Shown here: piece after piece, positions 1 through 64,000 of the stretch
How positions within the stretch are numbered: position 1 is the stretch's first letter
Layout of the letters: every line of letters starts with the position of its first letter
NCBI RefSeq assembly: GCF_013122565.1
Contig: NZ_CP053258.1
Length of the DNA: 64,000 nt
Source of the DNA: Escherichia coli
Lineage (GTDB): Bacteria > Pseudomonadota > Gammaproteobacteria > Enterobacterales > Enterobacteriaceae
Reading direction: 5' to 3' (one strand)
The notes under the pieces: model-generated
Told to the model about the DNA's origin: nothing
The model's input: the letters and a program-made list of their open reading frames with translations, nothing else
Databases searched by the model: none
Program-made: the position numbers and the translations under genes

Positions 1-1
1 G

Positions 2-2449
2 TATGAAGCCCGAGTTCCAGTGAGCAATTCCTTTGCGCCTAACATCACTTTTTCGGTGCTGTATACCCGTAACGGTCAGTACAGTTTTCAGAACGCCGGG
101 ATCAAAGTTGCCGTTCCCCAGCTGGATATCCGGGTGAAAACGGACAAAACCCATTACCAGCCTGGTGAACTGGTCAATGTCGAATTAACCTCGTCACTGA
201 AAGGTAAACCTGTTTCTGCGCAGCTAACGGTTGGCGTGGTCGATGAAATGATCTACGCGTTGCAACCGGAAATCGCGCCGAATATCGGCAAATTTTTCTT
301 TCCGCTGGGGCGTAACAATGTGCGTACCAGCTCCAGTCTGTCGTTTATCAGCTACGACCAGGCGCTCTCCAGCGAGCCGGTTGCGCCTGGCGCGACTAAC
401 CGCAGCGAGCGGCGAGTAAAAATGCTTGAACGTCCACGGCGTGAAGAGGTGGATACCGCGGCATGGATGCCGTCACTCACAACCGATAAACAAGGCAAAG
501 CGTATTTCACGTTCCTGATGCCTGATTCGTTAACTCGCTGGCGTATCACCGCGCGTGGGATGAACGGCGACGGGCTGGTCGGGCAGGGGCGTGCTTATCT
601 GCGTTCGGAAAAAAATCTCTACATGAAGTGGAGTATGCCAACGGTGTATCGCATGGGCGACAAACCGGCAGCAGGACTGTTTATCTTCAGTCAGCGGGAT
701 AACGAACCGGTGGCGCTGGTGACTAAATTTGCAGGCGCTGAGATGCGCCAGACGCTGACGCTGCACAAAGGGGCGAATTATATTTCGCTGACGCAGAATA
801 TTCAGCAATCTGGCTTGTTAAGTGCAGAACTGCAACAAAATGGGCAAGTGCAGGACAGCATTAGCACAAAACTGTCTTTTGTGGATAACAGCTGGCCCGT
901 TGAACAGCTGAAAAATGTCATGCTCGGCGGTGGCGAGAACGCGCTGATGTTGCCCGAGCAGGCGAGCAATATCCGGCTACAAAGTAGTGAAACGCCGCAG
1001 GAGATTTTCCGCAACAATCTTGATGCGTTAGTCGATGAACCGTGGGGTGGGGTAATCAACACCGGTAGCCGTCTGATCCCGCTCAGTCTCGCCTGGCGTT
1101 CGCTTGCCGATCATCAAAGTGCCGCCGCTAACGACATTCGTCAGATGATTCAGGATAACCGTCTGCGGCTGATGCAACTGGCGGGGCCCGGAGCGCGCTT
1201 TACCTGGTGGGGTGAAGATGGCAATGGTGACGCCTTCCTTACGGCATGGGCATGGTACGCCGACTGGCAGGCCAGCCAGGCGCTCGGCGTAACGCAACAA
1301 CCGGAATACTGGCAGCATATGCTCGACAGTTATGCCGAGCAGGCGGATAACATGCCGTTATTGCATCGGGCGCTGGTGCTGGCGTGGGCACAGGAGATGA
1401 ATCTGCCGTGCAAAACGTTGTTGAAAGGGTTGGATGAAGCTATCGCCCGGCGCGGAACTAAAAATGAAGATTTCTCTGAGGAAGACACCCGCGATATCAA
1501 TGACAGCCTGATCCTCGATACACCGGAATCTCCACTGGCAGATGCGGTGGCAAACGTCTTAACCATGACGTTGCTGAAAAAAGCGCAGTTGAAGTCCACG
1601 GTGATGCCACAGGTTCAGCAATATGCGTGGGATAAAGCGGCAAACAGCAATCAGCCGCTGGCGCACACGGTTGTGCTGCTTAATAGCGGTGGCGACGCTA
1701 CCCAGGCGGCCGCTATTTTAAGTGGTTTGACCGCTGAGCAATCCACTATTGAACGCGCGCTGGCCATGAACTGGCTGGCGAAATATATGGCGACAATGCC
1801 TCCGGTTGTTTTGCCTGCGCCTGCGGGCGCATGGGCCAAACATAAGTTAACTGGAGGGGGCGAATACTGGCGTTGGGTTGGTCAGGGCGTGCCGGACATT
1901 CTCTCTTTTAGTGACGAATTATCGCCGCAAAATGTGCAGGTCCGCTGGCGTGAACCGGCAAAAACGGCTCAACAAAGTAACATTCCGGTGACCGTTGAAC
2001 GCCAGTTGTATCGGCTTATCCCCGGTGAAGAAGAGATGAGCTTTACTCTGCAGCCGGTGACCAGTAATGAGATTGACAGCGATGCGCTGTATCTCGATGA
2101 AATCACGCTTACCAGCGAGCAGGATGCAGTTCTGCGCTACGGTCAGGTGGAAGTCCCGCTCCCGCCGGGAGCCGACGTTGAGCGCACAACATGGGGCATT
2201 TCGGTCAATAAACCCAACGCCGCGAAACAGCAGGGGCAATTGCTGGAAAAAGCGCGAAATGAAATAGGCGAACTGGCCTATATGGTGCCGGTGAAAGAAC
2301 TAACGGGAACGGTCACTTTCCGCCATTTGCTGCGCTTCTCGCAAAAAGGGCAATTCGTTCTGCCTCCTGCTCGTTATGTGCGTTCCTATGCACCTGCACA
2401 GCAAAGTGTTGCGGCAGGGAGTGAATGGACCGGGATGCAGGTGAAATAA
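2..2449 (+). CDS. yfaS: alpha-2-macroglobulin family protein (YfaS/MagD-like), C-terminal ~809 aa; 5' end is upstream of the window
   Basis: ORF open from window edge (frame of 20..2449); followed by yfaQ and yfaP in the conserved operon order; degenerate thioester-like GGGEN motif near nt 926-940. Confidence 0.8.
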
Positions 2450-4099
2450 GTGAACTGGCGCAGAATCGTCTGGCTATTGGCGTTGGTTACTCAGCCAACG
2501 CTTGCGGAGGAGACGCCGTTACAACTGGCGCTGCGGGGCGCGCAGCACGATCAACTGTATCGGCTGTCGTCATCAGGCGTGACCAAAGTCTCGGCATTAC
2601 CTGACACGCTCACCACGCCGTTAGGGAGTTTGTGGAAACTGTATGTTTACGCCTGGCTGGAGGATACCCATCAACCGGAGCAGCCCTACCAGTGTCGCGG
2701 AAACTCCCCGGAAGAGGTTTATTGTTGTCAGGCTGGGGAGAGCATAACGCGCGATACCGCGCTGGTACGTTCCTGTGGGCTCTATTTTGCGCCGCAGCGG
2801 TTGCATATTGGCGCAGATGTGTGGGGGCAATACTGGCAACAGCGTCAGGCACCTGCGTGGTTAGCGTCTCTTACTACGCTGAAGCCAGAAACCTCGGTAA
2901 CGGTTAAATCGCTGCTTGATTCATTAGCGACGTTACCTGCGCAAAACAAAGCTCAGGAAGTCTTACTGGATGTGGTGCTGGACGAGGCGAAAATCGGTGT
3001 CGCATCCATGCTCGGTAGTCGGGTACGGGTGAAAACCTGGAGCTGGTTTGCCGATGATAAACAGGAAATCCGTCAGGGTGGTTTTGCTGGCTGGTTAACC
3101 GATGGTACACCGCTGTGGGTTACTGGCAGTGGCACCAGCAAAACGGTACTAACCCGTTATGCGACGGTGCTTAATCGGGTTTTGCCAGTGCCGACGCAGG
3201 TTGCCAGTGGGCAATGTGTAGAGGTGGAGCTGTTTGCCCGCTATCCGCTGAAGAAAATCACAGCGGAAAAGAGTACGACGGCAGTAAAACCCGGCGTACT
3301 TAATGGGCGCTATCGTGTGACATTTGCCAATGGTAACCACATTACGTTTGTCAGCCACGGTGAGACGACCTTACTGAGCGAAAAGGGCAAACTGAAATTG
3401 CAGTCGCATCTCGATCGTGAAGAGTATGTTGCCAGAGTTCTGGATCGCGAGGCGAAAAGTACGCCACCTGAGGCAGCGAAAGCCATGACCGTGGCGATAC
3501 GCACTTTTTTACAGCAAAACGCCAATCGGGAAGGCGATTGCCTGACCATCCCTGACAGCAGCGCCACGCAGCGTGTTTCGGCTTCGCCAGCGACCACGGG
3601 GGCGCGAACGATGACCGCCTGGACGCAGGATCTCATCTATGCGGGCGATCCGGTTCATTATCACGGCAGTCGCGCTAGCGAAGGGACGCTTTCCTGGCGG
3701 CAAGCCACGGCCCAGGCGGGGCAGGGAGAGCGTTACGACCAGATACTCGCGTTTGCTTATCCCGACAACAGCCTTAGCCGCTGGGGAGCGCCACGCTCAA
3801 CCTGCCAGTTATTACCCAAAGCGAAAGCCTGGCTGGCGAAAAAAATGCCGCAGTGGCGGCGTATATTACAAGGCGAGACAGGGTACAACGAACCAGACGT
3901 GTTTGCGGTCTGTCGTTTAGTCTCAGGTTTCCCCTATACCGATCGGCAGCAGAAACGGCTGTTTATTCGTAACTTCTTTACGCTTCAGGATCGGCTGGAT
4001 TTAACCCATGAGTATCTGCACCTGGCCTTTGATGGTTATCCCACCGGGCTTGATGAGAACTATATCGAAACGCTGACCCGACAATTATTAATGGACTAA
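2450..4099 (+). CDS. yfaQ: uncharacterized protein of the yfaA-T-S-Q-P (mag-like) operon, 549 aa
   Basis: 549-aa ORF, GTG start overlapping yfaS stop, N-terminal signal-like segment; size and position match yfaQ. Confidence 0.8.
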   Translation: MNWRRIVWLLALVTQPTLAEETPLQLALRGAQHDQLYRLSSSGVTKVSALPDTLTTPLGSLWKLYVYAWLEDTHQPEQPYQCRGNSPEEVYCCQAGESITRDTALVRSCGLYFAPQRLHIGADVWGQYWQQRQAPAWLASLTTLKPETSVTVKSLLDSLATLPAQNKAQEVLLDVVLDEAKIGVASMLGSRVRVKTWSWFADDKQEIRQGGFAGWLTDGTPLWVTGSGTSKTVLTRYATVLNRVLPVPTQVASGQCVEVELFARYPLKKITAEKSTTAVKPGVLNGRYRVTFANGNHITFVSHGETTLLSEKGKLKLQSHLDREEYVARVLDREAKSTPPEAAKAMTVAIRTFLQQNANREGDCLTIPDSSATQRVSASPATTGARTMTAWTQDLIYAGDPVHYHGSRASEGTLSWRQATAQAGQGERYDQILAFAYPDNSLSRWGAPRSTCQLLPKAKAWLAKKMPQWRRILQGETGYNEPDVFAVCRLVSGFPYTDRQQKRLFIRNFFTLQDRLDLTHEYLHLAFDGYPTGLDENYIETLTRQLLMD

Positions 4100-4103
4100 T
4101 GCT

Positions 4104-4880
4104 ATGCGAAAGATTTTTCTTCCGTTGTTACTGGTGGCGCTTTCGCCTGTCGCTCACAGTGAAGGTGTGCAGGAAGTCGAGATTGATGCACCGCTCTCTG
4201 GCTGGCATCCGGCAGAGGGCGAAGATGCCAGTTTTTCACAATCGATCAATTACCCGGCGTCGTCCGTCAACATGGCAGATGATCAAAATATCTCAGCGCA
4301 GATCCGCGGCAAAATAAAAAATTATGCTGCGGCGGGTAAGGTTCAGCAGGGCCGGCTGGTGATCAACGGTGCCAGTATGCCGCAGAGAATTGAATCCGAT
4401 GGTTCATTTGCACGCCCTTATATTTTCACTGAAGGCAGCAACAGCGTGCAGGTCATCAGCCCGGATGGGCAAAGCCGACAAAAAATGCAGTTTTACTCAA
4501 CGCCGGGTACAGGAACGATTCGTGCACGTTTACGGCTGGTTCTCTCGTGGGATACGGACAATACCGATCTCGATCTCCATGTTGTCACGCCCGATGGCGA
4601 ACACGCCTGGTACGGTAACACCGTGCTGAAAAACAGTGGTGCACTGGATATGGATGTCACGACGGGGTACGGACCCGAGATTTTCGCCATGCCAGCACCA
4701 GTTCACGGGCGCTATCAGGTGTATATCAACTACTATGGTGGGCGCAGCGAAACGGAATTAACCACCGCCCAACTGACGCTGATCACCGATGAAGGATCGG
4801 TCAATGAGAAACAGGAAACATTTATTGTACCGATGCGTAATGCTGGCGAGCTGACGCTGGTGAAAAGTTTTGACTGGTGA
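4104..4880 (+). CDS. yfaP: uncharacterized exported protein of the yfaS operon, 258 aa
   Basis: 258-aa ORF with N-terminal signal peptide (MRKIFLPLLLVALSPVAHS), 4 nt after yfaQ. Confidence 0.8.
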   Translation: MRKIFLPLLLVALSPVAHSEGVQEVEIDAPLSGWHPAEGEDASFSQSINYPASSVNMADDQNISAQIRGKIKNYAAAGKVQQGRLVINGASMPQRIESDGSFARPYIFTEGSNSVQVISPDGQSRQKMQFYSTPGTGTIRARLRLVLSWDTDNTDLDLHVVTPDGEHAWYGNTVLKNSGALDMDVTTGYGPEIFAMPAPVHGRYQVYINYYGGRSETELTTAQLTLITDEGSVNEKQETFIVPMRNAGELTLVKSFDW

Positions 4881-4932
4881 TCCATCCCTTCACACAACCT
4901 GGCGCTCTCTTTTTTCAGATAAGACTGCTGGG

Positions 4933-4978
4933 CGATCTGCCGACGCCAGGATATAACCATTAACAAGCGTCGGCAGAT
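4933..4978 (+). terminator. 12-bp perfect inverted repeat (atctgccgacgc ... gcgtcggcagat) downstream of yfaP, candidate terminator hairpin
   Basis: inverted repeat read directly; weak T-run after it. Confidence 0.4.
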
Positions 4979-5151
4979 TGGTCATTTCTTATTCGTACTG
5001 AGAACTGTCCATTTACTCTGGCTTTCCTGGTTAAGGCAATGGTTTCCAAGCGATACGCATTATTGCAATGGTGACAGAACATTGCGGTAACACGCTTTTA
5101 CCGCTACCTTAACCACACTCCATCGGTCACCTGAGGCGGAGCTTCGCCCCT

Positions 5152-8001
5152 TTGAAATACCTTGCTTCTTTTCGTACAACCCTGAAAGCCTCGCGCTACA
5201 TGTTCAGAGCATTGGCGTTAGTGCTCTGGCTGTTGATTGCTTTTTCATCCGTTTTTTACATCGTTAATGCGTTACATCAGCGAGAATCGGAAATTCGTCA
5301 GGAATTTAATCTGAGTTCCGATCAGGCTCAGCGCTTTATTCAACGCACCTCTGATGTGATGAAAGAGCTGAAGTACATCGCTGAAAATCGCTTATCGGTA
5401 GAAAACGGTGTGCTTTCCCCGCGTGGACGAGAAACGCAGGCAGATGTGCCTGCGTTTGAACCGCTGTTTGCCGACTCCGATTGTTCCGCAATGAGTAACA
5501 CCTGGCGAGGTTCTCTGGAGTCATTGGCGTGGTTTATGCGCTACTGGCGCGATAATTTTTCTGCGGCTTACGATCTCAACCGGGTATTTTTAATCGGCAG
5601 CGATAACCTCTGCATGGCCAATTTCGGTCTGCGTGATATGCCAGTGGAACGCGATACCGCGTTGAAAGCTTTGCATGAACGCATCAATAAATATCGAAAT
5701 GCACCACAAGATGATAGCGGCAGTAACCTCTACTGGATCAGCGAAGGTCCGCGCCCTGGCGTCGGGTATTTTTACGCGTTGACGCCAGTTTATCTGGCGA
5801 ACCGGTTGCAGGCGCTTTTGGGTGTCGAGCAAACCATCCGGATGGAGAACTTTTTCTTACCGGGTACGTTGCCGATGGGGGTTACCATTCTTGATGAAAA
5901 TGGTCATACCCTGATTTCGCTTACCGGACCAGAAAGCAAAATTAAGGGCGATCCTCGCTGGATGCAGGAACGCTCCTGGTTTGGCTATACGGAAGGGTTC
6001 CGGGAGCTGGTGCTGAAGAAAAATCTGCCACCCTCATCGCTAAGCATCGTGTATTCGGTGCCGGTTGATAAGGTGCTGGAACGCATTCGCATGTTGATCC
6101 TTAACGCAATTTTGCTGAATGTGCTTGCCGGAGCTGCATTGTTTACTCTCGCGCGGATGTACGAGCGACGTATTTTCATTCCGGCGGAAAGCGACGCCCT
6201 GCGACTGGAAGAACATGAGCAGTTCAATCGCAAGATTGTCGCCTCCGCGCCAGTGGGTATCTGCATTTTGCGTACCGCTGATGGCGTCAATATTTTAAGT
6301 AACGAACTGGCGCATACCTATCTCAATATGCTTACGCATGAGGACCGCCAACGACTGACGCAAATTATCTGTGGGCAGCAGGTCAATTTTGTTGATGTCC
6401 TGACCAGCAACAATACCAATCTGCAAATCAGCTTCGTCCATTCGCGCTATCGTAATGAAAACGTGGCCATTTGTGTGCTGGTGGATGTTTCTTCGCGCGT
6501 GAAGATGGAAGAGTCGTTGCAGGAGATGGCACAAGCAGCGGAACAGGCGAGCCAGTCAAAATCGATGTTCCTTGCCACCGTCAGTCATGAGCTGCGAACG
6601 CCGCTGTATGGCATTATCGGTAACCTGGATCTTTTGCAAACCAAAGAGTTACCGAAAGGCGTCGATCGTCTGGTGACGGCAATGAACAACTCTTCCAGCC
6701 TGTTGTTGAAAATTATCAGCGATATTCTCGATTTCTCGAAGATTGAATCGGAACAGTTGAAGATCGAACCGCGTGAGTTTTCACCGCGTGAAGTGATGAA
6801 CCACATCACCGCCAACTATTTACCGCTGGTGGTACGCAAGCAGTTAGGCTTGTACTGCTTTATTGAACCGGATGTGCCAGTGGCCTTAAATGGCGACCCG
6901 ATGCGTTTACAGCAGGTCATCTCCAACCTGTTGAGTAACGCCATAAAATTCACCGATACCGGCTGTATAGTTTTGCATGTCCGCGCTGATGGCGATTATC
7001 TCTCTATCCGTGTTCGCGATACCGGCGTGGGGATCCCGGCGAAAGAAGTGGTGCGCTTGTTTGATCCCTTCTTCCAGGTCGGAACGGGCGTACAGCGAAA
7101 CTTCCAGGGGACCGGTCTGGGTCTGGCGATTTGTGAAAAACTGATCAGCATGATGGACGGCGACATCTCGGTAGATTCAGAACCGGGAATGGGCAGCCAG
7201 TTTACCGTGCGTATTCCGTTGTACGGCGCTCAGTACCCGCAGAAAAAAGGCGTGGAAGGGTTGAGTGGTAAACGCTGCTGGCTGGCGGTCCGCAATGCGT
7301 CACTCTGTCAGTTCCTGGAAACCAGTTTGCAGCGCAGCGGCATCGTCGTAACAACATACGAAGGGCAGGAACCGACTCCCGAAGATGTGTTAATCACTGA
7401 CGAGGTAGTGAGTAAAAAATGGCAGGGCAGAGCGGTAGTGACCTTCTGTCGTCGACATATTGGTATTCCGCTGGAGAAAGCGCCAGGGGAGTGGGTACAC
7501 AGTGTGGCTGCTCCGCATGAGCTACCGGCATTGTTGGCGCGTATTTATTTGATCGAGATGGAGAGCGACGATCCTGCTAACGCTCTGCCGTCGACGGACA
7601 AAGCGGTCAGCGATAATGACGATATGATGTTTCTGGTCGTGGATGATCATCCGATTAACCGACGTCTGCTGGCAGATCAGTTGGGATCGTTGGGCTATCA
7701 ATGTAAAACCGCGAATGATGGCGTCGATGCGCTTAATGTACTTAGCAAGAATCATATTGATATCGTGCTTAGCGACGTCAACATGCCAAATATGGATGGT
7801 TACCGCTTGACGCAACGCATTCGTCAGTTGGGACTGACGTTGCCGGTAATCGGAGTAACTGCTAATGCGTTGGCTGAAGAGAAGCAGCGGTGTCTGGAGT
7901 CCGGTATGGACAGCTGCCTGTCGAAGCCGGTAACGCTGGATGTGATAAAACAGACGCTGACGGTATATGCCGAGAGGGTCAGGAAATCGCGGGAATCGTA
8001 G
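5152..8001 (+). CDS. rcsC: hybrid sensor histidine kinase RcsC (949 aa)
   Basis: 949-aa ORF starting MKYLASFRTTLK (TTG start), HisKA (SHELRTPL), HATPase and C-terminal receiver domain (VVDDHPINRRL). Confidence 0.95.
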   Translation: MKYLASFRTTLKASRYMFRALALVLWLLIAFSSVFYIVNALHQRESEIRQEFNLSSDQAQRFIQRTSDVMKELKYIAENRLSVENGVLSPRGRETQADVPAFEPLFADSDCSAMSNTWRGSLESLAWFMRYWRDNFSAAYDLNRVFLIGSDNLCMANFGLRDMPVERDTALKALHERINKYRNAPQDDSGSNLYWISEGPRPGVGYFYALTPVYLANRLQALLGVEQTIRMENFFLPGTLPMGVTILDENGHTLISLTGPESKIKGDPRWMQERSWFGYTEGFRELVLKKNLPPSSLSIVYSVPVDKVLERIRMLILNAILLNVLAGAALFTLARMYERRIFIPAESDALRLEEHEQFNRKIVASAPVGICILRTADGVNILSNELAHTYLNMLTHEDRQRLTQIICGQQVNFVDVLTSNNTNLQISFVHSRYRNENVAICVLVDVSSRVKMEESLQEMAQAAEQASQSKSMFLATVSHELRTPLYGIIGNLDLLQTKELPKGVDRLVTAMNNSSSLLLKIISDILDFSKIESEQLKIEPREFSPREVMNHITANYLPLVVRKQLGLYCFIEPDVPVALNGDPMRLQQVISNLLSNAIKFTDTGCIVLHVRADGDYLSIRVRDTGVGIPAKEVVRLFDPFFQVGTGVQRNFQGTGLGLAICEKLISMMDGDISVDSEPGMGSQFTVRIPLYGAQYPQKKGVEGLSGKRCWLAVRNASLCQFLETSLQRSGIVVTTYEGQEPTPEDVLITDEVVSKKWQGRAVVTFCRRHIGIPLEKAPGEWVHSVAAPHELPALLARIYLIEMESDDPANALPSTDKAVSDNDDMMFLVVDDHPINRRLLADQLGSLGYQCKTANDGVDALNVLSKNHIDIVLSDVNMPNMDGYRLTQRIRQLGLTLPVIGVTANALAEEKQRCLESGMDSCLSKPVTLDVIKQTLTVYAERVRKSRES

Positions 8002-8210
8002 GACGGATAAGGTGTTTATGCCGCATCTGGCATTCAGTGCAAATGCCAGATGCGACGCTGACGCGTCTTATCTGGCCTACTTTAATGTAATCTGTTGAAA
8101 TAATGGGAATCGTAGGACGGATAAGGCGTTTACGCCGCATCCGGCAATCGGTGCAAATGCCAGATAAGACACTAACTAGTCTTATCTGGCCTACATCTGG
8201 CCTACAGATG
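7988..8210. repeat. REP/BIME element: two ~100-bp direct copies each containing REP palindromes (gtaggacggataagg...gccgcatccggca, cagataagac...gtcttatctg)
   Basis: direct repeat 7990-8090 vs 8103-8200 read in sequence; convergent rcsC/rcsB 3' ends. Confidence 0.85.
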
Positions 8211-8211
8211 A

Positions 8212-8862
8212 TTAGTCTTTATCTGCCGGACTTAAGGTCACAGAAGAGAGATAATTCAGCAGGGCGATATCGTTCTCGACACCCAGCTTCATCATCGCAG
8301 ATTTCTTCTGGCTACTGATGGTTTTAATACTGCGGTTCAGCTTTTTAGCGATCTCGGTCACCAGGAAGCCTTCCGCAAACAGGCGCAGAACTTCACTCTC
8401 TTTTGGCGAGAGACGCTTGTCACCGTAACCACCAGCACTGATTTTTTCCAACAGGCGAGAAACGCTTTCCGGGGTAAATTTCTTCCCTTTCTGCAGCGCG
8501 GCGAGAGCTTTCGGCAGATCGGTCGGTGCACCTTGTTTCAGCACGATCCCTTCAATATCCAGATCCAATACCGCACTAAGAATCGCCGGGTTGTTGTTCA
8601 TAGTCAGAACAATGATCGACAGGCTTGGGAAATGGCGCTTGATGTACTTGATTAAGGTAATACCATCGCCGTACTTATCGCCAGGCATGGAGAGATCGGT
8701 AATCAACACATGCGCATCCAGTTTCGGCAGGTTGTTGATCAGTGCTGTAGAGTCTTCAAATTCGCCGACAACATTCACCCACTCAATTTGCTCAAGTGAT
8801 TTGCGAATACCGAACAAGACTATCGGATGGTCATCGGCAATAATTACGTTCATATTGTTCAT
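8212..8862 (-). CDS. rcsB: response regulator RcsB (216 aa)
   Basis: ORF contains MNNMNVIIADDHPIVLFGIR; LuxR-type HTH C-terminus; start trimmed from 231-aa track ORF to the MNNMNV methionine. Confidence 0.95.
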   Translation of the reverse strand: MNNMNVIIADDHPIVLFGIRKSLEQIEWVNVVGEFEDSTALINNLPKLDAHVLITDLSMPGDKYGDGITLIKYIKRHFPSLSIIVLTMNNNPAILSAVLDLDIEGIVLKQGAPTDLPKALAALQKGKKFTPESVSRLLEKISAGGYGDKRLSPKESEVLRLFAEGFLVTEIAKKLNRSIKTISSQKKSAMMKLGVENDIALLNYLSSVTLSPADKD

Positions 8863-8878
8863 GTAATAGGCTACCTTG

Positions 8879-11551
8879 CTACAGCAAGCTCTTGACATAA
8901 CTGTCAATGTCGCTGATGTATTTTTCTATTCCTGGAACATCCTTCTCACGAATCAGATGTTCCAGCGTTTCACATAACTGCTTGCCGGGTACCAGATTTA
9001 GCATGGCAAATACGCCTTTAAGACGATGAGCCGTTTGGGCTAACGCAGCAAAGTCACTGGTTGCTGCTTCAGTATACAGCCTCTTAACATCATCCGGTAC
9101 TGTGTCTACAAAGAGCGCATAATAGCCGCTGGCATGGAGTTGCGCATTTTCATCTCCGCCCAGAGGCGATTCTGTCACCTCTTCCTGCGCCAGTTGCACT
9201 TCAATTAATTGTAAGACCGCTTCCTGCATAGCGTTGCTCATATTGAAGTTGACGCACAATTGACCAGGCCCAATTTCCCGTACGCCAGACTCATCATCGC
9301 TTAAAAGCAAGCCAGAGGCAGTAAGATTAGACGGATTATCCGTTAAAAAGATATCATAATCTTGACTAATTAATCTTTCATCGGGTGTGATACAGGTTGC
9401 ACCCCAATTTTCTAACTGGCGAGTGACAATATTCCGAATTTCTGCCGAAGTAACATCCACCATTACGCAGACATCATCCAGTAAACGCTCTTCTTCCTCT
9501 TCAACTTCCGGGTCAGCTGCGAGCATTTTGATATGCACAGAGTAGCGTGTACCAAGCCCATCCCGCGTTTTGATGTTTAAATGACCGCCCAGTTTACGCG
9601 CCAGTTGATCGCTCAGCCAGAATGCCAGCGGGTCCGCCTTGCCATAGCGATCGTTTTGGGTCTGGTTGATAAACGGGAAGTGCAAATTATCCATTTCATG
9701 AATACTTACGCCTTCTCCCGTGTCCAGAATGCGGAACGTCAGGCGGTCTTCGGAGGACTCATCCTGATCAACCTCAAGGGTGATTTTTCCCAATTGCGTT
9801 GAGGTCACGGCATATTGCATCAGTAGCAGCAAAATACGTCGTAAGGCATCGCGATCGCCGCGGCGCATATCGTGTGCTTTCAGATGATTGTTAATCAGCA
9901 GTTGCAGACCTTTACGCTTGATGGCAGGCAACACTGAAGGCACAACTTCATCAATTAAATCCTGCACGGAGAACAGCACCGTCTCACTTTTCCAGCTATC
10001 GTCCGCAAGCATGTTCGCTAACTGTATTTCATCGACCAGCCGCACCAGCACATCTGCCTGATTCGCCAGTTGTTTGCTTTCCGGGGCGTTGAGTTTAGCC
10101 GCGCTCTCCGCCAGGGACTGTGCGGGTTCTTTCAGCGCATCGCCAATGTTTTTCATAAAGGTCATCCGCCCCTGCTGGTTTTTCTCATACAGACGCTGCG
10201 CCTGCTTGAGTTTCTTGTTTACCAGCACTTCGCGATCCTGATCGCGAATAATGAAAATTTGTGTGCGCGGCGCAACCTGGCTGCGGAACATGCGGATCTC
10301 ATACAGCTCGTTATTGATCGTCGCCTGAATAATCCCCTGATGCTGTTCCGCCATGGTGGTGATGTTTTGCAGATTCAAATGCGGCAGCAAATGATCGGCA
10401 ATTTTGTTACTTATGACAGTGCGGTTCGATTCCTGATCGTGAACCAGCAGGCCGAGCGGCAGCAGTGAGACTATCTCTTCATTAATTGCCCGTAAAATGC
10501 GCAATTCGTTATTGACCGCCGTGTTGGGTAGACTTTCTGTACTGCGACTGGAGAAATGGCGGAATGTGGTATAGCCAAATAACGCCAGCGCCAGCAAACC
10601 GATGTTCAGCAGCAGTGGCAGCAGAATGTTTTGCAACGTATCCAGCAATAAGGTGCCATAAGGAACCTGCCAGACCAGGCGCATATCGGTAGAGTTGAGT
10701 GCCGAGGAGATTTCAATCTTCGTACTGTTAAAGTGGATACTGACGCTATCCGTCCCTTCTTTCTCATTATCATTGTTTCCCGTTGCCGTCGCGTCTGGCT
10801 CAAGGCGGAAACTGTCCAGCGGCATACCCGGTGGGATCAAATCATTAATCGGCAGATCAAAAGCCACGACCGTTGCCAGATGTCCCGGCTGGTTGAACGT
10901 GGTACGCAAGGTAAAGTAATGACCGTTCTGCCAGGCCAGGCGGCGCATGTTAGAAAAACTTTCGCGTTCATCGAGGGCGTTGGCCTGTTGCAACATCTCT
11001 GCACGACGTGAATCAACAATGTCACTGACGGTCGATTCTTTAAATCCGGAGGTGAGATCTTTGAGGGGCAGGGTTGAGATCAGCACCAGACTGTTATCCT
11101 GACCATTCAGGTAATACATCGACCACGGTACATTTTCTGCGCCCCACAATGTATCCAGATAAGTGGACATCCGCTGAGTCATCTCAAGCGTTGAGTTGTC
11201 GTGAGAGCCAAAGATTAACGCTTCCGTTTTGCGACGCGGTTTTTCCAGATAGTAGACATCCTGTTTCAGGCGCGTCTCTTGTAAACCTTCGCCGGAGGAG
11301 GGGGAGGTCGTCGCGGCAATGTTGTCGTAGATCTGCCAGGTCACGTAACGCCAGGTATCGACGCGCTTTTGGATTGCGTGGGTAATGTCGACAATCTGGT
11401 AACTTTTATCTTTCAGCCAGGCGTTAACGGCGCTTTGTACCATTACACCCATCGTCACCAGTAACACAATGATCAACAGTAAAAAGAAGCGGGTAATGCT
11501 CCCCGGTAGGAGTGAAAAGCGGGTCGTGGCCGTTGTCTCTTTCTGACGCAT
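8879..11551 (-). CDS. rcsD: phosphotransfer intermediate RcsD (YojN), 890 aa
   Basis: 890-aa ORF immediately upstream of rcsB, N-terminal membrane segment, HPt-like C-terminus. Confidence 0.93.
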   Translation of the reverse strand: MRQKETTATTRFSLLPGSITRFFLLLIIVLLVTMGVMVQSAVNAWLKDKSYQIVDITHAIQKRVDTWRYVTWQIYDNIAATTSPSSGEGLQETRLKQDVYYLEKPRRKTEALIFGSHDNSTLEMTQRMSTYLDTLWGAENVPWSMYYLNGQDNSLVLISTLPLKDLTSGFKESTVSDIVDSRRAEMLQQANALDERESFSNMRRLAWQNGHYFTLRTTFNQPGHLATVVAFDLPINDLIPPGMPLDSFRLEPDATATGNNDNEKEGTDSVSIHFNSTKIEISSALNSTDMRLVWQVPYGTLLLDTLQNILLPLLLNIGLLALALFGYTTFRHFSSRSTESLPNTAVNNELRILRAINEEIVSLLPLGLLVHDQESNRTVISNKIADHLLPHLNLQNITTMAEQHQGIIQATINNELYEIRMFRSQVAPRTQIFIIRDQDREVLVNKKLKQAQRLYEKNQQGRMTFMKNIGDALKEPAQSLAESAAKLNAPESKQLANQADVLVRLVDEIQLANMLADDSWKSETVLFSVQDLIDEVVPSVLPAIKRKGLQLLINNHLKAHDMRRGDRDALRRILLLLMQYAVTSTQLGKITLEVDQDESSEDRLTFRILDTGEGVSIHEMDNLHFPFINQTQNDRYGKADPLAFWLSDQLARKLGGHLNIKTRDGLGTRYSVHIKMLAADPEVEEEEERLLDDVCVMVDVTSAEIRNIVTRQLENWGATCITPDERLISQDYDIFLTDNPSNLTASGLLLSDDESGVREIGPGQLCVNFNMSNAMQEAVLQLIEVQLAQEEVTESPLGGDENAQLHASGYYALFVDTVPDDVKRLYTEAATSDFAALAQTAHRLKGVFAMLNLVPGKQLCETLEHLIREKDVPGIEKYISDIDSYVKSLL

Positions 11552-11862
11552 TCGTGTTTATGACCTGTTAAAACTTCGCGAAGTGATAGGGCAGTATAAA
11601 GGGTACAGTGTGAAATTCCAGACTCTTACCTGATTGATGATTCTCTATTCTCCCGTGATATTTAACATCCTGTATGGGGGGAAATAGATGTACAAGCGCC
11701 ATTTTGCTGTACAAATAACCTACGAAAAGCCCAACGAAATAAATTGCAAATAAACGAAGATTGCTGGAAATTATGCTGATGTTAATTATTTGTGAAATAG
11801 TTAACAAGCGTTATAGTTTTTCTGTGGTAGCACAGAATAATGAAAAGTGTGTAAAGAAGGGT

Positions 11863-11956
11863 AAAAAAAAACCGGATGCGAGGCATCCGGTTGAAATAGG
11901 GGTAAACAGACATTCAGAAATGAATGACGGTAATAAATAAAGTTAATGATGATAGC
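11863..11956 (-). ncRNA. micF: MicF antisense sRNA
   Basis: reverse complement of 11863-11956 reads gctatcatcattaactttatttattaccgtcattcatttctgaatgtctgtttacccctatttcaaccggatgcctcgcatccggtttttttt; divergent from ompC; intrinsic terminator hairpin plus U-run. Confidence 0.95.
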
Positions 11957-12104
11957 GGGAGTTATTCTAGTTGCGAGTGAAGGTTTTGTTTTGACATTCA
12001 GTGCTGTCAAATACTTAAGAATAAGTTATTGATTTTAACCTTGAATTATTATTGCTTGATGTTAGGTGCTTATTTCGCCATTCCACAATAATCTTAAAAA
12101 GTTC

Positions 12105-12180
12105 CCTTGAATTTACATTTTGAAACATCTATAGCGATAAATGAAACATCTTAAAAGTTTTAGTATCATATTCGTGTTGG
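12105..12180 (+). promoter_or_regulatory. ompC upstream OmpR-binding region (repeated tttacattttgaaacatcta / atgaaacatct motifs)
   Basis: repeated TGAAACATCT-like motifs upstream of ompC; classic OmpR C1-C3 arrangement recalled from literature. Confidence 0.7.
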
Positions 12181-12275
12181 ATTATTCTGCATTTTTGGGG
12201 AGAATGGACTTGCCGACTGATTAATGAGGGTTAATCAGTATGCAGTGGCATAAAAAAGCAAATAAAGGCATATAA

Positions 12276-13394
<1,119 letters not shown>

Positions 13395-13412
13395 TCTCGA
13401 TTGATATCGAAC

Positions 13413-13436
13413 AAAGGGCCTGCGGGCCCTTTTTTC
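13413..13436 (+). terminator. rho-independent terminator of ompC (gggcctgcgggccc + T-run)
   Basis: GC hairpin followed by tttttt. Confidence 0.85.
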
Positions 13437-13505
13437 ATTGTTTTCAGCGTACAAACACAGTTTTTTGGTGTACTCTTGCGACCGTTCGCATGAGGATAAT
13501 CACGT

Positions 13506-14561
13506 ATGGAAATAAGCTTTACCCGCGTGGCACTGCTGGCTGCCGCGCTCTTCTTTGTTGGTTGCGATCAAAAACCACAACCCGCCAAAACCCACGCTAC
13601 TGAAGTTACCGTTCTTGAAGGCAAAACTATGGGTACCTTCTGGCGTGCCAGCATCCCGGGCATTGACGCCAAACGCAGCGCCGAACTTAAAGAAAAGATT
13701 CAGACCCAGCTGGACGCCGACGATCAGCTGCTTTCGACCTATAAAAAAGATTCCGCGCTGATGCGCTTTAACGACTCGCAAAGTTTGTCGCCGTGGCCGG
13801 TAAGTGAAGCGATGGCCGATATCGTCACCACCTCGCTGCGCATTGGCGCAAGGACCGATGGTGCGATGGATATAACCGTCGGGCCGCTGGTGAATCTGTG
13901 GGGCTTTGGCCCGGAACAACAGCCGGTTCAAATTCCGAGCCAGGAACAGATCGATGCGATGAAAGCCAAAACTGGTTTACAGCACCTGACGGTCATTAAT
14001 CAGTCGCATCAGCAATATCTGCAAAAAGACCTACCGGATTTATATGTCGATCTCTCCACCGTCGGTGAAGGTTATGCGGCGGATCACCTGGCACGCTTGA
14101 TGGAGCAGGAAGGAATTTCACGTTATCTGGTGTCAGTTGGTGGTGCTCTGGATAGCCGTGGTATGAACGGTGAAGGCCAGCCGTGGCGGGTAGCGATTCA
14201 AAAACCAACCGATAAAGAAAACGCGGTTCAGGCTGTGGTGGATATCAACGGTCATGGGATTAGCACCTCTGGCAGCTACCGTAACTATTACGAACTGGAC
14301 GGCAAACGTCTTTCCCATGTTATCGATCCGCAAACCGGGCGTCCCATCGAACACAATCTGGTATCCGTGACGGTGATTGCTCCGACGGCGCTGGAAGCCG
14401 ATGCCTGGGATACTGGCTTGATGGTACTCGGGCCGGAGAAAGCCAAAGAGGTTGTTCGCCGGGAAGGGCTGGCGGTTTATATGATCACCAAAGAAGGTGA
14501 TAGCTTTAAAACCTGGATGTCACCACAGTTTAAAAGCTTCCTGGTCAGCGAAAAAAATTAA
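13506..14561 (+). CDS. apbE: FAD:protein FMN transferase ApbE (lipoprotein), 351 aa
   Basis: MEISFTRVALLAAALFFVGC lipobox; 351 aa; conserved position next to ompC. Confidence 0.93.
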   Translation: MEISFTRVALLAAALFFVGCDQKPQPAKTHATEVTVLEGKTMGTFWRASIPGIDAKRSAELKEKIQTQLDADDQLLSTYKKDSALMRFNDSQSLSPWPVSEAMADIVTTSLRIGARTDGAMDITVGPLVNLWGFGPEQQPVQIPSQEQIDAMKAKTGLQHLTVINQSHQQYLQKDLPDLYVDLSTVGEGYAADHLARLMEQEGISRYLVSVGGALDSRGMNGEGQPWRVAIQKPTDKENAVQAVVDINGHGISTSGSYRNYYELDGKRLSHVIDPQTGRPIEHNLVSVTVIAPTALEADAWDTGLMVLGPEKAKEVVRREGLAVYMITKEGDSFKTWMSPQFKSFLVSEKN

Positions 14562-14634
14562 TGCGCAAGATTGTTGGTTTTTGCGTGATGGTGACCGGGC
14601 AGACTAAAGGCTATCCTTAACCAGGGAGCTGATT

Positions 14635-15699
14635 ATGAAAAACGCCACATGCTTAACTGACGATCAACGCTGGCAATCTGTCTTAGCCCGCGACCCGAAT
14701 GCCGACGGCGAATTCGTTTTCGCCGTGCGCACCACGGGTATCTTTTGCCGTCCGTCTTGCCGCGCCAGACATGCCTTGCGGGAAAACGTCTCCTTCTACG
14801 CAAATGCCAGCGAGGCACTCGCCGCTGGCTTTCGCCCCTGCAAACGTTGTCAGCCAGACAAAGCCAATCCCCGGCAACATCGCCTTGATAAAATTACCCA
14901 CGCCTGCCGACTTCTGGAACAGGAAACGCATGTAACGCTGGAAACCTTAGCCGACCAGGTGGCGATGAGCCCGTTCCATCTGCATCGGTTGTTTAAAGCG
15001 ACTACCGGAATGACGCCTAAAGCCTGGCAACAGGCCTGGCGCGCTCGCCGTTTGCGCGAATCGCTGGCGAAAGGGGAGAGCGTGACGACGTCTATTCTTA
15101 ACGCCGGATTCCCCGACATCAGCAGTTACTACCGCAAAGCTGACGAAACGCTGGGCATGACGGCTAAACAATTCCGTCACGGTGGCGAAAATCTGGCGGT
15201 GCGTTACGCGCTGGCTGATTGTGAGCTGGGTCGTTGCCTGGTGGCAGAAAGCGAGCGGGGGATTTGCGCGATATTGCTGGGCGATGATGACGCGACATTA
15301 ATCAGCGAGTTGCAGCAGATGTTTCCCGCTGCCGACAGCGCGCCTGCCGATCTGACGTTTCAGCAACATGTGCGTGACGTGATCGCCAGCCTCAATCAAC
15401 GCGATACGCCGCTGACGTTACCGCTGGACATTCGCGGCACTGCTTTTCAGCAACAAGTCTGGCAGGCACTGCGCACGATACCTTGCGGTGAAACCGTCAG
15501 TTATCAGCAACTGGCGAACGCCATCGGCAAACCGAAAGCGGTACGGGCCGTTGCCAGCGCCTGTGCCGCCAACAAGCTGGCTATCGTAATACCCTGTCAT
15601 CGAGTGGTCCGTGGTGATGGCACTCTTTCTGGTTACCGCTGGGGCGTGTCGCGTAAAGCACAACTGCTGCGCCGCGAAGCTGAAAATGAGGAGAGGTAA
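14635..15699 (+). CDS. ada: Ada methylphosphotriester/O6-methylguanine DNA methyltransferase and transcriptional regulator, 354 aa
   Basis: N-terminal Zn Cys cluster (CRPSCRAR...CKRC), AraC HTH, C-terminal PCHRV active site. Confidence 0.96.
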   Translation: MKNATCLTDDQRWQSVLARDPNADGEFVFAVRTTGIFCRPSCRARHALRENVSFYANASEALAAGFRPCKRCQPDKANPRQHRLDKITHACRLLEQETHVTLETLADQVAMSPFHLHRLFKATTGMTPKAWQQAWRARRLRESLAKGESVTTSILNAGFPDISSYYRKADETLGMTAKQFRHGGENLAVRYALADCELGRCLVAESERGICAILLGDDDATLISELQQMFPAADSAPADLTFQQHVRDVIASLNQRDTPLTLPLDIRGTAFQQQVWQALRTIPCGETVSYQQLANAIGKPKAVRAVASACAANKLAIVIPCHRVVRGDGTLSGYRWGVSRKAQLLRREAENEER

Positions 15700-16349
15700 T
15701 GTTGGATCTGTTTGCCGATGCTGAACCGTGGCAAGAGCCTCTGGCGGCTGGTGCGGTAATTTTACGGCGTTTTGCTTTTAACGCTGCGGAGCAACTAATC
15801 CGCGATATTAATGACGTTGCCAGCCAGTCGCCGTTTCGCCAGATGGTCACTCCAGGCGGATATACCATGTCGGTGGCGATGACCAACTGCGGGCATCTGG
15901 GCTGGACGACCCATCGGCAAGGTTATCTCTATTCGCCCATTGATCCGCAAACAAATAAACCGTGGCCCGCCATGCCACAAAGCTTTCATGATTTATGCCA
16001 ACGTGCGGCTACGGCGGCGGGCTATCCAGATTTCCAGCCAGATGCTTGTCTTATCAACCGCTACGCTCCTGGCGCGAAACTGTCGCTGCATCAGGATAAA
16101 GACGAACCGGATCTGCGCGCGCCAATTGTTTCTGTTTCTCTGGGCTTACCCGCGATTTTTCAATTTGGCGGCCTGAAACGAAATGATCCGCTAAAAAGAT
16201 TGTTGTTGGAACATGGCGATGTGGTGGTATGGGGCGGTGAATCGCGGCTGTTTTATCACGGCATTCAACCGCTGAAAGCGGGGTTTCATCCACTCACCGG
16301 CGACTGCCGCTACAACCTGACATTCCGGCAGGCAGGTAAAAAAGAATAA
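15699..16349 (+). CDS. alkB: alpha-ketoglutarate-dependent dioxygenase AlkB, 216 aa
   Basis: MLDLFADAEPWQEPLAAGAVILRRFA; start overlaps ada stop (taATGttg). Confidence 0.96.
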   Translation: MLDLFADAEPWQEPLAAGAVILRRFAFNAAEQLIRDINDVASQSPFRQMVTPGGYTMSVAMTNCGHLGWTTHRQGYLYSPIDPQTNKPWPAMPQSFHDLCQRAATAAGYPDFQPDACLINRYAPGAKLSLHQDKDEPDLRAPIVSVSLGLPAIFQFGGLKRNDPLKRLLLEHGDVVVWGGESRLFYHGIQPLKAGFHPLTGDCRYNLTFRQAGKKE

Positions 16350-16424
16350 AAATAAGAATTATTATTGCTGTGCGCGCGAAGATGTTTAAACTGCGGGCTG
16401 TAATTCATTGTCCGGGTTTTCTGC

Positions 16425-18068
16425 ATGGAACTTCTTGTACTTGTCTGGCGGCAGTATCGCTGGCCATTTATCAGTGTGATGGCGCTAAGCCTCGCCAGTG
16501 CGGCTTTAGGCATTGGCTTAATTGCTTTTATCAATCAGCGCCTTATCGAAACGGCGGATACCAGTCTGCTGGTGTTGCCGGAGTTTCTGGGATTATTGCT
16601 GCTGTTGATGGCCGTCACTCTCGGATCGCAACTGGCGCTCACCACTTTGGGGCATCACTTCGTTTACCGACTGCGTAGTGAATTTATCAAGCGGATTCTG
16701 GATACCCACGTCGAACGCATTGAACAACTCGGTAGCGCCTCGTTGTTGGCGGGGTTAACCAGCGATGTGCGCAATATCACCATTGCTTTTGTGCGTCTGC
16801 CGGAACTGGTGCAGGGGATCATTCTCACTATCGGTTCCGCGGCGTATCTGTGGATGCTGTCGGGCAAAATGTTGCTGGTAACGGCTATCTGGATGGCGAT
16901 CACCATCTGGGGTGGTTTTGTACTGGTGGCGCGGGTGTACAAACATATGGCGACCCTGCGTGAAACCGAAGACAAGCTGTACACGGATTTTCAAACCGTA
17001 CTCGAAGGGCGCAAAGAGCTGACTCTGAACCGGGAACGCGCCGAGTATGTGTTTAACAACCTCTACATTCCTGATGCGCAAGAGTATCGCCATCATATTA
17101 TCCGCGCAGACACCTTCCATCTTAGTGCCGTGAACTGGTCAAACATCATGATGCTGGGCGCTATCGGCCTGGTGTTCTGGATGGCGAACAGTCTCGGTTG
17201 GGCTGATACCAACGTTGCTGCGACCTATTCGTTGACGCTGTTATTCCTGCGTACGCCGCTGCTTTCGGCGGTTGGCGCATTGCCGACGCTGCTGACGGCG
17301 CAGGTGGCGTTTAACAAGCTGAACAAATTCGCGCTCGCGCCTTTCAAAGCGGAATTTCCGCGTCCGCAGGCGTTTCCCAACTGGCAAACACTGGAATTGC
17401 GTAACGTGACGTTTAGCTATCAGGATAACGCGTTTTCCGTTGGGCCGATTAACCTCACCATCAAACGTGGCGAACTGCTGTTTCTGATTGGCGGCAACGG
17501 TAGCGGAAAATCGACGCTGGCGATGTTGTTGACGGGCTTGTATCAGCCGCAAAGCGGCGAAATCTTGCTGGATGGCAAACCTGTCAGCGGCGAACAACCG
17601 GAAGATTATCGCAAATTGTTTTCGGCAGTGTTTACCGATGTCTGGCTGTTTGATCAACTGCTGGGGCCGGAGGGGCAACCCGCTAACCCGCAACTGGTTG
17701 AGAAGTGGCTGGCGCAGCTGAAAATGGCTCATAAGCTTGAGTTAAGTAACGGGCGTATTGTTAACCTGAAGTTATCGAAAGGGCAGAAAAAACGCGTGGC
17801 GCTGTTGCTGGCGCTGGCAGAAGAACGCGATATTATCCTGCTGGATGAATGGGCGGCGGATCAGGACCCACACTTCCGTCGTGAGTTTTATCAGGTGTTG
17901 CTGCCGCTGATGCAGGAGATGGGTAAAACTATTTTCGCCATCAGTCATGATGATCATTACTTTATCCACGCCGACCGCCTGCTGGAAATGCGCAACGGGC
18001 AACTTAGCGAGCTGACGGGCGAAGAGCGCGATGCCGCTTCGCGTGATGCCGTTGCCCGGACGGCATAA
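16425..18068 (+). CDS. yojI: ABC transporter permease/ATPase YojI (microcin J25 efflux), 547 aa
   Basis: N-terminal TM domain, Walker [13 protein letters not shown] signature LSKGQKKR. Confidence 0.93.
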
Positions 18069-18273
18069 TATTACGACGCTGACCTGGCGGACTGCTGCCG
18101 CCAGGTCAATATGCTAAAAATCCCTTCATTTCTAATAACCCTATAATTAATCAACGAAATTATAATGTTTCTAAAATTAGAATATAATTTATAAACATTA
18201 TTTAAATGTTGTTACTTAAGTGTTACCGTTGATGCCGCGCAAATCTCACCTGCAATAAAGCGACTAAAAGTAA

Positions 18274-19932
<1,659 letters not shown>

Positions 19933-19934
19933 TG

Positions 19935-20300
19935 ATGTGCCACATCCGGCATGGTATGCCGGATGTGGCGTATGCTGATAAGACGCGCCAGCGTCGCATC
20001 AGGCAACCGGCTTGGGTGTTAGATGTCGGATGCGGCGTAACCGACTTATTCGACCTACGGGGTGGAGCACTTCACAGCGGTGTAGGCCTGATAAGACGCG
20101 TCAGCGTCGCATCAGGCAACCGGCTCGGACGTTGGATGTCGGATGCGGCGTAACCGCCTTATCCGACCTACGGGGTGGAGCACTTCACAGCGGTGTAGGC
20201 CTGATAACACGCGTCAGCGTCGCATCAGGCAACCGGCTCGGGCGTTAGATGTCGGATGCGGCGTGACCGCTTTATCCAACCTACGGGGTGCCGCACTTCA
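19935..20300. repeat. tandem array (about 3 copies, 113-bp period) of a REP-containing unit (BIME-like)
   Basis: ataagacgcg[c/t]cagcgtcgcatcaggcaaccgg recurs at 19978, 20091 and 20204 (period 113 bp); palindromic ggatgtcggatgcggcgtaaccg units. Confidence 0.9.
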
Positions 20301-20307
20301 CGGCAGT

Positions 20308-20796
20308 TTAGCGAACTACTGCGTTGTCAATTTTCTCTTCCGCCTTCCAGACGCGGTACTTCACATCCACATTGTCTGGCGTATACACCACGATCGGCAG
20401 CTTGCTGTTGTAACGCAGCATTCCGGCATCGCCCAGATACGCGGTGACAAATTTCCTCTCTTTCTTGCCATCCGGGCAGGCCATCATCGTGGAAACCGGC
20501 GAGCTACCTTTATCAAAGACATAATAATCATAGCCCCAGCCTTCCAGCGTTTTGCTTTCCAGCTTCCCGCCGAGACGATGCAAATTACAATCGACTTCCA
20601 GCGTCTGACCGATTAACAGTTCTACTTTCAGGGTAGATTCATCTTCTTGCGGGGTTAACTGAATCACCTGACGCTTCATGCCTTTTTCAGCTTGTGGATA
20701 AGGCGCGATTTTTTCCAGTGGCTGGACGCTCTCTGCCGCCCAGGCGGAAGTGGTGGCGAAAGCGGCAAACAATACTGCAGGTAGAATGGTCTTCAT
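20308..20796 (-). CDS. eco: ecotin serine protease inhibitor, 162 aa
   Basis: [20 protein letters not shown] signal peptide; start trimmed from the 169-aa track ORF. Confidence 0.95.
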
Positions 20797-21055
20797 TTTT
20801 TTGCTTTCCTTCTTCATTTATAGGTTTTCACCGATGATGTCGCTGAAGGTTAACATATTCATCAGATTTATTAATTTGCTTTATGAATAACTTAAAGAAT
20901 ATTCAGACAATTTTACCTGCTCTTTTAGTGTTAAATTCTGATGAGAGAACAAACCAGCAGAAATATCTCTGGTGAATTAATCGCTATATAAATATGTTTA
21001 TAACCATTAGAAATGTGAGCAAAAGCCCGTTTTTGCCACGCTTCCCGCCACTCTT

Positions 21056-21090
21056 TTGATCCTGCTACAGGTTTTACCCCGATCGGGGTA
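21056..21090 (+). promoter_or_regulatory. napF promoter: FNR-like half-site region (ttgatcctgctaca) and perfect NarP/NarL 7-2-7 palindrome taccccgatcggggta (21075-21090)
   Basis: 16-bp perfect palindrome read directly; centres ~20 bp apart, consistent with the described napF FNR(-64.5)/NarP(-44.5) arrangement. Confidence 0.75.
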
Positions 21091-21203
21091 TGCACCTTTG
21101 ACACAACCTTTTATATCTTAGCGGCCATAAAAATAGCTTATTAGTTGTGTGGTTTATTTGCTCGCTCTCAATTTTCAGAGCGCGTTAATGATGGAAGGTC
21201 AAT

Positions 21204-21698
21204 GTGAAGATTGATGCATCCCGTCGGGGCATACTCACTGGTCGCTGGCGCAAAGCCAGTAACGGTATCCGTCCGCCCTGGTCCGGTGATGAATCTCATT
21301 TTCTGACCCATTGCACCCGCTGCGACGCCTGTATTAATGCTTGTGAAAACAACATTCTGCAACGCGGCGCGGGTGGCTATCCGAGCGTTAATTTCAAAAA
21401 TAACGAGTGCAGCTTCTGTTACGCCTGCGCGCAGGCTTGCCCCGAATCGCTATTTTCTCCGCGCCACACCAGGGCCTGGGATTTGCAGTTCACCATTGGG
21501 GACGCGTGCCTGGCGTATCAGTCAGTTGAATGCCGCCGCTGTCAGGATAGCTGTGAGCCAATGGCAATTATCTTTCGCCCGACGCTCTCCGGGATCTACC
21601 AGCCGCAACTTAATAGCCAACTTTGCAACGGATGTGGAGCATGTGCAGCCAGCTGTCCGGTATCAGCCATAACTGCGGAGTATCTCCATGCACACTAA
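21204..21698 (+). CDS. napF: ferredoxin-type protein NapF, 164 aa
   Basis: multiple CxxCxxCxxxCP clusters; first gene of nap operon. Confidence 0.95.
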   Translation: MKIDASRRGILTGRWRKASNGIRPPWSGDESHFLTHCTRCDACINACENNILQRGAGGYPSVNFKNNECSFCYACAQACPESLFSPRHTRAWDLQFTIGDACLAYQSVECRRCQDSCEPMAIIFRPTLSGIYQPQLNSQLCNGCGACAASCPVSAITAEYLHAH

Positions 21699-21951
21699 CT
21701 GGCAAGTTTGCAGCCTGGTCGTGCAGGCCAAAAGCGAACGAATTTCAGACATCAGCACCCAACTGAACGCCTTTCCCGGCTGTGAAGTTGCTGTCAGCGA
21801 CGCGCCAAGCGGTCAGTTGATTGTGGTGGTGGAAGCAGAAGACAGCGAAACGCTGATCCAAACCATTGAGTCAGTACGCAACGTAGAGGGCGTGCTGGCG
21901 GTGTCGCTGGTTTATCACCAGCAGGAAGAGCAAGGTGAGGAAACACCATGA
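21688..21951 (+). CDS. napD: NapA chaperone NapD, 87 aa
   Basis: 87-aa ORF overlapping napF and napA. Confidence 0.93.
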
Positions 21952-24434
21952 AACTCAGTCGTCGTAGCTTTATGAAAGCTAACGCCGTTGCGGCCGCTGC
22001 GGCGGCTGCCGGTCTCAGCGTGCCGGGCGTTGCCCGTGCCGTTGTTGGTCAGCAGGAAGCCATTAAATGGGATAAAGCGCCGTGCCGTTTCTGCGGTACT
22101 GGTTGCGGCGTTCTGGTCGGAACGCAGCAGGGGCGTGTGGTGGCCTGTCAGGGCGACCCGGATGCACCGGTTAACCGTGGCCTGAACTGCATTAAGGGCT
22201 ATTTCCTGCCCAAAATCATGTACGGTAAAGACCGTTTGACGCAGCCGCTGCTGCGTATGAAAAACGGTAAATATGACAAAGAGGGCGAATTTACCCCAAT
22301 CACCTGGGATCAAGCCTTCGATGTGATGGAAGAGAAATTCAAAACCGCCCTGAAAGAAAAAGGGCCGGAATCGATCGGTATGTTCGGTTCTGGTCAGTGG
22401 ACTATCTGGGAAGGTTATGCCGCGTCCAAGCTGTTCAAAGCGGGCTTCCGTTCGAACAACATCGACCCGAACGCGCGTCACTGTATGGCGTCGGCAGTAG
22501 TTGGCTTTATGCGTACCTTTGGTATGGATGAGCCGATGGGCTGCTATGACGACATCGAGCAGGCTGACGCGTTTGTGCTGTGGGGCGCAAACATGGCGGA
22601 GATGCACCCGATCCTCTGGTCGCGCATCACTAACCGTCGTCTTTCTAACCAGAACGTCACCGTGGCGGTGCTTTCTACCTACCAGCATCGTAGCTTCGAA
22701 CTGGCGGATAACGGCATCATCTTTACGCCACAGTCTGACCTGGTGATCCTGAACTACATCGCTAACTATATCATTCAAAACAATGCGATAAATCAGGACT
22801 TCTTCAGCAAACACGTTAACCTGCGTAAAGGTGCGACGGACATCGGCTACGGTTTACGTCCGACCCATCCGCTGGAAAAAGCAGCGAAGAATCCGGGTTC
22901 TGACGCCTCCGAACCGATGAGCTTTGAAGATTACAAAGCCTTCGTTGCTGAGTATACGCTGGAAAAAACCGCTGAAATGACCGGCGTGCCGAAAGACCAG
23001 TTAGAACAACTGGCGCAGCTGTACGCCGATCCGAACAAGAAAGTCATCTCCTACTGGACGATGGGCTTCAACCAGCACACGCGCGGCGTGTGGGCCAACA
23101 ACCTGGTCTACAACCTGCACCTGCTGACCGGCAAAATTTCCCAGCCGGGTTGCGGTCCGTTCTCCCTGACCGGGCAGCCTTCCGCGTGTGGTACTGCGCG
23201 TGAAGTGGGCACTTTTGCTCACCGTCTGCCTGCGGATATGGTGGTTACCAACGAAAAACACCGTGATATTTGCGAGAAGAAGTGGAATATCCCGAGCGGC
23301 ACCATTCCGGCGAAAATCGGTCTGCACGCGGTGGCACAAGACCGTGCGCTGAAAGACGGCAAACTGAATGTTTACTGGACCATGTGTACCAATAACATGC
23401 AGGCCGGACCGAACATTAATGAAGAGCGTATGCCGGGCTGGCGCGATCCGCGCAACTTTATCATCGTTTCCGATCCGTATCCGACAGTCAGTGCGCTGGC
23501 CGCCGACTTGATCCTGCCGACCGCAATGTGGGTAGAAAAAGAGGGTGCTTACGGTAACGCCGAACGCCGTACTCAGTTCTGGCGTCAGCAGGTACAGGCA
23601 CCGGGCGAAGCGAAATCGGATCTCTGGCAGTTAGTCCAGTTCTCCCGCCGCTTCAAAACCGAAGAAGTATGGCCGGAAGAGCTGCTGGCTAAGAAACCGG
23701 AACTGCGTGGCAAAACGCTGTACGAAGTTCTGTATGCCACCCCCGAAGTGAGCAAATTCCCGGTATCCGAACTGGCGGAAGATCAGCTGAACGATGAATC
23801 CCGCGAGCTGGGCTTCTATCTGCAAAAAGGGCTATTCGAAGAGTACGCATGGTTTGGTCGCGGTCACGGTCACGATCTGGCACCGTTCGATGACTACCAC
23901 AAAGCGCGCGGTCTGCGCTGGCCGGTGGTGAACGGTAAAGAAACGCAGTGGCGTTACAGCGAAGGTAACGACCCGTACGTGAAAGCGGGTGAAGGCTACA
24001 AGTTCTACGGTAAACCGGATGGCAAAGCGGTGATTTTCGCGCTGCCGTTCGAACCGGCGGCGGAAGCACCGGATGAAGAGTACGATCTGTGGCTCTCTAC
24101 CGGACGCGTTCTGGAGCACTGGCACACCGGCAGTATGACTCGCCGTGTGCCGGAACTGCACCGCGCCTTCCCGGAAGCGGTCCTGTTTATTCACCCGCTG
24201 GATGCGAAAGCGCGCGATCTACGCCGTGGCGACAAAGTGAAAGTGGTTTCTCGCCGTGGTGAAGTGATCTCGATTGTCGAAACGCGCGGTCGTAACCGTC
24301 CGCCGCAGGGCCTGGTGTACATGCCGTTCTTCGACGCCGCACAGCTGGTTAACAAACTGACGCTGGATGCGACCGATCCGCTCTCGAAAGAGACGGATTT
24401 CAAGAAGTGCGCGGTCAAACTGGAGAAGGTGTAA
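21948..24434 (+). CDS. napA: periplasmic nitrate reductase catalytic subunit NapA, 828 aa
   Basis: Tat signal SRRSFMK, N-terminal 4Fe-4S Cys motif CRFCGTGCG, molybdopterin oxidoreductase length. Confidence 0.97.
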
Positions 24435-24440
24435 GCCATT

Positions 24441-25136
24441 ATGTCCCGGTCAGCGAAACCTCAAAATGGTCGCCGCCGCTTTCTGCGCGATGTTGTTCGC
24501 ACAGCAGGCGGGCTGGCTGCCGTGGGTGTGGCGCTGGGGTTACAACAGCAAACCGCACGCGCATCTGGCGTGCGGTTGCGCCCGCCCGGAGCCATAAACG
24601 AGAACGCCTTTGCCAGTGCCTGTGTGCGTTGCGGTCAGTGTGTTCAGGCTTGCCCTTACGACACCTTAAAACTGGCGACGCTGGCTTCTGGCCTGTCGGC
24701 GGGCACGCCATATTTTGTCGCACGGGATATTCCTTGCGAAATGTGTGAGGACATTCCGTGCGCCAAAGTGTGCCCGAGCGGTGCGCTGGATCGTGAGATT
24801 GAATCGATCGACGACGCGCGGATGGGGCTGGCGGTACTGGTGGACCAGGAAAACTGTCTCAACTTTCAGGGGCTGCGCTGCGATGTTTGTTATCGCGAAT
24901 GCCCGAAAATTGATGAGGCCATCACCCTGGAGCTGGAGCGCAACACGCGTACCGGTAAGCACGCCCGCTTTCTGCCGACGGTTCACAGCGACGCCTGTAC
25001 TGGTTGCGGTAAGTGCGAAAAAGTGTGCGTGCTGGAACAACCGGCAATCAAGGTGTTACCGCTGTCACTGGCGAAAGGGGAGTTAGGTCACCATTACCGC
25101 TTCGGCTGGCTGGAGGGGAACAATGGCAAATCGTAA
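24441..25136 (+). CDS. napG: ferredoxin-type protein NapG, 231 aa
   Basis: Tat-like signal (RRRFLRD), four Cys clusters. Confidence 0.95.
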
Positions 25137-25986
25137 ACGTGACGCCGGGCGCGAGGCGCTGGAGAAAAAAGGCTGGTGGCGCAGTCACCGTTGGCTGGTG
25201 TTACGTCGCCTTTGTCAGTTCTTCGTGCTGGGGATGTTTTTGAGCGGTCCGTGGTTTGGTGTGTGGATCTTGCACGGCAACTACAGCAGTAGCCTGTTAT
25301 TCGACACCGTTCCGCTGACCGATCCGCTGATGACGCTGCAAAGTCTTGCCAGTGGTCATCTGCCTGCCACGGTGGCGTTGACCGGTGCGGTGATTATCAC
25401 CGTGCTCTACGCCCTGGCAGGAAAGCGATTATTTTGCAGCTGGGTCTGCCCGCTGAACCCGATTACCGACTTAGCGAACTGGTTACGCAGGCGCTTTGAC
25501 CTCAATCAGTCTGCGACGATCCCTCGCCACATTCGCTACGTGCTGTTGGTGGTCATTCTGGTGGGATCAGCCTTAACTGGCACGCTCATCTGGGAATGGA
25601 TCAACCCCGTTTCCCTGATGGGGCGTAGCCTGGTAATGGGCTTCGGCAGCGGCGCGCTGCTTATTCTCGCGCTGTTTTTATTTGATCTACTGGTCGTTGA
25701 ACACGGCTGGTGCGGGCACATTTGTCCGGTTGGCGCGCTGTATGGCGTGCTGGGTAGCAAAGGTGTGATTACCGTTGCGGCCACCGATCGGCAGAAATGT
25801 AACCGCTGTATGGATTGTTTTCATGTTTGCCCGGAACCGCATGTGCTACGTGCCCCGGTGCTGGATGAACAAAGCCCGGTGCAGGTCACCAGCCGCGATT
25901 GCATGACGTGCGGTCGCTGCGTGGATGTCTGTTCTGAGGATGTATTTACAATAACTACACGATGGAGTTCGGGAGCGAAATCATGA
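25123..25986 (+). CDS. napH: membrane ferredoxin-type protein NapH, 287 aa
   Basis: TM segments plus C-terminal Cys clusters. Confidence 0.95.
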
Positions 25987-26432
25987 AAAGCCATGACCTG
26001 AAGAAAGCGCTGTGTCAATGGACGGCGATGCTGGCCCTGGTGGTAAGCGGCGCGGTTTGGGCGGCTAATGGCGTCGATTTTAGCCAGTCGCCGGAAGTAT
26101 CCGGGACGCAGGAAGGGGCCATTCGGATGCCAAAAGAGCAGGAACGGATGCCGCTGAACTATGTGAATCAGCCGCCAATGATCCCGCATAGCGTTGAAGG
26201 TTATCAGGTAACGACCAATACCAACCGCTGCTTACAGTGCCACGGTGTCGAAAGTTATCGCACCACTGGTGCGCCGCGTATCAGTCCTACTCACTTTATG
26301 GACAGCGACGGCAAAGTGGGCGCAGAAGTGGCTCCGCGTCGTTATTTCTGTCTGCAATGTCACGTACCGCAGGCCGATACCGCGCCAATCGTGGGGAATA
26401 CCTTTACCCCATCAAAAGGTTACGGGAAATAA
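25983..26432 (+). CDS. napB: diheme cytochrome c NapB, 149 aa
   Basis: signal peptide, two CxxCH (CLQCH x2); start set at MKSHDLKK inside the track ORF. Confidence 0.93.
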   Translation: MKSHDLKKALCQWTAMLALVVSGAVWAANGVDFSQSPEVSGTQEGAIRMPKEQERMPLNYVNQPPMIPHSVEGYQVTTNTNRCLQCHGVESYRTTGAPRISPTHFMDSDGKVGAEVAPRRYFCLQCHVPQADTAPIVGNTFTPSKGYGK

Positions 26433-26441
26433 GAGGTTATT

Positions 26442-27044
26442 ATGGGAAATTCTGACCGTAAGCCTGGTCTGATTAAGCGCCTGTGGAAATGGTGGCGTAC
26501 CCCCAGCCGTCTGGCGCTGGGGACGCTGCTGTTGATCGGCTTTGTTGGCGGCATCGTCTTCTGGGGCGGCTTTAACACCGGGATGGAAAAAGCCAATACC
26601 GAAGAGTTCTGCATTAGCTGCCACGAAATGCGTAACACGGTGTATCAGGAATACATGGATTCCGTGCACTACAACAACCGTAGCGGCGTTCGTGCGACCT
26701 GTCCGGATTGTCACGTTCCGCACGAGTTTGTGCCGAAAATGATACGCAAGCTCAAAGCAAGTAAAGAGCTGTATGGTAAAATTTTTGGCGTTATTGACAC
26801 GCCGCAGAAATTCGAAGCTCATCGCCTGACTATGGCACAGAATGAGTGGCGGCGAATGAAGGACAACAACTCGCAGGAGTGCCGTAACTGTCACAACTTC
26901 GAGTTTATGGATTTAACCGCCCAGAAAGGTGTTGCCGCGAAGATGCATGACCAGGCGGTGAAAGATGGGCAAACCTGTATTGATTGCCATAAAGGGATAG
27001 CGCACAAGCTGCCCGATATGCGTGAAGTCGAGCCAGGTTTTTAA
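26442..27044 (+). CDS. napC: membrane-anchored tetraheme cytochrome c quinol dehydrogenase NapC, 200 aa
   Basis: N-terminal TM helix, four CxxCH (CISCH, CPDCH, CRNCH, CIDCH). Confidence 0.96.
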   Translation: MGNSDRKPGLIKRLWKWWRTPSRLALGTLLLIGFVGGIVFWGGFNTGMEKANTEEFCISCHEMRNTVYQEYMDSVHYNNRSGVRATCPDCHVPHEFVPKMIRKLKASKELYGKIFGVIDTPQKFEAHRLTMAQNEWRRMKDNNSQECRNCHNFEFMDLTAQKGVAAKMHDQAVKDGQTCIDCHKGIAHKLPDMREVEPGF

Positions 27045-27056
27045 CAGGGTTATTGC

Positions 27057-27680
27057 GTGGGTATGCTTGAAGCCAGAGAGTTACTTTGTGAGCGGGATGA
27101 ACGAACCTTATTTAGTGGCTTGTCATTTACGCTGAACGCAGGAGAGTGGGTACAAATCACCGGTAGCAACGGCGCGGGGAAGACAACGCTTCTCCGTTTG
27201 CTGACGGGGTTGTCTCGCCCTGACGCAGGCGAGGTTCTCTGGCAAGGGCAGCCCTTGCATCAGGTACGCGACAGCTACCATCAAAACCTGTTATGGATAG
27301 GCCATCAGCCGGGGATCAAAACCCGGCTGACGGCGTTAGAAAATCTGCACTTTTATCATCGCGATGGCGATACCGCACAATGTCTGGACGCCCTGGCGCA
27401 GGCCGGGCTTGCCGGATTCGAAGATATTCCTGTAAATCAACTTTCTGCCGGACAACAACGCCGCGTCGCTTTAGCGCGTTTGTGGCTGACCCGTGCCACG
27501 TTATGGATCCTCGACGAGCCTTTTACCGCGATTGACGTTAACGGCGTCGATCGTCTGACCCAGCGTATGGCGCAGCATACGGAGCAGGGGGGAATTGTGA
27601 TTCTGACTACCCACCAGCCGCTCAACGTTGCTGAAAATAAAATTCGCCGCATTTCACTGACGCAAACGAGGGCCGCATGA
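27057..27680 (+). CDS. ccmA: heme exporter ATP-binding protein CcmA
   Basis: Walker [13 protein letters not shown] signature LSAGQQRR; first gene of ccm operon after napC. Confidence 0.94.
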
Positions 27681-28339
27681 TGTTCTGGCGCATTTTCCGT
27701 CTTGAGCTGCGCGTAGCGTTTCGCCATAGCGCCGAAATCGCCAACCCGCTGTGGTTCTTCCTGATTGTAATTACCCTTTTTCCGCTCAGTATCGGTCCGG
27801 AGCCGCAATTGCTGTCGCGTATTGCACCGGGCATTATCTGGGTTGCTGCGCTGCTTTCATCCTTGCTGGCGCTGGAACGACTGTTCCGTGACGATTTGCA
27901 GGACGGCAGTCTTGAACAATTGATGTTGTTGCCGTTACCCTTGCCCGCCGTTGTGCTGGCGAAGGTGATGGCGCACTGGATGGTAACCGGTCTGCCGTTA
28001 CTCATCCTTTCGCCACTGGTAGCAATGCTACTGGGAATGGATGTTTATGGCTGGCAAGTGATGGCGCTGACGCTGCTGCTGGGAACGCCTACGCTTGGCT
28101 TTCTCGGTGCACCGGGTGTGGCGTTGACAGTGGGACTTAAGCGCGGTGGTGTGCTGCTCAGCATACTGGTGTTACCGCTGACTATCCCATTACTCATCTT
28201 TGCCACCGCCGCGATGGACGCGGCTTCCATGCATTTGCCCGTTGACGGGTATCTGGCAATTTTAGGCGCGTTGCTGGCAGGCACCGCGACATTAAGTCCT
28301 TTTGCGACGGCGGCAGCGTTACGAATCAGCATTCAATAA
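27677..28339 (+). CDS. ccmB: heme exporter membrane protein CcmB, 220 aa
   Basis: 220-aa polytopic membrane ORF, overlaps ccmA stop. Confidence 0.94.
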
Positions 28340-28380
28340 CGCTGGATTACTGATTTTTGTTCGAGTCTGGTATCGAAACT

Positions 28381-29118
28381 ATGTGGAAAACACTGCATCA
28401 ACTGGCGATCCCACCACGACTGTATCAAATCTGTGGCTGGTTTATACCGTGGCTGGCAATTGCCAGTGTGGTCGTGCTTACCGTCGGCTGGATCTGGGGA
28501 TTCGGCTTTGCTCCGGCTGATTATCAGCAGGGAAATAGCTACCGCATTATCTACCTGCATGTGCCTGCGGCGATCTGGTCGATGGGCATTTATGCATCAA
28601 TGGCGGTGGCGGCGTTTATTGGCCTTGTCTGGCAGATGAAAATGGCCAACCTGGCGGTGGCGGCGATGGCCCCCATTGGTGCCGTGTTTACTTTTATTGC
28701 CCTGGTTACCGGCTCTGCATGGGGAAAACCGATGTGGGGCACCTGGTGGGTATGGGATGCACGTCTGACTTCTGAACTGGTGCTGCTGTTTCTGTATGTT
28801 GGTGTAATTGCCCTGTGGCACGCCTTCGACGACCGCCGTCTGGCGGGCCGTGCGGCAGGTATCCTGGTGCTGATTGGCGTGGTGAATCTGCCGATTATTC
28901 ATTACTCCGTGGAGTGGTGGAACACCCTGCATCAGGGATCAACGCGGATGCAGCAAAGTATCGATCCGGCGATGCGTTCGCCGCTGCGCTGGTCGATTTT
29001 TGGCTTCCTGCTGCTGTCTGCCACGCTGACGCTGATGCGGATGCGTAATTTGATTTTGCTGATGGAAAAACGCCGTCCGTGGGTGAGTGAACTGATACTG
29101 AAAAGAGGCCGTAAATGA
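28381..29118 (+). CDS. ccmC: heme exporter/heme lyase component CcmC, 245 aa
   Basis: MWKTLHQLAIPPRLYQ, WGxxWxWD tryptophan-rich motif (WGTWWVWDARL). Confidence 0.94.
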   Translation: MWKTLHQLAIPPRLYQICGWFIPWLAIASVVVLTVGWIWGFGFAPADYQQGNSYRIIYLHVPAAIWSMGIYASMAVAAFIGLVWQMKMANLAVAAMAPIGAVFTFIALVTGSAWGKPMWGTWWVWDARLTSELVLLFLYVGVIALWHAFDDRRLAGRAAGILVLIGVVNLPIIHYSVEWWNTLHQGSTRMQQSIDPAMRSPLRWSIFGFLLLSATLTLMRMRNLILLMEKRRPWVSELILKRGRK

Positions 29119-29324
29119 CCCCTGCATTTGCTTCCTGGAATGAATTTTTCGCAATGGGCGGTTACGCCTTTTTTGTCTGGCTGGCGGTGGTGATGACCGT
29201 TATTCCGCTGGTGGTTTTGGTCGTGCACTCGGTGATGCAACATCGCGCAATTCTGCGTGGCGTGGCGCAACAGTGGGCGCGTGAGGCGCGTTTACGTGCT
29301 GCGCAACAGCAGGAGGCTGCATGA
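29115..29324 (+). CDS. ccmD: CcmD, 69 aa
   Basis: 69-aa single-TM ORF coupled between ccmC and ccmE. Confidence 0.92.
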
Positions 29325-29800
29325 ATATTCGCCGTAAAAACCGCTTGTGGATTGCCTGTGCTGTGTTGGCAGGGCTGGCGCTGACTATCGGTCTGGTGCT
29401 GTATGCGCTGCGCTCGAATATCGATCTCTTTTATACGCCGGGGGAGATTCTCTACGGCAAGCGTGAAACTCAGCAGATGCCGGAAGTCGGTCAGCGTCTG
29501 CGCGTTGGCGGGATGGTGATGCCGGGTAGCGTGCAGCGCGATCCCAATTCGCTGAAAGTAACGTTCACCATTTACGATGCTGAAGGCTCAGTGGATGTCT
29601 CTTACGAAGGCATTTTGCCGGATCTGTTCCGTGAAGGGCAGGGCGTTGTGGTGCAGGGCGAGCTGGAAAAAGGCAATCATATCCTCGCGAAAGAAGTGCT
29701 GGCGAAACATGATGAAAACTACACGCCGCCAGAAGTTGAGAAAGCGATGGAAGCTAACCACCGTCGCCCGGCGAGTGTTTATAAGGACCCAGCATCATGA
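29321..29800 (+). CDS. ccmE: heme chaperone CcmE, 159 aa
   Basis: 159-aa ORF, N-terminal anchor. Confidence 0.94.
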
Positions 29801-31740
29801 TGCCGGAAATTGGTAACGGACTGCTGTGCCTGGCGCTGGGAATTGCGCTGCTGCTGTCCGTGTATCCGCTATGGGGCGTGGCGCGCGGAGATGCGCGCAT
29901 GATGGCGTCTTCCCGCTTGTTTGCCTGGCTGCTGTTTATGTCTGTAGCTGGCGCATTTCTGGTGCTGGTCAATGCTTTCGTGGTCAACGACTTTACCGTC
30001 ACCTATGTTGCCAGCAACTCCAATACCCAGCTTCCGGTGTGGTATCGCGTGGCGGCTACCTGGGGCGCGCATGAAGGCTCGCTACTGCTGTGGGTGCTGC
30101 TGATGAGCGGCTGGACCTTTGCGGTGGCGATTTTTAGTCAGCGTATTCCGCTGGATATTGTGGCCCGTGTACTGGCGATAATGGGGATGGTCAGCGTCGG
30201 CTTTTTGCTGTTCATTCTCTTTACCTCTAACCCGTTTTCACGCACGTTGCCGAACTTCCCGATTGAAGGGCGCGATCTTAACCCGCTGTTACAGGATCCG
30301 GGGCTGATCTTCCATCCGCCTCTGCTCTATATGGGGTACGTGGGTTTCTCGGTGGCGTTTGCTTTTGCCATTGCTTCTTTGCTGAGCGGGCGTCTGGACA
30401 GCACTTATGCGCGTTTTACTCGTCCGTGGACGCTGGCGGCGTGGATTTTCCTGACGCTCGGCATTGTGCTCGGTTCCGCATGGGCCTATTACGAACTCGG
30501 CTGGGGTGGCTGGTGGTTCTGGGATCCGGTAGAAAACGCCTCGTTTATGCCGTGGTTGGTGGGTACTGCGCTGATGCACTCACTGGCGGTCACTGAACAA
30601 CGCGCCAGCTTCAAAGCGTGGACATTACTGCTGGCAATCAGTGCCTTTTCGCTGTGTCTGTTGGGGACTTTCCTGGTGCGTTCCGGCGTGCTGGTATCGG
30701 TACACGCGTTTGCGTCTGATCCGGCGCGCGGTATGTTTATCCTCGCCTTTATGGTGCTGGTGATTGGCGGTTCGCTGCTGCTGTTTGCCGCGCGTGGACA
30801 CAAAGTTCGCTCACGCGTAAACAATGCGCTGTGGTCGCGGGAATCTTTGCTGTTAGCGAACAACGTTTTGCTGGTCGCCGCAATGCTGGTGGTGTTGCTG
30901 GGGACGCTGCTGCCGCTGGTGCACAAGCAACTGGGACTGGGCAGTATTTCGATTGGCGAACCGTTCTTCAACACCATGTTTACCTGGCTGATGGTGCCGT
31001 TTGCTCTACTGCTGGGTGTCGGTCCTCTGGTGCGCTGGGGGCGCGATCGCCCACGTAAAATCCGCAATTTATTGATTATCGCCTTCATCTCAACGCTGGT
31101 GCTGTCGCTGCTGCTGCCGTGGCTGTTCGAAAGCAAAGTTGTGGCGATGACGGTGCTCGGCCTGGCAATGGCCTGCTGGATTGCGGTGCTGGCAATTGCG
31201 GAAGCTGCGCTGCGTATTTCACGTGGCACGAAAACCACCTTCAGTTATTGGGGAATGGTGGCGGCTCACCTGGGGCTGGCAGTGACAATTGTTGGTATTG
31301 CCTTTAGCCAGAACTATAGCGTTGAGCGTGATGTGCGCATGAAGTCCGGCGATAGTGTCGATATTCATGAATATCGCTTCACCTTCCGTGATGTCAAAGA
31401 GGTGACTGGCCCGAACTGGCGTGGCGGTGTGGCGACTATCGGCGTAACGCGAGAGGGTAAACCAGAAACGGTGCTGTATGCGGAAAAACGTTATTACAAC
31501 ACTGCCGGGTCGATGATGACCGAAGCGGCGATTGACGGCGGCATCACGCGTGACCTGTACGCGGCCCTCGGTGAAGAGCTGGAAAACGGCGCGTGGGCCG
31601 TGCGTCTTTACTACAAACCGTTTGTTCGCTGGATTTGGGCGGGCGGGCTGATGATGGCGTTGGGCGGACTGCTGTGTCTGTTTGATCCTCGCTATCGTAA
31701 GCGCGTGAGCCCGCAAAAAACTGCGCCGGAGGCTGTATGA
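29797..31740 (+). CDS. ccmF: cytochrome c heme lyase subunit CcmF, 647 aa
   Basis: 647-aa polytopic ORF with W-rich motif ([12 protein letters not shown]). Confidence 0.95.
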
Positions 31741-32294
31741 AGCGCAAAGTATTGTTAATTCCGTTGATTATCTTCCTGGCGATTGCCGCGGCGCTGCTGT
31801 GGCAGCTGGCGCGTAATGCCGAAGGGGATGATCCGACCAATCTGGAATCGGCGCTCATTGGCAAGCCTGTGCCGAAGTTTCGTCTCGAATCACTGGACAA
31901 TCCAGGGCAGTTTTATCAGGCGGATGTGCTGACTCAGGGCAAACCAGTGCTGCTTAACGTCTGGGCGACCTGGTGTCCGACCTGCCGTGCGGAACATCAA
32001 TATCTGAATCAGCTTTCAGCGCAGGGCATTCGCGTGGTCGGCATGAACTATAAAGACGATCGCCAGAAGGCAATCAGCTGGCTGAAAGAGCTGGGCAATC
32101 CTTACGCGCTAAGCCTGTTTGATGGCGACGGCATGTTAGGGCTGGATCTCGGTGTCTATGGCGCGCCAGAAACGTTCCTTATTGACGGCAACGGCATCAT
32201 TCGCTATCGCCATGCGGGCGATCTCAATCCTCGCGTCTGGGAAGAAGAGATCAAGCCGCTGTGGGAGAAATACAGTAAGGAGGCCGCACAATGA
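31737..32294 (+). CDS. ccmG: thiol:disulfide interchange protein CcmG/DsbE, 185 aa
   Basis: thioredoxin motif WCPTC. Confidence 0.95.
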   Translation: MKRKVLLIPLIIFLAIAAALLWQLARNAEGDDPTNLESALIGKPVPKFRLESLDNPGQFYQADVLTQGKPVLLNVWATWCPTCRAEHQYLNQLSAQGIRVVGMNYKDDRQKAISWLKELGNPYALSLFDGDGMLGLDLGVYGAPETFLIDGNGIIRYRHAGDLNPRVWEEEIKPLWEKYSKEAAQ

Positions 32295-33343
32295 GGTTTT
32301 TATTGGGCGTGCTGATGCTGATGATCTCCGGCTCAGCGCTGGCGACCATCGACGTGTTGCAGTTTAAAGATGAAGCACAGGAACAACAGTTCCGTCAGCT
32401 CACTGAAGAACTGCGCTGCCCGAAATGCCAGAACAACAGCATTGCCGATTCCAACTCGATGATTGCCACCGACCTGCGCCAGAAAGTGTATGAACTGATG
32501 CAGGAAGGTAAAAGTAAAAAAGAGATTGTCGATTATATGGTGGCGCGTTACGGCAACTTCGTCACTTACGATCCGCCGTTAACGCCGCTGACCGTATTGC
32601 TGTGGGTGCTGCCAGTAGTGGCTATTGGCATTGGCGGTTGGGTCATATACGCCCGCTCGCGGCGTCGGGTACGCGTGGTGCCGGAAGCGTTTCCTGAACA
32701 AAGCGTGCTGGAAGGTAAGCGTGCCGGATATGTTGTTTATCTGCCGGGTATTGTGGTGGCGTTAATTGTGGCTGGCGTCAGCTACTACCAGACTGGCAAT
32801 TATCAGCAGGTGAAAATCTGGCAGCAGGCCACGGCACAGGCTCCGGCGTTGCTGGACAGGGCGCTGGATCCGAAAGCTGATCCGCTCAACGAAGAAGAGA
32901 TGTCGCGCCTTGCGCTGGGGATGCGTACTCAACTGCAAAAAAATCCGGGAGATATAGACGGCTGGATTATGTTGGGCCGCGTTGGCATGGCGCTGGGTAA
33001 CGCCAGTATTGCCACCGATGCATACGCTACTGCATATCGCCTCGATCCGAAGAACAGTGATGCTGCACTGGGTTACGCTGAAGCGTTGACACGTTCATCT
33101 GATCCCAACGACAACCGCCTGGGGGGTGAACTACTACGCCAGTTGGTGAGAACGGACCATAGCAATATCCGTGTGTTAAGCATGTATGCGTTTAATGCCT
33201 TTGAGCAGCAGCGATTTGGCGAAGCCGTTGCCGCGTGGGAGATGATGTTGAAACTCTTACCTGCCAACGATACTCGCCGTGCTGTGATTGAACGTAGTAT
33301 CGCGCAGGCGATGCAACATTTGTCGCCGCAGGAGAGTAAATAA
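32291..33343 (+). CDS. ccmH: cytochrome c heme lyase subunit CcmH, 350 aa
   Basis: N-terminal LRCPKC motif, C-terminal TPR-like region. Confidence 0.94.
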   Translation: MRFLLGVLMLMISGSALATIDVLQFKDEAQEQQFRQLTEELRCPKCQNNSIADSNSMIATDLRQKVYELMQEGKSKKEIVDYMVARYGNFVTYDPPLTPLTVLLWVLPVVAIGIGGWVIYARSRRRVRVVPEAFPEQSVLEGKRAGYVVYLPGIVVALIVAGVSYYQTGNYQQVKIWQQATAQAPALLDRALDPKADPLNEEEMSRLALGMRTQLQKNPGDIDGWIMLGRVGMALGNASIATDAYATAYRLDPKNSDAALGYAEALTRSSDPNDNRLGGELLRQLVRTDHSNIRVLSMYAFNAFEQQRFGEAVAAWEMMLKLLPANDTRRAVIERSIAQAMQHLSPQESK

Positions 33344-33380
33344 AAAGTGGCCCGATGGTGATTCCATCGGGCTATTTTTA
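33344..33380. terminator. bidirectional intrinsic terminator between ccmH and narP (gcccgatgg...ccatcgggc flanked by A-run/T-run)
   Basis: hairpin with flanking aaaaa / ttttt. Confidence 0.8.
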
Positions 33381-34025
33381 TTGTGCCCCGCGTTGTTGCA
33401 GGAACAGAATGGTGGCCGCCACGCGTGAGCGGACATTGAGTTTACGCAGCAGATTGCGAATATGTACTTTTACTGTCTGCTCGGAAATATTCAACACCGA
33501 GGCAATTTGTTTATTTGACAGCCCCTGTGCCAGCTCGTGCAGAACATCCAGCTCGCGCTCCGTCAGCACGCTGAAGGGATCTTCTTCCGCGCCAAACATT
33601 TCACGTTCACGCAAGTACTGATTGACGCGTTCGCTAAAGACTTTGCTGCCTTTCGCTCCGGCACGAATCGCTTCCAGCAACACTTCCGGGTCGCTGTCTT
33701 TCAACAGATAACCGTCTGCGCCTGCGTCTATCAGCGCAAAGACATCGCTGGAGGCATCTGATACGGTCAGGATAATAATTTGCGCGGTAACGCCATCCCT
33801 GCGCAAGGCATTGAGGGTATCCAGGCCACTCATACCTTTCATATTGAGATCCAGCAAGATCACGTCGATATCCAGTCTATTCGCCAGATCGATAGCACTC
33901 GCGCCGTCGCCTGCTTCGGCGACCACTTCAAAGCCAGGATCAAGCTCCAGTAACTGACGAACACCGCGTCGCATAAGTGGATGATCATCCACAATCATCA
34001 CCTGAAAAGGCGTTGCTTCAGGCAT
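33378..34025 (-). CDS. narP: nitrate/nitrite response regulator NarP, 215 aa
   Basis: MPEATPFQVMIVDDHPLMRRG receiver domain, LuxR HTH C-terminus; start trimmed from track ORF. Confidence 0.95.
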   Translation of the reverse strand: MPEATPFQVMIVDDHPLMRRGVRQLLELDPGFEVVAEAGDGASAIDLANRLDIDVILLDLNMKGMSGLDTLNALRRDGVTAQIIILTVSDASSDVFALIDAGADGYLLKDSDPEVLLEAIRAGAKGSKVFSERVNQYLREREMFGAEEDPFSVLTERELDVLHELAQGLSNKQIASVLNISEQTVKVHIRNLLRKLNVRSRVAATILFLQQRGAQ

Positions 34026-34344
34026 AGTAGTCTCCTGAGGTTTTATTAGAATCATTATGTTTGAGCGTAGCGTTGGTAACGCTACCAGGCGCGTGAATGT
34101 TACCCCATTTTATGTATGGACATGTAGTGAAAACTACAACCTTGTCGTTCGCTTCGGCATCATTTTCATTATAAAGACGGAATTTTGCATCAGCTTCTCA
34201 TCAAGAAAAACACCTAAAAAATCAATCACAATACTTGTGCATTTCTTTAAACAGTTTTTAAAAACTGACTCCGGGTATGGAGCTATGGGTATTTTCCGTA
34301 CCCAATGCTTTTAACAGCAATTAATTTCATAGGATGAAAGCTCA

Positions 34345-36936
34345 ATGCATCAATCTGGTTCTGTTTCTCTTTGTCGTTCCGCAATATCTGTTCTGGTGGC
34401 TACAGCGTTATATTCACCCATAGCATTGGCATCAACAGTTGAGTATGGTGAGACAGTTGATGGTGTTGTCCTGGAAAAAGATATCCAGCTGGTTTATGGG
34501 ACCGCCAATAATACGAAAATCAATCCTGGCGGAGAACAGCATATTAAAGAATTTGGTATAAGTAGTAATACTGAAATTAACGGCGGGTATCAGTACATTG
34601 AAATGAATGGCACCGCAGAATACTCCGTATTAAATGATGGTTATCAAATTGTTCAAATGGGTGGCGCGGCAAACCAGACTACCCTCAATAATGGTGTGCT
34701 ACAGGTTTATGGCGCAGCGAATGATCCCACGATTAAAGGCGGGCGCTTAATCGTTGAAAAAGATGGGATTACCGTCCTTGCCGCTATCGAAAAGGGAGGA
34801 TTACTGGAGGTTAAAGAGGGGGGGTTAGCGATTGCGGTAGATCAGAAAGCCGGCGGTGCTATTAAAACAACCACGCGGGCCATGGAGGTATTCGGAACAA
34901 ACCGTCTCGGTCAGTTCGATATCAAGAATGGTATTGCTAACAATATGCTGTTGGAAAACGGCGGAAGTTTGCGAGTTGAAGAAAATGACTTCGCTTATAA
35001 TACTACTGTAGATAGTGGCGGCTTACTGGAGGTTATGGATGGCGGGACTGCAACTGGCGTTGATAAAAAAGCAGGCGGAAAATTAATTGTCTCAACGAAT
35101 GCGCTGGAAGTGAGTGGTACAAACAGTAAAGGCCAATTTAGTATAAAAGATGGTGTGTCAAAAAATTATGAACTGGACGATGGTTCCGGGCTCATTGTTA
35201 TGGAGGACACGCAGGCCATTGATACTATCCTTGATGAGCATGCCACTATGCAATCGCTGGGAAAGGATACTGGTACGAGAGTGCAGGCAAATGCGGTATA
35301 TGATCTGGGTCGATCAGATCAGAATGGAAGTATCACGTATTCCTCTAAAGCCATCTCTGAAAATATGGTTATCAACAATGGCCGCGCTAATGTCTGGGCA
35401 GGCACAATGGTTAACGTTTCAGTCAGAGGGAATGATGGCATTCTTGAGGTCATGAAGCCGCAAATAAATTATGCACCCGCTATGTTGGTGGGTAGTGTCG
35501 TGGTTTCTGAGGGCGCTTCTTTAAGAACGCATGGTGCCGTGGATACCAGCAAAGCGGATGTTTCGCTCGAAAATAGCTCATGGACCATCATTGCCGATAT
35601 CACTACGACGAACCAAAACACCCGCCTCAATTTAGCCAACCTTGCGATGTCTGGCGCAAATGTGATTATGATGGATGAGCCAGTGACTCGTTCATCTGTG
35701 ACGGCAAGTGCGGAAAATTTCACTACGTTGACCACCAATACCCTGTCGGGAAACGGCAATTTTTATATGCGTACCGATATGGCTAATCATCAGAGCGATC
35801 AGCTCAACGTCACCGGACAGGCAACAGGTGATTTCAAAATATTCGTGACGGACACCGGTGCCAGCCCGGCAGCAGGAGATAGCCTTACACTGGTAACAAC
35901 GGGCGGCGGTGATGCTGCATTTACGTTGGGCAATGCCGGAGGCGTTGTTGATATCGGTACGTATGAATATACCTTGCTGGATAATGGCAATCATAGCTGG
36001 AGTCTGGCAGAGAATCGCGCGCAAATTACCCCTTCAACCACTGATGTGCTAAATATGGCGGCAGCACAACCGCTGGTATTTGATGCAGAACTGGACACCG
36101 TGCGTGAGCGTCTTGGTAGCGTAAAAGGCGTTAGTTACGATACGGCGATGTGGAGTTCGGCAATTAACACCCGCAACAACGTGACCACTGATGCGGGCGC
36201 TGGTTTTGAGCAAACATTGACGGGCCTGACGCTCGGTATCGATAGCCGTTTCTCCCGTGAAGAAAGCAGTACAATTCGCGGCTTGTTCTTTGGTTACTCT
36301 CATTCTGATATTGGTTTTGATCGCGGCGGCAAAGGCAATGTCGATAGCTATACCCTGGGTGCTTATGCCGGTTGGGAGCATCAGAACGGTGCCTATGTTG
36401 ATGGGGTGGTGAAAGTTGACCGTTTTGCCAACACCATCCATGGCAAGATGAGTAATGGGGCAACAGCGTTTGGCGATTACAATAGTAACGGCGCGGGTGC
36501 TCATGTTGAGAGCGGGTTCCGTTGGGTTGACGGATTGTGGAGTGTTAGACCCTATCTGGCCTTTACCGGCTTTACCACAGATGGTCAGGACTACACGTTA
36601 TCAAACGGCATGCGCGCGGACGTGGGAAATACCCGGATATTACGCGCTGAAGCGGGAACGGCGGTAAGCTATCACATGGACCTGCAAAACGGTACGACGC
36701 TGGAACCCTGGCTGAAAGCCGCCGTGCGTCAGGAATACGCCGATTCTAACCAGGTGAAAGTTAATGACGATGGCAAATTTAATAATGATGTGGCTGGAAC
36801 CAGTGGCGTTTATCAGGCTGGGATAAGGTCATCGTTTACCCCGACGTTAAGCGGTCATTTGTCAGTCAGCTATGGCAATGGCGCAGGGGTAGAATCACCG
36901 TGGAATACTCAGGCGGGTGTGGTCTGGTCGTTCTGA
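34345..36936 (+). CDS. yejO: autotransporter adhesin-like protein YejO, intact 863 aa
   Basis: N-terminal signal peptide, repetitive passenger, C-terminal beta-barrel ending VVWSF; adjacent to tRNA-Pro as yejO is. Confidence 0.85.
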   Translation: MHQSGSVSLCRSAISVLVATALYSPIALASTVEYGETVDGVVLEKDIQLVYGTANNTKINPGGEQHIKEFGISSNTEINGGYQYIEMNGTAEYSVLNDGYQIVQMGGAANQTTLNNGVLQVYGAANDPTIKGGRLIVEKDGITVLAAIEKGGLLEVKEGGLAIAVDQKAGGAIKTTTRAMEVFGTNRLGQFDIKNGIANNMLLENGGSLRVEENDFAYNTTVDSGGLLEVMDGGTATGVDKKAGGKLIVSTNALEVSGTNSKGQFSIKDGVSKNYELDDGSGLIVMEDTQAIDTILDEHATMQSLGKDTGTRVQANAVYDLGRSDQNGSITYSSKAISENMVINNGRANVWAGTMVNVSVRGNDGILEVMKPQINYAPAMLVGSVVVSEGASLRTHGAVDTSKADVSLENSSWTIIADITTTNQNTRLNLANLAMSGANVIMMDEPVTRSSVTASAENFTTLTTNTLSGNGNFYMRTDMANHQSDQLNVTGQATGDFKIFVTDTGASPAAGDSLTLVTTGGGDAAFTLGNAGGVVDIGTYEYTLLDNGNHSWSLAENRAQITPSTTDVLNMAAAQPLVFDAELDTVRERLGSVKGVSYDTAMWSSAINTRNNVTTDAGAGFEQTLTGLTLGIDSRFSREESSTIRGLFFGYSHSDIGFDRGGKGNVDSYTLGAYAGWEHQNGAYVDGVVKVDRFANTIHGKMSNGATAFGDYNSNGAGAHVESGFRWVDGLWSVRPYLAFTGFTTDGQDYTLSNGMRADVGNTRILRAEAGTAVSYHMDLQNGTTLEPWLKAAVRQEYADSNQVKVNDDGKFNNDVAGTSGVYQAGIRSSFTPTLSGHLSVSYGNGAGVESPWNTQAGVVWSF

Positions 36937-36995
36937 TAACAGAAAATAAACAGGCTGTGATGTGTCGCGGTCTGTTTATCGAATTAAATGCAGAT

Positions 36996-37030
36996 ATAAA
37001 AAAACCAACCGTAAAGGTTGGTTTTTTTTG
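36996..37030. terminator. intrinsic terminator (ccaaccgtaaaggttgg + T8) shared by yejO and the convergent tRNA
   Basis: hairpin followed by tttttttt, preceded by A-run. Confidence 0.85.
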
Positions 37031-37037
37031 GGATTTT

Positions 37038-37114
37038 TGGTCGGCACGAGAGGATTTGAACCTCCGACCCCCGACACCCCATGACGGTGCGCTACCAGGC
37101 TGCGCTACGTGCCG
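37038..37114 (-). tRNA. proL: tRNA-Pro (GGG anticodon), 77 nt including CCA
   Basis: reverse complement reads CGGCACGTAGCGCAGCCTGGTAGCGCACCGTCATGGGGTGTCGGGGGTCGGAGGTTCAAATCCTCTCGTGCCGACCA. Confidence 0.93.
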
Positions 37115-37188
37115 ACTCGTGGCTGTTAATACTACCGTTTTCCACACCGATTGCAAGTAAGATATTTTGCTAACTGATTTATAATTAA

Positions 37189-38949
37189 TCAGTTAGCGAT
37201 AAAACGCTTCTCGTCTGTCAGTACTTGCAATAACAAACTTAACTGTGGTTTTTCATCTTTCACTCTTTCACCACGTAAGTTGTAAGTACGGTATTTACCG
37301 TTATTGTTCAGCACCAGCGTCTTTTTCGGGGTGGTAATTGCCAGCGTATCGTTATCCGCGGCGGTAACCCAGTAATGACGGCGTTGAGGGTTGAACAAAT
37401 CCTGACCTTGCGAATATTCGCTGGCAGGTGTGCTGACATGTAGCAGGCGTTGCATCAGCGTCGTCATCAGATCGGTATGATCAGTCAGAGCATTAATACG
37501 CTGCGCCGGCGTGCCTGGCCAGTGAATCACTAATGGTACCTGCAGATGACCGTGGGACCAGTCAAAGGTTTCTTCCTCTTCGCTCAGCGGAATACCCCGA
37601 CCGGCAGTGATAATCACCACCGTATTGTCCAGTTTGCCAGAATCACGCAGTGCATTGAGCACGCGGTTGATCTGGTCATCGACATTGCCTGCCGCCCGGC
37701 TATATTTCCGTGAAAATGCCTGCTGATTGCTGTCGTCAATGTTAGTGCCATTGAAAGAGACCCACGAGAACCAGCGGTTATCTTCTTGTGCGTAGCGGCC
37801 CAGCCAGTTGATCCACTGCGTGGCGGTCTGCTCGTCGGATTGGGTGCGTACGCTCGGCATCGAGAAATCTGACAACAATGCCTGGCGATACAGCGGGCTG
37901 GTAAAGCCATCTGACGAGAATAACCCCAGCTGATAGCCTTGCTGATTAAGCGCAGTAATTAACGCCGCAGGGGTACGGGTCGACAGAATGCCGTCCATAT
38001 AGCTCGGCGAGATGCCATAGAACAGGCCAAAGATGCCGTTGTCTGTAGTGTTGCCGGAGCTCATATGGCGCGTGAACGAAATATTTTGCTCAGCAAAACC
38101 TGCCAGCGCAGGCATCTGCTTCTCGAAGCGTGAGTAGTTCAGGCCATCGACAGTAATCAACAGCACATTCTGCCCAGTGCCCATATCGCGATAGCGCAGT
38201 TCGCTTAACGGATACTGAACGGAAACGGCGTCTGGATTACCTTGCTCAATAAGACGGCGTTGATACTCCTGCGCATCAAGCAGGCCATGCTTCTCAAGAA
38301 AACGTCGCGCCGTCATCGGGTACGAAAGCGGCAGGTTAGCGCGCTGCATGGTGATCGGGCGATAGAAGTTGGCATCGGCCCAGATATACACCACATGCGA
38401 GGCGATAAAGGCGATAAATAAGAATGCGGCCAGCGGGCGCGCGAAGCGTCGACGACGCGTCAGGCTGCGCAGCTTTTGCCAGCTCCACGTCGCAAACACC
38501 AGTTCAAGCAATAAAATAACCGGCACGCTGATGAACATCAGCTGCCAGTCGCGCGCCATCTCATTTTCGTCTGGGTTGATAACCAGTTGCCAGACGATGG
38601 GATTAAGATGGAGATGGAAACGAGTAAAGACTTCGCTATCGATCAGTAATAGCGTCATTCCCGCCGTTGCCAGAATGACGGACAAAAACCTCATCAGCCT
38701 CTGGGAGCCGACGATAAAGGTCAGCGGGAAGAGGATTAGCAAGTAGGTGGCAAACACCAGGAAGCTGAAATGGCCGATAATGCTTACGTAGGAATAAATG
38801 CGACCAGCAAGCGTGGTCGGCCAGTCGGCGATAAACAGGTAACGGCTGCCAATGACGAGCGAAAGCAGAATATTGAACAGTGCAAACCAGTGCCCCCAAC
38901 TGACCATCTGGGAGACTTTTTCACGGTAGCGCTGACGATGAGTTACCAT
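37189..38949 (-). CDS. yejM: inner membrane protein YejM (PbgA/LapC), sulfatase-like periplasmic domain, 586 aa
   Basis: 586-aa ORF, N-terminal TM helices, position after proL. Confidence 0.93.
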   Translation of the reverse strand: MVTHRQRYREKVSQMVSWGHWFALFNILLSLVIGSRYLFIADWPTTLAGRIYSYVSIIGHFSFLVFATYLLILFPLTFIVGSQRLMRFLSVILATAGMTLLLIDSEVFTRFHLHLNPIVWQLVINPDENEMARDWQLMFISVPVILLLELVFATWSWQKLRSLTRRRRFARPLAAFLFIAFIASHVVYIWADANFYRPITMQRANLPLSYPMTARRFLEKHGLLDAQEYQRRLIEQGNPDAVSVQYPLSELRYRDMGTGQNVLLITVDGLNYSRFEKQMPALAGFAEQNISFTRHMSSGNTTDNGIFGLFYGISPSYMDGILSTRTPAALITALNQQGYQLGLFSSDGFTSPLYRQALLSDFSMPSVRTQSDEQTATQWINWLGRYAQEDNRWFSWVSFNGTNIDDSNQQAFSRKYSRAAGNVDDQINRVLNALRDSGKLDNTVVIITAGRGIPLSEEEETFDWSHGHLQVPLVIHWPGTPAQRINALTDHTDLMTTLMQRLLHVSTPASEYSQGQDLFNPQRRHYWVTAADNDTLAITTPKKTLVLNNNGKYRTYNLRGERVKDEKPQLSLLLQVLTDEKRFIAN

Positions 38950-38968
38950 AACCTGTTATCTGTTTCCC

Positions 38969-39196
38969 TTAGTGCGCTTTGTCTTCGTTGATAGAGGACT
39001 GTAAGGCGCGGGCAAAAGAGTTGGCAATTGCCTGGCGTTGGGCCGGGGCAATGCTAGTGTTGATAAGGTTAGTGACCATGTTGCCTAACACCATCAGGGA
39101 AAGGTCGGTCGGAGCCTTATGTTTTTCCAGTACGTTGAGCAGCTCTGCGAGCAATTGTTCAACTTGTTCATCACTGTAGCGGGAAATTTGTGGCAT
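38969..39196 (-). CDS. yejL: UPF0352 protein YejL, 75 aa
   Basis: 75-aa [19 protein letters not shown] upstream of yejM. Confidence 0.9.
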
Positions 39197-39377
39197 AAAT
39201 CGAAATCAGTTAGTTGATGAAAGGGCAACATATTACCGTAGCAACGGTTTTTTTTCTGCTTTTTTATGCGTTAAATCATTCTCGTTACGCTGCCTTCTGT
39301 AAAATGACCGCCATCTTTTATTGCGTCGCTTAACCGGCGGTGGTTGAATACCGCCCGGTCTTAAAGGAGAGTTTATC

Positions 39378-40385
39378 ATGAGTCTGGATATCAACCAGAT
39401 TGCTCTGCACCAGCTTATCAAGCGTGATGAGCAGAACCTTGAGCTGGTGTTGCGCGATTCATTGCTGGAACCGACAGAAACCGTCGTTGAGATGGTGGCA
39501 GAACTGCATCGGGTCTATAGCGCCAAAAATAAAGCTTACGGCTTGTTTAGCGAAGAGAGTGAACTGGCGCAGACGCTGCGCTTACAGCGTCAGGGCGAAG
39601 AGGACTTTCTGGCATTTAGCCGCGCGGCAACCGGTCGCCTGCGTGACGAATTAGCGAAATATCCTTTTGCTGACGGTGGATTCGTGCTGTTTTGCCACTA
39701 CCGTTATCTGGCGGTGGAGTATCTGCTGGTGGCAGTCCTGAGCAACCTGAGCAGTATGCGCGTTAACGAAAATCTCGACATCAACCCAACCCATTATCTT
39801 GATATCAATCATGCGGATATTGTTGCGCGTATCGATTTAACCGAATGGGAAACCAATCCAGAGTCGACCCGCTATCTCACTTTCCTGAAAGGGCGAGTAG
39901 GGCGCAAAGTGGCGGATTTCTTTATGGATTTCCTCGGGGCCAGCGAAGGGTTAAACGCGAAAGCGCAAAACCGTGGGCTGTTGCAAGCGGTTGATGATTT
40001 CACTGCCGAAGCACAACTGGATAAAGCAGAGCGACAGAACGTGCGCCAGCAGGTTTATAGCTACTGTAATGAGCAGCTGCAGGCAGGCGAAGAGATTGAA
40101 CTGGAGTCGCTGTCGAAAGAGCTGGCAGGCGTCAGCGAAGTGAGCTTCACGGAGTTTGCGGCTGAAAAAGGCTACGAACTGGAAGAGAGCTTCCCGGCAG
40201 ACCGTAGCACACTGCGTCAGTTGACGAAGTTTGCCGGTAGCGGCGGTGGCTTGACTATTAACTTTGATGCGATGCTGTTAGGTGAACGCATCTTCTGGGA
40301 TCCGGCGACCGATACCCTGACCATTAAAGGCACGCCGCCGAATTTGCGCGACCAATTGCAGCGCCGGACGTCTGGTGGGAACTAA
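39378..40385 (+). CDS. yejK: nucleoid-associated protein YejK (NdpA), 335 aa
   Basis: 335-aa [22 protein letters not shown]. Confidence 0.94.
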
Positions 40386-40765
40386 ATCTCCAACGCGAAT
40401 GTTTCTTTTCGGAGAAACAGTTGCGGGATAATCACAATTCTTGTCAATCAGTTAGTGAGATGACTTGCTGATTGACCTTTCATTCGAAAATGTTTTCTCT
40501 GTTATTATACTTAGTGTTACTGAAAATATTATTCTCTTATCCCCTTTATTCGATAATAAATCGGTCTGGTCACTATTTCCGCCGTTTTTTGTGAGCTGTA
40601 ACACTGGAAAAATCATTCTGTTTAATTATATTGAGTTTACTTGGCGTTATATGTTGTTATTTGCTTTGACTATATAAAATGCAAATGTATTCTTAATGTC
40701 AATATTATTGTCGTTATGTTTGACTCATTATATTAATCGTATGAATAGTTTTAAGGATTCACCGC

Positions 40766-41338
40766 ATGGAGCAAGAAAATCCTGAAGATAGAAAGTGTTG
40801 TCGACCGAAAAAAACGTTCTCTTTAACCAGAAAATTACTGGTATGTTTTATCTTTACCCTCATTGTATTCAGTGGTTGTTTATTTGTCGTTATGAACACG
40901 GTCATTCATAACACCAGCACTGACAGCTTTTGCCTGGGTTGTCATGAAATGAAAGACAACATCCTTACCGAGAGTTTCAAAAAATCCATTCATGGCAGTA
41001 ATCGTACTGGCGTGAAAGTCGCTTGTGCCGATTGCCATATTCCTGATGAATTTGTCCCTAAGATGATCAGAAAAGCCCACGCCGTTAAAGAGGTTTGGGG
41101 GCATATGACAGGCGTAATTGATACGGCCGATAAATTCGATGCACATCGTGGCGAAATGGCAAAAGCGGAATGGGCAAGAATGAAAGCAAACAATTCGCAG
41201 GAATGCAGAGACTGCCACGATATTTCTAAATTACAGAAAAAATTTATGGCGCCGTTCCATGAGGCTTCTCTTAAAGAAGGGAAAACATGCATTGATTGTC
41301 ATGCCGGCATTGCACATAAATTACCAGCAGTTCATTAG
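40766..41338 (+). CDS. NapC/NirT/CymA-family membrane-anchored tetraheme cytochrome c (putative quinol dehydrogenase), 190 aa; NapC paralog
   Basis: N-terminal TM helix (LLVCFIFTLIVFSGCLFVV), four CxxCH (CLGCH, CADCH, CRDCH, CIDCH); shares blocks VPKMIRK, NNSQECR-CH, TCIDCH-GIAHKLP with the napC in this window. Confidence 0.85.
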   Translation: MEQENPEDRKCCRPKKTFSLTRKLLVCFIFTLIVFSGCLFVVMNTVIHNTSTDSFCLGCHEMKDNILTESFKKSIHGSNRTGVKVACADCHIPDEFVPKMIRKAHAVKEVWGHMTGVIDTADKFDAHRGEMAKAEWARMKANNSQECRDCHDISKLQKKFMAPFHEASLKEGKTCIDCHAGIAHKLPAVH

Positions 41339-41431
41339 TCATTAATACATGAATGTCATGTCTGTCTGGTTTCAAATAAAAACAAGAAGGGTTTCATGTT
41401 GATTTAAGTTTTTATGTAAAAGGACCATGTT

Positions 41432-43072
41432 ATGAGGAAACTAAAAAGGGGATTCTTATTGGCTGGGGTATTAACGGCACTTTCTCTAAGCGCTTATGCT
41501 GACAGAAATATGAATAAGATCCCGCATATCAATCTGTCGAATCCATCCGTCGAACCAGTTAGTGAGAGAATAATCCAAACAGATATTGTTGTTATTGGCG
41601 GTGGGCTTTCTGGCATGTCCGCAGGGTTGACTGCAGTACAGGGCGGAGCCAAAGTTGTTATTTTTGAAAAACTACCAAGCCTTGGAGGGGCAGGCGTTTA
41701 TCCTGAAGGCAGTTTAGGCATTGGCACCCTTATGCAAAAAAAAGAGGGGAAAGGTGCCACGCTGAATCAAGCCTTTGGTAAGGCGATCGATTTCCATCAC
41801 TGGCGAGCCAATGCTAGTGCATTGCACGCATTAATGAAAAACTCAGGCGAAACCATTGATTGGGTTGCCAGTAATGGCGTTGAGTTTACGACCTTAAAAA
41901 CCACCATTTATCCTCAGTCAGATTCATTATGGACCTGGCATATGTATAAGCATAATGGTGCATCTGTTACTAAAAGCTTTTACAAGAAGATCCTTGATGG
42001 AGGTGGGCAAATCTACACCGAAACTCCTGTTAAGAAGATTCTTCGCGACAAACAAAGCGGTGATGTCGTTGGCGTCGAAGCGGTTAATAGCGTAACAGGG
42101 GAAAAAATCATTGCCTATGGTAAGGGTGTGATTGTGGCGACCGGTGGTTTTGCCAACAACCGTGACATGATTGAAAAATACATCACCGATGTGAATCAGA
42201 AAAACATGGTGCCGGTCAAACTACGTGGCCCCCTGATTGATGGACGCGAAGGCGATGGTATCAAAATGGGGCAAGACATTGGCGCTGATACTGCCGGGAT
42301 GCAAACCATTGCTGGCAATAGCCCATATGTCGATCAAGACCCTCCTATCCGTCAGTTTAATGGCGCGGATTACCAAAAACAGGCCAGAACGTCATTAAGC
42401 CAGCCATTCCTGTGGATTAACCGACAAGGCGAGCGTTTCTTTGATGAGTCACTCGGTTCCAGTTTTACCCTCGTTTATAACGCTATCACCATGAATGGCG
42501 GAGTCATGTATTCTGTCTGGGATGATGCAATGCGCCAGAAGATGGTTAACGAAGGGCCGGTTACACCGTTTAACGCCATCGTGTTGCCTGGGCAGCCGAT
42601 GAAGGCGCTGGATCAGGCGATCGAAATCGGCATGAAAGAAGGGTGGTTATTTAAAGGTGAAACGTTGGACGATCTGGCAAAACAGATCAATGTTCCTGCA
42701 GACAATCTGAAAGCGACGATTGCGAAAGTAAACAAGTATACGGATGAAGGTTTCGATCCTGACTGGGGGCGCAAGAAAGAGCATCTGTTTAAATTTCAGG
42801 ATAAAGGACCGTATTACGCCGTGAAAGGTATTCGGGCTTATTTCCTGACGCTGGGTGGTTTGAAAATGAACAGCGATCTGCAGGTCTACGATACCAATGA
42901 GAAGATTATCCCAGGTCTGTATGTTGTCGGGCAGGATATGGGCGGTCTGTATGACAGCTCCTATGATTTGGTACTTGAAGGATCGGCTTCTGGCTTTGCG
43001 TTGACGTCGGGACGTATGGCAGCGAAACATATTATAAGCACCAGAGTGCAGGCACAGGGAGGAGGCAAATGA
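41432..43072 (+). CDS. exported FAD-dependent flavoprotein of the fumarate-reductase/succinate-dehydrogenase flavoprotein (FAD_binding_2) type, 546 aa; substrate unknown
   Basis: N-terminal signal peptide MRKLKRGFLLAGVLTALSLSAYA; dinucleotide fold DIVVIGGGLSGMSAGLTA...EKLPSLGGAG; C-terminal GLYVVGQDMGG; no CxxCH. Confidence 0.8.
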   Translation: MRKLKRGFLLAGVLTALSLSAYADRNMNKIPHINLSNPSVEPVSERIIQTDIVVIGGGLSGMSAGLTAVQGGAKVVIFEKLPSLGGAGVYPEGSLGIGTLMQKKEGKGATLNQAFGKAIDFHHWRANASALHALMKNSGETIDWVASNGVEFTTLKTTIYPQSDSLWTWHMYKHNGASVTKSFYKKILDGGGQIYTETPVKKILRDKQSGDVVGVEAVNSVTGEKIIAYGKGVIVATGGFANNRDMIEKYITDVNQKNMVPVKLRGPLIDGREGDGIKMGQDIGADTAGMQTIAGNSPYVDQDPPIRQFNGADYQKQARTSLSQPFLWINRQGERFFDESLGSSFTLVYNAITMNGGVMYSVWDDAMRQKMVNEGPVTPFNAIVLPGQPMKALDQAIEIGMKEGWLFKGETLDDLAKQINVPADNLKATIAKVNKYTDEGFDPDWGRKKEHLFKFQDKGPYYAVKGIRAYFLTLGGLKMNSDLQVYDTNEKIIPGLYVVGQDMGGLYDSSYDLVLEGSASGFALTSGRMAAKHIISTRVQAQGGGK

Positions 43073-43479
43073 GTAAGCTATTGAAGAACATTGTCACAAT
43101 CATTCTTGCTGGCGTAATGTGCACCGTTATCGGTATGGTTTCTGCCAGTGCACAAGAGATTGTCGGCATGAAAATGCACAAGACCATTGGTCTGGAATGT
43201 AATAACTGCCATGTTGATGATGTTAAAGCCAACAAGAATATGACGCCAACGTGCGTTAGCTGCCATGCGCCTGGTGAGCGTTATTATCATGGTAAGAAGG
43301 ATTCAGAAGGTAACTCAGTGTTAAAAGAGTATCCGGAGTCGGGTAAAACACGAGTTGCGTCTTTCCATGACTCTCATGGCGGGGAAATTCGCTGTACGGT
43401 ATGCCATACGTCACATGAGAAGGAACCACAGCCACTCTATTGCAACAACTGCCATCAGTTTGATGTGAAGATTAAGTAG
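43069..43479 (+). CDS. small periplasmic tetraheme cytochrome c, 136 aa
   Basis: signal peptide, four CxxCH (CNNCH, CVSCH, CTVCH, CNNCH) in ~110 mature residues; ATGA overlap with upstream flavoprotein gene. Confidence 0.85.
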   Translation: MSKLLKNIVTIILAGVMCTVIGMVSASAQEIVGMKMHKTIGLECNNCHVDDVKANKNMTPTCVSCHAPGERYYHGKKDSEGNSVLKEYPESGKTRVASFHDSHGGEIRCTVCHTSHEKEPQPLYCNNCHQFDVKIK

Positions 43480-43501
43480 TGAAGGTATTTGTCAGTCGCT
43501 G

Positions 43502-43540
43502 AAAAAGAAAACGGCCCGTAAAGGCCGTTTTCTTTTGTTC
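43502..43540. terminator. intrinsic terminator (aaacggcccgtaaaggccgttt + T-run) between the island operon and convergent rplY
   Basis: GC hairpin flanked by gaaaaagaaa and ttcttttg. Confidence 0.85.
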
Positions 43541-43554
43541 AACTTATTCAGCAA

Positions 43555-43947
<393 letters not shown>

Positions 43948-43963
43948 TCAATCAAAACTACCA

Positions 43964-45724
43964 TTAACCGCGTAATTCGTGCGCCCGACGAAAACGACCT
44001 TCGTAATCGAACACTTTTTCACGCACTTGCCAGTACTGACCTTTCATGCGGGCGACGACAAAATCCGGGTGTCGCAATAAGGCTTGCTGGGCGAGGATAT
44101 CGGCGGCGGTTATCCAGCGCAGAGGGATGCCCGGTGTGCGCGTATGCGGGCGGATAAAAAGCTGCTCGAAGGCGGTACGCTGGGCGGGCGTTTGCAGACG
44201 GAAACGCTCACTCACATCCGCGCCGTCTTCATCGTAATAGGTGATTTTCAACCATTCGCCTTTCTCGTCGTGCCCATGTTGCAAAGACATGCCGCTACAG
44301 CGTAATACCAGCGCATCTTTCAGTCGTAGCGCCGCTTTTAACATATCGTCCGGATCAACCAGTACGGTGTCACATTCGCGGCAGCGTCGGGCGGCAATAT
44401 CATTTTCTGCGTTACATTGCGGGCAATTTTTAAAACGGAAACGGAAGTCACATTGTTCGCGATGACCGTCGTCATCTTCAAACCATCCCTGACAGCGGCG
44501 ACCAAAGTGTTCAATCAATGTCCCGTCGGCGGTCGTTTTCCCCCAAAAGGTGTTGGCAAAACCGCAGGCAGGGCAGAAAACCTGTACCGGAACGTTGTCA
44601 CTTTTGCCTTTCGGTGTACCAACTTCCGGTGCGTAGAGATCGTGAGGGTTACCCGCATAATCAAGAATTAAGCAATCAGTCTTGCCGGGGGCCAGACGCA
44701 GACCGCGCCCGACAATTTGTTGGTAAAGACTCACTGATTCGGTAGGGCGCAGAATGGCGATAAGATCGACGTGCGGGGCGTCAAATCCGGTGGTCAGTAC
44801 TGCGACGTTGACAAGATAGCGAAAACGCTGGGCTTTAAAATCTTCAATTAACACATCGCGCTCAGCGCCGGGGGTGTCGCCAGTAATCAGTGCAGCATCT
44901 TCGGCGGGTAGTAATCCCACAATCTCTTTTGCGTGTTCAACGGTGGCGGCGAAAATCATCACCCCTTTGCGCGTTGCAGCAAACTCCATAATCTGGCTAA
45001 TGATGTGCGGGGTAATACGTTGTTGTTTTTTTATCTCGCGGTTGAGATCGGCTTCGCTGAACAGCCCGTTACTCTGTGCCTGCAAGCGGCTGAAATCGTA
45101 TTGCACTACTGGCATATCCAGTCGTTCTGGCGGCGTCAGATAGCCGTGTTTAATCATATAACGCAGCGGCAGCTCATAAATGCAGTCACGGAAAAGGGCT
45201 TTCTCATCGCCGCGTACCATGCCGTGATAATGGAACTGGTAGATCCAGCCTTTGCCCAGTCGAAAAGGCGTGGCAGTCAGCCCCAGCAGGCGTAAGTGGG
45301 GATTCACTTTTGTCAGGTGAGTGAGGATTTGCTGATACTGGCTCTCTTCATCGTCACCAATACGGTGACATTCATCGACAATCAACAGCGAAAATTCACC
45401 CTGAAAGGCATCAAGATTACGGGCGACCGACTGCACGCTGCCAAATACCACTTTACCGTGGCTCTCTTTGCGCTTTAGCCCGGCGGCAAAAATATCGGCT
45501 TCCAGCCCCAGCGCCTGATATTTTGCATGGTTTTGCGCCACCAGTTCTTTAACGTGTGCCAGCACCAGCACGCGACCACGAGCCAGCCGCGCAAGTTCCG
45601 CTATCACCAGGCTTTTACCTGCACCGGTGGGCAGCACGATAACGGCAGGGGTTTTATGACGACGAAAATGGTTGAGCGTGGCATCCACGGCTTCTTGCTG
45701 ATATGGGCGAAGTGTAAAAATCAT
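43964..45724 (-). CDS. radD: putative ATP-dependent helicase RadD (YejH), 586 aa
   Basis: Walker [13 protein letters not shown] box, C-terminal Zn-finger Cys pairs. Confidence 0.93.
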
Positions 45725-45873
45725 GGTCTCGCGTAGGTAGATTATTCTGCTAATAGTATGCCACGGATCTTTTTCCCTTGAGGGATGTTGTTAGACCGCT
45801 ATACTGGGCAGACAACAGTTCAGATTTTCGGGTCATTACCCGACCTCCGTTTTTTACAGGCAAAATCACACAC

Positions 45874-46569
45874 ATGCGACTTGATAAATTTATCGCACAG
45901 CAACTCGGCGTTAGCCGTGCTATTGCCGGGCGTGAAATCCGCGGCAATCGTGTCACCGTCGATGGCGAAATCGTTCGTAATGCAGCGTTCAAACTGCTTC
46001 CTGAACATGATGTCGCTTACGATGGCAACCCGCTGGCGCAGCAACACGGGCCACGTTACTTCATGCTCAATAAGCCTCAGGGCTATGTTTGCTCCACGGA
46101 CGACCCTGATCACCCAACGGTGCTCTATTTTCTGGATGAACCGGTAGCCTGGAAACTGCACGCCGCAGGACGTCTGGATATCGATACCACCGGTCTGGTG
46201 CTGATGACTGATGATGGTCAGTGGTCGCACCGCATTACTTCTCCGCGCCATCATTGCGAGAAGACCTATCTGGTGACGCTGGAATCACCCGTAGCTGACG
46301 ATACGGCAGAGCAATTTGCTAAAGGCGTGCAGCTGCATAACGAAAAAGATCTCACTAAGCCGGCGGTGCTGGAAGTGATTACCCCAACGCAGGTTCGTCT
46401 GACCATCAGCGAAGGGCGTTATCATCAGGTGAAACGCATGTTCGCCGCCGTGGGTAACCATGTGGTTGAGCTGCATCGTGAACGTATTGGCGGCATTACG
46501 CTGGATGCTGATTTAGCCCCCGGTGAATATCGTCCGTTAACTGAAGAAGAAATTGCCAGCGTCGTCTAA
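45874..46569 (+). CDS. rsuA: 16S rRNA pseudouridine(516) synthase RsuA, 231 aa
   Basis: [23 protein letters not shown]4 domain; start trimmed from track ORF. Confidence 0.93.
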
Positions 46570-46596
46570 CTTTTCAATGACTTTCAGGAGCCCGTT

Positions 46597-47787
46597 GTGA
46601 CCACCCGACAGCATTCGTCGTTTGCTATTGTTTTTATCCTTGGCCTGCTGGCCATGTTGATGCCGCTGTCGATTGATATGTATCTGCCCGCGCTACCGGT
46701 AATTTCAGCGCAGTTTGGCGTACCGGCGGGCAGTACGCAGATGACCCTCAGTACTTATATTCTGGGCTTTGCGTTGGGGCAGTTAATCTACGGGCCGATG
46801 GCAGACAGCTTCGGACGTAAGCCGGTGGTTCTTGGCGGTACGCTGGTGTTTGCCGCCGCCGCGGTGGCGTGTGCGTTGGCACAAACCATCGATCAGCTGA
46901 TTGTGATGCGTTTCTTCCACGGGCTGGCGGCGGCTGCGGCCAGCGTGGTTATCAACGCCTTGATGCGTGATATCTACCCGAAAGAAGAGTTCTCGCGGAT
47001 GATGTCGTTTGTCATGCTGGTGACAACCATTGCACCGCTGATGGCACCGATAGTTGGCGGCTGGGTGCTGGTGTGGCTGAGCTGGCATTACATCTTCTGG
47101 ATCCTCGCCGTGGCGGCGATTCTGGCTTCGGCAATGATCTTCTTTCTGATCAAAGAAACCTTACCACCGGAGCGTCGCCAGCCTTTTCACATTCGTACCA
47201 CTATTGGTAACTTTGCGGCGCTGTTCCGTCATAAGCGTGTCCTGAGTTATATGCTGGCCAGCGGTTTCAGCTTTGCCGGAATGTTCTCGTTCCTGAGCGC
47301 CGGACCGTTTGTCTACATTGAAATCAACCACGTTGCACCGGAAAACTTTGGTTATTACTTTGCGCTAAACATTGTTTTTCTGTTCGTGATGACCATCTTT
47401 AACAGCCGCTTTGTTCGCCGCATTGGCGCGTTAAATATGTTCCGCTCGGGGTTGTGGATACAGTTTATTATGGCGGCGTGGATGGTCATCAGTGCGCTGC
47501 TGGGGCTGGGATTCTGGTCGCTGGTGGTTGGCGTTGCGGCGTTTGTAGGCTGCGTGTCGATGGTGTCATCCAATGCGATGGCGGTCATTCTTGATGAGTT
47601 TCCCCATATGGCGGGAACGGCATCTTCGCTGGCAGGAACCTTCCGTTTTGGCATAGGGGCAATTGTTGGCGCATTGCTTTCTCTTGCGACCTTTAACTCT
47701 GCATGGCCGATGATTTGGTCAATTGCATTCTGCGCAACCAGCTCCATTCTCTTCTGTCTGTACGCCAGTCGACCGAAAAAACGGTGA
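46597..47787 (+). CDS. bcr: MFS efflux transporter Bcr (bicyclomycin/multidrug), 396 aa
   Basis: 396-aa 12-TM ORF, GTG start, immediately after rsuA. Confidence 0.93.
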
Positions 47788-47799
47788 TCTATTGCACAA

Positions 47800-47827
47800 C
47801 GAGGAAGCTAAAAGGCTTCCTTTGTTG
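47800..47827 (+). terminator. intrinsic terminator after bcr (ggaagctaaaaggcttcc + tttgtt)
   Basis: hairpin plus T-rich tail. Confidence 0.7.
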
Positions 47828-48119
47828 ATGCATGTCAACCACAAATCCATCATTCCCCCGATATATGTTTATTTTATGTAAAATCAATTTATGTAAAAAG
47901 TCACATCATTGTAGTTAAAAAGGTTGAGTTAGATCGCAGAAACGGGTACATATAGCCCCGCAAACGTGACCACGCCCGCAGATATTACTTAAATCAGAGC
48001 CATAGAGGCCACGCAGGCGAGGCATCAATCTTTACGATCTGTATAAAGACGGATTGTTGATGATGTGTTAAAATTGATGTAAACAAATTGTGAAGTAAAT
48101 GTGCTTCCGGGGAAAATAA

Positions 48120-48464
48120 GTGACTTCATTACAACTCTCAATCGTCCATCGTCTACCGCAGAACTTTCGCTGGTCTGCTGGTTTCGCAGGTTCGAAGGTT
48201 GAACCGATTCCGCAAAATGGACCGTGCGGTGACAACAGCCTGGTGGCGCTTAAATTGCTTAGCCCGGATGGTGATAATGCATGGTCGGTGATGTACAAAC
48301 TAAGCCAGGCGTTAAGCGACATCGAAGTTCCATGTTCGGTGCTGGAGTGTGAAGGTGAGCCGTGCCTGTTTGTAAATCGCCAGGACGAGTTTGCTGCAAC
48401 ATGCCGATTGAAAAATTTTGGTGTGGCAATTGCCGAACCCTTTTCAAACTACAATCCTTTTTAA
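48120..48464 (+). CDS. yejG: uncharacterized protein YejG, 114 aa
   Basis: 114-aa ORF (GTG start) between bcr and yejF. Confidence 0.85.
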
Positions 48465-48467
48465 GCG

Positions 48468-50057
48468 TCAGCTCAACGCCAGTAGCTGACGCGTATACTC
48501 CTGCTGCGGTGCGGCAAACACGCGCGCGCACGGTCCTTGTTCCACTACTTCCCCTTGTCGCAGTACGATAACCTGATGACATAACGCGCGGACAACGTGC
48601 AAATCGTGGCTGATAAACAAATAGGCCAGTTGATGCTTTTGTTGCAATGATTTCAATAGCGTCAATATTTGCGCCTGTACCGTTTTGTCGAGTGATGATG
48701 TCGGTTCATCAAGTATGATCAGCGAGGGCTTAAGAATTAATGCCCTGGCAATCGCAATACGTTGTCGCTGACCACCAGAGAACTCCGCCGGATAACGGTG
48801 GCGTGTTTCAGGATCTAATCCCACTTCATGCATCACGGCTATCACTTGTTGTTCGCGTTGTGCGGCAGAAAGCGTCGGCTGGTGAACCCGTAAGCCTTCC
48901 TCAATAATTTGCAAAACGTTGAGTCGTGGGTTGAGCGAGGAGTTTGGATCCTGAAATACCACCTGAATGCGATGACGAATAGGTAACAGCTGGCGGCGAT
49001 TTAAATTTTGCAGTGGCTGACCGTCAAAGATGATGCTGCCCTGAGAATTAATCAGTCGCAGCAGCGCCAGTCCCGTCGTGCTTTTCCCGGAACCGGACTC
49101 GCCCACTAAACCCAGTGTTTCACCCGCTCGTAGCGTAAAACTGATGTTTTTCACCACCACATTATGATCCACAATGCGCTTCAAAATCCCTTTGCGAATG
49201 GGGAAGGCAACCTGAAGCTGTTCAACATCCAGCAACGTTGAGGCAGGTTCTGGCAACGGCACCGGGTCGCCTGACGGTTCACTGTTGAGTAGCTTTTGTG
49301 TGTAAGGATGAGTGGGTGAGGCAAATAGCGTAGCGGCGTTATTTTGCTCGACACAGCGACCGTTTTGCATTACCGCCACGCGGTGGGCCAGTTTTCTGAC
49401 AATGCTGAGGTTATGAGTAATAAACAGCATGCCCATATTCAGCTCGCCTTGCAGTTCGCGCAACAGCTGTAAAATCTGCGCCTGGACAGAGACGTCCAGT
49501 GCGGTGGTCGGTTCATCGGCAATTAATAATTCCGGTCGCGTTAACAGCGCCATCGCAATCATCACCCGCTGGCGTTCGCCGCCGGAGAGCTGATGCGGAT
49601 AATCTGTCAGCCGTTTTGCCGCCTGGCGGATACCGACGCGATCAAGGCAGTTAAGAATTTCGCCACGAGCCGCTTCCCGACGCATCCCGCGGTGGAGTGA
49701 AAGCACTTCATAAAGCTGTTTTTCCAGGGTATGCAATGGATTTAATGACACCATCGGCTCCTGAAAAATCATGGCGATCTTATTACCGCGTACACCGCGC
49801 AACGTTTGATCGCTGGCATGAAGCAGCGATTCGCCATGAAAACGAATATCGCCGGAGAGATATTCAACCGGCGGGGAAGGGAGCAGGCGTAAAATTGACA
49901 GCGCGGTAACGCTTTTGCCTGAACCTGACTCACCCACCAGCGCCAGCGTTTCGCCAGCCTCAATCTGTAGTGAAACATCATTGACTACTGTACGTACGGT
50001 TTGCTGATGGCGAAAACCCACCGACAAATTTTCAATCGCTAACAGAGTTTGCGTCAT
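48468..50057 (-). CDS. yejF: ABC transporter ATP-binding protein YejF (double ATPase; microcin C / peptide uptake), 529 aa
   Basis: two Walker A motifs (GESGSGKS x2), start at [13 protein letters not shown]. Confidence 0.93.
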
Positions 50058-50058
50058 G

Positions 50059-51084
50059 CTACACCGCCTTATTAGGATCAAATGCGTCGCGGACGGCTTC
50101 ACCAATAAAGATCAGCAAAGACAATAATATTGCCACCGACAAGAAGGCGGTGATCCCAAGCCACGGAGCCTGAAGGTTATTTTTCCCTTGTAACAGCAGT
50201 TCACCGAGTGACGGCGAACCGAGCGGAAGACCGAAGCCGAGGAAATCGAGCGAGGTCAGGGTGGTGATCGAACTACATAAAATAAACGGTAAAAAAGTGA
50301 GGGTAGCGACCATGGCATTTGGCAACATATGACGCAGGATGATACTGCGATCGCTGACGCCAAGCGCCTGCGCCGCGCGGATGTAGTCGAAATTACGGGT
50401 ACGTAAAAACTCCGCCCGCACCACGCCGACCAGACTCATCCAGCCAAACAAGACAGTAATTGCCAGCAGCCACCAGAAGTTAGGCTGTACGACGCTGGAA
50501 AGTAAAATAATCAAAAACAGCGTCGGCATCCCCGACCATACTTCAATAAAGCGTTGCCCCCAGAGATCGACTTTACCGCCGTAATAGCCTTGTAGCGCCC
50601 CCGCCAGCACGCCCATCACGCTGGAACAGAGAGTCAGCATCAGGCCAAACAGAACCGAGATCCGCGTGCCATAGAGAATACGTGCCAGCACATCGCCGCC
50701 GTTGGCATCCGTTCCCAGCCAGTTTTGCTGGGAAGGTGGGGAAGGGAAGGGCTTATCGGTAGCAAAGTTGATACTGGTAGCACCAAAGCGAATCGGTGCC
50801 CACAGTACCCAGCCGTTATTTTCCAGCCGTTGTTTCAGCCACGGATCCTGATAATCAGCCTGACTTGCCAGAGGGCCGCCAAAATCGCTTTCGCTGTAGT
50901 TTTTCAACAACGGGAAATACCAACTGCCGTCATAACGCACCAGCAACGGTTTATCGTTGGCGATAAGTTCAGAACACAAACTCAAACCAAACAAAACGAG
51001 GAAAATCCATAACGACCAGTAGCCGCGACGATTATGACGAAAACGCGCCCAACGGGCCTGATTGACGGGGCTGAGTCGCGACAT
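50059..51084 (-). CDS. yejE: ABC transporter permease YejE, 341 aa
   Basis: polytopic permease ORF, stop 1 nt from yejF start. Confidence 0.93.
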   Translation of the reverse strand: MSRLSPVNQARWARFRHNRRGYWSLWIFLVLFGLSLCSELIANDKPLLVRYDGSWYFPLLKNYSESDFGGPLASQADYQDPWLKQRLENNGWVLWAPIRFGATSINFATDKPFPSPPSQQNWLGTDANGGDVLARILYGTRISVLFGLMLTLCSSVMGVLAGALQGYYGGKVDLWGQRFIEVWSGMPTLFLIILLSSVVQPNFWWLLAITVLFGWMSLVGVVRAEFLRTRNFDYIRAAQALGVSDRSIILRHMLPNAMVATLTFLPFILCSSITTLTSLDFLGFGLPLGSPSLGELLLQGKNNLQAPWLGITAFLSVAILLSLLIFIGEAVRDAFDPNKAV

Positions 51085-52178
51085 TAACGTCCCTCAAAAT
51101 CTATACGCGGATCGACCAGCGTATAGCTGATATCACTGACAATATTCAGCAGCAGGCCAATCAGGGTGAAAATATACAAGGTACCAAACATTACAGGATA
51201 ATCGCGCGAGACGGTCGCTTCGTAGCCCAGTAAGCCAAGGCCATTGAGTGAAAACATCACCTCAATCAGCAGCGAGCCGGTAAAAAACATGCTGATAAAC
51301 GTCGCCGGAAAACCGGCAATCACCAGCAGCATGGCGTTGCGGAACACATGTTTCCAGAGAATATTTTTTTCACTCACCCCTTTCGCACGCGCGGTCACCA
51401 CGTATTGCTTGCGCACTTCATCAAGGAATGAGTTTTTGGTCAGCATGGTCAGCGCCGCAAAGCCACCAATCACTGTCGCCAGCACCGGCAGCGTGATATG
51501 CCACAGATAATCGGTGATTTTCTGATACCACGGCAGCGAATCAAAGTTAGCGGAAACCAGGCCGCGTAGAGGGAACAGGTCGAAATAGCTGCCGCCCGCG
51601 AAGAAGACAATCAGCAGGATGGCAAACAAAAAGGCCGGAATGGCGTAGCCGATGATGATAAATGCGCTACTCCAGACGTCAAAGCGGCTCCCATTATAAA
51701 CAGCTTTGCGAATGCCTAACGGAATCGACACCAGATAGATAATCAGCGTGCTCCACAATCCGAGGGTGATGGAAACCGGCAGACTGTCTTTAATCAGCGT
51801 CAGCACCGAGGCGCTGCGAAACAGGCTATCACCAAAATCAAAGCGGATGTAGTCCCAGAGCATTTTGAAGTAACGTTCGTGGATCGGCTTATCGAAACCG
51901 TAGCGATGAGTGATCTCAGCGATCACTTCTGGATCTAATCCGCGTCCACCACGGTAATTACTGTCGCTGATATTGCCGACACCCGTTTGCGCATGGCTGG
52001 CACGAACACCTTCACCGCCTGCGCCGGGTAATACTCCGGCATTACCAAACTCAATGGCGGCGATGGCCTGATCGACCGGACCGCCAGGCGCAATTTGCAC
52101 GATGAAAAAGTTGATAGTGATAATCGCCCATAACGTTGGGATCACCAGCAACAGACGGCGAATCAGGTAAGCGCCCAT
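51084..52178 (-). CDS. yejB: ABC transporter permease YejB, 364 aa
   Basis: polytopic permease ORF overlapping yejE start. Confidence 0.93.
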
Positions 52179-53993
52179 CTACTCTCCCTGTTGTCTGGCT
52201 GACGGCAGTTTGGCCGCTTTATTAACGTCATACCACCAGGTATCGATACCCAGGCTGTAAACAGGGCGTACAGCGGGTTGGGAGAATTTATCCCACCAGG
52301 CGAGACGGTCTTCCGCCATGTACCACATTGGCAGCATGTAATAATTCCACGTTAATACGCGATCCAGTGCTCGCCCCAACGGCAGTAATTTTTCTTTATT
52401 TCCCTGCGCGGCAATAATTTGGTTGATCAGCGAGTCGATAACCGGGCTTTGCACGCCGGGGGCATTATAAGTGGAATTGATATATTCCGATGACCAGGAA
52501 ATCTGTAAATCGGAACTGGGCCACGGCATCGCCCGCCATAGGCGCGGCATCATGTCATAGTCGCGACTGCGCATGCGGTTGGTGATTTGCGAGTTATCCA
52601 CTTTGCGAATGTCCATGTTGATACCCAGCCGTTGCAGGCTGTGCTGGAACGGCAATACCCACTGACTATTGCTGCTTGCGGGAAGCAATAATTCAAAGCT
52701 GAGCGGCTGACCCGTTGTGGCATTAACGCGTTGCTGACCCTTCAGCACCCAGCCCGCTTCGTTGAGAAGTTTGTCGGCTTTTAACAGGTTGTCACGATCG
52801 TAGCCATCGCCTTTGGATACCGGCGGCTGGTAGATTTGTGTGAAGACTTCTGGCGGTAGATCTTTTTTCATTGGTGCCAGAAGCACCAGCTCCGCGGCGT
52901 CGGGGTAATTTCTGGCCGCGTATTCGGTATTCTGAAAATAACTGTTTGTGCGACTCCAGGCATTGTAAAACAACGCCTTGTTCATCCATTCAAAGTCAAA
53001 GGCGAGAGTGATTGCTTCCCGCACCCGGCGATCGCTGAATACTGGACGTTGGATATTAAACGCCAGCCAGCGCGTATCCTGGGCTGATTCGTTCTTTTGC
53101 TCATCTTTGATGATGTATTTTTTATCGAAATTTTTACCGGTATAACGCGTGGCCCAGTTTTTAGCGTCGTTTTCCATACGCAAATCAAAGGCACCTGCTT
53201 TAAACGCTTCAAAGGCGACATTATCATCGAGGTAATAATCGTAGCGAATGGTGTCGAAATTCCAGCGTCCACGGTTTACCGGTAAGTTTGCTGCCCAGTA
53301 ATCTTTCACGCGGGAATAGACAATATTTTGCCCCATTTTCCAGGACGTGATTTGGTACGGACCACTGGCAAGCGGAGGCGTGGCGAGCGGGTCGCTAAGT
53401 TTGTGATCCTTCCAGTACTTTTCTGGAAATACCGGCAGCGAAAACAGACTCAGCATATCTTCTTTGCCGGGTTTAGCTAACTCAATGCGCACGGTTAACG
53501 GCGCAATGGCTTTGACGGTGGTGCCTTTGTAGACCAGACGAAATTGCGGCACGCCTTCGGTCATAAATTTTTGAAAAGTAAACTCTACATCGCGGGCAGT
53601 AATGGGAGAACCATCATGAAAACGGGCGCGCGGATTAATAGCGACCTCCACCCAGGAATAATCGTCAGCATAGCGTGCGCTTTCGGCAATCAGCGGGTAA
53701 TAACTGCCTGGCTCGTCATCGGAAGTCGTAAATAGCGTGTCGTACAGCTGCTCGGTGCGTGCGCCCGGGTTGCCGCGCAGTGCATAACGGTTGAAATTAT
53801 CGAAGGTGCCGAGGGCTGACAACGTTATCTGCCCCCCTTTTGGCGCGGCGGGGTTCACATAATCAAAATGGTTGAAATTAAACGCGTACCGGGGTTCGCC
53901 CAGCACGGCAAAGGCATAGCTTTCCTTGATAGCCTGCGCCTGCGCACCAAAGGTGAACAGAGCGATAAACAGCAGCAGTATGCGCACAATCAT
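52179..53993 (-). CDS. yejA: periplasmic oligopeptide-binding protein YejA, ~604 aa
   Basis: signal peptide [19 protein letters not shown], family 5 SBP length; start one Met inside track ORF (uncertain). Confidence 0.9.
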
Positions 53994-54074
53994 CTGCAAC
54001 GGATTTCCTTTTACTCATCATTAGCCGCAATCCGGCATGCTTTCACTATGAATAATAAGGGACGTAAGCACACC

Positions 54075-55631
54075 TTACCACTGCGGCGTATACGGTTTCT
54101 TCAGCCAGCGAACAAAATCGTCCAGCGGTAACGGGCGACTAATCCAGTAGCCTTGCATGAAATTAACGCCGCGTTCGCTTAGCCATCGCGCCTGTTCCGG
54201 CGTTTCGACCCCTTCAGCAACCGTCAGCATATTGAGGCGTTTCGCCAGCGTCAGCACCGCGTCAAGTACGGGGGAAGTGATCGTTTCCGTACCGATGGCG
54301 TTGATAAATCCACGGTCAATTTTCAGATAATCGAGCGTAAAACGCTCAAGATAGATAAGCGCGCTGTGCCCGGTGCCGAAGTCATCAATAGCAATTTCTA
54401 CGCCGACCGAGTGCAGCCAGGCGAAGAGTTGTGTGGCTTCTTGCTCTTTCAGCATATCGCGCTCGGTAATTTCCAGCACAATCTGGAAATGGTGTGCGGG
54501 CAGGGAAGTGAGCAGTTTCTGGATATCTGCTTTAAAGCTTTCGCTGTGCAGATGGTCCGGCGCAATGTTAATACCAAATTTGACGCCTACTGGCAGCACT
54601 TTTTCTAATTCTGCGGCATCGCGGGCAATTAACTCAAACAGGTGCTGAGTCAGCGGCACAATCATCTTTTGCGATTCGGCAAAGTTAATGAAGGCATCCG
54701 GGGGTATTTCTCCCGCGACAGGATGCCGCCAGCGTAGCAGTACTTCCAGGCCCGTTACTCGCAAAGATTGTGTATCCACCACCGGTTGATACGCCACGTA
54801 AAATTGTTCGCGCTTGATGGCGGTCATGATTTCTCTGCCGGGGCGCATACGTACGCTCATCAGGTAATAGCAGAGCAGGCCAACGACAGTTCCACTCATG
54901 CCGCCCAGTAAAAATGCGTACCACACATCGTTCCATGTCCAGTCATCTGCATAAAGCCGAACGGTCAGAGGAATGCCCGCAATTTTAGTTTCACGGACCG
55001 GCATGTCGGTTAATTCATTAACGTTCATCAAACGTGAAGAAAAGGTAGATAGCGCAGTATTGCCAATAATGAGGGCGACGCCATCGTAATCTTCCTGCCG
55101 TGAACTATAAAAGAGTGAAGGCGTCAGGTTGAGATTCAGAGCGGCAAAGACGCCGCTATTTTTCAGCAAAGGGTTGCGATACCAGATGACGATTGCGGGT
55201 TTGTTCGGCACCATCGGCGTGCCGGGTAAGATCGCCATATCGACGTTTTTATTAATGTCGAGCGCAGGAATCAATTCATTGAGTGGAATGTCCATCTCAC
55301 CGGTCGCAGATGAACAGAATGTTTTTTTATCTTTCACCAGCACAAACGTACGGACATTCATGCTAAACGCCGCGCGAGCGGTCAGTTCGGGGTTAGCCTG
55401 CTGGCAGGTATCTAAGGTCAGCGGCTGAAGCCGGTCAGTAGTGGATTTCAGGTCGGCAAAATAGGTATCGAGATACTTTTGTACGTCGGTAATCAGTGTG
55501 TCGTATTTGACTTCGTGCTTATGCCAGGCTACTAAAAACTGAAGGCAGCTCACCAGTATCGCAATCATCACGCCTGCAACAATGCAGGTAAGCAGGAGCT
55601 TACGTCCAGAATTGGGAGCGCGTATGAACAT
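54075..55631 (-). CDS. rtn: EAL-domain c-di-GMP phosphodiesterase Rtn (PdeN), 518 aa
   Basis: N-terminal TM/periplasmic domain, EAL motif region (EVLLRW), 518 aa. Confidence 0.9.
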   Translation of the reverse strand: MFIRAPNSGRKLLLTCIVAGVMIAILVSCLQFLVAWHKHEVKYDTLITDVQKYLDTYFADLKSTTDRLQPLTLDTCQQANPELTARAAFSMNVRTFVLVKDKKTFCSSATGEMDIPLNELIPALDINKNVDMAILPGTPMVPNKPAIVIWYRNPLLKNSGVFAALNLNLTPSLFYSSRQEDYDGVALIIGNTALSTFSSRLMNVNELTDMPVRETKIAGIPLTVRLYADDWTWNDVWYAFLLGGMSGTVVGLLCYYLMSVRMRPGREIMTAIKREQFYVAYQPVVDTQSLRVTGLEVLLRWRHPVAGEIPPDAFINFAESQKMIVPLTQHLFELIARDAAELEKVLPVGVKFGINIAPDHLHSESFKADIQKLLTSLPAHHFQIVLEITERDMLKEQEATQLFAWLHSVGVEIAIDDFGTGHSALIYLERFTLDYLKIDRGFINAIGTETITSPVLDAVLTLAKRLNMLTVAEGVETPEQARWLSERGVNFMQGYWISRPLPLDDFVRWLKKPYTPQW

Positions 55632-55811
55632 GATTCCGTTAATTTCCTGAAATTACGACAACATTTAAAAGATAACAATGACCGGACTATAGCCTGGATC
55701 AAGACGCGGAAACATCATTTTCTCTGATGAATGAAAACAAAAAAGCACTGCCTAAGCAGTGCTTTCAGTTAACTCGTCAGGATAGCCAAGGGATTGCATC
55801 CAAACGGTTTA

Positions 55812-56378
55812 TTAGCTGCGGCTGAGAACCCGGCGTGCTTCGTTGTAACGCTTCTTCCAGTACGGTTCATTCATGCTGGAAATAATAACACCACTGCTGG
55901 TGGAAGCATGGACAAACTGATTGTTGCCGATATAAATACCGACATGGCGTCCTGTTGAACCGGCACGGAACAGAACTAAATCACCCGTACGCAAATTACT
56001 GCGAGAAACAGATTTACCCATTTCCTGCTGTTCGTAAGTCGAACGCGGAAGTTCTAAGCCAAATTGCTCACGGAATGTACGCTGTACGAAACCAGAACAA
56101 TCGATACCTTTTTTAGTGCTGCCGCCCAGACGATAGCGTACGCCTTTCCAGTCAGCATACTGATCCATAATTCGCGATTTTACGTCGACATTACGAACCA
56201 GGTTTTCAAATTCATCCTGAGAAGCTTGCAGTGATGATGTTTCACTACCCACTGCACGTGTCTCAGGATGCATATTCTTTGCGGTGTTATTTGCACTACA
56301 TGCAGAAAGCAGAACCGCTACTGCAATCGCGGGGATCCCGCGCAAGATATATCTCAAAATCGGTTGAGATTTGACCAT
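55812..56378 (-). CDS. mepS: peptidoglycan DD-endopeptidase MepS (Spr), NlpC/P60 lipoprotein, 188 aa
   Basis: lipobox LLSAC, NlpC/P60 catalytic region (DCSGFV). Confidence 0.94.
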
Positions 56379-56789
56379 GTTGTTTGTTTTCCCTTGAAGT
56401 CCTTAACGACAAATATCGTTATAAAAAAATGCCAAGCGACACGAGACTAATTACCTGGGCATGTTGAAACAATTCCTTAAGGCCAAATCTGTGGACTAAC
56501 GCACAAAATTATATGCTGTGAGGATAATCTACCGCCGAGGCAAAACGAGTTCGAGATTACCCGATTGGTGCGGTCTTGGCGAGCGGTTTTACATGATTTT
56601 TTATAAGAAAAAGTGATACAGAAAGTTAATAAGCGGGATTGGTCAATTAAAGTACGATTGAGTGAAACGCATGCAATCCATTCATTTACTTAGAGAATGA
56701 TTTTTGCTTTCGATGGATGAAAGCACGGTGCGCATCATCAGGATTATCCTCACTATAAAAATAAACCTGATGATGTTAATTACTGTGAG

Positions 56790-57503
56790 TTATTTGTTTT
56801 GGAAATGTTTGTTTTTTCCCGGTAGTGATTTGTCAAAAAAGGTGATTAATCGATCACTTAATGGCGTCAGCAACACCCAGGGCAAACCGATCAATATCAC
56901 GGTCATCGAACCGACAATGATGTCAGTAAACCAGTGTGCGCCAATCATTACTCTGGGAAACGCAAAAACCACAAAAATAATAAGGGCGATAAGACCTGCA
57001 GCTTTGCCGAAATAACGCCACATGAATGCCGAAAAAATAAGCAGCATCATGCCGTGATCGCCGGGAAAGCTATCTCGTGAGGCATCTTTCGTGGGGACAG
57101 AGAGCAGTTCGCTGACGCGGTTAATATCGGTAAAAGTCAATGTTGGGCTGGCCCGTTTTACTGGAATTAATGCCTGACCCAGCTGGTTTAATACCACTGC
57201 AGTTAATAGCATGACCAGACCAATAATCACGATACGTCGTCTACCTGGAGCGTTTTCTTTCAGCCAGAAACTCAGCATCAACATTCCCATCGCCAGCAGT
57301 GAACAACCGTCGAAAGCGCGATTGTTGGTCAATGCAACCAGCCATAAAAAGGCCTTACTTTCGACCAGTTTCTGATTAAAGAAATAAAAAATATCCGCAT
57401 CAATCGGCAACCAGAACCCATGATTAACGGGAATATACCAGGAAAGAAACAGCGCGAGGCCGACAATATTCAACAACACTATTTGCGGCAAATTTTTAAT
57501 CAT
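56790..57503 (-). CDS. lpxT: lipid A 1-diphosphate synthase LpxT (YeiU), PAP2 family, 237 aa
   Basis: MIKNLPQIVLLNIVGLALF; start trimmed from track ORF. Confidence 0.9.
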   Translation of the reverse strand: MIKNLPQIVLLNIVGLALFLSWYIPVNHGFWLPIDADIFYFFNQKLVESKAFLWLVALTNNRAFDGCSLLAMGMLMLSFWLKENAPGRRRIVIIGLVMLLTAVVLNQLGQALIPVKRASPTLTFTDINRVSELLSVPTKDASRDSFPGDHGMMLLIFSAFMWRYFGKAAGLIALIIFVVFAFPRVMIGAHWFTDIIVGSMTVILIGLPWVLLTPLSDRLITFFDKSLPGKNKHFQNK

Positions 57504-57541
57504 ATTTTCTCTAATTATCTTACTGAAAAACGCAGGCAACC

Positions 57542-58528
57542 TTACGCGGTAGTCGCTAAACGAAGCTTCAACAGCGCGCTCTGCAAGGCATTCCAGTCAG
57601 CTTCGCTGCTGGAAATCAGCTCAATACGACTGTCCGGTGGCGCAACGTTTTGCGTTTCAATGTGCAGGTCATCGCCCTGACGGTTGATTCGCACCAGCCC
57701 TTCGGGAATACGCAGCACGCCTTTGACGCGTTCCACCGGTGCAAGTCGCGCCCATTCCAGAATTCCAATGGTGTCGAATACCGTATCAGCGTCGAATATC
57801 CAGCCGCAGGCCTGATATCCTTGCCCGCTGTTCAGACTGCGACGCCAGCGTTGGTGCTCTGGCAGGCTTAACGCTGCTAACCCTTTTTTCACGCCATGCT
57901 GATGAGAATGCGCGGCGCTGGCGGGCAACTCGGCTAAATTGCGACGCGGCAAATCCAGAAGATGACCGTCAACTTTCCCATGCTCACTGTGAATTAATTG
58001 CCGATCGCCACCATTTTGCTGCCACCAGCGCTGTAGCGCTTGCTCACTTTCGGGCGTCGCACGGTCGGATTTATTGGCGACAATAATGTCTGCGGCAGCC
58101 AGCTGGTCACGGAAGTTTTCATTGCTGGCGCTTTTTTCGTCCAGCAGCAGGCGTGGATCGAGAATGCACAACGTGGCGCGTAGATCTATCCACGGTTCAT
58201 AGACTGGCGCGGTTAAGAGATCGAGGATCTGTTTCGGATGGCCCAGCCCGGTCGGCTCTATCAACAAGCGGTCTGGTTTTCCCTGACGCAGTAAGGTATT
58301 CAACCCTACCTGCATGGGTAAACCATTAACGCAGCACATGCAGCCGCCGGGGATCTCTTTCAGCAATGCGCCGCTATCGGCGAGCAAAGCACCATCAATT
58401 CCGACTTCCCCAAATTCATTAACCAGTACCGCCCATTTTTCGTTGGGATCTTTATGGGCTAACAGATGAAGAATCGACGTAGTTTTCCCGCTGCCGAGAA
58501 AACCGGTGATGAGGTTGGTCCTGGTCAC
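57542..58528 (-). CDS. yeiR: zinc-binding GTPase YeiR (CobW/COG0523 family), 328 aa
   Basis: Walker A GFLGSGKTT, CxCC motif (GGCMCC). Confidence 0.92.
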   Translation of the reverse strand: MTRTNLITGFLGSGKTTSILHLLAHKDPNEKWAVLVNEFGEVGIDGALLADSGALLKEIPGGCMCCVNGLPMQVGLNTLLRQGKPDRLLIEPTGLGHPKQILDLLTAPVYEPWIDLRATLCILDPRLLLDEKSASNENFRDQLAAADIIVANKSDRATPESEQALQRWWQQNGGDRQLIHSEHGKVDGHLLDLPRRNLAELPASAAHSHQHGVKKGLAALSLPEHQRWRRSLNSGQGYQACGWIFDADTVFDTIGILEWARLAPVERVKGVLRIPEGLVRINRQGDDLHIETQNVAPPDSRIELISSSEADWNALQSALLKLRLATTA

Positions 58529-58645
58529 AACGGCTCCGCAATACTCTGATAAGTTAACTGAGCGTTAATCCTGGCTAAAAACGGCAGAAAAGAGAAGGGG
58601 AGAGCGGACGAAGGCGAGCTTCATCCGCTTTAACCGCAGAAATCG

Positions 58646-60112
58646 TTAAATTTTGAGGGTGTTTAATAGCGCCTGATGTGCGCCGAATTGTACGATTTGT
58701 TGCCAGGCTTGTTCGATGGCCTGCACAAAATGCGGGTTATCTGGCAGATCATCACCGAAAACTTCACGCAGGGAAAGCAGGGCGGTGACGCGTTGCTCAC
58801 TGCTGCTGCCCGCAACAAGATCGCGAATTTTATCGCTAAGCGGATCGCGAACATCAATGGCATTTCCGGCATCATCAACGCCGCTGACGTAACGCATCCA
58901 GCCTGCAACGCCTAATGCCAGCAACGACCAGTCCGTTTCGCGCCCCAGATGTATGCGAATACCTGCCAGCATACGTTGCGGTAATTTCTGGCTGCCATCC
59001 ATCGCGATTTGCCAGGTCTTATGTTTCAGCGCCGGATTAGCAAAACGTGCAATTAACTTATCCGCATATTGTGTTAAATCGACATCTTTAATTTGCAGTG
59101 TCGGCGCTTGCTCATTCAGCATTAATGTTCTGGCGGCATGGCGAAATGCGCGATCCTGCATGCAATCACTGATATGGGCGAATCCTGAGAGGTAACCCAG
59201 ATAAGCGAGAAAAGAGTGGCTGCCATTAAGCATACGCAGTTTCATCTCTTCCCATGGCAGGACATCATTCACCATTTGTACACCTGCGACTTCCCAGGCA
59301 GGACGCCCAGCGACGAAGTTATCTTCCACCACCCACTGGATAAACGGTTCGCAGCTAATCGCGCAGGGATCATTTACCCCCAGATGCTGGCTGATTTCTG
59401 CCAGTGATTCGGCGGTTGCAGCCGGAACAATGCGGTCGACCATGGTTCCCGGAAAACTGACGTGCTCTTTTATCCACCCGGCGAGTTCTGGCGAACGTTT
59501 TTCTGCCATTCCCAGCACCGCGTTTTTCACCACATGACCATTGTCGGGAATATTGTCGCAGGAGAGCACGGTAAACGGTGTAAGGCCGCGCTCACGGCGG
59601 CGTTTCAGTGCTTCGACGAGAATACCCGGTGCGGAGTGAGGTTCTTCAGGGGTTTGTAGATCGTGAATAATCCGCGGATTGCTGGTGTCGAGTGCACCGG
59701 TGGCCGGGTCAATACAATAGCCTTTTTCGGTAATCGTCAGGGAAACAATTGCCACCTGTGGCTCGCAAAACTTCTCAATAATTGCCGCTAAGGAATCCAG
59801 TTTTGCATTCAGGCATTCGTGAACGGCACCGACAATTATCGCCTGATTGCCGTCCGCCCCTTTCTCCAGCACGGTATATAAATGGTTCTGTGCGCGGAGC
59901 TGGCTCATCAGTTGATCACCGCTGAACAAGCTGATTTCACAGATCCCCCAGTCACCGCCCTGGGCATTCAGCACACGATCGGTCAGTAACGCCTGATGTG
60001 CGCGGTGAAAGGCTCCAAAGCCAAAATGAACGATACGTGATTGCAACTGCTGGCGATCGTAGCGTGGAGCGTGTACATGATGCGGGAGCGTAACGGAGGC
60101 GATTGTATTCAT
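58646..60112 (-). CDS. yeiQ: mannitol dehydrogenase-family oxidoreductase YeiQ, ~488 aa
   Basis: long-chain mannitol dehydrogenase family length and position; exact start uncertain (60112 vs 60121). Confidence 0.88.
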   Translation of the reverse strand: MNTIASVTLPHHVHAPRYDRQQLQSRIVHFGFGAFHRAHQALLTDRVLNAQGGDWGICEISLFSGDQLMSQLRAQNHLYTVLEKGADGNQAIIVGAVHECLNAKLDSLAAIIEKFCEPQVAIVSLTITEKGYCIDPATGALDTSNPRIIHDLQTPEEPHSAPGILVEALKRRRERGLTPFTVLSCDNIPDNGHVVKNAVLGMAEKRSPELAGWIKEHVSFPGTMVDRIVPAATAESLAEISQHLGVNDPCAISCEPFIQWVVEDNFVAGRPAWEVAGVQMVNDVLPWEEMKLRMLNGSHSFLAYLGYLSGFAHISDCMQDRAFRHAARTLMLNEQAPTLQIKDVDLTQYADKLIARFANPALKHKTWQIAMDGSQKLPQRMLAGIRIHLGRETDWSLLALGVAGWMRYVSGVDDAGNAIDVRDPLSDKIRDLVAGSSSEQRVTALLSLREVFGDDLPDNPHFVQAIEQAWQQIVQFGAHQALLNTLKI

Positions 60113-60285
60113 AGGAGTCACGTCTTAGTAACGATTAATTAACAATGACAGTGTAAAGTTATATGACAGCAATTGAAATTGGTCTGGATTGTTAATGCGA
60201 TGAAGTGTGAGGGCGATCAATCAACGAGTGAATATTGCGGGCGTAAGGTGTTCAGGAAGCGCAAAATAGAAGATTGGTATAATAA

Positions 60286-60320
60286 ATTAAAAAAGGGACA
60301 GCCTGAGCTATCCCTTTTCT
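60286..60320. terminator. terminator-like hairpin (gggacagc...gctatccc) flanked by A-run and T-run, downstream of yeiP
   Basis: imperfect inverted repeat with aaaaaa / ctttt flanks. Confidence 0.6.
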
Positions 60321-60334
60321 GCATGCGGATGAAG

Positions 60335-60907
60335 TTAGTCAGCACGCCCCATATAACGGCGTTCTTCGATATGGATACGAATTTTTTCGCCCGGGCTTAA
60401 GTATTCTGGTACCTGAATCACCAGACCAGTGCTCAATGTCGCCGGTTTGTTACGGGCGCTGGCAGATGCACCTTTGATGCCTGGTGCGGTTTCAACGATT
60501 TCCAGATCAACGGTCTGCGGCAGCTCAAGCGCCAGCAATTGACCGTCCCAGGTCAGCACCTGCATGTCCGGCATCCCGCCCTCTGGCATAAACAGCAACT
60601 CTTCTTCAATCTGATCTTTGGTGAAGGTATACGGGGTATAGTCTTCTTTATCCATAAAGACATATTCGTTACCATCGACATAGGAGAAGTCAACGTAACG
60701 GCGGGTCAGCGTCACGGTGTCAACGATATCATCACCTTTGAAACGCTCTTCTACTTTCAGCCCGGTACGGACATCAGAAAAACGCATTTTGTACAGCGTA
60801 GCGGCACCGCGGGCAGTGGGCGACTGAATATCAATGTCCTTAACCAGCAGCAGTTTGCCGTTGTAATTCAGTACCATACCTTTTTTAATTTCGTTCGCTC
60901 TTGGCAT
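60335..60907 (-). CDS. yeiP: elongation factor P-like protein YeiP, 190 aa
   Basis: [30 protein letters not shown]; start trimmed from the 275-aa track ORF. Confidence 0.93.
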
Positions 60908-61061
60908 CGAAAAATTCCTGTAGTCGAAAATGTCAAAAATATCGCGACAAAGTACTCGCGACGGGCCTTTCGGGCAAGTGGTATTCGCACTTTTGCTGGT
61001 GCAAAAAAGGTGGTACTGTGCGCGCTCATCAATCCGGTGGTTAACCTTAAGAGAACAACGT

Positions 61062-61316
61062 ATGGAATGCCGTCCGGGTTGCGGGGCGTGTTGCACTGCC
61101 CCTTCAATTTCCAGCCCTATTCCCGGTATGCCAGATGGCAAGCCCGCCAATACGCCCTGCATTCAGCTTGATGAACAGCAACGCTGTAAAATTTTCACCT
61201 CGCCACTGCGGCCGAAAGTCTGTGCAGGCTTACAAGCCAGCGCTGAAATGTGCGGTAACTCGCGTCAGCAGGCAATGACCTGGCTTATCGATCTGGAAAT
61301 GCTGACCGCGCCTTAA
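61062..61316 (+). CDS. yeiW: small Cys-rich protein YeiW (UPF0153), 84 aa
   Basis: [15 protein letters not shown]...; start taken inside track ORF. Confidence 0.85.
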
Positions 61317-62494
61317 ACATCTTTAATCCGCAGTAAGCAAAACAGAGTGGCGATAATCATCACCATCGCAAACCAGAACACAGCGTGATAATTCCAGATC
61401 TCGGCGACGATGCCCGCCACTGATCCTGCGATGATCCAGCCCACGCGCGACGTGTTGGTATAGAGCGTGGTGGCTGAACCTGCCTGACCGGGCATCAGAT
61501 CCTGAAAATAGAGCATCCCGATGCCGCCCAGAATGCCAATAAAAATAGCATTTAGCAGCTGCAAGCCCAACAGAATGACAGGTGAATGCGCCATCAGCAT
61601 TCCTGCGTAAAAACAGACGCCACCCACGGCAGCAACGCGCATTAAGAAACGCTTACCCAGACGTTTGGCGAAATATCCGGCAATCAACATGGTCGGGATT
61701 TCCAGCCCGGCGGCGGTCCCCATCATCACACCGGCCAGTTTCTCGGGAAGATGGAGTTCGTTGATAATAAATAGCGGCATGTTGATGATGTACAGGCTGT
61801 TCGAGCCCCACATCAATGTACAAATGACAAACAGCAGCAGCGTATTGCGACGGTTACGGCGCGGCGCTTCAAGCGTGCCGGTCGCCAGCGGAAGCTCTTT
61901 TTGCATCGACGGTAAAAACAGCCATACCATCACGCCGCAAACAATAAACGCTACCGCTGCGCTCAGATACATTACCGTAAAGCTGAAACCCATCGCTAAG
62001 GCATAAGCCAGCGGCGGGCCAATGACCCATGCCAGTGAAACCTGAGCGCGTAAAAAAGAGCTGAACATCACCGCTTCACGTCCGGTTTTGTCGGCATGTT
62101 CACGGGCAAGGGCAAACATTTGCGGGTTAGCGGTCGAGCCAAAACTGCTAAGAAAGACGCCAACGAATAGCAAAACAAAGTAGTTGCGATTCCAGGCAAA
62201 AAGGGTGCAGGCCAGCACGCCTAACAGGCAGCAAAAGACAATCAGCGATTTGCGATCGCCGCGCTTATCAGAGCGCCCGGCGAGAAACTGACTTACCAGA
62301 ATCCCAATGACAGCGCTGCCGGTAAAGAAGAATCCCACCATCGCCGGACGGGCATGTACTTCATCGGTAAGAAAAATACTGAGTGTCGGGGTTTGCAGAG
62401 CGCCCGCAATACCGGTGAGAAAGGCAACGATTAAAAACGCCGTCGAGGTCAGGTCAAACGATTTCGCGCTGGAGACTGCGGGGGAGTTATGCAT
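61313..62494 (-). CDS. setB: MFS sugar efflux transporter SetB, 393 aa
   Basis: 393-aa 12-[33 protein letters not shown]. Confidence 0.92.
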
Positions 62495-62761
62495 GCTGGT
62501 CGATCACTGGAAGAGGAAGACGCGGAGTTTACGCTGCTTGTCAGAAAATAAACAGACAGCGAAATCAAAAGCGCCACGAATAATCAAAATGCCATTTCAC
62601 TGTTGCTGATTTGCTGCTGACGCTGCTGAAATGAAATTGCTGATAACGGATTTTCCCATCAGCAATTAGGAAAAATGACAAAAAATTGTGCAGCACATCA
62701 AACTTTCGCTCATAACTTTACGGCATTCCTTGCGTGCAGAAACAGAAGTATTATGCTTTCT

Positions 62762-62847
62762 TGAAACGTTTCAGCGCGATCTTGTCTTTAACCCTAAGCC
62801 AGGTTGGCGCTTTTTTTCTCATAGAGGCTGAATCGTTTCAATTCAGC
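62762..62847 (+). promoter_or_regulatory. fruBKA promoter region with two Cra(FruR) operators: tgaaacgtttca (62762-62773) and gctgaatcgtttcaattcagc (62827-62847)
   Basis: perfect and near-perfect palindromes matching the Cra box GCTGAAACGTTTCA. Confidence 0.8.
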
Positions 62848-62861
62848 AAGAGAGGAGAACT

Positions 62862-63992
62862 ATGTTCCAGTTATCCGTACAGGACATCCATCCGGGCGAA
62901 AAGGCCGGAGACAAAGAAGAGGCGATTCGCCAGGTCGCTGCGGCGCTGGTGCAGGCCGGTAATGTAGCAGAAGGCTACGTCAATGGCATGCTGGCGCGCG
63001 AACAGCAAACCTCAACGTTCCTCGGCAATGGTATTGCTATTCCCCACGGCACTACCGACACCCGCGATCAGGTGCTGAAAACCGGCGTTCAGGTATTTCA
63101 GTTCCCGGAAGGCGTCACCTGGGGTGACGGTCAGGTAGCGTACGTAGCGATCGGTATTGCTGCCAGCTCGGATGAGCATCTGGGCCTGCTACGCCAGCTG
63201 ACCCACGTACTGAGCGATGATTCCGTTGCTGAACAACTGAAGTCAGCAACAACAGCAGAAGAACTTCGCGCATTGCTGATGGGCGAAAAGCAGAGTGAGC
63301 AGCTGAAGCTCGACAACGAAATGCTGACGCTGGATATCGTCGCCAGCGATCTGCTGACTCTTCAGGCGCTTAACGCTGCGCGTCTGAAAGAAGCGGGAGC
63401 AGTTGACGCCACTTACGTCACCAAAGCCATCAATGAACAACCGCTGAACCTCGGACAGGGCATCTGGCTGAGCGATAGCGCCGAAGGCAATCTGCGTAGC
63501 GCGATTGCGGTAAGCCGTGCGGCAAATGCTTTTGATGTGGACGGCGAAACGGCAGCCATGCTGGTGAGTGTGGCGATGAATGACGATCAGCCCATCGCGG
63601 TTCTTAAGCGTCTCGCTGATTTGTTGCTCGACAATAAAGCTGACCGCTTGCTGAAAGCGGATGCGGCAACGTTGCTGGCGCTGCTGACCAGCGATGATGC
63701 GCCGACCGACGACGTGTTAAGCGCGGAGTTTGTGGTGCGCAATGAACACGGCCTGCATGCTCGTCCAGGTACCATGCTGGTCAATACCATTAAACAATTT
63801 AACAGTGATATTACCGTGACAAACCTTGATGGCACCGGCAAACCGGCAAACGGACGTAGTCTGATGAAAGTTGTGGCACTTGGCGTTAAGAAAGGTCATC
63901 GCCTACGCTTTACCGCCCAGGGTGCAGATGCTGAACAGGCGCTGAAAGCCATTGGCGAAGCTATCGCTGCTGGTCTTGGGGAGGGCGCATAA
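62862..63992 (+). CDS. fruB: fructose PTS multiphosphoryl transfer protein FruB (EIIA-FPr), 376 aa
   Basis: [35 protein letters not shown]; C-terminal HPr-like domain ([10 protein letters not shown]). Confidence 0.94.
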
Positions 63993-64000
63993 TGAGCAGA
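63992..64000 (+). CDS. fruK: 1-phosphofructokinase FruK, first 3 codons only (MSR...), continues beyond window
   Basis: ATG overlapping fruB stop (taATGagcaga); identification rests on operon context. Confidence 0.5.

Follow-up and report, generated by a model that had tools for sequence, protein, structure and literature searches.

Positions 34345–36936 (plus strand) of the 64-kb stretch of Escherichia coli DNA analysed here, which we call the window, hold a single open reading frame of 863 codons. Its 2592 nt are divisible by three and lead from an ATG start to a TGA, which is the sole stop in the frame. Re-translation revealed no frameshift, in agreement with the initial annotation of an uninterrupted gene, and the encoded 863 residues finish in VVWSF. 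The protein is an exact match to NCBI entry WP_171460606.1 ("autotransporter YejO") and falls into a 90% identity cluster of the same name with 16,859 member sequences. The gene is preceded by ccmH and the divergent narP (33378–34055) and followed by the convergent proL and by yejM, the same order as in annotated genomes. When IS5 is taken out of the K-12 gene in silico, the rebuilt protein shares 839 of 863 residues with the window protein (97.2%; 24 differ). Judged by this identity and by the narP-yejO-proL-yejM synteny, the gene is yejO, as had been proposed. The region is very probably the undamaged chromosomal yejO of an E. coli lineage, and its product would belong structurally to the AIDA-I/Ag43 class of classical monomeric (type Va) autotransporters. 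Intact yejO is already catalogued and annotated as an ordinary E. coli gene, and nothing about it is new here.

The 289 bp between narP and yejO (34056–34344) are AT-rich, with a GC content of 37.7% compared to 51.3% for the whole window, and are presumed to contain the yejO promoter region. A sigma-70 consensus scan of 34056–34344 returned no site on the plus strand, and therefore we claim no promoter. One paper labels PyejO "putative/uncharacterized". At the other end of the gene, proL encodes a tRNA-Pro (GGG; 37038–37114, minus strand; ARAGORN; Rfam tRNA, 54.9 bits) and lies 101 nt past the yejO stop codon. A terminator scan located a perfect hairpin with A-run and T-run flanks between the two genes (36998–37028; 13-pair stem, loop of 5, T-tail), which is probably a bidirectional terminator common to yejO and proL. 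The tRNA was the only hit of an Rfam scan of 33300–37300, and PADLOC reported nothing relevant on a neighbouring three-gene insert.

Protein Architecture

Residues 1–29 (34345–34431, plus strand) have the features of a Sec-type signal peptide. By inspection, this segment consists of an n-region (MHQSGSVSLCR, with R11), a 15-residue hydrophobic core (residues 12–26) and an AXA motif with a predicted cut ALA/S at 29/30. In the AF2 model of the protein (mean pLDDT 86.9), residues 1–27 are disordered (pLDDT <50), and a beta-helix begins at approximately residue 30.

The passenger (residues 30–560; 34432–36024, plus strand) is modelled as a right-handed beta-helix with rungs of ~18.5 residues and short strands spaced 17–20 residues apart. 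The best Foldseek matches to this part are the Ag43 structures 7KOH, 7KO9 and 4KH3. A phmmer search of the PDB returned Ag43 (1.8e-37) and TibA (1.5e-26), and also Vag8, the BrkA barrel and pertactin. The Pfam AIDA family (PF16168) gives two strong matches, to residues 184–245 (3e-24) and 257–315 (1.5e-21), and further weak matches over residues 51–171. The strand-loop-strand repeat TIGR04415 (short name O_hepto_targRPT) scores 62.7 bits, above its cut-off of 30. Together with the periodicity and the AF2 model, these matches show that the beta-helix is built from AIDA-type imperfect repeats of ~19 residues. The C-terminal part of the passenger is a pertactin-like domain (residues 431–555; 35635–36009, plus strand; PF03212, 7.2e-45; pertactin 1DAB, 3e-18), the position of which suggests an autochaperone role.

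An alpha-helical linker, modelled by AF2 with pLDDT >90 and predicted to fill the barrel pore, connects the passenger to the translocator (residues 563–592; 36031–36120, plus strand). The translocator itself is a 12-strand outer-membrane beta-barrel (residues 600–863 and the stop codon; 36142–36936, plus strand). It matches the Pfam autotransporter beta-domain PF03797 over residues 602–841 (2.6e-45) and TIGR01414 (4e-111; 372 bits, cut-off 16). The AF2 model contains 14 strand elements within residues 600–862, which we read as 12 barrel strands. Foldseek places this domain closest to BrkA (3QQ2; TM 0.90, rmsd 2.9 Å) and EspP (TM 0.82). The C-terminus QAGVVWSF has an aromatic last residue and conforms to the general consensus of outer membrane protein beta-signals read by BAM. 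The signal peptide, the passenger and the barrel ending in Phe (here WSF) that had been annotated initially were all recovered by inspection, Pfam, TIGR01414 and AF2. The autotransporter domain HMMs suggested as a check, namely AIDA (twice), Pertactin and Autotransporter from Pfam as well as TIGR01414, all matched.

The passenger contains a duplicated block of four rungs. The first copy spans residues 149–220 (34789–35004, plus strand), with AF2 rung starts at residues 153, 172, 190 and 208. The second spans residues 223–294 (35011–35226, plus strand), with rung starts at residues 227, 246, 264 and 282. We scored the repeat by a split-sequence Smith-Waterman alignment with shuffles and by BLOSUM autocorrelation. 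The two copies align over 72 residues without a gap and with a score of 175, compared to 28.8 ± 5.9 for 500 shuffled sequences (maximum 56). The autocorrelation has its maximum at a lag of 74 residues and a sub-period of 18–19 residues. The tandem duplication described initially is this 74-residue block, and the first GGLLEV does begin at nt 34795 as had been noted. The copies share 36 of 72 residues (50%) and 118 of 216 nucleotides (55%). Because the copies are too diverged in DNA, Tandem Repeats Finder (minimum score 30) reported no repeat in 34000–37200; the repeat is therefore a protein-level feature and not a nucleotide tandem array. A blastp alignment of YejO against itself yielded the trivial identity match alone. 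Both copies are present in orthologues that are 76% and 89% identical. On these comparisons the four-rung duplication is ancient, and it is the usual repeat make-up of an AIDA/Ag43-type beta-helix.

Relation to Known Autotransporters

The closest relative of the passenger is the self-associating Ag43 (Flu/Ag43a, Ag43b; 4KH3, 7KOH, 7KO9, 7KOB), which matches at 1.8e-37 (Foldseek 6.5e-21) with 22–25% identity. Both proteins have AIDA-type rungs of ~19 residues, a passenger with a pertactin-like C-terminal part and a barrel of type Va, and the YejO passenger (~530 residues) is similar in size to that of Ag43. The superposition of the two has an rmsd of 13–14 Å, so that either the helix trajectory differs or it is modelled unreliably. 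The signal peptide of Ag43 is of the extended type with 52 residues, whereas that of YejO, by inspection, has 29. The phase variation of the Ag43 gene flu, with its Dam/OxyR sites, and the self-association of its product are not assigned to YejO. YejO scores 132 bits with the Ag43 family model NF033177, for which the cut-off is 1200.

The glycosylated adhesins AIDA-I and TibA (4MEE, 4Q1Q) share the PF16168 repeats and TIGR04415 with YejO, and the TibA passenger matches at 1.5e-26. YejO has far fewer repeats than AIDA-I and scores 71 bits with NF033176 (cut-off 1200). No O-heptosyltransferase of the aah/tibC type lies beside yejO in the window, where the neighbours are narP and tRNA-Pro/yejM. 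Ag43 is not known to have a linked heptosyltransferase either, so the wider class can do without such adjacency.

Among the Bordetella proteins BrkA, pertactin and Vag8, the YejO barrel superposes best on the beta-domain of BrkA (TM 0.90, rmsd 2.9 Å). Vag8 aligns with residues 460–862 of YejO at 2.8e-36, and the pertactin domain matches at 7e-45. In contrast, the N-terminal passenger of YejO is of the AIDA/Ag43 type and not of the pertactin/BrkA type, and the RGD-type or serum-resistance features of this group are not carried over. Judged by these sequence matches, YejO is a structural relative and not an orthologue of the characterised adhesins. Since its scores are far below the Ag43 and AIDA-I cut-offs, one cannot confidently assign it a ligand or an aggregation phenotype from these relatives.

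Disruption in K-12 and Distribution of Intact yejO

In K-12, the annotation lists the gene (b2190) as a pseudogene that IS5 (1195 bp) interrupts, and the blastn junctions confirm this reading. The insertion is flanked on both sides by the 4-bp sequence TTAT, which in the window is uninterrupted at 34408–34411 (plus strand). This site is codon 22, within the signal peptide, so that K-12 cannot make a product bearing the signal peptide. The K-12 copy is thus not intact, which bears out the disrupted pseudogene named in the initial annotation. In other respects, K-12 YejO ("adhesin-like autotransporter YejO") is the direct counterpart, with the same neighbours (narP, proL, yejM) and the same length. 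Private substitutions in the window allele form a cluster at residues 384–460. The window protein ends in WSF, an ending found in other E. coli too, and the K-12 protein in WTF.

A search of 5,426 complete E. coli genomes gave a match to the yejO locus in 5,421 of them. Classification as intact or disrupted covered eight sampled full-length E. coli loci, six of which carry an intact gene. The order ccmH-narP-yejO-yejM-yejL-yejK also surrounds the 76%-identical orthologue, the flanks of which are only 88–90% identical to the window and which must therefore come from another Escherichia species. The barrel and the pertactin part are almost invariant among orthologues. These comparisons indicate that yejO between narP and proL is ancestral to the genus and belongs to the core DNA. 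An intact yejO is the usual state, and the K-12 pseudogene is the exception.

Other genomes carry IS2 and IS1 insertions in yejO, three sampled genomes have the nonsense mutation W789*, and in the ST131 strain MNCRE44 the gene has suffered two deletions. The literature, including Wells et al. 2010 as cited by PMC3426408, describes the gene as intact in commensal and diarrhoeagenic E. coli, truncated in UPEC, and truncated or missing in ST131. In some lineages yejO has been inactivated repeatedly and independently.

Discussion

A possible course of YejO biogenesis can be outlined from the established type Va pathway. The 29-residue signal peptide would carry the protein through Sec. BAM would insert the C-terminal 264 residues as a 12-strand barrel by way of the aromatic beta-signal ...GVVWSF, and the linker helix (residues 563–592) would come to rest in the pore of this barrel. 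The passenger (residues 30–560) would thread outward and fold into a beta-helix of ~18 rungs, each ~18.5 residues long, with folding beginning at the pertactin-like C-terminal end. Duplication of the four-rung, 74-residue block long ago would have produced a longer stalk. Structural analogy to Ag43 and TibA makes adhesion or cell-cell aggregation the most likely role of the exposed beta-helix. The literature that we found reports no phenotype for intact YejO, just the use of ΔyejO K-12 as a wild-type proxy, prevalence and IS5 work.

An alternative view of the passenger as a secreted enzyme or toxin, such as a SPATE-like protease or an esterase, could draw on weak matches to IgA1 protease (2e-10) and Hap (3e-9), in the C-terminal beta-helix portions of these proteins. 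However, these matches are confined to the pertactin-like stalk (query residues 400–571), Pfam detects no catalytic domain in YejO, whether peptidase, lipase or other, and the entire passenger models as an unbroken beta-helix, which leaves an enzyme with hardly any credibility over an adhesin-like stalk. It is also very improbable that the passenger repeat arose recently as an array prone to recombination and generates copy-number or antigenic variation. Alleles P0080 (790 residues) and P0034 (799 residues) are indeed missing a single complete 74-residue unit, and the junction falls at a shared VDQ/KAGG motif, as expected from unequal recombination between the copies; P0034 additionally has 10 extra residues in the barrel. 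However, both alleles are singletons in comparison with a cluster of 16,859 members, all common alleles and the 76% and 89% orthologues have two copies, and copies with just 55% nucleotide identity that escape Tandem Repeats Finder do not resemble a recent array. The 935-residue allele P0016 was considered as a case with a third AIDA block and rejected: its 72 extra residues lie outside this repeat and duplicate part of the pertactin domain, perhaps through an error of assembly. The initial annotation also pointed out that yejO abuts proL, a tRNA gene that often anchors variable DNA. The adjacency is real, and proL is a genuine integration site. Its 3' part (37038–37086) forms the junction core for prophages in other strains. 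For example, strain MLI107 has a prophage with an integrase between yejO and proL, where the match to the window breaks off at 37086, and a gtrIC prophage remnant in S. flexneri 1c has tRNA-Pro and yejO as its borders. In the window, however, the site is unoccupied. Together with a GC content of yejO below that of its neighbours, these prophages could suggest that yejO is itself the cargo of an element integrated at tRNA-Pro. Against this idea, we found no integrase nearby, the tRNA 3' end is not repeated anywhere in the 64-kb window, and synteny is kept in another Escherichia species. The islands of other strains fall between yejO and proL, which leaves yejO outside them. With the locus present in 5,421 of 5,426 genomes, we rejected a tRNA-island origin, the chance of which we consider minute, and regard yejO as core DNA.

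A more serious competitor accepts an intact reading frame and questions its use. In this scenario yejO is cryptic: its transcription is off in most conditions, for instance through repression by H-NS, selection is relaxed, and the gene is at a stage before decay. The upstream region of 37.7% GC and the low GC and GC3 of the passenger (45% and 46.5%, compared to a GC3 of 59.8% for ccmH) are consistent with this view, as are the empty promoter scan and the many independent inactivations by IS5, IS2, IS1, W789* and B2 deletions. Transcripts of K-12 yejO were detected in just 106 of 3,376 RNA-seq sets, but this figure stems from the IS-disrupted copy. On the other hand, the frame is open here, in six of the eight sampled loci and in a species that differs by ~10–12% in DNA, and such conservation of 863 codons across E. 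coli and a divergent species argues for purifying selection. The near invariance of the barrel and pertactin parts among orthologues also speaks against a silent gene. We consider crypticity a possible state of yejO, though not the probable one.

Conclusions

The window carries an undamaged yejO that seems notable solely by contrast with the IS-broken copy of K-12. The lesson is that K-12 should not be taken as the reference state for this gene. A more speculative idea, which we regard as rather unlikely, is that intact YejO is functional and serves commensal and environmental Escherichia in adhesion or aggregation, and that its loss has been positively selected in certain lineages. Candidates for selected losses are the B2/UPEC/ST131 deletions, the W789* clade and the IS insertions in K-12 and other strains. 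If this idea is correct, yejO would be an "anti-virulence" gene or a gene for a phage or immune target, and the duplicated four-rung block would be an interaction surface. An intact allele such as that of the window may be used to assay adhesion or aggregation and as a starting point for asking why ExPEC lineages drop yejO.

Gene and protein architecture

The window carries yejO (34345–36936, plus strand) in the intact form that is common for this known, annotated and widespread gene. Its frame runs from an ATG start over 863 codons to a TGA end. Re-translation of this whole frame revealed no internal stop or frameshift, which confirms the uninterrupted 863-aa ORF claimed in the initial annotation. 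Upstream lies the divergent narP gene for a 215-aa response regulator (33378–34055, minus strand). Downstream, the convergent proL gene for tRNA-Pro with anticodon GGG (37038–37114, minus strand) is followed by the 586-aa gene yejM (37189–38949, minus strand). The names of these four genes are those used in annotated E. coli genomes. The yejO stop and tRNA-Pro are 101 nt apart, and the spacer holds a perfect 13-bp hairpin (36998–37028) bordered by an A-run and a T-run at its two ends. This element has the shape of a putative bidirectional terminator for the two converging genes. The region upstream of yejO comprises 289 bp with 37.7% GC, in which a promoter scan found no consensus promoter. 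A mechanically called 85-aa ORF (34057–34314, plus strand) fills the AT-rich narP–yejO intergenic region. Since the annotated genomes compared list no gene at this position, this ORF is probably non-coding.

YejO displays the complete architecture of a type Va (classical monomeric) autotransporter. On sequence inspection only, YejO begins with an apparent Sec signal peptide that has R11, a hydrophobic core (residues 12–26) and A-L-A followed by S at 29/30. Pfam identifies two strong AIDA repeat domains (residues 184–245 and 257–315), weaker AIDA matches spread over residues 51–171, a Pertactin domain (431–555) and an Autotransporter β-domain (602–841). The NCBIfam autotransporter barrel model TIGR01414 matches at 372 bits, far above its cut-off of 16, and the C-terminal QAGVVWSF is an aromatic-terminal β-signal. 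Both the signal peptide and the β-barrel ending in Phe that had been proposed earlier are borne out by these features. An AlphaFold2 model based on an alignment of 71 homologues (mean pLDDT 86.9) shows a disordered segment (residues 1–27), a β-helix spanning about residues 30–560, whose strand pattern repeats every 17–20 residues, and then a 30-residue α-helix (563–592). We read the strands between residues 600 and 862 of this model as a barrel of 12 strands.

For the passenger, Foldseek searches of the PDB give three Ag43 structures as top matches (7KOH, 7KO9 and 4KH3; 22–25% identity); for the barrel, the β-domain of BrkA leads (3QQ2; TM 0.90, rmsd 2.9 Å), followed by EspP, Hbp and NalP. A sequence search of the PDB agrees, returning Ag43, Vag8, TibA, BrkA and pertactin. 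YejO is not an orthologue of Ag43 or TibA; it scores only 132 bits with the Ag43 model and 71 bits with the AIDA-I model, against cut-offs of 1200. No heptosyltransferase gene adjoins yejO. Following the established type Va pathway, YejO would be exported via Sec, the barrel would insert with the assistance of BAM, the linker helix would come to sit in the barrel pore, and the passenger would fold vectorially from its pertactin-like end into a surface β-helix. From the analogy with Ag43 and TibA we infer that this helix may serve adhesion or aggregation. Literature searches found no papers testing the intact YejO protein.

The passenger duplication

The tandem duplication noted earlier in the passenger is well supported. 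Residues 149–220 (copy 1; 34789–35004, plus strand) and 223–294 (copy 2; 35011–35226, plus strand) align without gaps over 72 positions with 36 identities. The alignment score is 175, compared with 28.8 ± 5.9 (maximum 56) for 500 shuffles, and the BLOSUM autocorrelation of the passenger peaks at lag 74, with secondary lags at 18–19, 37, 55, 93 and 112. The first GGLLEV starts at nucleotide 34795, exactly where this block had been placed. Four-residue strands in the AlphaFold2 model start at residues 153, 172, 190 and 208, and then at 227, 246, 264 and 282. This recurrence identifies the duplicated unit as a block of four β-helix rungs.

At the DNA level, the two copies share only 55% identity (118/216 nt), and Tandem Repeats Finder reports no repeat at yejO. 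Because both copies are kept in YejO orthologues of 92%, 89% and 76% identity, the duplication is older than the split between Escherichia species. Exactly one 74-residue unit is missing from two rare alleles, the singletons P0080 (790 aa) and P0034 (799 aa), with copy 1 fused to copy 2 at the shared VDQ/K-KAGG motif (VDQ–KAGG). These alleles show that unequal recombination between the copies can happen. P0034 also contains a 10-residue duplication (RADVGNTRIL) within the barrel. The 935-aa allele P0016 was rejected as a candidate for a third repeat block; its extra 72 residues are a pertactin-domain duplication. The repeat of YejO is ordinary architecture of its class.

Genomic context

The initial annotation also described proL as adjoining yejO and as anchoring variable DNA. 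The first part holds, and the second applies to other strains, where proL is a true integration site. The alignment of strain MLI107 with the window ends at 37086, within the 3′ half of the tRNA; beyond this point MLI107 carries an integrase-bearing prophage, and the junction is 49 nt from the 3′ end of the tRNA (37038–37086). This prophage (position 9089 onward of the MLI107 locus), located between yejO and proL, encodes an Arm-type integrase, yfdR and a LexA-family repressor. Two further genome matches (H21 and H23) show breaks at comparable positions. A gtrIC prophage remnant in S. flexneri serotype 1c has tRNA-Pro and yejO as its borders (PMC4924310). In the window, however, the attachment site is empty, because the tRNA 3′ segment occurs only once in the 64 kb, with no second copy.

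The yejO gene itself lies outside the prophage islands at proL. The order ccmF-dsbE-ccmH-narP-yejO-yejM-yejL-yejK is common to the window and a contig with flanks of only 88–90% identity, which means another Escherichia species. By this position and the conserved order, yejO is ancestral core DNA, despite a GC content of 45% in the passenger part versus ~52% in the neighbours.

Among 5,426 complete RefSeq E. coli genomes, the best identity in each segment of the window that was tested is only 98.3–99.1%, and an assembly of the public read set SRR11451224 (Logan) matches 8,592 bp at 100%. The order of genes is nevertheless like that of E. coli, and the YejO protein carries an E. coli label at NCBI. 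The window seems to come from a deep-branching lineage of E. coli that has been sparsely sampled. The yejK–rplY interval (40390–43560) of the window holds a 3.1-kb cytochrome/flavoprotein module of three plus-strand ORFs; yejK and rplY are adjacent in E. coli. The module encodes a NapC/NirT-family tetrahaem cytochrome (40766–41338, plus strand), a 546-aa flavocytochrome-c-type FAD reductase (41432–43072, plus strand) and a small multihaem cytochrome (43069–43479, plus strand). The top NCBIfam model for the reductase is 'vinyl phenol reductase' (312 bits, under the cut-off of 600), and its 90% cluster has 248 member sequences. Megablast returned zero matches to the module across the 5,426 complete E. 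coli genomes. Since a NapC-like cytochrome gene begins right after yejK in the more distant Escherichia contig and aligns with the window to 40936, the module may be an ancestral feature that mainstream E. coli has lost. Rfam matches elsewhere in the window comprise three REP-derived naRNA4 elements (8001–8077, 8115–8191 and 20085–20168), one MicF sRNA (11864–11957) and, ahead of rplY, the leader of ribosomal protein L25 (43861–43886), all expected for this E. coli region.

Distribution and loss of yejO

The exact 863-aa sequence is deposited at NCBI as "autotransporter YejO [Escherichia coli]" (QJU27709.1 / WP_171460606.1), and the 90%-identity cluster contains 16,859 member sequences. Among the 5,426 complete genomes of E. 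coli, 5,421 contain a megablast match to yejO. At least 80% of the gene is covered in one place in 4,281 of these, and coverage falls below 80% in roughly 1,140. The low-coverage genomes among the matches listed (H24–H29) each retain only 44–49% of the 3.2-kb search region. We sampled eight full-length, single-piece loci evenly spaced down the match ranking, and an intact 863-aa YejO is annotated at six. The other two, and a third strain, carry W789* (TGG to TGA; corresponding to 36709–36711 of the window) in the barrel part. Each carrier differs from the YejO of the window at 23 residues, stop included, and the three probably form one pseudogene-bearing clade. The isolates (L005, L010 and L012) come from Mali, Mexico and the USA and look unrelated.

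Other lineages lost the gene in different ways. The remnant in the ST131 strain MNCRE44 lacks the counterparts of window 34817–35820 and 36278–36906, and its annotation describes it as frameshifted and truncated. The B2/ST131 remnant results from a 1,004-bp and a separate 629-bp deletion; the 1,004-bp deletion begins inside repeat copy 1. The gene has been described as "missing from ST131" (PMC5654935). Other genomes contain IS2 or IS1 in yejO. The K-12 annotation lists two yejO pseudogene fragments with an IS5 transposase gene between them. This IS5 (1195 bp), flanked on either side by the 4-bp sequence TTAT, maps by alignment to 34408–34411 at codon 22 in the signal peptide. The initial annotation was right that K-12 yejO is a disrupted pseudogene. 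In silico removal of the IS opens the frame, and the product differs from the YejO of the window at 24 of 863 residues. The eleven IS5 sites in BW25113 include yejO (PMC11677980). An intact copy is not unusual, and the pattern of intact and lost yejO is already recorded in the literature. As a candidate reading, the recurrent independent inactivation of yejO may reflect selection against YejO in certain lineages.

Follow-up and report, generated by a model that had tools for sequence, protein, structure and literature searches.

The window, a stretch of 64,000 nucleotides of E. coli DNA, carries between yejK and rplY three genes whose products probably form a quinol-driven periplasmic chain of three components that reduces an activated alkene. 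Two of the components are tetraheme cytochromes c, one anchored in the membrane and one soluble; the third is an exported flavoprotein which, judged by profile scores, appears to sit in a distinct, uncharacterised VprA-like clade.

The island and its surroundings

The genes and boundaries of the locus are as follows.

27057–33343 (+): ccmABCDEFGH, cytochrome c maturation operon, ~7 kb upstream
39378–40385: yejK, left flank of the island
40386–43540: island between yejK and rplY (leader rich in AT, then three genes on one strand, then a strong terminator)
40766–41338 (+): NapC/NirT-type membrane-anchored tetraheme cytochrome c, 190 aa, presumed quinol dehydrogenase
41432–43072 (+): exported FAD_binding_2 flavoprotein, 546 aa, presumed catalytic subunit
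43069–43479 (+): periplasmic tetraheme cytochrome c, 136 aa, ATGA overlap with the end of the flavoprotein gene
43555–43839: rplY, right flank, convergent to the operon

The initial annotation had placed the island at 40386–43545. Its left edge holds but its right edge does not, as sequence shared with other E. coli restarts at 43541 and the island ends at 43540. The content of three genes on one strand was as described, with ORFs of 190, 546 and 136 aa, all on the + strand, all intact and preceded by ribosome-binding sites. A gap of 93 bp separates the NapC-like gene from the flavoprotein gene, the last two genes overlap and one terminator ends the unit; we read the three genes as one operon. 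It had also been supposed that the island is missing from K-12-like backbones, and neither megablast nor blastn found a match to it among 5,426 complete E. coli genomes, in 5,425 of which yejK is present without the island. In an E. coli with an empty site the spacer between yejK and rplY is 138 bp. The backbone of the present host is itself E. coli-like (98.8–99.2% identity to the closest E. coli). In Escherichia, the island has no gene for a dedicated regulator, a transporter or a substrate-generating enzyme. Heme attachment is by System I, and the eight attachments require ccm in trans; the ccm genes of the window are 97–99% identical in nucleotide sequence to annotated E. coli ccm genes.

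The two cytochromes

The first gene had been taken to encode a NapC/NirT-type tetraheme cytochrome, and its product is indeed recognized by PF03264 (Cytochrom_NNT, 5.5e-57), with four CxxCH motifs (CLGCH, CADCH, CRDCH and CIDCH) and a hydrophobic N-terminal segment. Against TIGR02161 it scores 206.7 bits, under the cut-off of 310.6, and it is 47% identical to the resident NapC encoded at 26442–27044. It belongs to a small Enterobacterales clade of its own, for which the next matches are true NapC proteins, at ~50%. The description of the third gene was likewise accurate: the 136-aa product matches PF14537 (Cytochrom_c3_2, 1e-12), has four CxxCH motifs (CNNCH, CVSCH, CTVCH and CNNCH) and is coupled to the flavoprotein by an ATGA stop/start overlap at 43069–43072. 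It aligns with the N-terminal heme domain of the flavocytochrome c3 Ifc3 (1qo8, residues 14–88, E 1.1e-6).

A cytochrome homologue lies directly 3′ of most signal-peptide-bearing relatives of the flavoprotein, and 3′ of no cytoplasmic relative. The two genes adjoin in Escherichia, Citrobacter, Budvicia, Deferribacterales and Seleniivibrio, and also in Geomonas, Telmatospirillum, Xanthobacteraceae, Parasutterella and Turicimonas. The gene contexts of homologues are heterogeneous; porin genes adjoin them in Parasutterella and also, though recognized there by no more than N-terminal resemblance, in Turicimonas and Geomonas, which is consistent with a substrate that enters the periplasm from outside the cell.

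The flavoprotein and its active site

The HMM search places the middle protein in the FAD_binding_2 family (PF00890, 1.4e-43), as proposed. Its active site, however, appears not to be FccA/UrdA-like, and its profile scores also point away from that type. Against the VprA model (NCBIfam NF053717) the protein scores 311.7 bits over positions 7–479 of 481, about half the equivalog cut-off of 600, and against the flavocytochrome c model TIGR01813 it scores 172.8 bits (cut-off 285.45). Every family member tested gives 287–374 bits on the VprA model and 170–204 on TIGR01813, whereas a genuine fused flavocytochrome c gives 171 and 486, respectively. An AF2 model (pLDDT 84.6) has UrdA, Fcc3 and KstD as its best solved-structure matches, the best of them being 6t85/6t86 and 1qjd/1d4d, of the Shewanella UrdA/FccA type; the closest AlphaFold DB clusters are all uncharacterised. 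The signal sequence, MRKLKRGFLLAGVLTALSLSAYA, is Sec-like and not Tat. A flavoprotein exported by Sec must pick up its FAD in the periplasm, a step that has been demonstrated for FccA and UrdA of Shewanella but, to our knowledge, not in Escherichia; such insertion would be needed here.

The active site was mapped onto that of Fcc3 by sequence and profile alignments at 22–26% identity. In these alignments, Arg402 of Fcc3 corresponds to Ser343 and His504 to Phe471, and Arg545 falls on Tyr511/Asp512 or on Val514, according to the alignment used, and never on Arg. Arg381 is retained as Arg319, and the counterpart of His365 is ambiguous (Asn296 or Asp303). Phe471, Tyr511 and Asp512 never vary among 34 signal-peptide-bearing family members, of which at least 90% retain Ser343 and Arg319. 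The flavoprotein is thus predicted to lack the fumarate-type catalytic arginine and the His/Arg carboxylate clamp.

JGI and Ooka et al. (PMC4700944) annotate the flavoprotein as a fumarate reductase, and the public label ‘fumarate reductase flavoprotein subunit’ would make the system a split version of the Fcc3-like periplasmic enzyme of Shewanella. The PF00890 fold, and the presence of Fcc3 among the best solved-structure matches, are in keeping with these labels. Against them are the lack of equivalents for the fumarate-binding and protonation residues Arg402, His504 and Arg545, with His365 ambiguous, the (near) invariance of the replacement residues across the family, and a TIGR01813 score well short of the cut-off that a true flavocytochrome c exceeds. 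It also counts against a fumarate reductase that the hosts of the island already possess FrdABCD, and we find this reading scarcely credible. Together, the active-site changes, the model scores and the Sec-type signal would make fumarate a very unlikely acceptor and would weaken the case for urocanate and acrylate; aromatic enoates or non-carboxylate alkenes appear more plausible. Flavin reductases of clades in which both arginines are missing, and in which Tyr takes the position equivalent to Arg545, reduce cinnamates, and CirB, a cinnamate reductase, reduces resveratrol too (bioRxiv 2022.12.26.521950).

Comparison with known systems

The parallel originally drawn with the CymA, small tetraheme cytochrome (STC) and FccA chain of Shewanella survives as a looser likeness, in that a NapC/NirT-family quinol dehydrogenase feeds Sec-exported periplasmic FAD reductases (FccA and UrdA). 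However, CymA is common to many pathways and is not operon-linked, as the NapC-like gene of the window is, and FccA has a fused heme domain and UrdA an FMN domain, both with a two-arginine mechanism that appears to be missing in the window flavoprotein. The split systems FccABC, ArdAB and Mrd/Mcc are better precedents.

FccABC of Wolinella succinogenes, reportedly described by Simon et al. in 1998 as a periplasmic flavoprotein (FccA), a tetraheme cytochrome (FccB) and a NapC/NirT-type protein (FccC), has methacrylate reductase activity. It too consists of three separate polypeptides of the same types encoded in one operon, although the gene order differs. FccA has 515 aa and the four-heme subunit 146 aa (PMC4427408). 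FccA has a Tat signal (RRDLIK) and groups with the Mrd/Fcc3-type enzymes (35% identity to Mrd), whereas the window flavoprotein has a Sec-type signal and groups with the VprA-like clade. ArdAB of Shewanella woodyi resembles the window pair in having separate flavin and tetraheme cytochrome c subunits, both of which are needed for activity; it is periplasmic and anaerobically induced (bioRxiv 2024.02.11.579808). ArdA is exported by Tat and keeps the C4-carboxylate-binding residues, only a His and a Thr being changed, to Gly and Tyr, whereas the Sec-exported window flavoprotein appears to have neither the clamp nor the catalytic Arg. ArdAB is linked to dddY; the window operon has no substrate-generating neighbour but does have a dedicated NapC-like gene. 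Mrd/Mcc of Geobacter sulfurreducens AM-1 likewise has the genes for a periplasmic flavoprotein and for a multiheme cytochrome c in one operon, with homologues in Deltaproteobacteria and Deferribacteres that have been transferred together (PMC4427408). Mrd has a Tat signal (RRDFLK) and Mcc has 231 aa with 4–7 heme sites; no carrier from quinol to Mcc is known for that system, whereas the window operon encodes a presumed carrier, the NapC-like protein.

These precedents might suggest a small 2-enoate reductase of the ArdAB, Mrd/Mcc or UrdA type, acting on acrylate, methacrylate, crotonate or urocanate: the two-subunit layout and the quinol dehydrogenase match, and the split ArdAB and Mrd/Mcc reduce acrylate and methacrylate. 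We nevertheless consider it unlikely, given the active-site difference from ArdA, the Tat signals on the flavin subunits of ArdA, Mrd and their homologues, the 35–38% identity of Mrd to Fcc3-type enzymes as against 22–26% for the window flavoprotein, the higher score of the latter on the VprA model than on TIGR01813 and the lack of dddY or hut-type partner genes nearby.

The best-scoring curated model, matched at full length, is that for VprA of Lactiplantibacillus plantarum, for which we know of no cytochrome partner. VprA is a vinylphenol reductase of a Gram-positive organism under the regulator VprR (PMC10295242). The gut Arg-less clades 2–4 (CirA, CirC and CrdD; Little et al., bioRxiv 2022.12.26.521950) resemble the window flavoprotein, as aligned, in the absence of both arginines and in the Tyr at the Arg545-equivalent position, and members of the window flavoprotein family occur in Sutterellaceae and Eggerthella. 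The Arg-less enzymes come from hosts with large reductase arsenals, and no operon with NapC and tetraheme genes has been described for any of them.

Proposed electron transfer

In the chain that we favour, the NapC-like cytochrome would take electrons from (demethyl)menaquinol and pass them to the soluble 136-aa cytochrome, which corresponds to the heme domain at the N terminus of Shewanella flavocytochrome c3. This soluble cytochrome in turn would reduce the FAD of the Sec-exported flavoprotein, from which a hydride would pass to the activated C=C bond of some small organic compound present in the periplasm. Fumarate would not be the acceptor, and nor, probably, would a small 2-enoate whose carboxylate is clamped by Arg and His; more likely candidates are aromatic or hydrophobic alkenes or enoates akin to cinnamates, vinylphenols or stilbenes. 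The initial annotation had proposed the same order of carriers, which the domain identities and operon structure support; we infer the direction of flow and the use of quinol. It had left the acceptor unnamed, rightly, as the substrate is not assignable from sequence.

The fold is also akin to that of dehydrogenases that desaturate C–C bonds (KstD, cyclohexanone dehydrogenase), so that sequence does not fix the catalytic direction. The flavoprotein might then be a periplasmic dehydrogenase or desaturase of this kind, sending electrons via both cytochromes into the quinone pool. Foldseek TM scores to 3-ketosteroid dehydrogenases and cyclohexanone dehydrogenase are no lower than those to Fcc3, the proton-donating Arg usual in reductases appears to be missing, a Tyr of the window flavoprotein falls where the KstD group uses a Tyr, and certain NapC/NirT proteins are quinone reductases. 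Yet every characterised pair of periplasmic flavoprotein and tetraheme cytochrome c is a reductase, low-potential c3-type tetrahemes are suited to electron delivery from menaquinol, and both VprA, the closest named model, and the Arg-less clades are reductases, proven in the latter case. We consider the reverse direction unlikely.

Leader and terminator

40386–40765 (+): leader/regulatory region, 380 bp, AT-rich
40443–40476 (+): hairpin 3′ of yejK, 14-nt arms, 6-nt loop (inverted repeat I3, 86% complementary)
40590–40605 (+): TGTGA-N6-ACACT, CRP/FNR-family-like site, inside the best-conserved leader block
40605–40632 (+): predicted promoter, −35 TGGAAA, 16 nt, −10 TATATT (consensus scan, 9/12 matches)
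43503–43536 (no strand): bidirectional intrinsic terminator between the small cytochrome gene and convergent rplY, perfect 14-bp arms, 6-nt loop

The leader is AT-rich and of the length first given (~380 bp), with 31.5% GC in the 400-bp composition window that covers it, against 50–55% in the flanks. Between Escherichia lineages its nucleotide identity is 66–74%, conservation being poor except in discrete blocks, and it matched no Rfam family above threshold. The hairpin scored as terminator-like, and its arms (GTCAATCAG and CTGATTG) are kept in Escherichia copies; it is probably the yejK terminator and possibly an operator. The block TTTGTGAnnTGnAACACnnGAAA is nearly invariant across the window, MOD1-EC7003, E. 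albertii and Citrobacter. TGTGA-N6-ACACT has two mismatches to the CRP consensus, a match that by itself is not above chance, and is centred at ~ −41.5 relative to the start expected from the −10 at 40627–40632; no FNR consensus with at most two mismatches was found in the leader. It is because of its conservation and position, and not the match alone, that we infer a site of this family, and a CRP/FNR-family regulator may control the operon. The strong terminator noted at the other end is real enough by computation: the 75-nt segment has an MFE of −24.4 kcal/mol (z = −3.85), and none of 200 shuffles was equally stable.

Distribution and history

The insertion is not private to this strain: the same operon occupies the same yejK/rplY position in E. 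albertii, Escherichia sp. MOD1-EC7003 and Citrobacter sp. Cu233. The three E. albertii proteins (EACBF2102–2104) are 98% (flavoprotein), 90% (small cytochrome) and 86% (NapC-like) identical to those of the window, with only 82–88% nucleotide identity between the islands; the backbone of this host is E. coli-like. The genes are under strong purifying selection, with dN/dS about 0.02 (flavoprotein 0.016–0.017, 136-aa cytochrome 0.020–0.025) at dS 0.55–1.8 across lineages.

A silent or decaying relic, functionless in the present host, could be argued from the AT-rich DNA, which from its GC content is likely to be silenced by H-NS, from the absence of the island in 5,426 of 5,426 complete E. coli genomes and from E. 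albertii database entries, some of which are shortened to 79–312 aa. Three intact ORFs with ribosome-binding sites and a stop/start overlap, dN/dS values of this order at dS > 0.5 and the conserved regulatory block in the leader make it highly improbable. Nor do we give much credence to a recently acquired mobile genomic island. The GC content is below that of the flanks, and import by homologous recombination would be compatible with flanks that are E. coli-like to ~85 nt left of the island and immediately on its right, and with the donor-like SNPs that yejK carries towards its 3′ end. However, the island lacks an integrase, IS elements, a tRNA target and flanking direct repeats. Its position is identical in E. 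albertii, MOD1-EC7003 and Citrobacter, and these hosts rank alike by island and by flank divergence, the one rising with the other. Even the nearest sampled donor reaches no more than ~90% nucleotide identity. The island is an old trait of the Escherichia lineage, retained by E. albertii and by a small number of other lineages.

In 2015 Ooka et al. (PMC4700944) reported the yejK–yejH(radD) island as a PCR target specific to E. albertii, using it solely as a marker and labelling it fumarate reductase; of their four nested-PCR primers, three fit the window with 0–1 mismatch. The locus is thus not new: an island already used as a PCR marker for E. albertii is also carried by this E. coli.

Organization and distribution of the island

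The interval bounded by the stop codon of yejK (40385) and the 3' end of rplY (43555) comprises a leader, three same-strand genes, of which the second and third overlap in an ATGA, and a strong terminator. This is the arrangement that the initial annotation had described, and ORF scanning and folding recovered every element of it. A 75-nt segment spanning the terminator folds at -24.4 kcal/mol (z = -3.85), and none of 200 shuffled versions was as stable. Sequence shared with E. coli restarts at 43541 and is identical to E. coli from there on.

Features of the island
40386-40765, leader, 380 bp (31.5% GC in the covering 400-bp composition window versus 50-55% in the flanks)
40766-41338, plus strand, NapC-like ORF, 190 aa
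41432-43072, plus strand, flavoprotein ORF, 546 aa
43069-43072, ATGA overlap of the flavoprotein and small cytochrome ORFs
43069-43479, plus strand, small cytochrome ORF, 136 aa
43503-43536, terminator hairpin with a perfect 14-bp stem, facing both the operon and the convergent rplY

The absence of these genes from the K-12-like backbone, suspected at the outset, was borne out by a survey in which the island was found in 0 of 5,426 complete E. coli genomes; neither megablast nor blastn matched any part of 40386-43545, whereas 5,425 of these genomes do have yejK. A strain with an empty site has 138 bp between yejK and rplY and a different terminator. In RefSeq the exact proteins are named 'NapC/NirT family cytochrome c', 'FAD-dependent oxidoreductase' and 'cytochrome c3 family protein', their sources being E. 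coli, E. albertii and a number of unclassified Escherichia strains; near-identical proteins thus occur in unclassified strains besides MOD1-EC7003. The gene order yejK, NapC-like cytochrome, flavoprotein, small cytochrome, rplY, radD recurs in two E. albertii loci and in Escherichia sp. MOD1-EC7003. Citrobacter sp. Cu233 likewise has the three genes between yejK and rplY, with an additional ABC-transporter gene before rplY. This 579-aa ORF (8170-9909 of the Citrobacter locus), which resembles a fused permease/ATPase as judged from its translation only, follows the small cytochrome gene and is unique to that locus among the island copies examined. Budvicia aquatica has the three genes at another genome position.

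The gene content and the functional outline proposed by the initial annotation, that of a periplasmic reductase fed by a NapC-type cytochrome, are sound and reasonable, respectively, but the insertion is not new. The island is known and old: its position was described by Ooka 2015 (PMC4700944) as the target of a nested PCR called E. albertii-specific, and the yejK-yejH island of E. albertii has the same position and the same three genes as the one in the window. A search of the literature for functional work on the E. albertii operon, or on a NapC-linked FAD_binding_2 reductase in Enterobacterales, found only this 2015 marker paper. What is new here is the occurrence of the island on an E. coli-like backbone, with its consequences for the PCR assay, and the placement of the predicted catalytic subunit in an uncharacterized, arginine-less, Sec-exported, VprA-like clade.

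Nucleotide identity to the window
E. albertii: island genes 82-88%, flanks about 89-91%
Escherichia sp. MOD1-EC7003: island genes about 89-91%, flanks about 95%
Citrobacter sp. Cu233: island genes 77-79%, flanks 79-84%

Island and flanks rank the lineages alike, the island being the more diverged in all three comparisons, and the closest sampled copy is no nearer than about 90% at the nucleotide level. The genes are clearly maintained: at dS of 0.55-1.8, the flavoprotein gene has a dN/dS of 0.016-0.017 and the small cytochrome gene one of 0.020-0.025. A search around the island found neither integrase nor IS genes, no direct repeats flanking it and no signature of a mobile element. On the left side the backbone is E. 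coli-like up to about 85 nt before the yejK stop; of the eight differences that separate this yejK from that of E. coli, six cluster at the 3' end (40300-40385), in the last 85 nt or so beside the island, and several of these SNPs match MOD1-EC7003 or E. albertii alleles. This end of yejK looks like a recombination junction. Retention of an ancestral island and its import, by homologous recombination, from an unsampled Escherichia lineage are both compatible with the data.

The host is an E. coli-like outlier. Its flanking genes are 95-100% identical to those of E. coli FDAARGOS_943, and its lineage is poorly represented among finished genomes, because the best match among complete E. coli genomes over the 7.9-kb right flank (43556-51500) reaches only 98.8%. 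The autotransporter gene yejO (34345-36936), which IS2 divides in FDAARGOS_943, where it carries a pseudogene annotation, appears uninterrupted in the window, its 5' and 3' parts abutting at 35398/35399. The distance from yejO to tRNA-Pro (proL) is only about 100 bp here (36936-37114); the reference E. coli used for comparison has some 13 kb of phage-like and IS21 DNA in between, so the proL site is unoccupied in this host.

Consequences for a published PCR marker

All four primers of Ooka 2015 have sites within 41101-41935 of the window, with 0 and 1 mismatches for the outer pair (E_al_OF, E_al_OR) and 1 and 3 for the inner pair (E_al_NR, E_al_NF).

Primer sites
E_al_OR, 41101-41122, 1 mismatch
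E_al_NR, 41143-41161, 1 mismatch
E_al_NF, 41843-41862, 3 mismatches
E_al_OF, 41914-41935, minus strand, 0 mismatches

From the primer positions, the outer pair is predicted to give an amplicon of about 835 bp (41101-41935). With near-perfect outer-primer sites on a genome of E. coli backbone, the assay can therefore yield false positives. The island also occurs in MOD1-EC7003 and Citrobacter sp. Cu233 besides this E. coli-like genome, and on these sequences the claim of species specificity fails.

The cytochromes and their heme attachment

The NapC/NirT and tetraheme identities assigned initially were upheld by profile searches, each protein having four CxxCH motifs. The NapC-like protein matches PF03264 (5.5e-57) over model positions 7-173 of 174, with the heme motifs CLGCH, CADCH, CRDCH and CIDCH and a hydrophobic segment at about residues 23-45. 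It scores below the cut-offs of both models for NapC orthologues (TIGR02161, 206.7 against 310.6; NF007906, 199.4 against 349) and is 47% identical to the resident NapC (26442-27044). It belongs to a separate, small clade seen only beside island-type flavoproteins in Enterobacterales, beyond which the database matches drop to ordinary NapC proteins of about 50% identity. The examined flanks of flavoprotein-cytochrome pairs from outside Enterobacterales revealed no NapC-like gene. The small cytochrome matches PF14537 (cytochrome c3; 1e-12) and aligns, within the heme domain of the flavocytochrome c3 Ifc3, to residues 14-88 (1qo8, E 1.1e-6). The operon needed for attaching the eight hemes lies in the same window.

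Related features of the window
13506-14561, apbE
21204-27044, nap operon
27057-33343, ccmA-H operon
33378-34025, narP

About 34 bp separate ccmH from narP (33343-33378), where E. coli FDAARGOS_943 has about 210 bp; this is a small indel in a region that is otherwise collinear.

The flavoprotein

The middle protein was confirmed as a FAD_binding_2 flavoprotein (PF00890, 1.4e-43). Its AF2 model is confident (pLDDT 84.6, pTM 0.83) and is matched by Foldseek to urocanate reductase, Shewanella flavocytochromes c3, 3-ketosteroid dehydrogenases and cyclohexanone dehydrogenase; the matches to 1qjd and 1d4d, at E of about 1e-33, indicate the FAD_binding_2 fold of the Fcc3 type (Shewanella flavocytochrome c3). 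A Foldseek search of AFDB50 for a characterized neighbour returned close clusters that are all unnamed 'FAD-binding protein'. In Fcc3-type enzymes the heme domain is fused to the flavin domain, whereas in the island it is a separate 136-aa protein. The Shewanella chain proposed initially as a parallel is a looser one; the closest architectural precedents already exist in FccAB(C), ArdAB and Mrd/Mcc, in which, as in the island, an exported flavoprotein without heme and an exported small multiheme cytochrome c are encoded side by side.

Three features of its sequence set the flavoprotein apart from characterized periplasmic enoate reductases: its family placement, its active site and its export. 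As to the first, it scores 311.7 bits on the vinylphenol reductase (VprA) model NF053717, which is matched along the model's full length, below the cut-off of 600, and 172.8 bits on the flavocytochrome c model TIGR01813, below the cut-off of 285.45. Six further family members, both cytoplasmic and periplasmic, gave 287-374 bits on VprA and 170-204 on TIGR01813, and a true fused flavocytochrome c from Parasutterella, used as a control, gave 171 and 486.5, respectively.

As to the second, the flavoprotein was aligned with Fcc3 and UrdA both pairwise and by profile, with the following equivalences.

Active-site positions of Fcc3 and their equivalents in the flavoprotein
Arg402: Ser343
His504: Phe471
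Arg545 (UrdA Arg560): Tyr511/Asp512 or Val514, depending on the alignment used; no arginine
His365: Asn296 or Asp303
Arg381: Arg319, kept

Across 34 homologues bearing signal peptides, Phe471, Tyr511 and Asp512 never vary, and at least 90% keep Ser343 and Arg319. By these alignments the flavoprotein lacks both the catalytic Arg402 and the His365/His504/Arg545 clamp of Fcc3; with the score on TIGR01813 below its cut-off, fumarate is excluded as the acceptor as far as sequence allows. Given its membership in an arginine-less, Sec-exported, VprA-like clade, the public label 'fumarate reductase' is almost certainly wrong. Small enoates that would be bound by such a clamp, such as acrylate and urocanate, are disfavoured. 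It has been shown that flavin reductase clades with neither arginine, and with a tyrosine at the position equivalent to Arg545, reduce cinnamates, and that CirB, a cinnamate reductase, also acts on resveratrol (Little et al., bioRxiv 2022.12.26.521950). The same study found that the substrate is not predictable from sequence. Our best guess for the acceptor is an aromatic or hydrophobic activated alkene.

As to export, the segment MRKLKRGFLLAG... has no RR and the N-terminus MRKLKRGFLLAGVLTALSLSAYA is without a twin arginine; in the close relatives no twin-arginine motif was found in a signal-peptide context. In contrast, a Tat signal is carried by ArdA and by every heme-free Mrd homologue listed, including W. 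succinogenes FccA. RR is present in the more distant relatives from Sutterella and Duodenibacillus. The family has three forms: one cytoplasmic, in Desulfobacter, Syntrophus and Syntrophorhabdus; one Tat-exported with no adjacent cytochrome, in Sutterella and Duodenibacillus; and one Sec-exported with a small cytochrome gene directly downstream. That the Sec-type signal peptide goes with an adjacent tetraheme gene argues that flavoprotein and small cytochrome work together. Residues 24-50 (41501-41580) form a conserved mature N-terminal extension, DRNMNxxPxINxxNP...TSE, which is common only to the closest relatives (roughly 56-98% identity) and modelled with low confidence; it might dock the cytochrome subunit.

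Homologous loci and regulation

There is no regulator gene within the Escherichia island. Elsewhere, a divergent Crp/Fnr-family regulator beside the homologue is supported in Deferribacterales, Geomonas and one gammaproteobacterial contig, and at one further locus by N-terminal resemblance only; other homologues have a sigma-54 sensor-activator (from translation only) or a MocR-like regulator. The MocR-like regulators (GntR plus aminotransferase-fold) stand beside flavoprotein-cytochrome pairs in Deferribacterales (L005, 12047-13426), Parasutterella (L030, 9050-10492) and Turicimonas (L033, 9062-10498). These neighbours, and the invariance of Asp512 at the position that formerly bound carboxylate, may, speculatively, hint at an amine-bearing inducer or substrate. 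A porin gene adjoins the homologue in Parasutterella by family match, and in Turicimonas and Geomonas by N-terminal resemblance only. A Seleniivibrio MAG has two paralogous flavoprotein-tetraheme pairs within 5 kb (L011, 5923-7892 and 10895-12841), whose flavoproteins are 32% identical to each other by comparison with the query and which adjoin a 1047-aa ORF resembling a sigma-54-dependent sensor-regulator and ORFs resembling a porin and an MFS protein (all from translations only). In Budvicia and Citrobacter, again from translations only, the neighbours include AraC-like and LysR-like regulators and an ABC transporter, and no substrate-generating enzyme was found among them. Around the cytoplasmic relatives (about 52% identity; Syntrophus, Syntrophorhabdus and Deltaproteobacteria MAGs), the neighbours are unrelated between loci and give no clue to a pathway.

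Little of the leader is conserved beyond a few blocks. The hairpin at 40443-40476 probably serves to terminate yejK. From Escherichia to Citrobacter the block TTTGTGAnnTGnAACACnnGAAA hardly varies; it contains TGTGA-N6-ACACT (40590-40605), centred at about -41.5 relative to the start that would be expected with a -10-like TATATT (40627-40632). This spacing is the geometry of a class II promoter of the CRP/FNR family, from which we infer that the operon may be so regulated. A site matching the CRP consensus is present in the leader, the match in itself being not above chance and such matches not being enriched in the window; it is conservation that makes the CRP-like site a lead. No FNR consensus with up to two mismatches occurs in the leader, and an Rfam scan of island and leader returned nothing near the gathering score.

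Proposed function and significance

In the mechanism that we propose, the NapC-like cytochrome would oxidize quinol and pass electrons to the soluble tetraheme protein and thence to the FAD of the flavoprotein, from the reduced N5 of which a hydride would be transferred to the beta-carbon of an activated alkene. The proton donor would be a residue other than the canonical arginine, for which the invariant Lys316, Tyr299, Tyr461/462 and Tyr511/Asp512 are candidates. FAD insertion follows Sec export in Shewanella FccA and UrdA, and the cofactor would be inserted after Sec export here too. Quinol oxidation of the NapC type is not itself electrogenic; therefore, energy conservation would rest on the donor-side enzymes.

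A narrower reading, to which we give only a slim chance, takes the module for a respiratory reductase, periplasmic and linked to quinol, of a non-carboxylate alkene such as 4-vinylphenol, 4-vinylcatechol, 4-vinylguaiacol or a stilbene. If this were true, the VprA reaction of Lactobacillus would have a proteobacterial counterpart coupled to cytochromes, E. albertii and related Escherichia would use breakdown products of plant phenolics as electron acceptors in respiration, and there would be an additional Gram-negative source of gut ethylphenols. The Sec-exported, arginine-less active site containing Tyr/Asp would then represent a new mechanistic class of periplasmic flavocytochrome.

The flavoprotein clade is widespread and uncharacterized, being found in Enterobacterales, Sutterellaceae, Deferribacterales, Geobacterales and syntrophic Deltaproteobacteria, and is without the textbook two-arginine mechanism. 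E. albertii, easily grown and a close genetic relative of E. coli, would be a convenient model for substrate discovery. Few metabolic differences between E. albertii with its related lineages and mainstream E. coli are conserved, and the island is one of them; an extra electron acceptor could help to explain the niche differences between these lineages.

Follow-up and report, generated by a model that had tools for sequence, protein, structure and literature searches.

A conserved CRP-type site and a predicted promoter in the AT-rich leader of a probably introgressed reductase operon in Escherichia coli

Results

A putative reductase operon lies between yejK and rplY

The window is the whole 64-kb stretch of Escherichia coli DNA that we analysed. 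At the locus of interest, the gene order is yejM and yejL (both minus strand), yejK (39378–40385, plus strand), a leader, an operon of three genes, a terminator and then rplY and radD/yejH (both minus strand). The leader extends from 40386 to 40765. Together, leader and operon form a 3.17-kb insert that replaces the yejK–rplY spacer of E. coli K-12. Features of the locus are listed in Table 1.

The first gene of the operon encodes a protein of the membrane-anchored quinol dehydrogenase type. By tblastn, this is 47% identical to the true NapC encoded at 26442–27044. The second product, an exported flavoprotein, does not reach any curated cut-off; the vinyl phenol reductase VprA gives the best NCBIfam match (312 bits versus 600), with the flavocytochrome c family next. 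The nearest solved structure is that of a Shewanella urocanate reductase (6t85, E = 8e-36), followed by flavocytochrome c fumarate reductases. Because the operon encodes c-type cytochromes, it needs the Ccm system. In E. coli, expression of the Ccm system goes with that of the nap-ccm operon, which FNR and NarP control. The true nap operon, ccmA-H and narP (21204–34055) are found 6–19 kb upstream of the insert, napC being about 13.7 kb upstream.

The insert carries its own terminator (repeat I4 of our repeat search), which is predicted to fold at −22 kcal/mol on the plus strand (z = −5.4) and at −26 kcal/mol on the minus strand (z = −6.8). The K-12 rplY terminator and REP-like palindrome (L001, 1700–1810) are absent.

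In several unclassified Escherichia assemblies (L013, L015, L018, L019 and L022), two or three ORFs take the place of an intact flavoprotein gene. Flavoprotein fragments of 79–312 amino acids are annotated in some E. albertii. Over part of its range, the operon is undergoing decay.

Table 1. Features of the yejK–rplY interval, with positions in the window
Feature	Position	Strand	Comment
Left junction	40365–40385	+	Last codons of yejK; encoded amino acids unchanged
Hairpin 1, part of yejK 3′ end	40389–40428	+	Contains the 40400–40419 stem-loop; no U-tract after
Hairpin 2, inverted repeat GTCAATCAG...CTGATTGAC with CTTTCATTC tail	40443–40485	+	Candidate weak intrinsic terminator of yejK
70-codon ORF, no gene	40465–40677	+	No family match; frameshifts or stops in relatives
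Poorly conserved AT-rich upstream region	40481–40585		~29% G+C
CRP-type site TGTGAGCTGTAACACT	40590–40605	+	Centre 40597.5; conservation and 8/10 core match
Predicted promoter P1, −10 TATATT	40627–40632	+	Promoter scan; weak −35 TGGAAA at 40605–40610
Predicted 5′ UTR, ~126 nt	40640–40765	+	Shine–Dalgarno AAGGA at 40753–40757, 8 nt before ATG
NapC/NirT-family tetrahaem cytochrome	40766–41338	+	TIGR02161, 207 bits (cut-off 310.6); four CxxCH
Exported FAD flavoprotein	41432–43072	+	Flavocytochrome c/fumarate reductase/urocanate reductase superfamily
Small tetrahaem cytochrome c3	43069–43479	+	Pfam Cytochrom_c3_2; four CxxCH motifs
Bidirectional terminator, operon and rplY	43503–43536	both	Perfect 14-bp inverted repeat

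The leader is the most AT-rich gap in the window

An earlier, sequence-only reading of this DNA had described the leader as AT-rich, and this was confirmed. The G+C content is 31.8%, compared with 51.3% for the 64-kb window. Positions 40481–40765 have 29.1% G+C and yejK has 52.8%. Among all 380-bp sliding windows in the 64 kb, the lowest (30.3% G+C) starts inside the leader at 40471, and only 0.35% are as low in G+C as the leader. The wider interval 40386–43545, which the sequence-only reading had proposed to compare with the window average, also falls below it (43.1% versus 51.3%).

Non-coding gaps were defined by approximating genes as long non-overlapping ORFs. The leader has the lowest G+C of the 21 approximate gaps of at least 100 bp; the next gaps have 34.1, 34.5 and 36.3%. 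Since these other gaps reach 34–36%, the leader is the extreme of the normal intergenic tail and no separate class. In every host, the leader has about 30% G+C, also where its sequence is not conserved. On both strands together, it contains 7 promoter-like hexamer pairs, versus 1.9 expected. AT-rich regulatory DNA typically shows both a G+C of this kind and such an excess of promoter-like matches.

The second most extended AT-rich gap of the window (11552–12290, 34.5% G+C) is flanked by an RcsD-like gene (890 aa, minus strand) and an OmpC-like porin gene (plus strand). Because of these flanking genes, the gap is presumably the ompC/micF control region. It contains a CRP-like match with 1 mismatch, TGTGAAATAGTTAACA, at 11791–11806.

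The preference of H-NS for AT-rich acquired DNA is well established (PMC2094087; PMC2686267). AT-richness far above the window average, on acquired DNA, is an expected feature of H-NS-silenced xenogeneic DNA and is found here. Like known H-NS-silenced regions (Lang et al. 2007, PMC2094087; Banos et al. 2009, PMC2686267), the leader has a G+C content about 20 points below that of the genome, consists of lineage-acquired DNA and carries many promoter-like sequences on both strands. Unlike them, it has no match to the published high-affinity H-NS motif TCGATAAATT at up to 2 mismatches (1.4 expected), and its composition falls within the ordinary intergenic tail of the window. Judged by its 29–32% G+C, the leader is a plausible H-NS target. 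The most plausible place for binding of H-NS, or of another nucleoid protein, would be 40481–40585.

The leader encodes no conserved protein or known RNA family

As the sequence-only reading had noted, the leader contains a 70-codon ORF, which begins with TTG. This ORF is frameshifted or stopped in 8 of 8 related leaders and has no NCBIfam match. Since it is broken in every relative, we conclude that it is not coding. A 54-codon ORF on the opposite strand is likewise interrupted. Coding potential was rejected for both ORFs, which are interrupted in relatives and match no family.

We also searched for RNA families, using both a 6-kb region and the leader alone (E up to 10). No Rfam family was found in the leader; its best matches scored 20 bits, versus a gathering score of 45, and 17 bits, versus 79. 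The only real match in the 6-kb region is a known element outside 40386–40765. This is the L25-Gammaproteobacteria leader upstream of rplY (43861–43886, minus strand), which scored 46.9 bits and above the gathering score.

Two conserved hairpins follow yejK

The stem-loop tgtttcttttcggagaaaca, reported in the sequence-only reading, is present at 40400–40419, and the AT-rich run quoted there is likewise correctly placed. The stem-loop forms part of hairpin 1, which has a folding energy of −16.3 kcal/mol (z = −3.6 versus shuffles). Hairpin 2 is stronger. Its paired portion, 40443–40476, folds at −17.7 kcal/mol (z = −4.7) and equates to repeat I9 of the repeat search. It was picked up as terminator-like by a consensus scan; it has just 3 G-C pairs, and its tail contains 5 T. 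A strong U-tract is absent from both hairpins.

We then compared nine aligned leaders. Pairing is kept in 96.5% of cells for the two hairpins. For hairpin 1, 94% of cells are paired across 9 related leaders, with one compensatory change only. The arms of hairpin 2 are invariant among lineages, and its loop varies from 14 to 18 nt. Because there is almost no covariation, the pattern does not demonstrate a function at the RNA level. Hairpin 2, with its T-rich tail, is the likelier of the two to act as a weak terminator of yejK.

The word GTCAA/TTGAC occurs 5 times in the leader (40443, 40472, 40666, 40698 and 40720), versus 0.86 expected (uncorrected p = 0.001). This enrichment has no significance after correction for about 500 words, and only 3 copies are conserved. 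At 40443, GTCAATCA is kept even in Citrobacter, there without its inverted partner.

The best-conserved block contains a CRP-type site

We compared the leader with those of related strains in two alignments: the nine leaders and, separately, five divergent lineages that include Citrobacter. The top conserved 22-nt block is 40589–40610, TTGTGAGCTGTAACACTGGAAA. Here, 17 of 22 columns are invariant in the five lineages, compared with a background of 31% (p of about 0.004 by a rough Bonferroni-corrected binomial). The block holds a CRP-type core, TGTGA-N6-aCACt. Compared with the consensus TGTGA-N6-TCACA, TGTGAGCTGTAACACT matches at 8 of 10 core positions; the 2 mismatches give a right half-site of aCACt rather than TCACA. 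By number alone, such a match is not rare. The 64 kb contain 19 CRP-like matches with 2 mismatches, versus 25.6 expected, or about 0.15 per 380 bp. Hence, the case for CRP rests on conservation and geometry.

The promoter scan predicts P1 as TGGAAA-16-TATATT, with transcription starting near 40639. The −10 hexamer is conserved, in the form TTATATT in Escherichia and TTATACT in Citrobacter. The distance from the centre of the CRP-type site to the −10 hexamer is 29.5 bp, and this is the same in Escherichia and Citrobacter (L011). At the corresponding position in Citrobacter sp. Cu233 is TGTGATTTGCAACACG, then 21 nt, then TATACT; the leader of this strain is otherwise unalignable by BLAST. A site at −41.5 is the geometry of class II CRP-dependent promoters. 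The arrangement of site and −10 hexamer fits such a promoter, given the predicted start. The element looks like a CRP activator site and not an FNR site.

Conservation in other parts of the leader is lower. In Escherichia sp. MOD1-EC7003, 25 bp of the region 40481–40585 are deleted. Several relatives have a broken flavoprotein gene, so part of the leader's conservation may stem from short divergence times in Escherichia. In the 880-bp leader of a metagenomic operon (L006, 72% identical), we found no counterpart of the site with the correct spacing to a −10 hexamer.

The predicted 5′ UTR has no stable or conserved structure (z = 0.06; weak alifold energy). The Shine–Dalgarno sequence AGGAUU (40754–40759) can pair with AAUCCU in codons 5–6 of the NapC-like gene (40778–40783). 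Citrobacter has a shifted equivalent, AGAGU/ACUCU. This pairing may be a weak translation-initiation hairpin, or chance.

FNR, NarL/NarP and ArcA sites

FNR and other anaerobic regulators had been proposed to target the leader. Our scans do not support this. The only match to the FNR consensus TTGAT-N4-ATCAA with up to 3 mismatches is at 40438–40451, which lacks a TTGA core and is about 195 bp upstream of the predicted start. In total, FNR consensus matches in the leader number 2, versus 8.9 expected in shuffles. No TTGAT-N4-ATCAA site was found near −41.5 or −61.5 of the predicted start. The conserved CRP-type box differs from the FNR consensus at 4 of 10 positions and has G (GTGA), not T, at the discriminating position. 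There are no exact TACYYMT heptamers for NarL/NarP in the leader; 7-2-7 arrangements appear only at 4 mismatches, which is chance level. The leader has no ArcA matches.

The napF control region served as a positive control, and there the scan does recover the known NarP 7-2-7 site TACCCCGATCGGGGTA at 21075–21090. The known napF FNR site TTGATCCTGCTACA (21056–21069), located 20 bp upstream of the NarP site, has 3 mismatches. Hence, weak FNR sites can escape such scans.

Consensus scans for IHF, Fur, TorR-like and ModE sites gave nothing above chance or conserved in the leader. A Fur-like match at 40427–40445 (14/19) is unconvincing in AT-rich DNA. Besides the CRP-type site, the only exceptions in the consensus scans were two degenerate Fis-like matches.

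The insert bears a signature of introgression

The segment is not identical to K-12, in which the yejK–rplY spacer is only 138 bp. At megablast sensitivity, the insert is present in 0 of 5,426 complete E. coli genomes. The flanks of the insert in the window are 98–99% identical to E. coli, and NCBI lists the exact proteins under E. coli. The three genes occupy the same locus in a few draft E. coli-like assemblies, in Escherichia sp. MOD1-EC7003, E4694, E4930, E13S3, E10V10 and E2661, in the E. albertii type strain and in Citrobacter sp. Cu233.

The insert is 97–99% identical to those of the E4694/E4930/E10V10 group (loci L012–L022). For the same group, identity is 92–94% in yejK and 89–97% in the wider flanks. 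Such high identity of the insert to unclassified Escherichia with flanks of only 89–97% indicates introgression. In this lineage, the insert therefore does look like acquired DNA. The E. albertii copy is 83–88% identical to the insert, and the two leaders align at 74% identity. When E. albertii, MOD1-EC7003, the unclassified group and Citrobacter are compared with one another, divergence of the insert equals or exceeds that of yejK, which is consistent with long residence at the locus. We also considered a purely ancestral insert that E. coli has lost. Such a history agrees with the comparisons among E. albertii, MOD1-EC7003 and Citrobacter, where the divergence of the insert is at least that of the flanks. 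However, it does not fit the copy in the window, which resembles the E4694/E4930 group far more closely than its flanks do.

Junctions were mapped using three-way informative sites (window, K-12 and Escherichia sp. E4930). Sites are K-12-type at 97 of 115 positions in the left flank and at 67 of 84 in the right flank; donor-type sites are scattered (e.g. 40304, 40307 and 40317). The sequence is mainly K-12-type up to 40364, E4930-type at 40379 and 40382, and K-12-type again from 43550. The change of type is sharp at either end, on the left within about 15 nt. The right junction falls between the terminator and 43550. The sequence-only reading had placed the left edge of an island at 40386. An AT-rich non-coding leader does stand at the left of DNA absent from K-12, but the junction is in the last ~20 nt of yejK, between 40364 and 40379.

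The repeat search found no direct or terminal inverted repeats bounding the insert. None of its 3 genes is mobility-related, and the nearest tRNA is at 37038–37114. A genomic island borne by a mobile element was rejected, since bounding repeats and mobility genes are missing and the junctions are like those of homologous replacement. Hence, the best reading of these comparisons is that the spacer was replaced, by homologous recombination, with a 3.17-kb segment whose source was a related Escherichia lineage other than E. coli. As part of the introgressed segment, the leader would have arrived with the operon.

Five loci with more distant homologues were excluded from the footprinting. Four of them (L007, L008, L023 and L024) have no NapC-like gene, which makes their upstream regions unsuitable for comparison. 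In L006, all three genes are present, but the 880-bp leader is unalignable.

Between the operon and rplY, Citrobacter sp. Cu233 has a gene for an SmdA-family ABC transporter (L011, 6170–7909). Hence, the locus has been remodelled more than once. In E4930-type assemblies, yejM is not called (L021, 1777–3891) or is split into 449 and 136 aa (L022, 1061–2820). This may reflect a frameshift; in E. coli, yejM is an essential gene.

Discussion

We propose that the leader is both a non-coding junction and the control region of a three-gene periplasmic reductase operon. We give this composite model a little better than an even chance. In the model, the two conserved hairpins (40389–40485) would end the yejK transcript. 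The fast-evolving region that follows (40481–40585, ~29% G+C) is probably an upstream region or a binding region for nucleoid proteins. Positions 40590–40632 would form a class II activator-dependent promoter, at which cAMP-CRP contacts RNA polymerase from −41.5 and transcription starts near 40639. The transcript would then have an unstructured 5′ UTR of ~126 nt and a good Shine–Dalgarno sequence ahead of the ATG at 40766.

The predicted dependence on CRP draws on a likeness to class II CRP promoters such as galP1 and melR. As in those, a 16-bp core of the type TGTGA-N6-xCACx lies 29.5 bp upstream of the −10 hexamer, and the −35 is poor. The 29.5-bp offset to the first base of the −10 hexamer is equivalent to −41.5 in class II CRP promoters. 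The core GTGAG...CACT is identical to that of the lac CRP site, TGTGAGTTAGCTCACT. The leader differs from class II CRP promoters in its right half-site, aCACt, and in what is downstream: respiratory-type cytochrome and flavoprotein genes instead of a sugar catabolic operon.

This genetic context might suggest a different activator. The leader could be an FNR-activated anaerobic promoter, possibly modulated by NarL/NarP or ArcA, in the manner of nap, nrf, dms and frd. The operon encodes c-type cytochromes and a fumarate-reductase-like flavoprotein and hence needs Ccm, and the nap-ccm operon is ~13 kb upstream. Furthermore, the leader resembles the napF promoter (20818–21203) in being long, AT-rich and upstream of a NapC-family cytochrome gene, and in that an activator site is expected at or near −41.5 or −64.5. 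The 3 mismatches of the napF site TTGATCCTGCTACA illustrate how weak a real FNR site can be. However, the sole FNR-like match of the leader is about 195 bp upstream of the predicted start and without the TTGA core, such matches are fewer than expected, and the conserved −41.5 site carries GTGA. Unlike napF, the leader has neither a TTGAT-N4-ATCAA-type site nor a NarL/NarP 7-2-7 site; a NarL heptamer and an ArcA match are also missing. We consider FNR control distinctly unlikely. The leader might instead be mainly a silencing region coated by H-NS, with spurious promoter-like sequences, an effectively silent operon and no specific regulatory design. A G+C content of 29–32% over ~300 bp in a 51% genome, the surplus of promoter-like matches, the known preference of H-NS (PMC2094087, PMC2686267), the persistence of low G+C in every host and the decayed flavoprotein gene of several relatives are all in keeping with this. 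Against it, other gaps in the window are nearly as AT-rich, one block with promoter geometry is far more conserved than the rest, and TCGATAAATT is unmatched. We regard silencing as the whole explanation as unlikely, if a little less so than FNR control. It is compatible with our preferred CRP-dependent model, because H-NS repression and CRP activation often coexist.

Two further explanations concern the transcript. The operon may have no promoter of its own and depend on read-through from yejK, with the hairpins as attenuators or processing sites. Indeed, yejK is immediately upstream on the same strand, and neither hairpin has a strong U-tract. However, the 380-bp AT-rich gap contains the conserved promoter-like block. 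In addition, the L006 operon must carry its own promoter, because it follows a divergently oriented gene and has an 880-bp leader. We think read-through very improbable. Finally, the leader could encode a small protein or a small or cis-regulatory RNA, to which the 70-codon and 54-codon ORFs and the two significant hairpins might point. This is largely refuted by the interruption of the ORFs in all relatives, the lack of any family or Rfam match and a 5′ UTR that folds like shuffles. We find it scarcely credible.

The enzyme predicted for the operon resembles Shewanella CymA paired with the periplasmic flavocytochrome c Fcc3 or the urocanate reductase UrdA. The shared parts are a NapC/NirT-type quinol dehydrogenase, a tetrahaem c3 module and an FAD reductase from one superfamily. 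In contrast to Shewanella Fcc3 and UrdA, the operon encodes its haem and FAD modules as individual proteins, and scores are under the curated cut-offs. The regulator of anaerobic respiration in Shewanella is CRP and not FNR, and the site upstream of the operon described here is likewise CRP-type. It is conceivable, but in our judgement improbable, that the operon described here follows the same logic: a respiratory-type operon wired to CRP instead of FNR, which moved between Escherichia lineages by homologous replacement as a cassette of promoter plus operon. If so, the GTCAATCAG...CTGATTGAC repeat and the CRP-type box would be the cassette's own terminator and regulatory signals. The enzyme would then serve to reduce, when carbon is limiting, some electron acceptor of the gut or the environment.

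The leader is an ordinary AT-rich promoter region, and the insert itself has already been published for E. albertii. There, the yejH–yejK insert is the target of a species-specific nested PCR (Ooka et al. 2015, PMC4700944). By comparison, the copy described here is in an E. coli background, and the leader was not analysed in that work. Our analysis offers a model of the promoter of this periplasmic reductase operon, which is uncharacterised although common in E. albertii and in Escherichia other than E. coli; roughly 250 genomes carry it. The apparent island would be an introgression from lineage to lineage at a conserved locus, with no insertion of a mobile element. Strains named as E. coli, and unclassified Escherichia too, contain relatives of the 'E. 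albertii-specific' PCR target, a point that bears on diagnostic specificity.

A 70%-identical flavoprotein and cytochrome c3 pair is found at 4979–6000 of L008, beside a divergent gene for a cNMP-binding regulator of the CRP/FNR family. The spacer at this locus contains two copies of the palindrome TATATCACA(A/T)GATATA.

Follow-up and report, generated by a model that had tools for sequence, protein, structure and literature searches.

A NapC-like cytochrome gene beside a flavoprotein-cytochrome c3 pair in Escherichia coli: a probable private quinol dehydrogenase on an apparently imported three-gene island

Results

A three-gene insertion between yejK and rplY

The 64,000-nucleotide stretch of Escherichia coli DNA analysed here (the window) carries an insertion of three genes, which we call the island, at a place where yejK and rplY are normally separated by a short spacer (Table 1). 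Its bounds follow from aligning the region between yejK and rplY with its counterpart in a reference E. coli. The genes encode, in this order, a NapC-like membrane anchor, a secreted FAD_binding_2 flavoprotein and a tetraheme c3 subunit. GC content within the island ranges from 0.31 to 0.48 versus about 0.52 in the flanks, which are 98.5-99.3% identical to E. coli.

Table 1. Position and main properties of the features discussed in the text
Feature	Position	Strand	Properties
Three-gene insertion (island)	40386..43535	+	3.15 kb where typical E. coli has ~110 bp between yejK and rplY
Candidate promoter	40590..40632	+	CRP-like box TGTGAGCTGTAACACT at 40590-40605; -10-like TATATT at 40627-40632
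NapC/NirT-family tetraheme cytochrome c	40766..41338	+	190 aa; ATG start; AAGGA 8 nt upstream
Secreted FAD-binding flavoprotein	41432..43072	+	546 aa; Pfam PF00890 (FAD_binding_2), E 1.4e-43; proposed terminal reductase
Periplasmic tetraheme cytochrome c3-type subunit	43069..43479	+	136 aa; Sec signal peptide; four CxxCH; Pfam PF14537, E 1e-12
GC-rich hairpin	43506..43538	.	AAAACGGCC-cgtaaa-GGCCGTTTT; between c3 stop and rplY stop; read from sequence
Resident canonical napC	26442..27044	+	Last gene of napFDAGHBC; comparator, outside the island; NCBIfam NapC equivalog 461.5 bits versus cut-off 349
ccmABCDEFGH cytochrome c maturation genes	27057..33343	+	Host machinery required to attach the island's eight hemes

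The first gene is preceded by an AT-rich leader in which, across five Escherichia/Citrobacter loci, the CRP-like box and the TATATT element are the only well conserved blocks; a promoter scan returned TGGAAA-16-TATATT at 40605-40632. The spacing between box and -10 element fits a class II promoter of the CRP/FNR family, and we tentatively regard the two as a candidate for one. By consensus alone such boxes were not above chance in number (19 found versus 25.6 expected), and this one is retained as a conserved block only. There is no FNR box with two or fewer mismatches within 40386-40765 and no regulator or sensor gene on the island, and an Rfam scan of island and leader returned no riboswitch or known RNA. 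At the far end, the GC-rich hairpin is a likely bidirectional terminator closing the operon; its Rfam matches, on both strands, are weak ones of hairpin type. Among the host's maturation genes, CcmA, CcmB and CcmC score above their NCBIfam cut-offs and the other ORFs are arranged as in a ccm operon, a layout that matches the context of L022, a locus from a cryptic Escherichia clade, which has CcmF, CcmG and CcmH.

The first gene encodes a tetraheme cytochrome of the NapC/NirT family

A preliminary description of the window, made from its letters alone, had placed a second gene of the NapC family at the head of the island, about 14 kb from canonical napC. The open reading frame is as described there, and it lies 13.7 kb past the end of napC. 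Residues 24-188 of the product match Pfam PF03264 (Cytochrom_NNT) with an E-value of 5.5e-57, covering model positions 7-173 of 174. Its sole hydrophobic segment is N-terminal (Kyte-Doolittle 19-residue maximum of 2.91, residues 24-42), and an AlphaFold prediction places a membrane helix at about residues 20-49 (pLDDT 93-97). Four CxxCH motifs provide the heme sites C56/C59-H60, C87/C90-H91, C147/C150-H151 and C175/C178-H179. As to distal histidines, H76, H165 and H184 are invariant across the 58 family members aligned, while H127 is kept in 13/14 island-clade and 33/38 NapC sequences. With its N-terminal anchor helix, four CxxCH motifs and distal histidines the protein is a true member of the NapC/NirT family, and its predicted fold is of the NrfH type.

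The only solved structure of this family that we found is NrfH of Desulfovibrio vulgaris (PDB 2j7a chain C), which is 22% identical to the island protein. NrfH is the shorter of the two and has the nitrite reductase NrfA as its direct binding partner; with the NCBIfam NrfH model the island protein scores 53.9 bits versus a cut-off of 134.2. In the NrfH structure the Met of the CxxCHxM motif, Lys82 and Asp89 belong to the quinol site, and M62, K103 and D119 of the island protein were assigned on this basis. M62 is present in all 14 island-clade sequences and K103, which aligns with NrfH K82, in 58/58 family members; D119, aligned with NrfH D89, occurs in all island-clade sequences displayed except that of Budvicia, which has Gly. 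The role proposed for the protein is that of a dedicated (mena)quinol dehydrogenase.

Two further histidines set the island clade apart: His48 and His113 are invariant in it, where NapC has Glu and Lys, and in the alignment His48 also occurs in CymA and TorY. These histidines might change how the hemes are ligated, or affect the quinol site. The Asp found in place of NapC His95 (VPHEF to IPDEF) was considered as a lost heme ligand and rejected, since most NapCs in a wider alignment carry Lys at this position, which is thus not a ligand.

A lineage distinct from NapC, TorC and CymA

Similarity to the resident NapC extends beyond the CxxCH motifs (BLASTP E 1e-61), as had been claimed, although the identity, put at roughly 55 percent by eye, comes to 86/182 or 47%, with 65% positives. 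The four blocks on which the claim was built are found in both proteins (CLGCHEM / CISCHEM, FVPKMIRK, NNSQECRDCH / NNSQECRNCH and GKTCIDCHAGIAHKLP / GQTCIDCHKGIAHKLP), and so are the four-heme spacing and a single N-terminal hydrophobic helix. The N-terminus does diverge; the reported 3-residue loop deletion is instead a loop after heme 3 that is shorter by 4 residues. PF03264, the size class (190 versus 200 aa) and the TCIDCHxGIAHKLP block are shared with E. coli NapC of napFDAGHBC (NF007906 / TIGR02161). The neighbours are not: in all loci examined the island gene adjoins flavoprotein and c3 genes, never napAB.

The preliminary description had left it to a phylogeny to decide between a recent napC duplicate and a horizontally acquired CymA-like gene. 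In a neighbour-joining tree with bootstrap (a distance method; 70 sequences, 195 columns), support of 100% unites the island-linked proteins in a single clade. The canonical NapC clade, at 82%, leaves out the island protein, whose placement as sister of the resident NapC receives 0%. Of the named subfamilies in the tree, NapC lies nearest to it. The island protein is 45-49% identical to NapCs and 46.7% to the resident one, which is no closer to it than the NapCs of unrelated bacteria are. Identity falls to 38.5% for the TorC and TorY N-domains and to 27-31% for a Shewanella/Ferrimonas clade that we take to be of CymA type, having found it with a probe sequence, and whose members are labelled only 'NapC/NirT family' in the database; this clade (100% bootstrap) excludes the island protein and lies far from it in the tree. 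The nearest relative outside the island clade (P0309) is linked to other cytochromes and not to a flavoprotein.

Curated models agree in leaving the island protein below their cut-offs. It scores 199.4 bits versus 349 with the NapC equivalog NF007906 and 206.7 versus 310.6 with the napC_nirT subfamily model TIGR02161, which the resident NapC passes at 348.8. With 190 aa, four hemes and no C-terminal monoheme domain it does not belong to the pentaheme TorC/TorY/DorC family (~366-390 aa), and two TorC models give it 173 and 130 bits versus cut-offs of 478 and 455. Its gene is foreign in base composition, with a GC3 of 0.40 versus 0.62 for napC. Horizontal acquisition is thus the part of the earlier alternative that stands, and neither recent duplication nor a CymA-like sequence does: as judged from its sequence, the protein is a deep sister of NapC and CymA-like only in its proposed role.

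The flavoprotein and the c3 subunit form a conserved pair

The best NCBIfam model for the flavoprotein is the vinyl phenol reductase VprA (311.7 bits, E 8.8e-93; under the cut-off of 600). Its best solved relative is urocanate reductase (6t85/6t86), followed by the Shewanella flavocytochromes c3, and the structural neighbours of its predicted model (mean pLDDT 89.3) include 3-ketosteroid dehydrogenases and cyclohexanone dehydrogenase, with TM-scores of 0.62-0.73. In HMMER alignments to 1d4d and 6t85, read by hand as pairwise sequence alignments and not from a superposition, N296, S343, F471 and Y511 (or V514) replace H365, R402, H504 and R545 of Fcc3. N296 and Y511 are invariant among the homologues, with S343 present in 117/119 and F471 in 118/119. 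The alignments thus place the flavoprotein in an uncharacterised family (119 or more homologues with identities from about 48% upward, in anaerobic Proteobacteria and Deferribacteres) that appears to have neither the catalytic Arg (Fcc3 R402) nor the carboxylate-binding His and Arg (H365, H504, R545) of fumarate-, urocanate- and acrylate-type reductases, so any reaction assigned to the flavoprotein, and even the direction in which its electrons run, is tentative. The N-terminus, MRKLKRGFLLAG, was read by eye as a Sec-type signal with no twin arginine, and homologues have KR, QR, QK, RK or HR at that position and never RR. FAD insertion would consequently have to be periplasmic, a process established for FccA of Shewanella.

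Among solved structures, the c3 subunit is matched best by the N-terminal heme domain of the flavocytochrome c3 Ifc3 (1qo8). A secreted FAD_binding_2 subunit beside a small tetraheme subunit is the arrangement of a split flavocytochrome c. The start of the c3 gene overlaps the stop of the flavoprotein gene by 4 bp (ATGA), which suggests translational coupling, and the c3 gene always adjoins the flavoprotein gene, distant relatives included. The three genes occur in the order anchor-flavoprotein-c3 in every Enterobacterales locus examined (Escherichia, Citrobacter, Budvicia), and no NapC-type gene lies beside the flavoprotein/c3 homologues (58-74% identity) of Deferribacteres and metagenomes.

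Distribution, transfer and selection

The island occurs in a few E. coli isolates, cryptic Escherichia clades, many E. albertii, some Citrobacter, and Budvicia; a scan of the genome collection with very specific peptide patterns gave 7 loci, so this distribution is a lower bound. Searched in near and in distant mode, 5,426 complete E. coli genomes contained no match to the island DNA; 72,556 plasmids contained none either, which leaves a plasmid vehicle unsupported. An extra ABC gene in Citrobacter-type loci is a paralogue of the SmdA-family multidrug exporters and was not counted in the module.

Compared with L022, the island genes are 97-98.8% identical but the flanking yejM, yejL-yejK, radD, rsuA and bcr only 92-94% (rplY, 98.9%), and dS is 0.06-0.14 for the island versus 0.29-0.48 for the flanks. 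This difference points to a recent import of the island from cryptic-clade Escherichia, apparently by recombination at the conserved yejK-rplY site. Among E. coli isolates with different flanks, copies are 99.8-100% identical.

All three genes are under purifying selection, with dN/dS of 0.04-0.08 for the NapC-like gene in four independent comparisons, 0.02-0.04 for the flavoprotein and 0.00-0.10 for c3. Non-synonymous change is 3-5 times faster in the NapC-like protein than in the flavoprotein, and their identities between the window and Budvicia are 50% and 84%, respectively; looser constraint could account for the faster change. Truncated relatives exist, namely cytochrome versions of 123 and 152 aa and shortened flavoproteins in some E. 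albertii strains.

Discussion

We consider it likely that the NapC-like gene encodes a quinol dehydrogenase serving only the respiratory module formed by the three genes, and that this module was recently imported from cryptic-clade Escherichia. That a dedicated quinol dehydrogenase beside a new reductase forms a self-contained branch had been suggested in the preliminary description, and the idea gains support from the constant linkage of the genes, the separate clade, the kept quinol-site residues and the purifying selection. The anchor would take electrons from (mena)quinol beside heme 1, at the membrane surface, and hand them on, through its own four hemes, to c3, the soluble tetraheme subunit; this would reduce the FAD of the secreted flavoprotein, which in turn would reduce an organic acceptor in the periplasm. 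Flavoprotein and c3 may be an old pair that has been transferred widely and amounts to a split flavocytochrome c; the NapC-like gene would have joined it in Enterobacterales and co-evolved with it. To our knowledge, Enterobacterales have no general-purpose quinol dehydrogenase of the CymA type, and the addition of a NapC-like gene to the pair fits that situation. Against this reading we weighed the missing Arg/His residues, the signal without twin arginine, the lack of a regulator or FNR box on the island, the fast change of the anchor and the truncated E. albertii flavoproteins.

Several known systems resemble parts of this arrangement. CymA of Shewanella is a tetraheme menaquinol dehydrogenase that supplies the periplasmic flavocytochrome c FccA and other partners. 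The role proposed for the island anchor is alike, namely that of a NapC/NirT-family quinol dehydrogenase feeding a periplasmic FAD reductase of flavocytochrome c type, and both proteins have a His just past the membrane helix; CymA, however, is a chromosomal many-partner hub encoded away from its partners, whereas the island gene is operon-linked to a single one. FccC of Wolinella succinogenes is said to have been described by Simon and co-workers in 1998 as being of NapC/NirT type. FccABC would then be a three-part set of the same kind, in which a FAD_binding_2 flavoprotein of the periplasm and a small tetraheme cytochrome c are joined by an anchor of NapC/NirT type, FccC being likened here by description and not by sequence; the gene order differs, with the anchor first in the island. 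FccA and its heme subunit are listed in PMC4427408, where FccA has a Tat signal (RRDLIK), unlike the island flavoprotein.

Characterised two-subunit flavocytochromes c comprise ArdAB, the acrylate reductase of Shewanella woodyi (10.1101/2024.02.11.579808), and Mrd/Mcc, the methacrylate reductase of Geobacter sulfurreducens AM-1 (PMC4427408). They, too, have separate flavin and tetraheme subunits that are encoded side by side and transferred together, and relatives in Deltaproteobacteria and Deferribacteres, as found for the island pair, but the ard and mrd-mcc clusters are described without a NapC/NirT-type gene (10.1101/2024.02.11.579808; PMC4427408). Export signals differ as well: ArdA has a Tat signal (10.1101/2024.02.11.579808) and Mrd and Mcc have signal peptides of differing types (PMC4427408), whereas that of the island flavoprotein is Sec-type. 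Moreover, ArdA-type enzymes retain the C4-carboxylate-binding residues of fumarate reductase (10.1101/2024.02.11.579808), where the island flavoprotein has Ser343, Phe471 and Tyr511. Another parallel is Cgr1/Cgr2 of Eggerthella lenta, a NapC/NirT-like anchor and an FAD-dependent digoxin reductase with a proposed path from the quinone pool through hemes to FAD (PMC5953540). The resemblance to the island lies in an operon that couples a multiheme membrane anchor of NapC/NirT type to a secreted FAD_binding_2 reductase with a divergent active site (PMC5953540). Unlike the island proteins, these come from a Gram-positive host and lack a separate c3 subunit, and Cgr2 requires [4Fe-4S] clusters and is exported by Tat; we saw no close sequence relationship between the two systems.

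The best surviving alternative runs the module in reverse, with the flavoprotein as a periplasmic dehydrogenase or desaturase whose electrons would pass through c3 to the NapC-like protein, acting as a quinone reductase, and on to the quinone pool. The absence of the proton-donating Arg of the reductases speaks for it, as do the dehydrogenases of the same fold among the flavoprotein's structural neighbours. There is also a precedent within the family, in which NapC/NirT proteins can act as quinone reductases, for instance cytochrome cM552 downstream of hydroxylamine oxidoreductase in Nitrosomonas. We nonetheless find this reversal unlikely, given that the flavoprotein's nearest relatives, whether by curated model (VprA) or by solved structure (urocanate reductase, flavocytochrome c3 fumarate reductases), are all reductases, as are the two-subunit flavocytochromes c ArdAB and Mrd/Mcc (10.1101/2024.02.11.579808; PMC4427408). 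Moreover, flavin reductase clades that lack the Arg and have Tyr at the same active-site position are proven reductases (10.1101/2022.12.26.521950).

A second alternative would make the NapC-like protein a general-purpose hub, like Shewanella CymA, that serves several periplasmic reductases of the host. Promiscuity is known among NapC/NirT proteins, CymA with its many partners being the example, and His48 is common to the island clade, CymA and TorY but not NapC. Such a role is quite improbable in view of the distance to the CymA-type clade in identity and in the tree, and of the flavoprotein-c3 pair to which all island-clade members with an examined locus are linked. In addition, the NapC-like protein changes quickly while its partners are conserved, which fits tuning to one partner, and the other periplasmic reductases of E. 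coli already have donors of their own (NapC, TorC, TorY and NrfBCD).

It is harder still to believe that the gene now has no function, whether as a remnant in decay or as a silent passenger: although the island is rare in E. coli, has truncated relatives and is preceded by a leader of 31% GC, a type of sequence that is often silenced in horizontally acquired DNA (a link we infer), the reading frame is intact, the four heme motifs and conserved ligands are kept, dN/dS is low in all four comparisons, and copies in differently flanked isolates are nearly identical. That a recent duplicate of napC serves as a spare or differently regulated donor to NapAB is scarcely credible, for all the shared NapC/NirT motif blocks and the same-strand position 13.7 kb away, as this reading is already contradicted by tree and base composition, besides the 47% identity, the scores under both NCBIfam NapC cut-offs, the location within an insertion unmatched in the complete E. 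coli genomes and a linkage that never involves napAB.

Within the preferred reading of a quinol-dependent reductase module, we suggest, with considerable doubt, that the acceptor is a non-carboxylate or phenolic unsaturated compound, such as the vinylphenol-type products of plant phenolic acids, reduced by an Arg-less flavin reductase for which the NapC-like lineage would act as adaptor to the enterobacterial menaquinol pool. If true, some strains of Escherichia, Citrobacter and Budvicia would respire, in the periplasm, on a class of acceptor not known for Enterobacteriaceae.

The anaerobic respiratory chains of E. coli are among the best catalogued in biology, and we know of none with a periplasmic reductase of the flavocytochrome type. 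In the literature searched, no publication deals with this locus in Escherichia. The strain studied here carries what would be a complete branch, maintained by selection, of quinol dehydrogenase, tetraheme shuttle and flavin reductase, with the cytochrome c maturation system already supplied by the host. It could therefore offer a genetically tractable host in which to search for the substrate of a widespread, uncharacterised family of flavin reductases, and in which to study the adaptation of an anchor of NapC type to a new partner. The locus may also illustrate, in clean form, the transfer of a putative respiratory module from one Escherichia species to another through recombination at a conserved site. 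As a type the NapC-like gene is ordinary, and public databases already give it a generic annotation.

A tetraheme cytochrome between yejK and rplY

The window is otherwise a typical E. coli chromosome segment, with flanks 98.5-99.3% identical to E. coli and the gene order napFDAGHBC, ccmA-H, narP, tRNA-Pro, yejM, yejL, yejK, then rplY, radD, rsuA and bcr. In place of the usual spacer of ~110 bp, a 3.15-kb insertion reaches from the yejK stop (40385) to rplY and carries genes for a NapC-like protein, a flavoprotein and a c3-type cytochrome. As far as sequence evidence goes, it supports the reading, already proposed in the preliminary description, that the first gene encodes a NapC/NirT-family quinol dehydrogenase dedicated to the neighbouring reductase.

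Features of the island, its surroundings and related modules
Feature	Position	Strand	Details
ORF between narP and tRNA-Pro	34345-36936	+	863 aa
tRNA-Pro	37038-37114
Inverted repeat TGTTTCT...AGAAACA	40400-40430		inside the insertion, just past the yejK stop; kept in Escherichia island carriers
CRP-like box	40590-40605		TGTGAGCTGTAACACT; conserved block
-10-like TATATT	40627-40632		conserved block
NapC-like ORF	40766-41338	+	190 residues; ATG start; AAGGA 8 nt upstream
FAD_binding_2 flavoprotein	41432-43072		546 aa; N-terminal signal peptide; PF00890, E 1.4e-43
c3-type cytochrome	43069-43479		136 aa; signal peptide; four CxxCH motifs; PF14537
ABC exporter gene, Citrobacter-type modules	L012:8176-9909, L002:3472-5205, L006:7803-9542, L007:4350-6131

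The NapC-like protein has four CxxCH motifs (residues 56-60, 87-91, 147-151 and 175-179), one strongly hydrophobic segment, which is N-terminal (Kyte-Doolittle 19-residue maximum 2.91 at residues 24-42), and a match to the NapC/NirT N-terminal region (PF03264, E 5.5e-57) over residues 24-188. The quinol site of NrfH, which we take from established structural knowledge to consist of the Met of CxxCHxM, Lys82 and Asp89, corresponds in HMMER alignment to M62, K103 and D119. M62 is present in 14/14 proteins of the island clade (the NapC-like proteins linked to the flavoprotein), K103 is unchanged in 58/58 aligned family members, and D119 occurs in every displayed island-clade sequence but that of Budvicia (Gly). 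Of the histidines outside the motifs, H76, H165 and H184 do not vary across the family, and H127 is nearly invariant. The domain match and these conserved residues mark the protein as a genuine tetraheme cytochrome of the NapC/NirT family, with the hallmarks to be expected of a quinol dehydrogenase. Two further residues are invariant in the island clade: His48, just past the membrane helix, is shared with CymA and TorY but is Glu in NapC, and His113 corresponds to Lys in NapC.

That the window holds a second napC-family gene, as first described, is borne out by BLASTP against the resident NapC (47% identity, 65% positives, E 1e-61, 182 residues) and by the blocks CxxCHEM, FVPKMIRK, NNSQECRxCH and TCIDCHxGIAHKLP, each found in both proteins; the likeness is therefore real and far beyond chance. 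The earlier identity figure of ~55% was, however, too high, and the loop after heme 3 is indeed shortened in the alignments, but by four residues rather than three.

A putative split flavocytochrome c and the direction of its chain

Among solved structures, the c3 protein is matched best by the N-terminal tetraheme domain of Shewanella flavocytochrome c3 Ifc3 (1qo8), and the flavoprotein by urocanate reductase (6t85/6t86; for 6t86, Foldseek TM-scores of 0.71 and 0.84 and 26% identity) and next by Shewanella flavocytochromes c3. The last two genes of the island, whose stop and start overlap, therefore look like a flavocytochrome c split in two subunits. The same three-part composition as in the island is known from Wolinella FccABC, and Cgr1/Cgr2 is a described precedent for a NapC/NirT-type protein dedicated to an adjoining reductase. 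Two-subunit flavocytochromes c have been characterised in ArdAB (10.1101/2024.02.11.579808) and Mrd/Mcc (PMC4427408). ArdA, FccA and Cgr2 are Tat substrates (10.1101/2024.02.11.579808; PMC4427408; PMC5953540), unlike the island flavoprotein, whose signal peptide lacks the twin arginine; its homologues have KR, QR, QK, RK or HR there.

The closest curated model of the flavoprotein is Lactobacillus vinyl phenol reductase VprA (E 8.8e-93; 311.7 bits, below the cut-off of 600), which converts vinylphenols to ethylphenols (PMC10295242), and the second is a generic flavocytochrome c (173 bits). In HMMER alignments to Shewanella fumarate reductase and urocanate reductase, the carboxylate-binding residues H365, H504 and R545 of Fcc3 correspond to N296, F471 and Y511 (or V514), and the proton donor R402 to S343. 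Among 119 homologues of ~48% identity or more (P0144-P0262), N296 and Y511 are invariant, S343 is kept in 117/119 and F471 in 118/119, while Y299, Y507, D508, D512 and E516 are kept in at least 97% of the family. These proteins, all generically named, come from Desulfobacter, Syntrophus, Syntrophorhabdus, Oryzomonas, Deferribacterales and others, and the flavoprotein can be taken to define a large unnamed family of Deltaproteobacteria, Deferribacteres and other groups. Since Arg-less flavin reductase clades with Tyr at the carboxylate-binding Arg position include active cinnamate reductases of gut bacteria (10.1101/2022.12.26.521950), the island flavoprotein is probably active as an enzyme, with a substrate not nameable from its sequence.

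We infer a chain that would start with menaquinol oxidation by the NapC-like anchor, at the site of heme 1 near the membrane. The anchor's four hemes would relay the electrons to the soluble tetraheme c3 subunit, from which they would go through the FAD of the flavoprotein to a periplasmic organic acceptor. Attachment of the eight hemes would fall to the host ccm genes of the same window. The main rival reverses this chain, making the flavoprotein a dehydrogenase and the anchor a quinone reductase. The missing catalytic Arg and the dehydrogenases among the flavoprotein's structural neighbours favour it weakly, but the closest relatives of the flavoprotein are all reductases.

Linkage, selection and origin of the anchor

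Flavoprotein homologues of 58-74% identity, in two assemblies of Deferribacteres and on three further contigs, have an adjacent c3 gene and no NapC-type neighbour, and a Brenneria homologue (53% identical) stands alone; the NapC-like gene thus appears to have been added only in Enterobacterales, where it moves together with the reductase. Between Escherichia and Citrobacter-type loci, identity is 92-93% for the flavoprotein and 60-69% for the NapC-like protein, and against Budvicia 84% and 50%, respectively; despite this drop, the island-type NapC-like proteins still form one clade by neighbour-joining. Judging by their dN/dS values, selection maintains the NapC-like gene (0.04-0.08), the flavoprotein (0.02-0.04) and c3 (0.00-0.10) alike. 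Change is simply better tolerated in the anchor than in its partners, as is often the case with cytochromes, and the same tolerance has been pointed out for the Mcc cytochrome (PMC4427408). Strict linkage and purifying selection disfavour both a general quinol dehydrogenase hub and a dead gene.

A MAFFT alignment of 70 family members puts the NapC-like protein at 46.7% identity with the resident NapC, 45-49% with NapCs of many Beta- and Gammaproteobacteria, 38.5% with the N-terminal domains of E. coli TorC and TorY, and 27-31% with a Shewanella/Ferrimonas CymA-type clade. That clade was located via a probe taken to be S. oneidensis CymA, and the database name of its members is 'NapC/NirT family', nothing more specific. 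The NapC-like protein scores 199 bits against the NCBIfam NapC equivalog (cut-off 349) and 207 bits against the napC_nirT subfamily model (cut-off 310.6), both of which the resident NapC passes (461 and 349 bits). In a neighbour-joining tree (195 columns, 300 bootstraps), all flavoprotein-linked NapC-like proteins form one clade (100%), canonical NapC is monophyletic without them (82%), and pairing of the NapC-like protein with the resident NapC as sisters receives 0%. Of the origins that the preliminary description had set out for phylogeny to separate, a recent napC duplicate is contradicted by this tree and by base composition (GC3 0.40, against 0.62 in napC and 0.60 in yejK), and a CymA-like gene by sequence, whereas horizontal acquisition is supported. 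Judged by these comparisons, the product is not NapC and not CymA-like in sequence, and the island clade is a distinct NapC-sister lineage.

The nearest non-island relative of the clade is P0309 (47% identity; L027:5001-7058). The genes next to it encode, in this order, a small cytochrome with one heme and a multiheme cytochrome of 371 aa, so that here, too, a NapC-type anchor has a private partner, but not the same one.

Distribution and history of the module

Searched in both modes, 5,426 complete E. coli genomes gave no match to island DNA, nor did the plasmid collection. The exact proteins are present in NCBI on a handful of contigs (e.g., WP_171460607.1, 'NapC/NirT family cytochrome c [Escherichia coli]'), and unclassified (cryptic-clade) Escherichia have versions with 94-98% identity. 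In E. albertii the NapC-like protein is 86% identical, and the same clusters also contain its flavoprotein and c3 genes. All three genes, in unchanged order, are found at the yejK-rplY site of Escherichia sp. MOD1-EC7003, E. albertii, a Citrobacter species and one enterobacterial assembly, and Budvicia aquatica has them at another site.

Compared with the cryptic-clade locus L022, identity is 97.0-98.8% in the island genes, 92-94% in the protein-coding flanks (yejM, yejL-yejK, radD, rsuA, bcr) and 98.9% in the highly conserved rplY; dS is 0.06-0.14 for the island vs 0.29-0.48 for yejK and radD. This closer match of island than flanks indicates recent import into E. coli from an L022-like cryptic-clade lineage. 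Other E. coli isolates with the island have different flanks and island DNA 99.8-100% identical. Against MOD1-EC7003 and E. albertii the island has diverged more than its flanks, which makes it an old module of the genus that exists in several allelic lineages. We regard as moderately interesting the NapC-sister lineage, its recruitment to a split flavocytochrome c in Enterobacterales only and its apparent recent transfer into a few E. coli strains, as well as the chemistry of the Arg-less reductase that it would serve.

Among the cluster members P0014-P0016 and P0020-P0022 (E. albertii) and P0004, P0008 and P0009, several E. albertii flavoprotein entries have 79-520 aa vs 546, and some cytochrome entries 123-152 aa. 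Such lengths hint at wrongly called starts or, in some strains, at decay of the module into pseudogenes. In MOD1-EC7003 (L009), downstream of 7395, the c3 gene is absent from the ORF listing (ATG starts, >=120 aa), and blastn finds its region at 89% identity (410/411 nt); the gene may have a non-ATG start or a defect. Citrobacter-type modules have an extra SmdA-family ABC exporter gene directly 3' of c3 (NF008055, 900.8 bits, cut-off 845), which is missing from Escherichia modules, the window's included; if part of the module, it might serve, e.g., cofactor or product export.

Leader and surroundings

The 380-bp island leader (31% GC) contains no FNR box with up to two mismatches and no known RNA element. 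Its sole well conserved blocks across five Escherichia/Citrobacter loci are the CRP-like box and TATATT, the rest being divergent; their spacing tentatively fits a candidate class II CRP/FNR-family promoter, and by consensus alone the box is not above chance. None of the island's three genes is a regulator gene. At the distant flavoprotein-c3 loci L019 and L020, a divergent upstream gene encodes a cNMP-binding (Crp/Fnr-type) domain. The inverted repeat past yejK may be a replacement terminator for that gene. Beside the tRNA-Pro that follows the 863-aa ORF, the reference E. coli used for comparison carries phage integrase and IS21 remnants.
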